38,872 nt of DNA from Rhodospirillales bacterium (GCA_038143065.1 JAYQLI010000007.1:1-38872), one strand, 5' to 3'; shown: positions 1 through 38,872, counted from the stretch's first letter. Notes: a model not told the origin generated them from the sequence alone. Made by a program: numbers and translations.

Positions 1-194
1 GGTCCAAAACTGCCGTTGACACACACCCCTTAATGCTGTGGCAGGAGCCTGCTTTTCCACAATTCGCTGGGCGTACGAAAGTGGAGCTGTTTGTTACGCA
101 GTTCTCTTCAGGTTGAAAGGCGATATGCCATGTCGAGAAACTAACTCCAAAACAAGAGTGAGCATTCTTTAAATTTCTTTGATCCGATTATGCG

Positions 195-833
195 TTAGGC
201 AATAACGGCGCGAGCGAGGCGTGCAGCAGACGTAACGCCATCAAGGATCTTTTGAGACAAAACGCCATTGATGCGCTCTGAAATGGTCACTGCACCAGCA
301 CACCCTAGAATGACCGTTGAGATACCCTCATCTAATCCTTCGGCGGCACGGTAGAACGCTTCGGCGGCAGCCTCCGGGTCGTTCTCCAGAGTAAGAACTG
401 GAACCCGGGCGGCGAGCACTTGCGTGACCGAAAACGCCATTCCCTGTTGAACTATGTTTTGCTGGATAACGGGCACGGCGTCTTCAACGGTTGTGATAAC
501 CGCGGCGGAACCGGGTCGGAGTGCAGCAAGTACAAAACTTGATTGTCCGATACTTAGGACGGGACATTTGGCAATCGCCTTTGCTTCGCTAAGACCTGTA
601 TCGTCAAAACAAGCGAGGATGACAGCTTGAGCACCCTCGTTTGATGCACGCGTCACGAGGTCGAGTAGCGGCGGAATTGCGCGTGCACCGTCCTCAGGGC
701 CTTCGATTGACACCGGGCCATGCTTCGACGTCCAACCTTCGATGTTCAAATCAGGGGCCGCTGCACGCGCCGCGTGCAAAGCACTTTGCGTCATGGCCTC
801 GGTACTGTTGGGATTGATCAAAATAACCGACAT
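195..833 (-). CDS. Aspartate/glutamate/hydantoin racemase family protein (HyuE/allantoin racemase-like)
   Basis: N-terminal ILINPNST..MT motif, GPVSIEG, and the two catalytic-type Cys motifs LACFDD and LGCAG; start taken at MSVILINPN. Confidence 0.85.
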   Translation of the reverse strand: MSVILINPNSTEAMTQSALHAARAAAPDLNIEGWTSKHGPVSIEGPEDGARAIPPLLDLVTRASNEGAQAVILACFDDTGLSEAKAIAKCPVLSIGQSSFVLAALRPGSAAVITTVEDAVPVIQQNIVQQGMAFSVTQVLAARVPVLTLENDPEAAAEAFYRAAEGLDEGISTVILGCAGAVTISERINGVLSQKILDGVTSAARLARAVIA

Positions 834-860
834 TCGAAACACCTATACATTCGAAAAATT

Positions 861-2378
861 CTAGACAATTCCGGCCTTCAATGGGATACGCCGTTCAAGA
901 TTGAGCGCGTATTCTCCAGCCCGAGAATACATTTCGCGGTAATAGGGCAGAACCTCGGCCATGCGTGCATCAGCAGAATCTATTGCCGCCTTCTTACCCG
1001 CAAAAAAGGCAGACGCCTCAGCCAGAATGCTATCTTCGTCAATGGTTTGCAGCTTTCCGTCATGAGCTACGATTTGACCTGCCACCATTGTGAGCCGGAC
1101 AGATGTACCGCATTCACAATGAACAAGTTGCCGTGACAAGTCGTTCAAAGGGACAAAAGGCAGGGACTTGAGATCGATCACGATCAGATCCGCGGGTGCG
1201 CCCGGCAACATCTGACCAAGTCCCGGTTCGCGCATCGCAATACCGCCCCCTTTTGTAGCGGCATGGAGGACTTCCTGCGCTTTCGGCCATCTTTCGTAAT
1301 CCCAGTCGCTCAGGTTGTGAATGACACTGGCCGTCTTCATCACCGACCACATGTTAATCGCGTCATCCGCAATGGCCTCGTCCACGCCAAGACAGACCGG
1401 GATCCCCGATCATGGATGTCCCGCCAACGCATTATGCCGCTTCCGAGTCGAAGGTTGGAGTTTGGATTGTGGGCGATGATTGCCCCCGATGCTGCCAATA
1501 AATCAAGGTCGCGGTCATTCACCCAGATCGCATGGATGACGTTCATCCTGTCACTAAGAAGGCCTAATTCATGGGTGTGTTCCACCAACGACCGACCGTT
1601 GAGGCAAACCTCGCCGTAAACACGCTGCAACCGCGTTTCCAGCATGTGAGCATAGAAAGGCAGATTGTGGCGCAAGCTCAGGTCATCAAGTTGCGCGAAA
1701 TAGTCCGGCGATACCCTTTGCGGAGCGGAACAGGAGACAGCCGCTTTTATCCGATTATCCGCTGCCCCGTGCCAGCGGTCAATCAAGTGATCGTAAAGTT
1801 CCAATAGCCTTGGCGCCGGAACGCCGCTCGGTTCTGACAGCGATTTGCACAAATCGGCTGGCAAAATTTCTCGTAAGAACGGCAGTTTCTCTAATTCGTT
1901 CAGTTCAGGCTGATCAAGGGCGAGGCGCACGCGGATGCCGCTGTCTTCATATGCTTGCGCCACAGCATCGATGATATCTGGTTCGGGCGAGGGAACAAAA
2001 AAACAATCATCCTGTACCGAAGTCGTTCCAGAGCGCAACATTTCTATGCAGCCCAGCATGGTCCGCAAATAGGCTTCGCGCGGGGTCGGACGCAACAATT
2101 CTAACTCAGGGGATTCATAGAGCATGAAAATCTCGAGTGGCAGGGAAGGCAGCCGCCCCTTCATGTGGTTTACCGCCGAATGGAAATGTCCGTTCACGAG
2201 GTCCGGGCATCAGCAGGTTGCCGCCTCCCTCGATCAGATGGTCATCGGCTCGCGGTTCGATGCGGTCTGCGATTTGCGAAATGCGCCCTTCGCTCACCCG
2301 CAGATCGCAAGGTTTGGTCATGCCATCATTGTGAGCTAAATCGAAAATCCGAACATTCTGAAAAAGCGTTTGGGTCAT
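861..2378 (-). CDS. Metal-dependent amidohydrolase (AtzA/TrzA/GuaD-like), split by frameshifts
   Basis: Three overlapping ORF pieces (2115-2378, 1340-2197, 861-1385) join into one protein: LMPG-x-NGHFHS, HMLET, HAIW, AHNPNSNLRLGSG, GxD, PADLIVID. Its ATG overlaps the upstream TGA (ATGA, 2375-2378). Confidence 0.85.
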
Positions 2379-3913
2379 GTCCTGGACGATCCTTGATAAA
2401 AGGGAAGCGCGCGCCAGTGTTTTGCAGGTAATCCGCGTAAAACGCCTCGACAACCGGGAAGACATTGGAGCGCAACTGATGGCGTTCCAATTCCTCCGCG
2501 TCACGAGGATTGGCAAGCACTTCGGCGATTTGTGCCAGAATTGCACCTCGGTCTATCAGGGTGAAAGTACCGTCTTGATAAACGACTTGCCCTCCAATCA
2601 TCACCGATGACACATCTTTGGTCTTGGCGCGGTGAATGATGGCGTCCAGCGGTGCGATGTCTGGATCCTGAAAGGGATATGTGGCCGTGCGGTAGTCGAG
2701 GATCACCGCATCCATTTGGCGGCCTACCTCTAGGCGGCCGATTTCTGCACCGAAGGCAGTCGTGAGCCCCCCATGCTCCGTCGCCATACGCAAAACTTGC
2801 GCCGGGGATGGCACCTCGTCTGGTTTCAAGCCCGGAACCCGGTGCACAGTCAAAGCCATTCGCATTTCCTGCAACATATCGCGATCATCATTGATCCCGG
2901 CCTCATCCATCCCCATGCCCACGGTCACCCCGCGCTTTTGCAGTTCCATCAGGGGCAGCACCCCGGACCGCAGACGAAAATTTGAGGAACAGTTGTGGCA
3001 AACACAGGTGCCAGTGCCCCCGCAGATCTCGATATCTTCTTCGGTCATCCAGACACCATGGCCAAGCGTCATGTGCGGGCCCAAGCCCGAGCTTCTCCAG
3101 ATGCTGGACTGCCGTGGTGCCAGTCCGTCGATAGGCGTACTCCTTCTGAAAGGGCGTCTCTAGAAGATGCATGTGCATGGGCACTTTGGCCGAAGACGCC
3201 TTTTCTTGGATGGCAAGCAGCCCGTCATCTGTCATCCAATGCAAGTTCGCGGGCGCAAGCTGGATCCGTGCACGTCGGTTCTTGTTTTGGGCGACCAGCA
3301 CGTCAAACAACTGCATGAAGTCATCAAATTGCATGGTCTGCTTGGCGAAATGCTTCGCCATGACCTTGGCAACATCAGGTGGTAGCCGTTTGCAGAATTC
3401 CTCATCTGCCTCATAGACAAAGCGGTTCTGCTCGCGCACCGCGTAGCAGTATGAGACGCGCATCCCGATGTCTTCATATGCCTTCAGAACTCCACTGGCC
3501 GAAGCTACGACATCATCGAAATGGCCAAGTGACCAGCCCTGGATGTGTTGAACCGTCGTCACCCCAGACGAGATCATCTCAAAGGCAGAGAACAAGGTAT
3601 CAAGGTAGGGGTCAATCTTGCGCATCGCCAGACGAGCGGCGAACCATAGTTCCAACGGGTAATCGGGCGCCCCCAGTTGCAAAGGGGTCAGGCCAAGGTG
3701 ATGGTGACTGTTCACCAGCCCCGGTATTATCATGTGGTTGCTATGGGTGGTGACGCTGGCCTTTGGATAGGCCGCGATGATTTCGGCCTTCTGTCCTATG
3801 CTCAGAACCAGTCCATCCTCAAAGGCAATGGCGCCGTCGTCGATCATTTCGGGCAGGCCGTCATCTGTAACGCCGATATTAACCCACCGGGCCGACACGA
3901 TACTGACCGTCAT
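2375..3913 (-). CDS. Second metal-dependent amidohydrolase (AtzA/TrzA/GuaD-like), frameshifted
   Basis: IIPGLVNSHHH, HMHLLET, LGHGVW, CHNCSSNFRLRSG and GMDEAG motifs across ORFs 2903-3913 and 2326-3084. Confidence 0.85.
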
Positions 3914-4701
3914 GCTATTTCCCGCTCTTGTTCTTTGAACGACTTTTCAACCTCTTCCGCCAGCAGAGCTTCGCACTGAATAGCAAGGTCAATCATCTCG
4001 GGACTACGCATGTCGCGCGGGCGCGGGGCAGTGATCGGTATTTCTGCCTTGATCTGGCCAGGTCGCGCCGTAAAGACGACAACGCGGTCAGCGAGCGCCA
4101 ACGCCTCTTCGATCGAGTGAGTGACCAGCAGGACCGAGGCTTTGGACGTTTCCCAGATGTTCAGCAAATGTCCCTGCATGCGCGCGCGGGTTTGAATGTC
4201 GAGCGCAGCAAAGGGTTCATCCATCAGCAAGACCTTGGGCTCCATCGCCAAAGCGCGGGCCAGAGCGGCGCGTTGGCGCATGCCGCCTGACAGCTCATGC
4301 GGCCGTTTATCCCCGGCACCGACAAGGCCAACCAGCCGCAGCAGACGTTCGGCAGCCTCGTCCTGTTCTTTCATGCTCTGGCCGGCGATTTTCAAACCGA
4401 AGGTGATGTTGTCGCGCACGGTTTGCCACGGATAAAGCGCGGCTTCTTGAAAGATCAGGCTGCGTTCTGGGGAAGGTTCCGTCACCTCCAGCCCATCAAA
4501 GGTCACGCTGCCTTCGGTCGCGTCTTCAAGACCCGCGACGATATAAAGCAACGAGCTTTTCCCGCAGCCTGAGGGCCCGAGCAGCACTACAAACTCGCCA
4601 AGGGCGACGTCTAACGTCAGGTCGCGCACGGCGGGCACCGGCTCTGGCCCGCCCGGGTTCCAGGTTTTGAATACATTGTTAATTTTCAGGCCCAAAGTCA
4701 T
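3910..4701 (-). CDS. ABC transporter ATP-binding protein, NitT/TauT/SsuB family
   Basis: Walker A GPSGCGKS, signature LSGGMRQR, Walker B LLMDEPF, VTHSIEEA, C-terminal PRPRD. Confidence 0.93.
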   Translation of the reverse strand: MTLGLKINNVFKTWNPGGPEPVPAVRDLTLDVALGEFVVLLGPSGCGKSSLLYIVAGLEDATEGSVTFDGLEVTEPSPERSLIFQEAALYPWQTVRDNITFGLKIAGQSMKEQDEAAERLLRLVGLVGAGDKRPHELSGGMRQRAALARALAMEPKVLLMDEPFAALDIQTRARMQGHLLNIWETSKASVLLVTHSIEEALALADRVVVFTARPGQIKAEIPITAPRPRDMRSPEMIDLAIQCEALLAEEVEKSFKEQEREIA

Positions 4702-4702
4702 A

Positions 4703-5594
4703 TCACAGCCCTCCAACGCTGGAAGGGCCGACCCACCACAGCACTCTGCGTTGTACATATCTAAGCGTCTGATCAAAGGCGAAGCCGGTCAAACCGATCA
4801 GCGTCATGGTGAAAAAAACAAGGCTAGCATTGAATGTGTTGCGCGCCATCATGGTGACTTGACCAAGACCAGAGCCGACGCCAACAGCCTCTGCAATCAG
4901 AACCACCATCCATGCTGCGAACAAGTTCATGCGCAGGGTCACGAAAAGCTCGGGCAGGATCGAAGGCAGGATCACATGGCGGTAAATCTGCCGCTTGTTG
5001 CACCCCCATGATCCGTGCAAGCTGGATGTAGTGCACGGGCACATTGTCAATCTGGCTGAGTGTGGCCAGCGTCATGATGAAGAAGATGGCAATGAAGACA
5101 AGGAAGATCGCGGGCGGATTGCCGATACCGAAGATGAACACCGCGACCGGAAGCCATGCAACTGGCGAGATGGGCGCAAGCATTGTTACCAAAGGAAGCA
5201 CCAGCTCGCCAAAAATCTTGAAGTAACGGATGCCGATCCCAATGGCCAGAGAGAGAATAAAGCCCAGTACCAGCCCAGCAGCCACCCGGAACGACGACCA
5301 AGCGATCACGCCGAGGACAGAGAAGATAGAACCACCTGTCGCAAGCGCGCCAGCACGCGTCCCACCGGGATCGAAAAAGCGGAACTGATCCGTCAGATTC
5401 GCCAAAAAGATATGAGGTGGCGGGAGCAAGAGCGGGTCTGCCCACCCCCGCCACCAAGCGAATTCCCAGATGCCAACGAAAATCGATAAAGAGGAAAAGA
5501 CCCACAGGGTAGGTTCAAGCCGCTTGACTAATCGCCTTAAGATTGCGTTCTTTTTGCCCTGTTCAACAGGTGGTTCCATAGTTTCGTCGGTCAT
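4703..5594 (-). CDS. ABC transporter permease, NitT/TauT family (frameshift near 5000)
   Basis: LLPPP, PISPVAWLP, VILPSILPELF and AEAVGVGSGLG motifs plus hydrophobic helices across two ORFs. Confidence 0.9.
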
Positions 5595-5603
5595 CTTGAG
5601 TAA

Positions 5604-6664
5604 TTACGCAGCTGTTTTGAGTTTCAGATTGCCGTAGAGATCGCCATTTTCCACGATCACTTCCTCCAGCAAGGTCCAATTCATGGCTGTATCGGGAAGG
5701 GTGTTTTTGACGTAGCCCATTTTTTGCATGGAGACTGAACGCTCGATGAAGAAGTTAGTATTGTTCCGCTGGTCGATCATGACGGGCTGGCGCGATTGTG
5801 CGAGGGTGAGCGCCTCAAGCGAGGTCTTGTAGTATGTACCTTGCGTCGCGGCCAATGCAGCGGCAGTGTCCGTTTCGGATTGATACTGCGCCGTCATCAT
5901 CGCTTTGATCACTGCTTTTACGGCTTCCGGGTTTTCTTCCAGAAGTGGTGTCCGAGCAGCCAGCACACAGTCTGAATAGCCGGCTCCGTAAAGGTCTAGC
6001 CCATCGGTCAAAATTGAAGACCCAGCCCGTTCCTGCAAACACTGGGTTGCATAAGGTTCGATGTGGCTTACCGCGTCGATGGCACCGTTGATGAATGCCG
6101 CAGCGAGCTCCGGAGACGAGTTGAAATATTTGACTTCGGCGTCAGCAAACGCCATGCCTGCGGACGTCATATAGTCATAGGGCAGCACCTCAAGTGTATC
6201 AGCCTGGAAGGTGCCGATGGTCTTGCCTTTCAGATCGGCGGGGAGGAAATGCCCTCAGACCCGATCAGAATGCAACCTTCGACCCCGGCGCCCGCCACAA
6301 TCTGCACTGGGGCACCTGCATCGACCAAGGTGATGAAGTTTGAGTAGGGAATGACCGACACGTCTACCATGCCAGCTCCAAAAAGCGTTACAACGTCCGT
6401 GGTTGTGGGGGTGACAACGAAATCAAGCTCCACACCATCAGCTTCGGCCAGTTGGCGCTCTTTGGCCAGAAAAATGCCAAGGTTGCAGAGCCCGCCACCA
6501 TGGGTCGCCTTGATCCGTGTCAGGCCCTTAGCAGCCGCTTCGCTTGCGCCTATTAGCCCAGCTGGTATAGCAAGGCTTGCTGCGGCCGCTGCACCACCCT
6601 TCAGGAAGCCACGTCGGCTCGCCTCTTGAATCTTATGATATGTATTTCCGCATCTTTCGCACAT
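5604..6664 (-). CDS. ABC transporter substrate-binding protein (SsuA/NMT1-like) with Tat signal, frameshift near 6230
   Basis: SRRGFLK twin-arginine motif and AAA cleavage region; first gene of the ABC operon; RBS AGAGGA upstream; N-terminal CxxC. Confidence 0.85.
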
Positions 6665-6676
6665 GTTAAGTCCTCT

Positions 6677-6748
6677 CTGTCAGGACACAAACGAAGGAGT
6701 TAGGTCGGGTAATAAAGGCAAGCGACCCCGTCACTTCGTTTGTGACAG
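6677..6748 (-). promoter_or_regulatory. Structured 5' leader hairpin immediately upstream of the ABC operon RBS
   Basis: Perfect 11-bp inverted repeat CACAAACGAAG (6686-6696) / CTTCGTTTGTG (6734-6744), inner GGTCG/CGACC stem, outer CTGTCA/TGACAG pairing. Confidence 0.5.
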
Positions 6749-7299
6749 TTTCGGCACGCCAACCATAAAAGCAGTTAGGCGGAAGAAGTTGAGAACCGAC
6801 TAACCACTCTGCGCTATCTTAGTTTTTCTTTATGCGGCCACAGTTCACCAAGCCAAATCAGGACCGCGTCAAAAATTTTCTGCAAGGTGCTAAATATTTA
6901 GCCGAAAAAATCGGGCACGCAAAAAAAATAGACCAAACCGAGTCAAAGGCGTGGTGGTAAAACACCTGCGCGAGCATAGAAAATAACTTTCTTGCGACTC
7001 GAATGTCTTAGATTTTCATATTTATTGCCCTCGCATCTTGTTTGGGCGCCCGCTTTAAGAAACTTGGATATTTGGAATGCGCTTGCAGCGAAGCTCCACT
7101 TTCGCAATTGGTGTTTTTCACTGCGGACGGAAAATGCACAAAGAGGACCATAGATCAAAGAAATCAAATAGCAGCTTCGTCCGCATAGCGACATTTACGT
7201 CTTCAACCCGAAGGTCAGCTTTATAATATTTAATCATTTAAGCAGTGATCATATTGGCAGTGTGAACAGTTATCAGCAATGTCAGGCGGAGGAATTACT

Positions 7300-7545
7300 C
7301 TAAATCTACCCAAACAGAGGGTCTACTTTGATTTTTTCAAAGAACGCCTGCAAGCCTTCTAACGTGATGCCCAATGTACGATCATTAACTAAAGGGTGCA
7401 CATAGATCTGCTTGCAGCTTTAATCACTATCAATAAACAGCTGAACTCCCGTTTCAGCACCATTAATCATGGCAAGTGGTGTGACAGCCCCCGGCCGAAC
7501 ACCTAGGTTTTCCATTAGGCGCTCGGCAGATCCGAAGGACAACCG
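7300..7545 (-). pseudogene. C-terminal fragment of a ProX/PrdX (YbaK-family) aminoacyl-tRNA editing protein
   Basis: Manual translation: RLSFGSAERLMENLGVRPGAVTPLAMIN...QIYVHPLVNDRT, typical ProX motifs; N-terminal half absent. Confidence 0.75.
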
Positions 7546-7801
7546 CCGCGCTACATCTGCAAACTTCTTGGTAATCACAAGGAAGGTCCGTTCTTGTGTC
7601 GGAACTTATATTCTAGATAGGTATCGTCAGGGCGATTTCTTTGGCTTCATTGAGGTGCTTTCTTCCCTGTACTGATGCGTATGGGCTTACCATCAATGCT
7701 GAGTGCAGCTCTGCCATCTTTTACTGCGGGTTCGCGACGATACACACGAACTTCACCGTCCAAGATCAACACAGTATCATCTCGCAAGTGTCGCAAGCCA
7801 A
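7546..7801 (-). pseudogene. N-terminal fragment of a phage-type tyrosine integrase
   Basis: Manual translation with indels: LRDDTVLILDGEVRVYRRE..WQ..IDGKPIRISTGKK.LNEAKEIA..YLEYKFRHKNG..VITKKFADVAR; RBS TAAGGAG upstream; no catalytic domain. Confidence 0.65.
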
Positions 7802-8239
7802 TCTCCTTACCGAATTATATGGCTCACAACACCGACAAGTCTACCAAACGTGCGTTTTGATTAGGAGGAAAATCCAAAGACCAAAGACTCTGCTCATTTT
7901 TTAAACACAGTTTGTCGTCCCGTGTTACTTTCAAATTCTTTTTTAAAACTCAAAATCGAGACGCATCGTGCCTCTCCAAGAAGTTGACTAGAAGGGTCGC
8001 CAGGAAGTGCGGTTCACTATCCGCCCGTTGAACTGCAGGTCGCTCGTTGATTTCTCAGCCCACTCTAAAACATACTTGTAACTGGCTACATCCAAAAATT
8101 CTCCAGCTTTATACCAATCTACCAAGCACCAACTGTCCACTTCGAGAGCCAAATAGCTATATCTGCAATGGAATAGCTTGAACCATACAAATTGTACTTG
8201 AGCCAGACGCTGATCATGTTGCCGTGACACCTCTACTAA

Positions 8240-9426
8240 AAGACGTCTGCATAGCAGGGCTTGGATTTTGGCTTTTCGGAAGTTTGATCATTCGTCTTGT
8301 CGCGCCAGCAGAGTTTCGGACATAAAGCGTTTGAGGTTTGGTTATGCGATTGCGAGGGTTTGCGGGTTGAGGGTTATTTTGTTTGGGGCCTTGAGCAGGT
8401 TTTGCCCGATTGCCGCCATCGCCAGTTGGGCGTGGGTTTTGGTGACGCCAAAGTAGCGTGCGCGGTGCAAGCCAAAGAGACGTTTCATGGTGCCGAAGCA
8501 TTGCTCTACCCGAAACCGGCGTTTGAAATCAGCTTGTTGAAGCGCTTTTCTGAGGCCCGCAGCGGACGATTGCGCGCCGCCTTCCTCATGATCCCGTCGC
8601 GGTGTTTGTCACGCAAACTGGCGCGGTTGGCCTTGCTTGCATAGGCCTTGTCCGCCAGCACGCGCTGTGCTTTCGCGCCTTCGATCATGGTTTCAAATTG
8701 GGGCTCTCAGCACTGGTTGGCAGGGGTGGTGTGGACCTTATCGACAAATCCTTCCTCATCCGTGCGGGCAAAGGCCTTGTAGCGAGTGTGGATTTGGCCC
8801 CTTCTTTACCCAACGCGCATCCGGATCGGCGCTGTAATACATCTGCGGATCATCCGGGGCTTCGCCTTCGGCCCGATCTTCGGGCGCGCGTCGATATGAG
8901 GTGCGGGGCCAGGCGGCGCTTTCCACCAAAGTCGCGTCGATGATCGCAGCCTCGGCCTCCTTGAGCTTCAGCCCATGCGCCTCGATCTGACGGCAAACCT
9001 CAGCCAGAAGATCGTCGTAAACACCACCCACCTTTCACCAAAGGCGTTGCGAAAGCGACAATGGGTCGTCTCATCCGGTACAGGCGTGCAGATTGAGCCC
9101 GCAAGATCATGAAATCCAGCCGAACCTTCAGCGCCCGCTCCAGCTTGGGGTCGCTCAGACCGTGCCATTGTCCAATCAGCAGGCACTTGAACAGGACCAG
9201 TGGATCATAACCTTGGGGGCCGACACCGGAACGTCCAAGACCGCGTTTGAGAATGGGCGAAAACCACGACCAATCCATCAGCGCATCAATCTTGGCCAAG
9301 GCATCATCGACCCCAATCCGATCCACGCTTCACGCAAAAATAGGTCCATGAAAACATCCTCGAAAAACTGCGAAAACCATACAAGCTCAGACAGTTCAGG
9401 GAATCCCGTCGTTACGCAGAGGTCTT
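8240..9426 (-). mobile_element. IS5-family insertion sequence (about 1.19 kb)
   Basis: Imperfect terminal IRs AAGACGTCTGCATAGC and (reverse complement) AAGACCTCTGCGTAAC; direct repeat ACTAA at 8235-8239 and 9427-9431; internal transposase. Confidence 0.85.
8420..9349 (-). pseudogene. IS5-family transposase, multiply frameshifted
   Basis: YDPLVLFKCLLIGQWHGLSD, VPDETT.CRFR, IIDATLVE, DPDARW and LADKAYAS spread over several frames; ends approximate. Confidence 0.8.
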
Positions 9427-10293
9427 ACTAATCTTTTGTTCACGATGGAAAGTGTAAATACCTGTAATCACTATAATGAGCGTCCCAGCTAATGTTGGTC
9501 GATCAGGCCATTCGCCAAACATTAAAATGCCGAGGCCTATGGCGCCAAGCATAGAAGTGTATCTGAAAGGAGACACAAAACCAATCTCTCCCGTCCGCAT
9601 CGCCATTACACTGAGTAAAGTAGCAATCAAAACTGCGAAAGCTGCGCCTATGAGCAACAACCATGATGATGTACTTACTGCATGCCATTCTGCCCCAACC
9701 ATCATGATTCCAGCAAATACAGCACTGCCGATAGCTGTCGATAGAACGACAGTAATTGTGGGCACTTCCTGCGCAAGTTTACGCGTCGCAATTTCTCTCA
9801 CGGTAATAAAAATAATTGCTGCTAAAGCTGATAGTGAATAAACATTAAAACCGTCCAGACCAGGTCGGACAACGATTAGAACACCCATAAATCCTACGAG
9901 AATGGCGCTCCAACGCCGCCACCCAATTGGCTCTGCAAGAAAAAGCGCTGCCGCCATCGTTACGGCTAGCGGTAGTGCTTGTAAAATAGCTGTTACATTG
10001 GCTAAAGGCATATATTTAAGGGCTGTCAAAAAAGCGAACGTAGTGCAAATCTCCGCGCCCACCCGCAACCATATCAGGCGTATGTCCTGTTTGGCTAAGT
10101 TTCTAAGTGTGACTTTGGTAAGCCAGACCATCAGCAAAACTGGTGGAACTGTAATGATACTACGCAAAAATACTGCTTGGAACAAAGCGATGTCAGAAAA
10201 TAGAAATTTCATAAAGGCATCATTGATAACGTAGGCAAATACACTGCAGCCAGTCATCAGAGCAGCGCCTTTCATGTTATTAGTAAGACGCAT
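9412..10293 (-). CDS. DMT/EamA-family transporter; last codons supplied by the IS end
   Basis: About 10 hydrophobic helices, LAEPIGWRRW..GVLIVVRPG, VSPFRY, FGEWPD; start taken at MRLTNNMKGA. Confidence 0.88.
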   Translation of the reverse strand: MRLTNNMKGAALMTGCSVFAYVINDAFMKFLFSDIALFQAVFLRSIITVPPVLLMVWLTKVTLRNLAKQDIRLIWLRVGAEICTTFAFLTALKYMPLANVTAILQALPLAVTMAAALFLAEPIGWRRWSAILVGFMGVLIVVRPGLDGFNVYSLSALAAIIFITVREIATRKLAQEVPTITVVLSTAIGSAVFAGIMMVGAEWHAVSTSSWLLLIGAAFAVLIATLLSVMAMRTGEIGFVSPFRYTSMLGAIGLGILMFGEWPDRPTLAGTLIIVITGIYTFHREQKISKTSA

Positions 10294-10306
10294 CAATAAT
10301 CCCAAA

Positions 10307-11218
10307 TCATGTTTTAATTCTCTTTTGATGTTCAAACAATGCAATGCCACCAAATACAAAGATCATCGCAGAAAGGTGGTAAAGACTGAAAATTTCGCCC
10401 AAGAGTATCACCGCAATGATGGCGGAAAATACGGGTACTAGATTAGCATATAAACCGGCCGACCCAGAACCTATCAAATCCACACCACGCATGAAAAATA
10501 TCTGTGAAACAAAGGATGGCACGAGAGCAATGTAAAGAATAATCAACCACCCCTTTGGTCCAGGCATGATGGTTCCATATACTGCGTTTTCGATTGCCAT
10601 TAACGGTATTGTCATCACAAATGCAGCAACCGAGAAATAGCCCAACATAACCAGCCCTGAAACCTTTGGCCTGTTTTTCAGTCCGATAGCATACCCTGCA
10701 TAAAAGACACATGCGACAAGCATCAACAAGTCACCAGTGCTAAAGGTTAAGAGCAATAGGTTTTCTATTGAGCCTTTAGACACCATTACAACCACACCGA
10801 TGAACGTCATTATAAGTCCGAAAATTTGCAATGTATTAATGCGAGACCCAAATATGAAAAATGAACCAAGTAGGATCATGCCAGGCATCGTGCTTTGTAT
10901 AATGCCCAAGTTTACTGCGGTCGTGCTATGTGCTGCGATATAGAAAAGCGCATTAAACATGCTCAACCCAAAACCACCCATCAGAAAAACCCATTTAAGC
11001 CTATTACGAATGGCGGGCCATTCTTTGATCATCTCTTTTCCATGCAAAGAAAAGATTAGTAGAACAACTAGTCCCCAACGCAAGAAAATCAGCATCATGG
11101 GTGAAACTTCCCCAACCGCAAGGCGACTGGCAACGGCATTACTGCCCCAACCTAATGTGGCGAGACAAAGCACTATCGGAGGATTTGCATAAATATGAGA
11201 CATAAGGGAGACAGCCAT
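10307..11218 (-). CDS. DMT/EamA-family transporter
   Basis: LCLATLGWGSN, FLRW, FNALFYIAAHSTTAVN, NLVPVFSA..LLGE; about 10 TM helices. Confidence 0.9.
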   Translation of the reverse strand: MAVSLMSHIYANPPIVLCLATLGWGSNAVASRLAVGEVSPMMLIFLRWGLVVLLIFSLHGKEMIKEWPAIRNRLKWVFLMGGFGLSMFNALFYIAAHSTTAVNLGIIQSTMPGMILLGSFFIFGSRINTLQIFGLIMTFIGVVVMVSKGSIENLLLLTFSTGDLLMLVACVFYAGYAIGLKNRPKVSGLVMLGYFSVAAFVMTIPLMAIENAVYGTIMPGPKGWLIILYIALVPSFVSQIFFMRGVDLIGSGSAGLYANLVPVFSAIIAVILLGEIFSLYHLSAMIFVFGGIALFEHQKRIKT

Positions 11219-11413
11219 ATGTTGTCTCTAGATCATACGTAAGTTTGAGCAAGTCATTTTATAGTAAGTAACAATCAAAAGCATGCCGTACTGCTCAGAT
11301 TTTTTTAAAGAGCACGTTTACATACTAGTCGTTTTTTCACAATTCGGATGTCGTTTAAATTGGCGCGCGCCCTGACTGGATGCGTACGCTAAATATTGCC
11401 GATCGCGGAGGGT

Positions 11414-12407
11414 ATGATGCCAGAACATTCCAAAACCTCATCAAATTCAAATTGGAATTATCATCCAGATTTACCATTGGCTGATAATTCTATATTCAAG
11501 TGGCCACCAGATCCAAGCTTCGCAGCCAACTGGCTCAGAACTAACTGGTTAAGCCTATCCGAACGTGTTCTGATGTTGCTGCTCGCCATTTTACTATGGT
11601 TTTGGTTTTATCCAGATTTGGAAGCCGCTAAGGAATATTCTTCTGGTTGGATAGCCCAAGTTTGGATAATCAACCTTGCCCTGGTAGGCAGTATTGCCGG
11701 AGGGCTGCATCTTTGGTTCATAAAGTACAAGAAGCAAAACAAGAGCCTTAAATTTGACCGTCGCGACCAAGGAAAAAATAACAAACTTTGGAGTTTCTCT
11801 GATCAGGTTAAAGACAATATGTTTTGGTCGCTTGGCTCAGGCGTTACTCAACTAACCGCCTTTCAAGCGGTTACAATGTGGATGATGGCCAATGGATATG
11901 CGCCTACCGTAACGCTCAGCTCAAATCCTATTTGGTTTCTTCTGGCATTTCTTCTGCTGCCGATATGGTCGGCCTTTCATTTTTATTGGGTGCACAGGCT
12001 GTTACATGTTCCGCTCCTTTACAGAAAAGTGCACTCTCTACATCATCGCAACGTCAACATTGGCCCATGGTCTGGATTATCCATGCATCCAGTTGAGCAT
12101 TTTCTTTATTTGTCATCCCTATGCATTCACTGGTTTGTTGCCAGTCATCCAATACACTTAATTTTCCATATTATTTACCAAGGGCCTGGTGCCGCTATGA
12201 CCCATACAGGTTATGAAGATCTGCTAATCAAAGACAAACGCCGATTAGCATTAGGGACGTTCTATCACCAACTGCATCACCGCTATTACGAATGCAACTA
12301 GTGGTAATCAAGAAATGCCTTGGGATAGATGGTTTGGAACTTTTAATGACGGAACTGAGGAAGCAACGCGTGTCACCCGTGAACGCAAGAAAACGATGCA
12401 TACATAA
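11414..12407 (+). CDS. Sterol desaturase / fatty acid hydroxylase family protein (frameshift near 12300)
   Basis: His boxes HFYWVHRLLH, HSLHH and YHQLHH; continuation ECN(Y)GNQEMPWDRWFGTF after a 1-nt indel. Confidence 0.88.
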
Positions 12408-12558
12408 ACTACATCAAAATCTTAAACGCTTAGATTTTATAGCCGTATCCAACCATAGGATATGCAATATTGGCAAAAAACCTTTCATAGTGGCACTGAA
12501 GGATCTAGCGGTTTTAAACTGTTGAATGTGTATGGGGAGTAATTGAACGGTGACCAAC

Positions 12559-13577
12559 ATGAATTCTCGAATAAATAGACCAGCAATGGGAATTGCTACG
12601 CTAGTAAGTTCTCAAAACAAAAGAACCTATTGGGAATTTCTCAATACGTTTGAAGCTGGTAATTTGCAGGCAATAGAACTCGGTGTGAACGAAATTTTTA
12701 GTGAGGTCGCGGAAATAAATGGTAGCCATCCGATTAATGAAGCAGAACCTGGAATTGGATATTATTCAGATATAATTGCACCTATTGCGCAGTCACTGGA
12801 TGGGTTTACCCGCCAAAATTACATTGTTCTTGCAGGAGAATACCAAGGCTCCGAGTGGGTTACTTCTACGGGCTATTTTTACGGACACTTTCGAAAACCA
12901 ATGTTCGGTATTCTTCCAAGCAACAAAATGGCATTTTTGCGTTTTGGCGAATTTCATAAAATGGAAGATGGGAAAATCACTGAAACATATGTGTATTTGG
13001 GTCTTGCAGAATTAATTATCGCGTTGGGTCGATGGCCATTGGCATCTAGCAGCGGATATGAAGGCCTAGTTCCTGGGCCCGCCACGCATGACGGCATCCT
13101 TATTGAAAGTTCCAAACCAAATATATCAAGAGCCAGCGCCGACTTGGTAGAGGGAATGCTTAAAAAATTAGCAACCGAAGACGCTCAATGGAAACCTTAT
13201 TGGAGCAATAATATGGTCTGGTATGGTCAGGTGGACTGGGCACATACTCAACTATTGATGCTTTTGACACATTTCAGCGCCCATTCGAGAAAAACCTTTG
13301 CAGGCTGGGGTGATGGAAAAGAAGATGGAATCACTGGGGTTAGTGCTGACTGCAAGGCAGGAGACGGCGAATACGCATTTCTTCATGGTTGGAAAATGAT
13401 CACGGTGTTCATGTGAAACCATTTCTTGGCATTGAGCCTACAGGCAACCGAGTATTCATGCGTGATTGTGATTGGTGGAGATGTTCAAACGGTAAAATAC
13501 TTGAAAACTGGTGTATGCTGGACACATTGCATCTTGCTTTACAGTTGGGCAGGGATGTCATTAGCGAAATATCATAA
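12559..13577 (+). CDS. Two-domain SnoaL-like (ester/polyketide cyclase, NTF2-like) protein, frameshifted
   Basis: Two NTF2-like halves: GHF..PMFGILPS..MAFLRFGEFHKMEDGKITE and HVKPFLGIEPTG..MRDCDWWRC.NGKILENWCMLD. Confidence 0.75.
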
Positions 13578-13804
13578 CGACAGAATAATGTCTTCGGCAA
13601 ACCCATCACCAAGAAAAGTAGTCATCGAAATTCCGGAAAGGCTAAGGTCAGTTGTAATGTCCGTAAACAGAAGAAAGAACTGTGTCCTCCCAATAGGGTT
13701 AAGACACAGTGTTTGACCCTGCAATCGCGCCCAACGAACACGCAAAAAAGTGTGTGTTTGGTGTGTTTTTGAAATACACACGCATAGCGTTAGTATCGAA
13801 AAAT

Positions 13805-13817
13805 TAAGTCATTGATA
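13805..13817 (-). promoter_or_regulatory. IHF-binding consensus next to an att site
   Basis: Reverse complement TATCAATGACTTA matches WATCAANNNNTTR; 12 nt from the tRNA CCA end. Confidence 0.6.
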
Positions 13818-13829
13818 TTGCTTCTAAAA

Positions 13830-13899
13830 TGGTGCCCGGGGGCGGATTTGAACCACCGACACGAGGATTTTCAGTCCACTGCTCTACCCCTGAGCTACC
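13830..13899 (-). pseudogene. 5'-truncated tRNA-Phe(GAA) copy, likely an att-site duplication
   Basis: Reverse complement GGTAGCTCAGGGGTAGAGCAGTGGACTGAAAATCCTCGTGTCGGTGGTTCAAATCCGCCCCCGGGCACCA has D, anticodon (GAA) and T arms plus CCA, but lacks the first ~5 nt of the acceptor stem (GCCCG); integrase starts 68 nt away. Confidence 0.85.
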
Positions 13900-13938
13900 T
13901 CATTAAATCATATACTTAGCTTAATTGACAAAGCCCTT

Positions 13939-13956
13939 GTCACAATTGGGTCACAA
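13939..13956 (+). repeat. Putative integrase arm-type sites (GTCACAA x2, 11-nt period)
   Basis: Direct repeat at 13939 and 13950, between the tRNA-Phe fragment and the integrase start. Confidence 0.5.
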
Positions 13957-13967
13957 GGGAAAGTTTA

Positions 13968-14943
13968 ATGGGCCAGTATTCGTAGGAGAAACGGAAAGTT
14001 TCAGGCACAAGTCAGAAGATTAGGGACCACATCCAATTAGCAGAACATTTACCCATAAAAAGGATGCCTAGTTTGGGTACGAGGTATTGAAGCGCGAATT
14101 GATGTAGGTGAAAACCAACATTGCACTCTAAGACAGGTCACTTTGGGCGACGTAATGGAACGATACAGTCGTGGAAATTACGCCTCACAAGAAAGGGTGC
14201 CAGCCAGAACAGAGGCGGCTGTTCCGCCTATCTAAAGACGCCATAGCTAAAATACCGCTATCCAAGTTAACGAGTACGAAGCTCGCGACCTTCAGAGATC
14301 GTAGAATTCAGGATGTGTGAGAGCTGCACAATACGACCTTATCTTAATTAGGGGCATGCACTTAAGATCGCACGGTTAGAATGGGGTATTTCACTGCCGT
14401 CCAACCCTGTAGATAATATCCGTGTTCCAAACGGAATTAGACGGCGGAAAGGCGCCCAGAGGATGGCGAATATCAGAAGTTAAAGCACGCTGCGCAAAAT
14501 TGCAGAAACCAATACACATATGGCCGGTGGTTGAATTCGCTCTTGAGACTGCGATGAGACGCAGTGAAAATACTTTCATTGCAGTGGCAGAATACGGATC
14601 TGATGCTGGTTTAGCAATCCTTCTTGATACTAAAAATGGATCTAAGAGAAAGGTGCCGCTTACGCGTAGAGCTCGCTGTGTAATCAGTCAATTGCCTGAC
14701 TGCTCCAGTATTGTTTTCAACACTACGGACTATTCTATCGCCATGGCTGGGACCGTTTGGGTGAAGCGGGCAGGGATAAAAAACTTAAGGTTTCACGATC
14801 TTAGACATGAGGCCGTATCTAGATTATTTGAAGCTGGATTGAGCGTGCCTGAAGTAGCGCTAGTCAGTGGACATAAAGATTTTAGAATGCTTGCCAGATA
14901 TACTCACATGAAAGCTGAAACTTTGCGCCTGAGGATCATTTGA
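13968..14943 (+). CDS. Tyrosine recombinase/integrase, heavily frameshifted
   Basis: N-terminus MASIRRRNGKFQAQVRR; ETAMRRSE (R), DTKNG (K), FHDLRHEAVSRLFE (HxxR), SGHKD..ML.RYTH (H, Y). Confidence 0.88.
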
Positions 14944-15138
14944 AAAATAATTCAGGCAATCTTCTTATTAGCAACATATTAACAACGTGTACCTATTTTT
15001 TGACCAAAATATTAACTATGCTCAATTAAATGGCTCATATATCGAGTGTACTATTACAAGAACAGATTACCGCAAACGTAAATATTGACGAAAAATTGGG
15101 TAGGCGCTGTAGTTAACTCTTCTAATCAGGAGACTGTA

Positions 15139-15595
15139 ATGAAGAAGATTGTTACTGCCGCGCTAATAGCGGCTGTTCGTTATCATTCGCAGGTGGCCAT
15201 GGGGATTTAGGTGGACATGGAACTGGCGTCACAATTCGATACCCATGTTATGGAAGGAAAAGACTGGCGGTCTTGTCATGCAGACCACTCAGATGTATGG
15301 ATTTGGGACAATCCACCAGAAGGATTTCCAGCAGCATCGACAGCAACCTGCAACCAATACATAGCATTTGAGTTTCCCCGCACCCCATTGGTGGGGTGTT
15401 CGTATGCAGATCAGTAGATCCAGACGGTGACGTGTCGCTAAATACTGGAGCGTTTCAACCAGATGGTTCAGCTATGATTACGAGCATTGCAGCAACTGGC
15501 AAATGGGCAGCATATGTTGAGCTAGCTGGATTGGCAAAACCACTATCCAAGCCGGTGAAAACGGAACAGTATACACTTTTACACCCACAAATTAG
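15139..15595 (+). CDS. Secreted hypothetical protein (frameshifted)
   Basis: RBS AGGAG, signal peptide MKKIVTAALIAA...FAGGH; continues through ORF pieces 15211-15417 and 15396-15659 to ..YTFTPTN*. Confidence 0.55.
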
Positions 15596-15639
15596 ACAAC
15601 AAAGAGCGAGCAGGACGCAATCTGCTCCTTTACATTTTT

Positions 15640-16064
15640 CTAAAATGTTGCTAAGTTAGCCATAGTCTTTTTTTCGAGCTTCTCAGACAGTGCCGTAGTG
15701 ATCTCATCTTCAGATCTTTCTACCTCAGGCACTTCCTTGGGCTTGAACAAACCCAAGTTCTTACCCAGCAGCTCGATGGCCTTTAGCTTTGCTGATACGG
15801 GGCCTTCACCAAAAGCCACTGCTTCGAGCTCTTTCAATATTCTCTTCTCGTGAGAGCGCCTGTATGCGCTGTCTGTGGGCCTTTTCTGCCTCCAGCTCGA
15901 TTATCCTTGCAGCCACCTTGGGGTGCCTCCTGAGCCGCGAGGATTCCTCCCAGACAGTCTTTGGCGCCATATTATGAGAACTGTAGGCAGATCTGTAAGC
16001 CTTGGTCTGCGAAAGACCATCAGACACTTGTTGTGCAAACTCCATTCTGCTTCGCTGTGATCAT
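15640..16064 (-). CDS. Terminase small subunit (HTH-type), frameshifted
   Basis: MITAKQ.EFAQQV.DGLSQTKAYRSAY..NM..KTVWEESSRL..HPKVAARI.EL, then AKLKAIELLGKNLGLF; characteristic TerS pattern. Confidence 0.72.
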
Positions 16065-16073
16065 ACTCTTAAC

Positions 16074-17772
16074 CTAGTTGCAGTACGTATAATTACCCAT
16101 GGTATTGCAGAACACGCCGCCATTTAAACCGCCAGTTGATGGTGCTGGAAATGAGGGTGTCTGCAATAGGCCTTGGCCTAGATTTAATAGCATATTTGAT
16201 TGGTTTTGTCTTCTTTGCTGCTCATAAGATAAGCACTGCAAATATTCCTGCGTACCCGGTGAAAACCCATTACTCACGCATTTCTTACCATCACGAGAAA
16301 GGTTGGCAGTTGATACCGGTTTCTGCTGAACGACTTTCTTTTTTACAGTCGCAAAACGGCTTGGCACCTCCACCTTCGCAATAAGACTTGGATAGATCGC
16401 TGAAGGAAGAGTTATGTCGCGCTCATTAGAAACATAATTGACCAGTGCTCTGTTAGTGCCCTTGCCCCACAAGCCATCAACTGAACTGCCGTAATATCCT
16501 AGCTGCTTAAGCGCATATTGGATCTGCTTTCTTTCAGTTAGGCTCTGGCTGACAAAATACGCTCTAAGTTCTGACGAGGTCGGTTCTACCCTTGTGGGCT
16601 TTTGTACCTGCTGTGTTTTTACCTTTGGCGCCACTGGCATAACTGCTCCACAGTCCACGTAACGGCTTTGTATGCAGCTCAAAGCCATCGTCCGGGCTTT
16701 TTCCACTGCCGCAGGGAGTCATTGACTGCTGAATAGCTTTACGGCGCTCAGGAGCCTCCCATTGCCGTTCAACGCGGATATATTGAACTACATATGGGCT
16801 AGTGTTGGATATCCAGAGCACCCAGACCTTCCTCATACATCTTACCCAAATAAAATTGAGCGTCAGCGTTTCCACAACAGCGAGAACCTGACTTAATTCA
16901 AAAGCTGTATTGTACTTACCAGACCCGAAAGCGACGGGTTGCAGCAGCAATTCCTTCAAGCACACCACATTCAAGCCCACGGGTTTTTTGCAGCACCTAT
17001 ATGCGCTCTAAACTTGGGATTATTTTGCCATTGCACAACACCACTGTCCGCTTTGGTAGCTAGAGCACAAATCTCATCATCTCGACATGCGGTTGGGTTA
17101 GAAGAACAACTGACAGGCTCTTTGATCTCCGCCACGTTGCATGAATAGCCCTTCTTCTTGGCAGCATCAGCGAAGGAATTTGTGTCCCATTGAAGTTGGC
17201 CATTGACCGATTGAGTTGCGTTAGAACAAAGCTGCGCTGCAATATGACGTGGAAGTAGTATATGAACATTCTGCTTCAAGATTATTTTTGCGCTCCAAAA
17301 CTGCATTCAATAAAGCTTCTACGTTCTCTTTCTTTTTCAAGTCAGCGGCTGAAAAATGCGCCTTATTGAATTGTCCTAAGGCTGTTGAAGTTCTTTTCCC
17401 ATAAAGGCCATCAACTTTTGAGGTATAGAGGCCTTTTCCTTCAAAACCTCTTGAACTAATTTTCGATCCTCTTTGGTTAACGTAATGAATGCTGTCCTCA
17501 AAGGTGTAGGTTTAACGGCACCAACGCCACAAGTTAAACCTCTACGTTTTGCTTCTTGAACAAATCTTTGCCAATAACCATCGCTCCACTTTTTCCCAAT
17601 TGCCCACGTCTCCGTAGCATAAGAGCAGACTGCGGAAGCCGTGCATTTGCGCAGCGAAAATTGTGGGTCTTCATGGTCACAAATCTTAGCGCCATAGCTT
17701 GGTGAAGAGATTATTGCAGATCCTACAAATACAGCCCCGCAGTAACTATGCAAAATACAAGTTTTCTTCATG
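16074..17772 (-). CDS. Large exported protein with Cys-containing repeats and two peptidoglycan-binding (PG_binding_1-like) domains, frameshifted
   Basis: Signal-like N-terminus; repeats C..AT...W.....EAKRRGLTCGV / AAKKKGYSCNV; PG-binding motifs RKLVQEVLKEK..DGLYGK and RKQIQYALKQLGYYGSSVDGLWGKGT. Confidence 0.6.
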
Positions 17773-17917
17773 AAGAAACTAAAACAAAATCCAGCTTTTT
17801 GTGGAGGCAATTTTTAGCGGCGCCGTCATTAAACGGCGCCCCAAATTTAAGCTACCTCTCGAACAGAATAACTGACGCCCACATTTTCAGCCTGTACCAG
17901 CTTAATAGCCAAACTTA

Positions 17918-18255
17918 TCAGACTAATGACTTGATGGTGTTCTGTTTCTGAGCGTCATTAAACAATCCAACATTACGATAGTCTGAGAACAAGCCCAGCG
18001 CAGAGCGGAGGAACCAAAATGGCTCTTGCAACTCACCGCGCACCAAGGTCGCCCCTGACGTAATTAGGTTGGTCAGATACATGCTCTGCAGGAACCTCGA
18101 ACACAGGCATACCAGCGGCATAGAGTGCACCATTGATGCAATAGGCATCCTTTGCGCAAATATACCTTACACCACCGCTTAGGGTCTCTGAGGATCTCCA
18201 GAGCGCCCTGTAAGTGGCGCTCTGTGACGGTGTTATTTGGGAGGAAGTGTATCAT
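17918..18255 (-). CDS. Small phage-like hypothetical protein (DUF6197-like), frameshifted
   Basis: LQGALEILRDPKRW..., YCINGALYAAG pattern across frames; family call is tentative. Confidence 0.35.
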
Positions 18256-18445
18256 TTGTATTTCCTTTCTGCTTGGATCCGTATGAAGGGTTTATTGGTC
18301 TGGGCAGTGTTGGGGTTGGGTACGGTTTCCATAACCTCTTGCCCTTGCTCAGGGCGTTTAGCTTGTTGAGATGTATCTCAGCAGTGCTCACGCCAAAGCC
18401 ACGCGTCCTCATAGAGGAGCGGCGTTTATGTTGATTTTCAGTCAT
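18233..18445 (-). CDS. Small basic phage-like hypothetical protein
   Basis: RBS GGAGA, ORF of about 70 aa (RTRGFGVS..LNKLNAL.KGK) overlapping the next gene. Confidence 0.45.
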   Translation of the reverse strand: MTENQHKRRSSMRTRGFGVSTAEIHLNKLNALSKGKRLWKPYPTPTLPRPINPSYGSKQKGNTNDTLPPK

Positions 18446-18637
18446 GATTTTTCTCCATCAGAGCAAGACTAGAGATGCCATGAAATGGCGATCTCGCTTG
18501 CAGCTAATGGAGTTCAGATAAATGTGCTGTTTACATCTATTACAGTTCTTCGATACACCAATTACAGAAAATTTACAAGCCAACGCGGACTAGTTTTTAA
18601 AAACACACCAGTGTGAGAATTTGAGCTTAAGATTAAC

Positions 18638-19238
18638 TTAGCATGTCCAATAAATCTCAATTCTTATCGGCGTTGGATTATAACCATTGCAGGGATTATG
18701 CATCTGAGGGCAGTTGGACAGCACAGCCAAAGTGTCTGTCTTGGCCAGCAGTGTTACATAGCTCTTTGGTTTAAGAGTTACATTATCGACGCCAGCGGAT
18801 CCATCTTCCAAAACAGGAACCGACATAAACCAATTTATATTGGGAACTATAGCCTCTTTACCCATCCCGTTTTTTGATAAGCTCAGCCTGAAAGTTATCG
18901 TAGCAGGACTCCGTCGTTTCAACGCCATATCTGAGCTTGTTGTTAGGATTGCTGCAGCAGCCATAAATAGTGTCATGCCGCCCAATAGTGTCTTCCACCA
19001 CCTCAAGTAACTGGGTGCCACTATCAGAGTACAATACACTGCCTAATCCTACATAGACATTACCCTGAACTTTAACCGTGTTAGTAGCTGAATATCGATC
19101 TGAGCGATCAACATTATTATAGCAGAGAAAGTCTACGGCTTGTTGACCTTCAAGGTCAGTTATCTTCAGGCGTTGGCCCTCTTTTACAACTCCTGACCAT
19201 GAAGTTTTAGCTGCGACCTCTTCTTCGTAAATACCCAA
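18638..19238 (-). CDS. DUF1989 / urea-carboxylase-associated family protein (frameshift near 18860)
   Basis: ITDLEGQQAVDF, GRHDTIYGCCS, SCYDNF, NINWFMSVPV, SNCPQMHNPCNGYNPTP; RBS AAGGAG. Confidence 0.88.
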
Positions 19239-19407
19239 ATTTTCACTCCTTCTATCTCTTAATTCAGGGATATCAGATTTTCAAAATAGAACCACATCTA
19301 GGGCCCATTTGTTCATGCATAGTTTTACATAAAGCCCTACAAAATCTAGGGAGTGGCCCTAGGGATGGCGCTACTTTATCTAACAGCAAGCGATAACAGA
19401 GTTCGCT

Positions 19408-19860
19408 TTATAATTCACGTTCTGAAAGAGATAATATAACTTTTTCAATTCTTTCCATGACAGCTGCTTCCTCAAAACGCTCTGAAATGCATCCATTATC
19501 TGAAAGCCAGTTGAGCTTTGAATTGGTGAAAATTTCAATGTCGGGTTCATGCTTCGTGCTATCATCAAGAGTTCCAATAGGAATAATGGCTAACCCTTCA
19601 ATAACCTCAACACTGTAGAAGGCTTTCGTGGAGCAGTTAGGACAAAAAAATAGCTCAATATCTCCTCCGCTCCCTCCGTTGTAGGTATATTTTTTTAAGT
19701 CACCGGAAACTTCGATTTCTTCTTGCGAAAAAATACCCGTTACGGACAAAACGCTGTATAGTTTCCTGCAACTTGTACAATTACATTGGTTAATAAGCAT
19801 TGGGGCATAATTCGATTTAATTTCGATACTGCCACAATGGCATGAACCAATTTTCTTCAT
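19408..19860 (-). CDS. GFA family (CENP-V/GFA) zinc protein
   Basis: GSCHCG, CNCTSCRK and FCPNC motifs. Confidence 0.9.
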   Translation of the reverse strand: MKKIGSCHCGSIEIKSNYAPMLINQCNCTSCRKLYSVLSVTGIFSQEEIEVSGDLKKYTYNGGSGGDIELFFCPNCSTKAFYSVEVIEGLAIIPIGTLDDSTKHEPDIEIFTNSKLNWLSDNGCISERFEEAAVMERIEKVILSLSEREL

Positions 19861-19932
19861 TTTATATCTCCAAAACCGCTATCTGCTTAGGGATTGTAAT
19901 CAGCAGTACAATGAGTTTGGTGCGCATAAGGT

Positions 19933-20307
19933 TTATTCCCATTTATCACCTTCAGCAGGGTACTGACGCATAATTTCATCGGAGGCCCGATAAGCTGACA
20001 CAAATTGGTGCATCTCGCTGACCCTGGAATTAACCACTGTGCCTTCAAGTTCAAAGGCATTCAGTTGCTGATAAACATCATCTTCACTTTCAGCAATCCA
20101 GTGACAGTAAAAGAAGTCATCGTTTCCACACCAAGTCTGCATACATTGAGCGTGTTCGCCAATCGCTTCTACTGCCCACTGCAATTCTGACTTTTGTGGT
20201 TGGGGCGGATTACGTTTTTCAGGCGGCGTTAAATATTCTTGACGCGCCTCATCAGATACAAATGAGTGGATAACAAAAAAATGTTTAGAAAAGCGTTCCT
20301 TGAGCAT
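19933..20307 (-). CDS. Small hypothetical protein, probable dimeric alpha+beta barrel (DUF4242-like)
   Basis: Clean 124-aa ORF; FFVIH...QTW....FFYCHWIAESEDDV pattern. Confidence 0.6.
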   Translation of the reverse strand: MLKERFSKHFFVIHSFVSDEARQEYLTPPEKRNPPQPQKSELQWAVEAIGEHAQCMQTWCGNDDFFYCHWIAESEDDVYQQLNAFELEGTVVNSRVSEMHQFVSAYRASDEIMRQYPAEGDKWE

Positions 20308-20451
20308 ATTTCAACCTTCATTTTGTTTGCTTGTGATGAGCCCGTTTAGATATTTTTAGAATTTTTTTAAGCCCCCGTGAACTTAACCTTATAAGTTGTG
20401 GAGGCTCTTTTCGTTCCAAATCCAAATGCAAAATGCGTAGATTTTTACTAG

Positions 20452-20766
20452 CTAATGTTTCATGTGAGCGTCTGGATAATTGGTAAAATATTCTTCTGAT
20501 ATTGGTGTCATTACGCCGCTTTCAATTACGGCACCGCCTTGCCTTCTAATTTCAGTCAACTCTGCATCAGAACCAAAGGCTTGAAGCACTTCCATGCTAG
20601 GAAACATCATAATTGCATGAAGTTGAGTAGGATCATTCTTCTCAGTACCAGCAAACAGAAACTTAATTCCCATTTCTTTAATTCTGTCTTCTTGTGACTT
20701 TACCATCGCTTGCCAAGTATCAAAACCTTTTGAAAGTTTTATTGAACTTTTCACTATAATTGCCAT
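20452..20766 (-). CDS. DUF3764-like dimeric alpha+beta barrel protein
   Basis: RBS GGAGAGG; K.FDTW..M......MGIKFLFAG.EKNDPT...IM.FPS.E.LQAF pattern. Confidence 0.65.
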   Translation of the reverse strand: MAIIVKSSIKLSKGFDTWQAMVKSQEDRIKEMGIKFLFAGTEKNDPTQLHAIMMFPSMEVLQAFGSDAELTEIRRQGGAVIESGVMTPISEEYFTNYPDAHMKH

Positions 20767-20886
20767 TTCCCTCTCCGATCGGCCAAACGTAATTAGTTTT
20801 GAAGGCTGGTCAGGCGAAAAGCAATCATAACGTGGCGTTATCGATGCTTTGTATCATATTCAGAATAATACTTATGAGTACGCCGC

Positions 20887-21204
20887 TCATTTGGTAAGTT
20901 GGTTTTCTTCTTCTATAATATTTGTGCCAAATTGAATGAGCATATCGCCTTCCAAGACCACGGTATCTTTTAAATGCTTGCTAAAAATATCTGTCTGCAG
21001 TCCTTTTTTACGTATCTCATGTCCAGCCAAACGCGCTTTTTCATTTTGATAAACAGTTATGCCCACACCGCTAGCTACACCCGTTTTCACGAAAACAGTC
21101 TGCTCAGTGTTTGGATACGGCCCATGAGCCTGCCAAGCAGCCACAAATGCTTCCAGACTATCAGCGCTGTTAAATTCAAACATCATTATATTGGAGACTT
21201 TCAT
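20887..21204 (-). CDS. Small hypothetical protein, probable ferredoxin-like/dimeric alpha+beta barrel
   Basis: ORF with FVKTG...GITVYQNE..R..G....LEGD pattern similar to 23238-23522. Confidence 0.55.
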   Translation of the reverse strand: MKVSNIMMFEFNSADSLEAFVAAWQAHGPYPNTEQTVFVKTGVASGVGITVYQNEKARLAGHEIRKKGLQTDIFSKHLKDTVVLEGDMLIQFGTNIIEEENQLTK

Positions 21205-21270
21205 CGGATCCAAAGCTCCAATTGTTTTAAAAATTTTACATTCAATTCTATTGACATGTTTAGCACGAGG

Positions 21271-21564
21271 TTAGTTCTGCCCAGTTATGTATGACGGCTC
21301 CTGCTCAACAAAAGCCGTGTAAGGGCGCGTATGTCCCTCCTCTGGTGAATACTCTTCTAACATATATCTATGATCATCAAGCCAATCTTAAGCTTCCGAT
21401 TGCTGCTCAGCCAACTTTTCAACGCTTGGCTGCAACCAAATTTCAATGACTTCATCATCGCGAGTAAGTATGTAGCTTTCTGGGGAACTCTTTTTTAGCG
21501 CCTCTACATACTGTTCGAAATATTCTGGTTTTGGCTTGAAATAAACCATTGTCATGGTCTTCAT
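21271..21564 (-). CDS. Small hypothetical protein (ABM-like), frameshift near 21388
   Basis: RBS AGGAG; MKTMTMVYFKPKPEYFEQYVEALK...; continuation DWLDDHRYMLEEYSPEEGHTRPYTAFV. Confidence 0.6.
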
Positions 21565-22079
21565 TAAAAGGCTCCTATGATTTGCCTCAGAATAACGCGC
21601 TGTGGCGATATGTGGAGTCATTGTTTGAACACTTGCGCGCGCCTGTGTTTGTATTGCGCCAATACCTGCCATGTGGGGTGTTCCACAGGTGGAACTAATC
21701 CCAATTATGTATGAGCATTCCGCCTATTTTCTGCTGGTATCAACCTTAATTGTACAATTTAGAGTAACTCAATGCGCAGCGTTTTTCACGAGGTCCTTGA
21801 ATAAAAATTAAGCAGATCGCCAGAATTTTAATTTGTTACGTTAGGTGACATTTTTTGTGACGTCAGGTAACACTTTGCCATTCAAATGGGTGTACCAACT
21901 GTAGGATGAGACATGAACCGACCAGTTACTGTTTCATCGGCCGGCTTTCACCAATGTTTGGGGAAGCCGGTCTTCCTTTAAAAAGCGCGCGCCCTTCATA
22001 TATTGTAGTTAGCAACTGGCTGGCCTTCCCTATAGGACAGTCATTTTTACTATAGTACCCTAGCCCCCTGCCTGCGTCG

Positions 22080-22178
22080 CAAGCGTAATTAGCTTAATCG
22101 ACTGTGCAACCTGAGCAACTTCAGGAATTAAGCAGTAATATGCTCAATAAACGCCCCGCTTATTTCACCGCGTATCAT
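22080..22178 (-). pseudogene. Terminase large subunit 5' remnant, copy 1
   Basis: Manual translation MIRGEISGAFIEH(fs)YCLIPEVAQVAQSIKLI, homologous to the copies at 23058 and 23597. Confidence 0.7.
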
Positions 22179-22215
22179 TTGTATGCTAACCTCTCAGCCA
22201 AAAAAGGAGAAATTA

Positions 22216-22478
22216 ATGTTTGCCACATTTACTGATTGGACTTTGATGAACCAAAAACATTTGCTGAAAGCGCGGAAGAGTTGTGGCCAAGCATGAAAGA
22301 GGCTGGCGCAGTGAATATGCGAATTGTTCAAACAAGCGATAAGGGTGTGCGCACTATGACTATGTGGCCAGATGCTGAAATGCGCTAATGGCTATTCAGG
22401 CAATTTCAACAGTGGGCACTTCCTCAAATTGAAGCGGTGGGAGGCGCTAAAGGCGCTGTTTTAGCGGAGTTTAATTAA
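22216..22478 (+). CDS. Cassette 1: small hypothetical protein (about 87 aa, probable alpha+beta barrel), missed by the ORF track because of indels
   Basis: RBS AAGGAG; MFATFTDW..DEPKTFAESAEELWPSMKEAGAVNMRIVQTSDKGVRTMTMWPDAE...GAKGAVLAEFN*. Confidence 0.6.
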
Positions 22479-22540
22479 ACTGCTTAGCGATCAGCTTATT
22501 AACGCTAAAGACCTTTAAAGCCGCGCTAGCCTCTCTTTGC
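22471..22540 (-). pseudogene. Terminase small subunit 3' remnant, copy 1
   Basis: EASAALKVFSVNKLIAKQFN*, aligning to the C-terminus of the terS pseudogene at 24577-25045. Confidence 0.65.
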
Positions 22541-22591
22541 ACCATAATCATTTATGTTCTACCTTCACGAAAGAAACAAGGGAAGCAAGTA

Positions 22592-22978
22592 ATGGCTGAA
22601 CTAAACGCACACTCTGACCGCATGGTCCTAGTATTTAATTGTAAAGTTAAAAACGCCGATGATTTCAAGGCTTGGTCTAAAGATCGGGCGGCAAAATATG
22701 TTTACGAATGTAACGAAGAAAACACTATAAGTTATGAATGGCACATTTCTAATAACGGATCTGAAGCAACTCTTATAGAAACTTTTATAGACAGCGACAG
22801 CATGATGGTGCGCCTTGGAAACCACGGGGCCAGTCCAATTGCAGCTGAAGTTATGGAGCAAGTCGAAATAACCGGCGTTCTATGTTTAGGCAATGCCAAG
22901 CAAGATGCCAGAGATGCTCTGTCCGCTTGGGGTGCAATCTTCCATGCACACCATGCTGGCTTTCATAAAAGTAATTAA
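22592..22978 (+). CDS. Cassette 2: antibiotic-biosynthesis-monooxygenase-like (ABM) protein
   Basis: E..TISYEWHIS.....LIETFIDSDSM..RL pattern; clean 128-aa ORF. Confidence 0.7.
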   Translation: MAELNAHSDRMVLVFNCKVKNADDFKAWSKDRAAKYVYECNEENTISYEWHISNNGSEATLIETFIDSDSMMVRLGNHGASPIAAEVMEQVEITGVLCLGNAKQDARDALSAWGAIFHAHHAGFHKSN

Positions 22979-22987
22979 GCAGCTTAT

Positions 22988-23058
22988 TTAACGAATGGGA
23001 TGAGCGATCAGCCCATCAACACCAACACCCCTTTAAGCCGCTCTAGACTCAACCTTAG
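22988..23058 (-). pseudogene. Terminase small subunit 3' remnant, copy 2
   Basis: AKVESRA.(fs)KGVGVDGLIAHPIR*. Confidence 0.7.
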
Positions 23059-23160
23059 CCATGCGGGTAATCAATCACATACAGAATGAACATGCGATAA
23101 TCCTTCATAAGCTTGATTGGTTGCCCAGCCTGAGCTTTTTCTTAAATTAAACAATAATGT
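23058..23160 (-). pseudogene. Terminase large subunit 5' remnant, copy 2
   Basis: HYCLI*EKAQAGQPIKLMKDYRMFILYVIDYPHG. Confidence 0.7.
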
Positions 23161-23237
23161 TATCTTTCGTGGCGTAATATTTGACAGAAACGGATCACTG
23201 CTTTTCGATGATTGAAGTCATAACTAGGGAGAGAAAA

Positions 23238-23522
23238 ATGTCATACTACACAATTTCGCACTGGGAAGCCGATGAATGGACAGATGAAATGGAAGCAATT
23301 GCTAAAGATAAATTTGGCCCAATGATTATGGCTGTGGGTGCTAGTTCAGTCGATTTTGTTAAAACCGGTGACAATACAATGTGCGTTGTAACCAAGTATA
23401 AAGATGAAGCAACTGGAACGGCTGCTCTGGCAAAGATTGCTGAAATTCGAGGTCAAGCCGCATCAACGCTGCCGGTCAGGATGGTTTCTGACGTTAAAGG
23501 TTCTGCATTCGTAAGTATGTAA
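23238..23522 (+). CDS. Cassette 3: small hypothetical protein (94 aa, probable alpha+beta barrel)
   Basis: RBS GGGAGAG; MSYYTISHW...GASSVDFVKTGD..CVVTKYKD. Confidence 0.7.
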   Translation: MSYYTISHWEADEWTDEMEAIAKDKFGPMIMAVGASSVDFVKTGDNTMCVVTKYKDEATGTAALAKIAEIRGQAASTLPVRMVSDVKGSAFVSM

Positions 23523-23523
23523 T

Positions 23524-23597
23524 TTAATGAGCGGGCTGAGCGATCAGCCCTCAACTCCAACAGCCATTAAAGCCGATCTAGCCTCGCCTCAACAGCG
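23524..23597 (-). pseudogene. Terminase small subunit 3' remnant, copy 3
   Basis: VE.EARSALMAVGVEG(fs)LIAQPAH*. Confidence 0.75.
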
Positions 23598-23804
23598 CTA
23601 GCAGTATGGCGGCGATTATCGCAGACTTGTCGTATTTTCTCGCCACTGACAGATAAGCGCGCCTGGCGCCGTGCGGGTTATCAAAGACATCCAGAATAAA
23701 CTTGCGCTGAAATTTGATCAGATTTGCGGTTGACCAATCTGAGCGCCTTCTGGGATCAGGCTGTAATGCTTAATGAATGCGCATATCTTTTGGCCGCGTG
23801 TCAT
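23597..23804 (-). pseudogene. Terminase large subunit 5' remnant, copy 3 (longest)
   Basis: MTRGQKICAFIKHYSLIPEGAQIGQP(fs)LIKFQRKFILDVFDNPHGARRAYLSVARKYDKSAIIAAILLA; N-terminus of an HK97-like TerL with Walker A RKNGKS decayed to RKYDKS. Confidence 0.82.
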
Positions 23805-23888
23805 AACAATGTCACCTTTCGTTACGTAATCATTGACATGGGCCGTCACCAAATAGTGGGCTAAGGATATCAGAAGAGGGGAAATTAA

Positions 23889-24260
23889 ATGACACCCAAA
23901 GAAGTGGTACAAAAAGGATATGATTGTTTTGCATCAGGCGATATGGAAACTTTCGTCGGACTGTTCCATGAGGATTGCACCGTCACAATAAACGGAATGC
24001 ACAAATTCTCCGGAACCTATAATGGGATAAATGAGTTCATGGGCGTATTAGCATTGATACCATCCCACTATGATAATTTTTCTGTGACCGTGGCGAATAT
24101 GATTTCTGAAGGAGATCAAGTCGCAACTCAACTGGATGCATCTGCTGACGGTATGGAAGCTAAATTTGGGCATTTCCATAGAATTGAAGGAGAAAAAATA
24201 AAGGAGTTTTGGATTTACGATGATAGCCAAAAAATGGCGCATGCAATGAAAGCCGTTTGA
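23889..24260 (+). CDS. Cassette 4a: SnoaL-like / NTF2-family protein
   Basis: VVQKGYDCFASGDME....FHED, SGTYNG, ISEGDQV, HFHRIEGEKIKEF. Confidence 0.85.
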   Translation: MTPKEVVQKGYDCFASGDMETFVGLFHEDCTVTINGMHKFSGTYNGINEFMGVLALIPSHYDNFSVTVANMISEGDQVATQLDASADGMEAKFGHFHRIEGEKIKEFWIYDDSQKMAHAMKAV

Positions 24261-24316
24261 TTTAATTTGTTGGTTGGGCAAACGGCCCAGCCACACCTAT
24301 CTTAAGGAGACATAAG

Positions 24317-24580
24317 ATGAACGTATTTATGCACGGAACAGTAGAAGCTGGTTTTGATGTTCTTAAATCTAAGATTGAAAGCGATATGGCAGGTCCAGCA
24401 GGAAAATTTGTTGATGAATATCGCCTCGCTCATCTTGGTAATGGTGAAATTATGTTTTGCGCACAGGTGAATGATTTTGAAAAGATGGGGACATTCATGA
24501 ATGACCCTGCTGAAGTGCAGTGGGACAAAGACCACGGTTGTGTTTACAAAGTTTATTCAGTCGAAGAAATGCAGGATTAA
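24317..24580 (+). CDS. Cassette 4b: small hypothetical protein (87 aa, probable alpha+beta barrel)
   Basis: RBS AAGGAG; V.DFEKMGTFMNDP....WD..HG...VY pattern. Confidence 0.7.
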   Translation: MNVFMHGTVEAGFDVLKSKIESDMAGPAGKFVDEYRLAHLGNGEIMFCAQVNDFEKMGTFMNDPAEVQWDKDHGCVYKVYSVEEMQD

Positions 24581-25045
24581 TTTACAAGCTGATCGACCAG
24601 TCCCGCAACGCCAACGTCCTTAAGCGCAGCCCGCGCAGCGCCCTCTAAATTAGCCGCTACATGAATCGTGCGCGGATCAGAGGTCGTTTTGTTTATCGAC
24701 ATTGAACGAATTATCATCAACTGACACCGCTTAAGGACATCAATAACTGACAGAAGCGAGTTTGGAATTGGCGTCCCGGGCTTATTAGAACATCATTACC
24801 ATGGCATCCAACTCAATCTGAGCTACCCGGAAGTCCACTTCCATCCTTACAATTTTCGTCAATAAGAACAAGTCCATATCACGCCAATCTGACCTCGCGC
24901 GGGCGCGGGTGAACTAGTGTCAGATTATTAGCTCAACCTCGCTGCGCAGCTCCACTCCAGCAGGCAGTGGGATGAGATCATTGATGGCACCCACAAAGCC
25001 TGCCACCGCAGAGATCGCACCATTTTTGTCAGATCGTTTTTTCAT
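24577..25045 (-). pseudogene. Full-length but decayed terminase small subunit (P27-like, cos/HK97-type module)
   Basis: MKKRSDKN..SAVAGF.GAI..IPLPAGVELRSE.E.II*H*FTRARARSDWRDMDL.LL.KIVRME....GTPIPN.LLSVID.....IRSMS.N.T.SDPRTI..AA.LEGAARAALKDVGVAGLVDQLVN*; in-frame stops; sits downstream of HNH and upstream of terL. Confidence 0.8.
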
Positions 25046-25124
25046 AATTCTGTTACGACCTCTCGTTATGTTCCTATTTATCTTGACTTGCTGTTACTGA
25101 CCCACGTTTTGATCTCATTTAAAG

Positions 25125-25215
25125 CGTGGGTTTTTTTCGTAAACGCAAAAACGTTTTAATGTGAACACCAGTTTCTTGCCCTTGGCTTTTAACTTCTGAC
25201 TCACCCCCCCGACGT
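25125..25215 (-). other. Possible cos-like packaging-site region between HNH and terS
   Basis: G-run GGGGGGGTGAGTCA followed by TTTTTGCGTTTACG in the HNH-terS interval, where HK97-like phages carry cos. Confidence 0.4.
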
Positions 25216-25315
25216 TACGTCAAAAAAATTGTTGTTGAAATCTAGCAGGACGCAGTTTTATTGTTTGTGTAGCCAAACTGTAGGGAACCTTCATTTATTA
25301 GGGAATGGAGGCTCC

Positions 25316-25579
25316 ATGCTTAACACTCATACAGCAAATCTATTTGAACATGTCCTTTGGCACTGCCAAAACGTCTATAAGCTAAATACTCTTCAAGAAG
25401 CTGTAATAGTTGCGAGGCGAGACGGCTTTTTAGACTGGGACAACAAACTAACTCCAATTGGGCGACATGTTGCAGAATTAATGATGCAAGACTTCGAAAA
25501 TTATAAATCGCTCTTTGAAGTTGATGTTAAAAAGCGGCCGGGTTATGTTTACCAACCGGCTATCCATCAGCTCCAATAG
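25316..25579 (+). CDS. Hypothetical protein on the opposite strand between HNH and terS
   Basis: RBS GGAGG then MLNTHT...ARRDGFLDWDNKLTPIGRHVA; its 3' end overlaps the HNH remnant. Confidence 0.55.
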   Translation: MLNTHTANLFEHVLWHCQNVYKLNTLQEAVIVARRDGFLDWDNKLTPIGRHVAELMMQDFENYKSLFEVDVKKRPGYVYQPAIHQLQ

Positions 25580-25880
25580 TCATGTCGTATCCCCACGCTT
25601 CGTCCAATTGGATCGGGCCTGAGTGACAGCGCCAGCAAACTGTTTGTAAGCAATTTAGATCAAAGAACAGTTTTAGATCACCCTCGTGTGGCTTTAATTG
25701 GCTCACCACTGCACTACGTGGGTGAACCCTGCCTGCCTGCAATTGTGCGCCGCAGCCGCTGTGTTGATACTGGTAATCTTCGCATGTGACAGCCTGACGC
25801 CTGAGTGTTGTTCAATGCTTCGTGCTGTAAAGCGAGCGATATGGCTGTGCTTATGCACTCCGATGAGTAATTGATCATAT
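25545..25880 (-). pseudogene. Phage HNH endonuclease (gp74-like), decayed
   Basis: YRSLYSTKH*TTLRRQ...GCGAQLQAGRVHPRSAVVSQLKPHEGDLKLFFDLNCLQTVCWRCHSG.IQ..E..GYD.TIGADG*P; nonsense codons, and the VVHH motif is altered to VVSQ. Confidence 0.78.
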
Positions 25881-25991
25881 TTTAGCCATAACCTAGTTTT
25901 CACTGGTTGAATTTTATGCAGATAAAATGTGCGTTGAAAGTATACCTATGTATTCTTTGACTATGAGCACTGGCGTTATATTTCTCACGGT

Positions 25992-26171
25992 ATGAAACGG
26001 AAAATCTGCTATAAGTGCGAAGCTATATGCAATTCTTTAAGTGAAGATTGCCCAAGTTGTGGAACATTACTGAGTTCCAAAACCTTAGACAATTTTAACT
26101 TAATGCCTTTGATTGTTGCCGTCTGCGCTTCATTCTTGATAATTGGCGCTATGATCGGCGCCACTGCATAA
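25992..26171 (+). CDS. 59-aa zinc-ribbon protein with C-terminal transmembrane helix
   Basis: MKRKICYKCEAICNSLSEDCPSCG...LIVAVCASFLIIGAMIGATA*; two CxxC pairs; below the ORF-track cutoff. Confidence 0.55.
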   Translation: MKRKICYKCEAICNSLSEDCPSCGTLLSSKTLDNFNLMPLIVAVCASFLIIGAMIGATA

Positions 26172-26506
26172 TTAAGCAACTTCGCAAGTTACTACACTTG
26201 ATTGATCAATATACATTTGGTGCACACTCAATGTAACAAGTGCAGGCACTAGGCTAGTGTCACACAGCTGTTATAGTTGAACTTGATATTATGCTTGCGT
26301 GACCGCTTCTCCCGCGGACCAATGGCAGCCAAACATCTTATAAATTCAATCTAATCCAGTTGCCAACTAATTCAGCATTTCTTCATACATGGTTTTATAT
26401 AAAGCCTTTCTCAATATAGGGGTACCCCTGGGGTGGGGGTCTGGTCAAAATGATTTGGTATAATGAGCGATATATTTGAGTTTCAGATAAACTTATCGGC
26501 CTAACG

Positions 26507-26527
26507 GTGAAACCTAAGTGAAACCTA
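26507..26527 (+). repeat. Putative arm-type sites (GTGAAACCTA x2, 11-nt period)
   Basis: Perfect 10-bp direct repeat about 60 nt from the tRNA-Thr att core. Confidence 0.55.
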
Positions 26528-26567
26528 TTTAGGTGATAATATTCCCCATAGAGGCTTTAAAGTCATC

Positions 26568-26580
26568 TAAGTCATTGATT
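26568..26580 (-). promoter_or_regulatory. IHF-binding consensus next to an att site
   Basis: Reverse complement AATCAATGACTTA matches WATCAANNNNTTR. Confidence 0.6.
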
Positions 26581-26584
26581 TTAA

Positions 26585-26637
26585 TGGTGCCCCCACACGG
26601 ACTCGAACCGCGGACCTGTTTGATTACAAATTAGCTG
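26585..26637 (-). pseudogene. 3' fragment of tRNA-Thr(TGT), att-site duplication
   Basis: Reverse complement ..TTTGTAATCA..AGGTCCGCGGTTCGAGTCCGTGTGGGGGCACCA: anticodon loop, T arm, acceptor 3' strand and CCA; no D arm or 5' acceptor strand. Confidence 0.82.
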
Positions 26638-26785
26638 GTCCTAGTGTGCAGCTCATCCTCAAAACAATGTAAGATAAAATTTTTTATGTTTAAAAACAAT
26701 ACATAAATAAATTTATCCTGTGCAATAAGATTGCAAAGCAGAGCAAAGAACTGTATGATTTTTGGAACCCATATGGAACCCACGG

Positions 26786-27954
26786 ATGCCACGCAGAACA
26801 ACATCTCGATTAACAGACGCTTTTGTCAGAAGTCTTAAGCCACGTGAAAAGCGCTATGATGTTTATGATGCACAGCTAGCTGGCTTTGGAATAAGAGTAA
26901 GCCCTTTAGGAACTAAAAGCTGGATAGTGCTTTCAAGAAACCTCCAAAGGAAAACGAGAGTAACACTGGGCCGATACCCTCAAATGCCATTAAATACCGC
27001 CCGGGCAACATGCGCTGGTCATTCTCAACGACATGGCGCAAGGGGAATATAAGCGCACCAATTCATTTGAGCTTTTTTCCGATGCACTTCAGGAATGGTA
27101 TTTAAGGGATCAATCGACCAATAAAAGTTTCGCCCAAGTTGAACAAACAATCGCACTGCATGTTGAACCCTATCTTAAGAACTTCAAGATTAGGGAAATT
27201 GAAAAAGGGATCTTCTTAAAAATTATTGACCGGGTCGGAAGAAAAGCGCCCACACAGGCAAATCGCGTTCTTTCTTTTGTTAAGAGGTTCTTTACATTGG
27301 TGCGTATCCAGAGACCTACTTGACGTATCTCCAGCAAATGGCATTGCAAAGTTTAAGACCGAACAAGGAGAGATCGGGTTCTCTCTCCCATCGAGTTGGA
27401 ACGTGTCTATCAGGCCTGTGACCAATTAGAGTATCCATTTGGTCCACTCTACAAAATCTTGCTTCTGACAGGGCAACGCTTGAATGAAGTTGCTGGCATG
27501 AGTTGGACTGAGGTTGATTTCGATAATGCAATATGGACTATTCCAAGCGAGCGCGCCAAAACAGATCGCCTTCATCTTGTTCATCTAAGCAAACCAGTAT
27601 TGAAAGAGCTAAACGCTCTTTATGAATTCACATCATCAGACTTAGTATTCACAACAACCGGCAGCACACCTGTTAGTGGATTTTCTAAATCAAAACGAAA
27701 ACTGGATCATCTATCAGGTGTAACGAATTGGCGTCTCCATGATTTACGCCGCAGTTTCGCAACTGTAACAACGGAGACACTGGGCTTTGAGCCGCCTGTT
27801 GTCGATCGGATCTAAACCATGAGTGGTAGCGTTCAGGGAATCGCAGCAGTATATCAGCGCGGAGAATATCTCAAAAACGGAAAGAAGTACTGAAGGATGG
27901 GCTAATTACCTCGAGGGTCTGGGACAGTATGGAACCCTTCAGATAGTGTCCTAA
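26786..27954 (+). CDS. P4-like tyrosine integrase with arm-DNA-binding (DUF4102) domain, frameshifted
   Basis: LTDAFVRSLKP..RYDVYD..LAGFGIRVSP.GTKSW..TLGRYP; LLLTGQRLNEV; WRLHDLRRSFAT; GIAAVYQR. Confidence 0.9.
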
Positions 27955-28158
27955 TCGTTCCAAAGAAATCCCATAAAAAGTGTTTAAAAACAGTGTTTTA
28001 TTTGTATTTTTAACCGTTTTTTTATTTACGGGCAAACCGTGTCTGTGCTATGCCTAAAGCCAAAGAGATCTTTAAATTGGAAGTTGTGAGCCCATTACAG
28101 TGCTTCAACACATATTTTGTCGTCATAAATTTCGACGCCAATTCGACAAGGAGATAAC

Positions 28159-28340
28159 ATGCCAAACTTTATTTCACGAAAAGATATACTAGCCACTTTT
28201 GATATCAGCGTTTGGACACTCAGGCGCTGGCAAAAACATCGAGGGTCCCAGAGCCAATCTCAGTAAGCGGCATCAAAAAAATGTATGTCAAACCTGAGGT
28301 GGATGCTTGGGTTCTAGAAAGGGCAATTAAAAAAAGCTGA
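28159..28340 (+). CDS. AlpA/excisionase-like HTH protein (1 indel)
   Basis: RBS AAGGAG; MPNFISRKDILATFDISVWTLRRWQKHRG(F)PEPI......MY.KPEVDAW. Confidence 0.75.
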
Positions 28341-28356
28341 AGAGAAACTCAAATAG

Positions 28357-29517
28357 ATGTCCGGGGAAGATGATGAAGATTGGGGTTATTCCGGTTACTC
28401 TAAAATCGAATTACGTAACTTTATAAATTGCGATGATAGTATATATGTCTCCAATAATCCTTATAAAGACCGGATAAAAAAAAGAGCCTACATAGTTGAC
28501 GGCCTGATAGAGGTGAATCCATTAATATTTTCTACGGTGATCCTAAAATGGGAAAATCACTCCTTCAGGTTGATTTAGCTTCTAGTCTAACAAGTGGCGG
28601 AAACTGGGCTAATTTAGATACAGCAAACTGCTTAATCCTTTATATGGCTTTTGAAGATCCAGAAGGGATAGAAGACCGCCTCACTCTATCAAGTATAAAA
28701 AAGAGGTTTGTGAAAGAGGGAATTGTTGACCATTTGCTTCCAATTTACAGGCCTCCTGATATCTTTAGTGATAAAGCTATAGCTGCTCTGGAGTTAAGAC
28801 TTCTCGAATACCAAAGATATTTTGATCATCAAATTATTATTATAGATACTTTATCACTTGCTATGGCTAGGGTTGGCGATGAAAATAGTAGTGTAGCCAT
28901 GGGCATAGTCATTGATACATGCCGAAGATTAAGGGATGCGGGTTATACAATATTTATCGTCCACCATACACTGCAAAGATCAACGCAGAGGATTGCGTGG
29001 ACACAAGTCATTACAAGCAGCAGCTGATAGTATCTTTTTAGTAAAAAAGAAGCTCCGCTCATCAATAGTCAATGTTGAAAGAATTGAATATCGAAATGGA
29101 CCAGAGGTGAGAAATTTAATTTTGAGATTAAAACTGACTTTCTTGAGTACGCTCCAAACGAGCCAATTTCTATCTGGAGTTTATTGGTGAGGTTGGTCAG
29201 TCAAAAACAGAGAACAAGCCATCGCACAGGGAAGTAGCTGTGCTGAACCTACTTGGGCAGCTTTTTGAAGCAGATCCAGTGAATATAAAGCTCGTTTTTT
29301 GGGCTAGATAGGGATCGCTATGCCGTACAGTACGCTCAGCTGTTAGCTGCATTCATTGCAGCGAACATCTCTCCTCAAGCAAAAATCCAAAGCTTCTCAA
29401 GCTAAGGCTTTAAAGCGGACCCTCGAAAGTCTTGTTGAAAAAGGTCTAATCAATGAGCGCGATGGGTTTTATTGGCTGCCAGAAAATGAGCAGACGAACG
29501 ATGACAATCAAACCTGA
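28357..29517 (+). CDS. AAA_25 / RepA-like SF4 helicase with probable C-terminal winged helix, frameshifted
   Basis: YIVDGLI, FYGDPKMGKS (Walker A), LYMAFED, IIIIDTL (Walker B), DENS, IVHH..K...RGLRG.SL.AAAD. Confidence 0.82.
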
Positions 29518-29536
29518 TCTGCCAAAACGGAACCAA

Positions 29537-29577
29537 GACAGTGTGGCACCCCCATATAGGGGGTGTCCACTATTGTC
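29537..29577. repeat. Inverted repeat right after the helicase gene (candidate replication origin)
   Basis: GACAGTGTGGCACCCCC-ATATA-GGGGGTGTCCACTATTGTC imperfect palindrome. Confidence 0.45.
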
Positions 29578-29789
29578 CATTGGCGCGTGTCTTGTCTTAG
29601 GTACCCTAGACGTTTTGAAAACTAAGGTCTCGGGCTTTTAAAACGACCGCACCCTTTTTTGAAGATAAATAATTTTATGCCTTTACTCTGTGATTAGCTC
29701 AAACGATTACACGATTTGCACTTAGCTGCACCGCTTACAGGGAGAGCAAAAATTGTTACTATAAGACACCCTATAGAAGGTGTCTTTTT

Positions 29790-30100
29790 GACAGTAGCAA
29801 AACATATCTCTGAGTTAGGCCGCCCTACCCGCTTCGGGCCTAATTGGCCGGGAAAAGGTGCTTGGCTAAAACCCGAAAAGGAACCCCATGCCAGCGCCCC
29901 GCTTTCAAACACAATGGCAGGTGCAGTTTGCATGGTGGGCTTTCAACCGGCGCTAAGACAATAGATGGTCTTCAAAAGAATTTCAGAGGCTAATCTTAAA
30001 CATGGCAGGTATACAAAGGATAAGCTGCAAGCCCAGCGCCACGCTGCTGAGGTTGGCCGCAGAGTTTTGGCAGAACTAAAAGAATTGAGCAGTATCTTAC
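29790..30100 (+). CDS. HGGxSTG-domain protein, frameshifted and possibly 3'-truncated
   Basis: Joined frames read RCLAKTRKGTPCQRPAFKHNGRCSLHGGLSTGAKT.DGL.RISEANLKHGRYT. Confidence 0.8.
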
Positions 30101-30164
30101 CACTCTGTCCTTCTAGTTTTGACTCCTGCCGGGAAGGAAAAGAAGACTTAGACTACTCATAGCG

Positions 30165-30315
30165 CTATCCTTTCCACGGTTGGGGTCCCTCTGGAATTAT
30201 TGTATTTTTTCCACGTACGATTGCGCCTTCTGCGTCATACATCGGCAGGCTGCAAATCTGTGCGCTATAGGTATAGCCTTGCGTACCAATCAATTTCACT
30301 TCAGTGCCAGGGCCC
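30165..30315 (-). pseudogene. C-terminal fragment of a GcvT-like aminomethyltransferase
   Basis: PGTEVKLIG.....SAQICSLPMYDAEGAIVRG....P; no upstream part. Confidence 0.45.
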
Positions 30316-30504
30316 GTCTCAGGATCATCCAAGTTGAGACACCGACAAAATAGAGAGCACAGCTGTCTAGCCCCCTATATTTGTCCACTAATTTTTGGTT
30401 TCTCTAATAGGGTTTCTGGGGCTGGCTGTCGATCCCCGGTTTTTTAACGACTTAGCGAAATTGTTCGAGCCCCGCCTGGGAGGAGACGGAGGCCCGACTT
30501 GTTT

Positions 30505-32087
30505 CTATTGAAGAAACAAGGTCGTGATCTGCGGCACTAACAGGATGAGCATCAGAACCATGATCTGGAATTCCAATGAAGGGCAGGAAGCTCTTAAAAA
30601 TGTCAGGCAGAGTAATTTGCGGTGGAGCCACGGATTTCAGGTAGAAAGCCGCCCTCCGAAAGGCGGTGACAGAAAACTCACCTGCATGTTCACGCAAAAC
30701 AACACGCCAAACCAAACTTGAACCGCCAGCTGCGATTCCAGACCGCCGGTCAATCCCAATTCGTCCCAGGGAGTTTGAGAACAATGGGCAGAAAGACCGG
30801 CATGACCAGCAGAACGATCCCGGTCCAATCCATGAAGGCCCCCATGAACAGAAATACCGTCATCATGATCAACAGAACACCGAGCGTAGGCATGTCCAAA
30901 CCGACGATCAGATTTGCCACATAGGTCGGACCACCTGCGATCGTGTAGGCTCCGGCCAGCGCAGTGGCACCTATTGTCACCCAAATAATCGTCCCCGTAG
31001 ATTTAAAAGTTCTCATCGAAGCTTCACGCAAAAGCGTCCAGGAGAACTCCCCTCGGAGAACGATCAATATCAAGACCGCGACCGAACCAATGCCGGCGGC
31101 TTCGGTGATCCCAGTTATTCCGCCATAAATGGAGCCAAGGACCACAAAGACGATCAGCAGCGGAGCAACCATTCCTTTCCCGTTTTGCCAAGCCGCCCGA
31201 GTTCGTTCGCGACCGACGACGAGGGCAAGAAAGGCGAAGAGAGCGATAGAGAGAGCAGCTGATTTGACCATGAAGCCGACTGATATGTAGTTCGTGTCAG
31301 CATCAATCTCGCCAAGGGCATTGAAGAAGATTGCGCGCAAGAGCAATATCAGTGATCCAGCACCAACGATCATGGCGATCAGCGCTTAGGCCATACATTC
31401 GCTTTTTCGCTGCCAGACAGGTCATCTTCGGACGGATCCGGCAACGGTGCCAGATGAGGTTGAATCCGTGTACGGATCAATATGTACGCAATATAGCTAA
31501 ACGCCAGAATGAATCCTGGAACAAACGCCGCTTGAAATAGCGCGTGAATAGATGTGTCGGTGACCAGGCCATAGAAAATCAGAACGATGGACGGCGGGAT
31601 CATCGTGCCCAACGATCCGCTGGCACAGATCGTGCCAATAGCGAGGTTCTGATTGTAGCCAAGTCGCAGCATCTGCGGCAGCGCAATCAGTCCCAAAAGC
31701 ACCACTTCGCCACCGATGATGCCAGACATTGCCGCCATCACAATTGCCATGAGCGCCGCGACCACAGCAACGCCGCCTCGGTACGATCCAGCCACACGTC
31801 AAGAGTCGAGTACATGTCTCGCGCAATGCCGGAGCGTTCCAACAGATTTGCCATGAAAATGAACAAGGGAACCGAGACCAGAACGTAACTTGTCGTGATC
31901 CCGTAAATGCGTTGGATCAGGATATTTAATGGGCCGGTGCCAAATTGGCCGAACAGGAGGTCTGGACCGAATTTCATCACCATGACGACAACGGCCAGGA
32001 AGCCAGAAGCGAAACCTAGGGCATGCCGATTGCAAGCAGCAAGAGCATGCCTGCAAGTAACACGAGCGAAATCGTTCCAATATCCAT
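30505..32087 (-). CDS. dctM: TRAP transporter large permease, frameshifted
   Basis: MDIGTISLVLL..., LVSVPLFIFMANLLERSG, GSLGTMIPPS, LGSIYGGI..TEAA, WFGVLFCVNMQVSFLSPPFG. Confidence 0.9.
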
Positions 32088-32117
32088 TACTGTGCCCTTT
32101 CCTGCCTCAGTTAAAAT

Positions 32118-32793
32118 TTATTCATGCTTGCCGCCGGAAGGGCGGGAATCGTCCATTCCTTGCACGCCGTTTTTTGAATGATCTTTCGCCCAGTCCTCAT
32201 GATTTGCCGCCTCACCAGTTGGGCGTGCGTCGAGATGATCTCTGGCGAGATCTTCAAAAAGGTCTTCGAGATCATCCTCGCCGTAGTGTTTTTCTCCCTG
32301 ATCCGTGTTCCAGTCGTAAATCAGGTTGGAAATCGCCTGGAGCGTCAACAGCGCCATCGTGATAAGGATAAGCGGTTTAATGGTAGCCGGTATCGGTGGA
32401 TTAAACTTCGTACCGAACCGCTCCCAAGTGAGGAGTTTCTCGACGGCTTCACTATACCCCCCAAATTAAAGCACCCGCAAAGATGCATACGCAAAAGGTT
32501 GAGAGGATGTCGAAGAATCGCCGCATCCAAAGCGGCGCAAGATCATAGAGAATGAATATTCGGATATGGCTGCGTTGCTGCATCGAGTAAAGACCGGCCG
32601 TCAGATATACGGCACCCGCAACCCAGAGCGAGGTTTCATTGACCCAAAGCGTTGGTCGCAGGAACATATATCGCAGCACGACCTCCAGAAAAATGATCGA
32701 GACAATGAATGCCGGAAGCCACATCGCAATCCGGCTGATGCCCCAAGTGATTGGATCCAGTGGGCCAGTTTTTTCATGTTCAACCACTATCAA
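32118..32793 (-). CDS. dctQ: TRAP transporter small permease, frameshifted
   Basis: EVVLRYMFLRPTLWVNE, YSMQQRSHIRIFILYD; lies between dctP and dctM. Confidence 0.85.
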
Positions 32794-32840
32794 GGCCTCC
32801 CAGCTTTGTGCGCGACGACCGACTTTCTCGATGGGCGTTT

Positions 32841-32875
32841 TGGATGCCACCGGCCGCGACCGCCGGTGGCATCCA
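32841..32875 (-). terminator. Strong intercistronic hairpin after dctP
   Basis: Perfect 13-bp stem TGGATGCCACCGG / CCGGTGGCATCCA with a 9-nt loop; no clear U-tract on the sense strand, so it may be an mRNA stabiliser. Confidence 0.55.
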
Positions 32876-32899
32876 TATGAAGAACCCGTGTTTTGAGGC

Positions 32900-33916
32900 T
32901 TAGTCCAGCAGACCGATGCGCTGAAGGAAATCCACGTGGCTTTGAACCAGTTCCGCGGCTTCGGGAGATTTGGCACCCCACTCCTGCCATGCCGCCTGCG
33001 CAGCATTGCGGAATGAAGCACGATCTTCGGCCGACCAGTCGTAGACAGTTACGCCCATCTCAGGCAGTTTCTTTTGCGCCTCACCATTCTGGATCAGAGT
33101 CGACATCATCACTTCCAGTGCAAGTGACCTTTTCAGCCACTTCAATGATCCTCTTGTGCTGGTCGGAGAGCGAATTCCAGACACTCGTGCGACATGCCAA
33201 GTGATCCTGCGACATTGAATGGAAGCCCGGATAGGTCGTGTGCTTGGCGACGTCGTAGATACCGATGCTCAAGTTGGTCGCAAGCGTCGAAGCGTCGGCG
33301 CCATCGATAATGCCCGATTCAAGCGCGGTGATGATCTCGGTGAAATCCATAACAACCGGCTTTGCGCCTAGGCTGGCGAAGATGTCCGACTCCATGCCCG
33401 GCGGCGAACGGAACTTGAAATTCTCCAGATCGGCGACGCCGGTCAGAGGGCGGGATGAGTTCAGCGATCTCGACCGCCAACATGGGAACCGACAAATGTC
33501 ATATTATAGTCCCCGTAGAGCTCGTTGATTGCCTCTTGCCACCGCCTTGGTAAACCCAGGACAGGAGTTGAATCGGAGTTTCGTAGCCACCCATCGTGTC
33601 GGCAACAAATTGGAAAGCAGCATTTTTTCCGACCTGGTAGCCGCCGTTGGTCATGTCGCAATCAAGGATTCCATTCTTAACGGCGTCGAAGGTCTCCGTG
33701 GTTGGAACCACTGAGGACGAATAGAACATCTCGATCTGGAGGGTGACGTCCGACATGGTGGCCACGTCCTCGACGAATTGTTGTATCGCGACACCGTAAG
33801 GCGACGATTGCCCCAGATGGTTCTGGATGCGAAGCGTTGTCTGCGCACCCACTGCCGTGGCACCCGAGATCGCAACAGCGAAGCAGGCTAAATTTTTGGT
33901 TAAATTTTTTAATCAT
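32900..33916 (-). CDS. dctP: TRAP transporter substrate-binding protein, frameshifted
   Basis: Signal peptide; TLRIQ, ETFDAVKNGILD, KFRSPPG, EIITALESGIIDGAD, WNSLSD. Confidence 0.88.
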
Positions 33917-34065
33917 TAGTTTCTCTCCTTTGTTTATTCTTCCATTATTGGCTGAATAGCTTAGCCGACCGGCTCAGCTACTGCAGCGCCGGTGCGACAG
34001 ATGCGCTCCATTCATCGGAATCACTTTCTCCTTGGATCTGCTGGTCACGATTTGATATAAGCTAT

Positions 34066-34087
34066 TTGATTTTTGATCAAAAGTCAA
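34066..34087. promoter_or_regulatory. Putative GntR operator in the dctP/gntR divergent region
   Basis: Near-perfect palindrome TTGATTTTTGATCAAAAGTCAA; related site at 35256. Confidence 0.6.
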
Positions 34088-34151
34088 TGATAATTTGTCA
34101 ATGATAATTTTTAGATGGACATGGGAAAGTCCGGCCTGCTATAACGTACCT

Positions 34152-34880
34152 ATGAACGATCTCTCAAAAATGCAGCCGCTCAAGCGCGAAAATCTCCCAG
34201 AAATCGTGTTCGATCGACTGTGCGAGCTGATCCTTTCAGGTGGGCTTGAGCCCGGTCGGTCCGTAACCGTAGCAACTTTGAGCGAGGTCCTCGGTGTGAG
34301 CCCTATGCCGATCTGCGAAGCGATGGCGCGGCTGGCCCATATCGGCGCACTCACACGCCAATCGGGTCGCTCAATGGGTGTTCCCACTCTCGAACGAAAG
34401 GACTTGGAAAATTTACGGAATGTACGAAACGTAGTTGAGACGGCAGCATTGTCCTGGGCGATCGACAACCGGACGCCAAAATTCATTCAATCTTTGGAAG
34501 ATCGTCTATCAGAGATGGTTCAGGCCGAACAGGCGTCTGATAATCACAGCTTCATACATTGTAATTTTCTGTTTCACTTTTCAATCTACGAGCAGGCGGA
34601 TAATCCGGTCTCGCTTGAAATCATTCGAAACCTTTGGCTGCGTATCTGTCCCCATTTTCATCTCCTGAACATCCGCGGTCACCTGCAGATCTCGAATGAG
34701 ATCCACTTCGAATTGCTTTCGGCAATCAAAGAGGGTGACAAGAAAAGAGCAAGTGAATTTCTTTTCGAACGATATCAACCGCGCCCACCAAAGGATGGTC
34801 ACCTGCCTTTTCCCAGACACGTCCCAATTGCGGGAAGCTCGCTCCGAGCAATAAAAGAAAAAGTTCCGATTCTAGAATAG
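34152..34880 (+). CDS. GntR-family (FadR/FCD) transcriptional regulator
   Basis: wHTH L..LILSG.LEPG....LSEVLGVS.MP..EA..RL; FCD N..FHF.IY..A.N; C-terminus probably frameshifted. Confidence 0.9.
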   Translation: MNDLSKMQPLKRENLPEIVFDRLCELILSGGLEPGRSVTVATLSEVLGVSPMPICEAMARLAHIGALTRQSGRSMGVPTLERKDLENLRNVRNVVETAALSWAIDNRTPKFIQSLEDRLSEMVQAEQASDNHSFIHCNFLFHFSIYEQADNPVSLEIIRNLWLRICPHFHLLNIRGHLQISNEIHFELLSAIKEGDKKRASEFLFERYQPRPPKDGHLPFPRHVPIAGSSLRAIKEKVPILE

Positions 34881-35255
34881 CCATCGATACCTTGGTAGCG
34901 TCGCCAGATTAGATGGGCGAACCCTCTCACGAGGGTGGACATAACAGGTTCAAAGCAAGCGAACATCGGATCCGGGAACGCCTGGAGTCGCGGCCTATAT
35001 GACACTGGTCGGCGTTACCTGTGGTTTTCGGTCTAAGTGCGGACCCCAGATAGACGGTTTGCCTGCTCGATAGAACCAGTCCTCGTGCTAAAGGCCGCTG
35101 TGAGCATCGGTCAGCGGCACTTGCCGTGACAAATTGGGAGCCCTGACATGCTCTGCAAGCGTCACTTTATCGCCAAAGCAATTCAAGCTGCGGCGCCGGC
35201 AGCTAACAGGGCGGGACCCCGCCCAATTGAATCTTGCCGCATCAGAAAATCAGTA

Positions 35256-35270
35256 TTGATCTTTGATCAA
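35256..35270 (+). promoter_or_regulatory. Second putative GntR operator upstream of the kinase operon
   Basis: TTGATCTTTGATCAA, 14/15 identical to 34066-34080. Confidence 0.6.
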
Positions 35271-35314
35271 TTATCATTTTAAATGGTGTGAATGATCTGG
35301 AGGTGGGGCTGAAA

Positions 35315-37168
35315 ATGGTAGCTGAGAGAGACATCGACGTTGCGTGCATGGGCAGGGTTGCCGTCGACTTTTATGGGCAGCAAATCGGGGCCAGCCTGAG
35401 CGATACGCGCAGCTTTGCGCGCTATCTTGGCGGGTCAGCGGCAATACCGCGGTCAGCGCTGCCCGCGCCGGTGCGCGCTCTGCGATGATTGGAACGGTGG
35501 GCAATGATCCCCAGGGCGGGTATTTGCTGGACACGCTGGCCAAAGATGGCGTCGACATAACTTGTATGCGCCGTCTGCCGGGGGCGACGCACCGCCATGG
35601 CCTTTCTGGCGATGCGCGACGCCGAGGCCGTCAGTCTGGATTTTTACAGAGAGAACGCGGCGGACAGTGAAATCGGTCTTGAGAATGTTCCGCAGGGCTT
35701 CCTCGACCGGGTCGCGTTTCTTTCGGTCAATGGAACGCATATTGCGGATCCCGGCGCCTGGAATGGCGTCGCGCCGGTATTGCATGCGGCACGGGACGCG
35801 GGTTGCCGGCTGGTTCTCGATCTCGATTACCGGCAGGACTTGTGGGCCGGTTATCCGGGCGGGCTGCAAGCCGCAATGGCGCGGCTTCAACAGGCTCTGC
35901 CCCTGATGCAAATCGTTGTTGGCAACCAGCTGGAATTCGATCTGTTCGGCGACAATCCAATCCAGGCGATACGGGCGCTGACCGGCGCCGATCTGGTCCT
36001 GAAACGCGGTGCGGACGGTGCGGCATGGTATGGATCCGGTCAGGACACCGTCACCCATGACGTTCCCGGCCTGCCGATCGACGTGGTCAATCCGGTGGGC
36101 GCCGGCGATGCATTTCTTGGAAACCTGTTGGCCGGGCTGTGCCGGACCGGCTCTGGCCAGGAGGCATTTGAGCGCGCAAACGCCGCGGGCGCGCTGGTGG
36201 CAACCCGGCATGGGTGCTCGATCGAAATGCCGTTCCGTTCGGAGCTTGACCGCTTCCTTGAGACCGGAGATGCACGGGATCCGACGCTTGATGAGCTGCA
36301 CCACGCCCTGTCCAGGCCCGCATTTAACAAGCCGGTTCTGGCGCTGGCCTGCGATCACCGCGAGCCGTTCAAGGTGCTCTCAAAGAAATTCGACCGCAAC
36401 GCCGCGGATGTCCGCAAGTTCAAGGCGCTGGTTCACCAGGCCATGCGTGCCACCGCCAGTGGGCTGACCGATGCGCGGCCCGGAATGCTGATGGACAATC
36501 TGTTCGGGGCCGATGTTCTGCTAAAGCTCAGCCAGGATGCGATCTGGACCGGACGGCCGATCGAAGTCACCGGAAGCCGCCCGATCGGGTTCGAAGCCGA
36601 TCCGGGGCTGGCTGCCTGATATCGCCAGCTGGCAACCGGGCCAGGTTGCCAAGGTGCTGGTCTGGTCGCATCCCGATGACGATGCGGCCCTGATTGAAAC
36701 GCAGAACCGGCAGTTGCAACGTTTGCAGGCGGATTGCCGTGCCGCCGGTATCGAGTGGATGCTGGAACTGGTCCCTCCGCTGGACATGGACCGCAGCGAC
36801 GAAACCTGCGGCGCGGCGTTGTCCAGGCCTATGAGAACGGTCTGCGCCCCGACTGGTGGAAACTGCCGGGGCTGGCGAGCCGGGACGGTTGGGGTGCCCT
36901 GGCCACGGCCATCGAACAGGCCGATCCGTATTGCCGCGGCGTGATCGTGCTGGGGCTGAACGAGGAAATCCTGAAACTGGCCGATACGCTGGCCTGGCCG
37001 GGCAGGCCCCGATTTGCAAGGGCTTTTGCGGTGGGGCGCAGCATCTTTGGGAATGCCGCCGAAGCATGGTTTGCAGGACAGATTGGCGATGCGGACGCCA
37101 TCGAAGACATGGCTGCGCGCTATCGGCAGTGCTGCGATGCGTATCTGAGCGGGCGGAAGGCTGCATAA
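35315..37168 (+). CDS. iolC: IolC-like PfkB sugar kinase fused to a DUF2090 (aldolase-like) domain, frameshifted
   Basis: DVACMGRVAVDFYGQQIG..L.D..SFA.YLGGS; FYRENAAD; LDLDYR; NPVGAGDAF; RHGCS..MP; LACDHR; GRPIE..GSRP; PDWWKL; FAVGRSIF. Confidence 0.85.
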
Positions 37169-38182
37169 TGTTAGGTGTAACCAAGAAGCGCCGCGGCCGA
37201 AGATGTCAGCCTAACGGAATGGCCTGAGCCCGAAATCGGGGCCGGACAGGTTCTGGTCGCCGTCAAGGCGGCGGGTATTTGCGGCACCGACCTGCATATC
37301 TACCGCAACGAATATGCGTCGAACCCGCCCGTCATTCTTGGACATGAGGTTTGCGGTGTGGTCGAAAAAATCGGCACCAGCGTCGATCCGTCCTGGCGCG
37401 GCCAGCGGATCGTGGCAGAGACCTTTTTCTCAACCTGCGGCCAGTGCAGATACTGCCGCACCGGCCGTCCCAATCTTTGCGCCGAGCGCCGCTCGATCGG
37501 AAGTCATGTGAACGGGGCGATGACGGAAAGGCTGACCCTGCCAGTTCAGGATCTGCACCGGGCCCCGGCCGCGCTGTCTGGATGCCGCGGCCAGCATGGC
37601 CGAGCCGGTTGCCTGCGTGACCAATTCGCTGTTCGACGATTATTCGTGGATCGAAGCCGGGGACCGCGTGCTTGTCATCGGTCCGGGTGCGATCGGCCTG
37701 ATCGCGGCGCAGGTCGCTACCGCGCTTGGCGCCTGCGTGACAGTGCGCGGAACAGCAAAAGACGGGCAACGGCTGGAGCTTGCGCGCGTCTGGGTTTCGA
37801 GACCGAAATCGCATCTGACGGCACAAAGGGCACTGATTTTGACGTGGCCGTGGAATGCGCCGGCAACGGCCTTGCCTATGCGGATGCGCTTCATGCCACG
37901 CGCAAGGCGGGCCGGGTGATTCAGATGGGGCTGTCGGGTAAGACCGCCGATCTGCCTGTCGATCTGGTTTGTTACAAGGAACTGCAGCTCCGGTCGGGCT
38001 TTGCCTCGACCCCCCGTTCGTGGCGGCGGGCGATGCAGTTGTTGAATGATCAACGCCTTCACCTGGAGCCGTTGATTTCCGATATCATCCCGCTGAAGGA
38101 TTGGCGCACGGGCTTCGATCGCTCGTTTGCGGCCGATGGGACAAAATTTGTCCTGTCGCCTGAGGCTGGGGTCACTGAATAA
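37168..38182 (+). CDS. Zinc-dependent medium-chain dehydrogenase (threonine/sorbitol dehydrogenase-like), frameshifted
   Basis: GICGTDLH, GHE, CGQCRYC..GRPNLC, EPVAC, GPGAIG; translationally coupled to iolC (TAATG). Confidence 0.9.
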
Positions 38183-38804
38183 AAGTGACATTATCGTCCG
38201 GTTCGATCGAACGAACCGGGAACTTATGCGGCATCGCGAAGATCATTTTTCCGAAGTGGCCTGAGGCGATCCGGGCTGAGTGGTGGGTTCATGTTCCATA
38301 GGTAGTCGCCAGTCAATCCGACATGGGCCCAGCCAAGCGGCGCTAACATGCTGACGATGACAATGGGAGGCCTGGCAGACTGGAATAGCGCCCTGCAAGA
38401 AAGCCATACCACCCAATCTTAGCAGCGATACGGCTTTGCTTGAAATGGGAGCAATGTGTGTGACTATAGAGGCGAGTGGAATTTGGACCCACTAGACGGA
38501 TAGTGTTACTTTAAAGCGGCAATGTTTTGTAAAAAAGCTTTAAACAAGTACGCACCACAAAGTGTAACTCACTTTATCCACCGTCCTATCGATATATGCG
38601 ACACCTCCCCCCTACGCTTGATAAAGGGGAGGTCGTCATTTCTGTCATAAAGTAACGCTGTGATGCGGGAATTTTGCTAAATCAGTGAGCACTGGAATGG
38701 ATTGCGTTTAGTCACGCAACTGGGACTCAATACAACAAGCCATGTTCACACAAAAAGACACAGGTAGCGCACGGGCAGGCGCGCGTTGCAAACGTGATCC
38801 TCTA

Positions 38805-38869
38805 TTTTGGAACCCATTTGGAACCCAAAAAACGAAAGGCCCAGCGTGATATTCGCTAAGCCTTTGATT
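38805..38869. promoter_or_regulatory. Arm-type repeats (TGGAACCCA x2) plus IHF site marking the right island junction
   Basis: Matches 26760-26782; reverse complement AATCAAAGGCTTA fits WATCAANNNNTTR and ends in TGATTTTA, as just before the tRNA-Thr core at 26585. Confidence 0.7.
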
Positions 38870-38872
38870 TTA

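Follow-up and report, generated by a model that had tools for sequence, protein, structure and literature searches.

The window is a 38,872-nucleotide stretch of DNA from a Rhodospirillales bacterium, carried on contig C7 of its assembly. On the minus strand, positions 22081–25874 contain a decayed HNH endonuclease gene and a decayed terS, followed by four units that extend up to a distal terL head (Table 1). Each unit comprises one or two plus-strand cargo genes, two of them (c4a and c4b) in unit 4, and the dividers are terS 3' tails of approximately 70 nt and terL 5' heads of approximately 100–215 nt. The two-gene unit 4 and a frameshift in c1 correct the original prediction; contig C5, which has a paralogous copy of the array, and the related locus L025 both encode c1 as an intact 89-aa open reading frame.

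Table 1. Features of the cassette array, in order of position within the window
Feature	Position	Strand	Basis and remarks
Distal truncated terL 5' head (array end)	22081..22178	-	nhmmer E 3.1e-11, profile nt 1-96
Cargo c1	22216..22464	+	family with dimeric ferredoxin-like (ABM-like) fold
terS 3' tail, unit 1	22473..22544	-	nhmmer E 3.5e-5
Cargo c2, 128 aa	22592..22978	+	no Pfam family
terS 3' tail, unit 2	22989..23061	-	nhmmer E 1.1e-12
terL 5' head, unit 2 (terL side of J2)	23057..23160	-	nhmmer E 5.5e-17, profile nt 36-139
c3 leader	23160..23237	+	TTGACA and AGGGAGAG; same leader before different cargos in other loci
Cargo c3, 94 aa	23238..23522	+	distant relative of c1 family
terS 3' tail, unit 3	23524..23593	-	nhmmer E 4.3e-13, profile 79-150
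terL 5' head, unit 3 (terL side of J3)	23590..23804	-	nhmmer E 2.9e-59, profile nt 1-216
c4a leader, between terL ATG and cargo ATG	23805..23888	+	leader alignment; TTGACA-like box and ribosome-binding site
Cargo c4a, 123 aa, SnoaL-like (NTF2 fold)	23889..24260	+	Pfam SnoaL_2, E 4.9e-13
Cargo c4b, 87 aa	24317..24580	+	open reading frame; no Pfam match
terS pseudogene, full length	24577..25069	-	in-frame stops and frameshift; phrog_5601 E 3e-4
HNH endonuclease gene remnant, first gene of packaging module	25539..25874	-	tblastn and PHROG

The tails were scored with an nhmmer profile built from the terS ends of four intact relatives and returned E-values of 4e-13 to 3.5e-5; the heads scored from 3e-59 to 3e-11. 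The unit 3 tail abuts the stop codon of c3 and is 89–90% identical to the ends of the intact terS genes in L022 and L024. The unit 1 tail is part of a 355-nt stretch that matches L025 at 86.5%, the corresponding segment there being the end of an intact terS. The unit 3 head carries one frameshift and is 85% identical in nucleotide sequence to the terL of contig C12. A 59-aa piece of terL head matches phrog_9 terL (E 7e-4) and also, in phages 16-3 and HK022, the gene annotated as terL. The full-length terS pseudogene aligns with the TerS of C12 in two tblastn pieces, at 85% and 64.5% amino acid identity, and matches the tail profile with E 1.7e-26, while the HNH remnant corresponds to residues 44–153 of the intact C12 HNH (50% identity, tblastn) and to PHROG HNH families (E 8e-5). 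The earlier proposal that the spacers are terS 3' and terL 5' remnants is therefore borne out by nucleotide profiles, PHROG and tblastn. A further terL trace reported near 22545 is not: it has no match to the terL profile, the alignment of the terS tail spans the spot, and the trace is at best ambiguous.

The cargo genes encode small proteins that have ABM-like or SnoaL-like folds or belong to no known family. They fall into at least four families without detectable sequence relation, only c1 and c3 being distantly related: c3 matches the L025 c1 and c1' proteins in blastp (E 6e-4 and 1.7e-5) and was also aligned with the family. The AlphaFold model for the c1 family has a pLDDT of 89.5, and its best Foldseek match is 2od4 with a TM score of 0.72. 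Likeness of c2 to ABM proteins is only a lead; a homologue of c2 with 74% amino acid identity sits in another array, L203. The stop codon of c4b overlaps that of terS, and the protein is 93% identical to one encoded by a cassette in L025.

Comparison of the window contig C7 with C5 separates the cargo from the terminase pieces. The cargo genes, c4b included, are free of indels and differ at 28 of 1308 sites, with a dN/dS of 0.20 (Fisher p 1.7e-5), against 32 of 412 sites for the terL heads and 45 of 469, with indels, for the terS pseudogene. The cargo genes are under purifying selection and the terminase pieces decay. The terS tails differ at only 4 of 207 sites in comparison to the terL heads (p 0.003), and may on this evidence be more than scars. 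Fourteen DNA sequencing runs from 10 studies contain 0.64–0.68 of the sampled words, with the array nearly identical in sequence, although one of these runs may be the source of the window; given this recurrence and the purifying selection, the cargo probably matters to the host. At the DNA level the close comparative depth is thin, with a match in none of nine same-genus genomes and in one of 27 other same-family genomes.

A separate leader precedes each of c3 and c4a, and in both of these a TTGACA box and ribosome-binding site are predicted by eye. The hexamer is a perfect -35-like element accompanied by a weak -10. The c3 leader is identical to that of C5 at 78 of 78 nt, 95% identical to L029 and 88.5% to L022 and C12, with homology that stops just past ATGTCA, and the leader alignment shows leaders kept upstream of differing cargos across loci. 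Promoter and terminator scans of the array did not rise above shuffled controls, and the by-eye c4a promoter was missed by the scan; a promoter function of the leaders is putative. Contigs from RNA libraries cover c2, c3, c4a and c4b, but contigs by themselves cannot show transcription.

Three junctions link the units of the window. At J3, nt 211 of terL is joined to approximately nt 400 of the 474 nt of terS; at J2, nt 138 of terL is joined to nt 393 of terS with a GGC overlap at 23058–23060; and at J1 the c2 leader is fused straight to the unit 1 terS tail. The breakpoints are all different and microhomology amounts to just 3–4 nt. Since the breakpoints differ, the junctions are illegitimate joins.

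A terS end and a terL start occur together in 76 related loci. Most are marine viral contigs, and they are interdependent, as some are near-duplicates (for example L031–L037) and L144, L177 and L178 overlap. The gap between terS and terL measures 39–141 nt in 12 loci, 255–537 nt in 20 and 932–5741 nt in 44, and the 129 open reading frames in these gaps form 40 blastp clusters. Given this range of gap sizes and number of cargo clusters, the slot between terS and terL is truly variable, as had been proposed. The common forward cargo of the slot is ParB_N with an N6_N4 methyltransferase. The relatives are real phages or elements. L025 encodes an integrase, primase-helicase, HNH, intact TerS (E 1e-18), intact TerL (E 3e-129), portal and endolysin, with no capsid gene seen within 16.4 kb of its 24.1 kb; L076 encodes a head protease and major head protein, and protease and capsid genes are present in more distant relatives. 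Capsid-forming PICIs combine integrase, primase-replicase, packaging and capsid genes, with no tail genes, in approximately 10–15 kb.

Cassette content and order vary among these relatives, in place of the invariant block that might have been encountered. Window positions 22186–22533 correspond to L025 8763–8409 (86.5%), and 24263–24619 to L025 9132–8776 (90.8%). The c1 cassette adjoins the intact terS in L025 and is the most distal cassette in the window, and the opposite holds for c4b, so that the two have swapped positions at 86–91% nucleotide identity. In L013, L144 and L203, terL is cut off at a common point and the downstream DNA is shared, yet the number of cassettes is approximately zero, at least three and at least four, respectively. 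These comparisons confirm the predicted stacking of cassettes. The stacking was, however, placed in the chromosome, and it is not limited to it: L025 and the viral contigs L050, L086 and L056 likewise carry scars between an intact terS and an intact terL. The sequence comparisons support the view that cassettes kept turning over after the elements had become defective.

One of the junctions is reused. J2-type junctions recur in C11, L138, L144, L177, L178 and L203, as identified by a scan whose pattern fixed the junction letters and could find only this type, with chance matches making up 98 of its 103 loci. The J2 spacer is common by descent to six cargo contexts in four array types: c3–c2 (C7, C5 and L138), Y–c1' (C11), Y–Z (L178), a 127-aa protein–Z (L177), Z–c1' (L178, L144 and L177) and c2-like–SnoaL (L203). 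L177 and L178 are 98.8% identical until the differing cargo begins. Homology breaks coincide with spacer edges, and cargo homology stops within a few nucleotides of the ATG. Terminase scars are found elsewhere in L014, L020, L025, L050, L086, L056 and C11. The suggestion that terminase fragments serve as homology arms or recombination sites holds in its first part, given one spacer with six cargo pairs; nothing points to a site-specific system, the breakpoints being different.

Taken as a whole, the array probably belongs to a defective element, either an HK97-type temperate phage or one resembling a satellite, of which it forms the packaging end (HNH-terS-terL'), and we think it likely that an accessory-gene slot of a phage was converted to a cassette array by homology-driven events with no dedicated integrase. 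The array data demonstrate no dedicated recombination machinery. In this phage family, the terS–terL junction is a slot for small accessory genes opposite in orientation to the terminase genes; the stop of the cargo abuts the terS stop, and its start lies behind a conserved leader of approximately 85 nt that points in the direction opposite to terL. In so compact a slot, a second cargo that was added and not swapped would require the terL 5' end of one partner to be joined to the terS 3' end of the other. At least three illegitimate joins at the level of microhomology (J1, J2 and J3) would have built the array in the window. Each composite spacer, made of terS tail, terL head and leader and spanning approximately 130–370 nt, would then be homologous to the terS end and terL start of every related phage, as well as to other spacers, and homologous recombination by RecA or phage recombinases could replace, duplicate, delete and reorder cassettes. 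Such exchange would persist after the element had lost terL, with the cargo as the selected part and the terminase pieces mostly as decaying scars. The history is reconstructed by comparing sequences, no recombination event having been directly observed, and from the same comparisons we infer the recombination pathway and the direction of exchange between phage and chromosome.

More tentatively, the composite spacer could conceivably be a self-propagating capture module, an integrase-free and homology-driven analogue of the integron in defective prophages of marine bacteria. Genes would be taken from the slots of infecting related phages, each expressed from a resident leader of its own, shuffled between arrays and handed back to phages. 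The conserved terS tail would then have a function as a 3' element and not be a scar. We consider this joint reading possible but doubtful.

An alternative route is the insertion of whole phages, in which a single homologous crossover in terS is followed by a deletion from the terL 5' end to the resident terS 3' end that removes the phage body; repetition would stack cassettes on the terS-proximal side. The terL heads are indeed more decayed with distance from terS (85%, 77.5% and 71% identity to intact terL), the junctions have short microhomology only, and recombination between temperate phages and defective prophages is documented in the portion of a study drawn on here (PMC3945230). The decay gradient could, however, also reflect different donor lineages. 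The expected intermediate, a full phage flanked by two terS copies, was not found in the genome, and tblastn finds one full-length terL in it, on C12. Whole-phage insertion also leaves unexplained both the reuse of J2 and the scars between intact terS and terL in L025, L050 and L086, and we regard it as unlikely.

A dedicated integron-like system, in which some recombinase acts on a site in the terS tail or junction, would account for the clustering of terS-side breakpoints, which in six junctions lie 56–80 nt before the stop within a 25-nt stretch (profile positions 70–94 of 150). Such clustering is unexpected for random illegitimate joins unless survivorship and the detection limit account for it; the cluster does coincide with the shortest scars that can be detected, as expected from survivorship. 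The unusual conservation of the terS tails between C7 and C5 and the abrupt end of cargo homology near the ATG point the same way as the clustering, whereas the terL-side breakpoints spread from approximately 0 to nt 216. No stable hairpin is found: spacer fold z-scores are 0.81, -2.29, -0.89 and 0.26, no better than shuffles in three of the four spacers, no inverted repeats occur within spacers, and 16 aligned terS tails yield a consensus structure of zero pairs. A hairpin, GGGCTGAGCGATCAGCCC, is confined to the close group and lacks statistical significance. The one tyrosine recombinase in the vicinity (26762–27815) is a frameshifted integrase of P4 or phage type (Arm-DNA-bind_3, Phage_int_M, Phage_integrase), and no recombinase is common to the arrays examined, L178 having an IS transposase instead. 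The stated lack of attC and IntI is upheld by these results, and a site-specific system is very unlikely.

Tandem duplication in situ, in which a single terS'-cargo-terL' unit was copied and the copies then diverged without any contribution from other phages, has little probability. The divergence of the terL heads is star-like, as independent decay from one ancestor would give: each head is closer to intact terL than to the other heads, and the pairwise identities of 57–68% approximate the products of their identities to intact terL. J2-type spacers are present twice within the L178 and L144 arrays, so spacer duplication does happen. Against this, the cargo families are mostly unrelated, the three window junctions differ in breakpoint, the terS tails are nearer to the intact terS of other elements (86–90%) than to sister tails (70–79%), and other elements have these cassettes one at a time or in a different order.

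Finally, an assembly artefact, in which separate terS-cargo-terL loci were collapsed or chained at shared repeats, is scarcely credible: the genome does hold several similar loci (C5, C11, C12 and C41) and graph contigs are interrupted where the leader and tail are repeated, but the same order is seen across the whole array in C5 (same assembly, approximately 95% identity), in the c1-J1-c2-J2-c3 part of metagenome contig L138 (91%) and, for runs X1 and X5, in Logan contigs that cross J1, J2 and J3, and depth over the array is even in X1. Mis-assembly had been named beforehand as a possible objection and is contradicted by these contigs; among the run contigs compared, none spans the whole array singly. 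C5 and C7 may be copies within the same cell or may come from two strains; the contamination score of the assembly is 5.5%.

The homology-driven array can be compared with several known systems. Integrons have an intI-type recombinase, folded attC sites and promoterless cassettes under one Pc promoter. The array resembles them in its tandem, small and mostly single-gene cassettes, its repeated spacers, its content and order that vary among strains, and its cargo of small proteins with ABM-like and SnoaL-like folds. It differs in the absence of IntI and of attC-type folded sites, in that each cassette has a leader of its own, as seen for c3 and c4a, in place of a shared Pc, and in its spacers, which are 130–370 nt of former coding sequence between which recombination is apparently homology-driven.

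With moron hot spots the array shares a fixed place between conserved phage genes and a content that is variable among close relatives, but its units are parted by duplicated pieces of both flanking genes, and it persists and turns over in a defective chromosomal remnant. Morons carry a promoter and terminator of their own and are expressed separately from the late operon; on this point the array offers the inverted orientation of its cargo and the conserved leader, with consensus scans no better than shuffles. The original prediction knew of no named system with this architecture. Cargo between terS and terL is in fact described in other phage lineages, according to excerpts on a gut prophage subfamily (preprint 10.64898/2026.05.11.724261) and on Burkholderia phage CSP3, whose 15 ORFs between terS and terL are termed unusual (PMC10269572). 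Flank duplications go unmentioned in those excerpts, and no description of arrays with duplicated flank fragments was found in the literature searched.

In T4-type phages, excerpts from two accounts describe PeSLs, short repeated non-coding modules beside non-essential ORFs, and propose that homologous recombination between these repeats, with no dedicated integrase, leads to insertion, deletion and replacement (PMC2839356; PMC4122927). The J2 spacer with its six cargo pairs is similar in that short repeated modules bound cargo swaps. The PeSL is, in the same excerpts, a cassette of promoter and stem-loop terminator in lytic myoviruses, for which mini-circles are reported (PMC2839356; PMC4122927), whereas the repeats of the array are terS and terL scars with a leader, no stem-loop is supported, and the element is temperate or defective. 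Defective prophages are likewise described, in the portions of two works used here, as swapping segments with incoming relatives through divergence-tolerant homology (PMC3945230; 'grounded prophages', PMC6379469); those portions deal with replacement mosaics and not with cumulative stacking and composite scars. The array is best read as a variant of known hot-spot and modular-shuffling behaviour of phages, in which the stacked composite scars are the new part.

Phage accessory genes are a main route to new bacterial traits, and their accumulation is mostly inferred from single insertions. The array preserves intermediate steps: a slot between essential packaging genes, scars that record second, third and fourth additions, and a single scar module that recurs beside six different gene pairs across several marine populations. 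This suggests that dead prophages can keep collecting and exchanging phage cargo through leftover homology alone, which would let integron-like arrays arise by a simple route that needs no integrase.

The HK97/HK022 packaging module has the same HNH-TerS-TerL-portal order as the array and its relatives, with matching PHROG families. Among cultured phages there is no close relative, the best TerS match being 36%. TerL is 54–56% identical to that of phages 16-3 and HK022; unlike in the array, the terL match in these two phages begins at approximately nt 540 of the record, directly after terS and with no slot.

On the minus strand of the window a phage packaging module begins, with an HNH remnant followed by a terS pseudogene. 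No terL comes next in the window; four plus-strand gene units stand there instead, holding c4b with c4a, then c3, c2 and c1. Profiles from intact relatives identify the pieces between units as the last 70–80 nt of terS and the first 96–216 nt of terL (E-values 4.3e-13, 1.1e-12 and 3.5e-5 for the terS tails; 2.9e-59, 5.5e-17 and 3.1e-11 for the terL heads). PHROG profiles assign the pseudogene to terS and the largest head piece to terL, and tblastn matches the latter to the gene annotated as terL in phages 16-3 and HK022. The original prediction that the spacers are decayed ends of terS and terL is therefore correct, save for a terL trace placed near 22545, where no terL-profile match was obtained and the spot is covered by a terS-tail alignment. 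A long terS match within the terL head of unit 3 was rejected as a spurious gappy alignment (terS against terL scored 25, shuffles 24.6 ± 3.9).

Features of the terminase-fragment array and its surroundings in the window
Feature	Position	Strand	Remarks
Flanks	1-9000, 30000-38872		GC 50–65%
Short repeats	9001-9428, 30360-30425		Recur on several contigs
Repeated segment	13674-13900		On about ten other contigs, 78–98% identity
Partial tRNA	13839-13899		Rfam, 43.8 bits
m4, m3, m2, m1	19933-21672	minus	Small genes; m3 is DUF3764
Packaging-module start	22081-25874	minus
Distal terL truncation	22081-22096
terS 3' tail	22473-22544	minus	Profile built from intact relatives
terS 3' tail	22989-23061	minus	Profile built from intact relatives
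terS 3' tail	23524-23593	minus	Profile built from intact relatives
terS pseudogene	25069..24577	minus	Full-length but dead; several in-frame stops and a frameshift
HNH remnant	25874..25539	minus
tRNA 3' end-like sequence	26585-26633	minus	Judged by eye; single copy in genome
P4-type integrase	26762-27815		Split in three frames: Arm-DNA-bind_3, Phage_int_M, Phage_integrase
AAA_25 replication-type gene fragment	28548-29027	plus
Junction J1			c2 leader joined directly to terS tail
Junction J2			terL nt 138 joined to terS nt 393; GGC common to both sides
Junction J3			terL nt 211 joined to terS ~nt 400 of 474

The array is no assembly artefact, an outcome the original prediction had named as fatal to it. 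The assembly comprises 52 contigs (4.63 Mb, GC ~47%), one of which is the entire window, and a second copy of 18638-26436 lies on another contig (C5:15971-23752) at ~95% identity with the units in identical order; this copy may be a genuine paralogue or come from another strain, and the contamination score of the assembly is 5.5%. The stretch c1-J1-c2-J2-c3 recurs at 91% identity in a metagenome contig (L138), and all three junctions are bridged by contigs from the independent sequencing runs X1 and X5. Sampled words were found at a fraction of 0.64–0.68 in 14 DNA runs from 10 studies, one of which may be the source sample.

A better-preserved locus on contig C12 of the same assembly comprises HNH, a 174-aa terS, an inverted 81-aa gene, a 483-aa terL and portal, and shorter versions occur on contigs C41 and C11. 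A search of public collections with the C12 TerS as query yielded 80 viral contigs and 9 loci in genomes; the latter carry the labels Rhodobacteraceae, Paracoccaceae, Alphaproteobacteria and, once, Burkholderiaceae. Of these loci, 76 include the end of terS as well as the start of terL, and the distance between the two, approximate as it was taken between alignment ends, is 39–141 nt in 12, 255–537 nt in 20 and 932–5741 nt in 44. These gaps hold 129 ORFs of at least 50 aa in 40 clusters; the commonest gene, a forward-oriented ParB_N and N6/N4 DNA methyltransferase, accounts for 43 ORFs in one cluster, and small inverted genes make up more than 20 clusters. The terS-terL interval is thus a variable cargo slot in phages, as had been proposed. 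The more distant relatives have a head protease and a major head protein and are ordinary phages of the HK97 type, and the close relative L025 carries an integrase, primase-helicase, intact TerS, intact TerL, portal and endolysin. No close cultured phage was found (best TerS match 36%); phages 16-3 and HK022 have TerL proteins 54–56% identical, but their terL directly follows terS. A DNA search of 60 related genomes, a sample from which absence in the group does not follow, did not return the array; nothing matched beyond a terS-like stretch in G024 and 28 nt in G055, the latter by chance.

The inverted cargos end 0–11 nt from the terS stop codon, and the stop codons of c4b and terS overlap. 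At the other end, a leader of ~85 nt lies between the start codons of cargo and terL. This leader, 88–95% identical among the window c3 unit, C12 and the related loci L022 and L029, carries TTGACA and a AGGGAGAG ribosome-binding site; the genes downstream differ, with homology stopping just past ATGTCA. The TTGACA leader is a putative promoter, judged by eye and not called by the scan tool; promoter and terminator scans of 21800-25300 gave counts no higher than shuffles. Contigs from RNA libraries (X15, X17) overlap the cargos, although such contigs are no proof of transcription or of where transcripts start and end, and the stretches they leave uncovered carry no evidential weight.

Since the three junctions differ, they appear from their sequences to be illegitimate joins at a few nucleotides of microhomology, and to derive neither from one duplicated unit nor from a fixed site. 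The cargos are without paralogy save a remote link between c1 and c3, and each tail is nearer to intact terS genes (86–90%) than to its sister tails (70–79%). In a compact slot, adding rather than replacing cargo requires the terL 5' end of one partner to be joined to the terS 3' end of another, and the junctions in the window show such joins. Comparable scars occur elsewhere. In L025 a terS tail lies between two cassettes while its own terS and terL are intact. Viral contigs L050 (1745-2322) and L086 (1924-1974), whose slot holds the ParB-methyltransferase gene, carry a terS tail and, after it, another copy of the methyltransferase 5' end, which is truncated. These read as additive scars of the window kind with forward cargo; the terS-tail assignment rests on tblastn with the tail of another locus, and local alignment with their own tails revealed no convincing terS scar in L038 or L050. 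The heads of terL form scars in L014 and L056, and terL-head to terS-tail junctions also occur in L020 and C11.

On the terS side, the breakpoints of six distinct junctions lie 56–80 nt before the stop, and every terS tail found begins in that stretch too. This clustering may reflect better survival of short repeats together with escape of shorter ones from detection, or a hot spot. The identity of the terL heads to intact terL falls with distance from terS (85%, 77.5%, 71%), a gradient that fits accretion beside terS without proving it. In a comparison of the distal ends in the window, L144:1500-1510, L203 and L013:790-800, two different terL truncations fall within ~6 nt of each other, near terL nt 88–96, and are followed by unrelated DNA.

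Shared spacers are flanked by different cassettes. A scan for the 18-nt core of J2 returned 103 loci, of which 98 were chance matches and five are metagenome contigs that truly contain it; J2 is also on C11. Breakpoints are identical in all copies, and the spacer is flanked by six cargo pairs: c3 and c2, Y and c1', Y and Z, a 127-aa membrane protein and Z, Z and c1', and a c2-like gene and SnoaL (c1', Y and Z being cargos of related arrays). The 98.8% identity between loci L177 and L178 covers two cassettes as well as two spacers and breaks off where the next cargo starts. Cassette number and order, which the original prediction suggested comparing, both vary among relatives. L025 reads intact terS, c1 (93% aa), terS-tail scar, c4b (93% aa), c1 paralogue and terL, the reverse of the window, where c4b adjoins terS and c1 is most distal. 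L013, L144 and L203 have a common terL truncation at nt 88 and common DNA beyond it, with ~0, at least three and at least four cassettes, respectively; turnover therefore went on after terL was lost. The proposal that terminase pieces serve as homology arms is best backed by the reuse of J2 and these varying cassette numbers.

Between the window and its C5 copy, four intact cargo genes differ at 28/1308 sites with no indels (dN/dS 0.20), the terL heads at 32/412 and the terS pseudogene, which also has indels, at 45/469. In the terS tails there are differences at only 4/207 sites, and they are ~4-fold better conserved than the terL heads (p 0.003); this could point to a functional element at the 3' end or to a hot spot for recombination. 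The c1 gene is frameshifted in the window and intact in C5, L025 and L138.

An integron has IntI, attC sites and a single Pc promoter, and the array has none of these. Neither folding of the four spacers nor a consensus structure computed from 16 terS tails gave anything resembling attC, the tails showed no fold that is stable or conserved, and no recombinase tracks the arrays examined. The array resembles an integron in outcome, as first proposed, and fails its defining tests. Passages of earlier reports describe cargo between terS and terL in other phages (10.64898/2026.05.11.724261; PMC10269572), integrase-free, repeat-mediated modular shuffling at the PeSLs of T4-type phages (PMC2839356) and exchange with defective prophages (PMC3945230). 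An array of this kind, built up cumulatively, with spacers that combine scars of the two essential genes on either side and that are reused at several loci, seems to be undescribed; the literature searched yielded no such description.

For the cargo proteins, c4a is SnoaL-like; Pfam gave no match for c1, c2, c3 and c4b, and PHROGs gave the cargos weak, chance-level matches only. The predicted model of the c1 family (pLDDT 89.5) has a dimeric ferredoxin-like (ABM-like) fold, with the best match to a marine structural-genomics protein (PDB code: 2od4; TM 0.72). The sole lead from the ESM Atlas was ABM, the family of 40% and 20% of cluster members.

Four further small genes (m1–m4) lie just past the array. 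Their homologues in relatives fill other junctions of the packaging module, with m4-like genes between HNH and terS (C12, L022, L026, L028, L029) and m3- and m2-like genes between terL and portal (L016, L024, L025). In the relatives these genes invariably run opposite to the phage genes, whereas m1–m4 in the window are codirectional with the terminase remnants; m2–m4 recur in L144 at 96–98% aa identity beside a different array. The split integrase and the AAA_25 fragment probably belong to the array's element or to a degraded neighbour. ARAGORN found no tRNA and Rfam returned nothing at 26300-26900, neither of them confirming the putative tRNA end there. The only Rfam match is the partial tRNA, and the repeated segment around it possibly represents island attachment-site remnants. 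The contig is a mosaic: the GC content of its flanks compares with 40–47% in the island and ~47% genome-wide, and the short repeats recur as insertion-sequence ends would.
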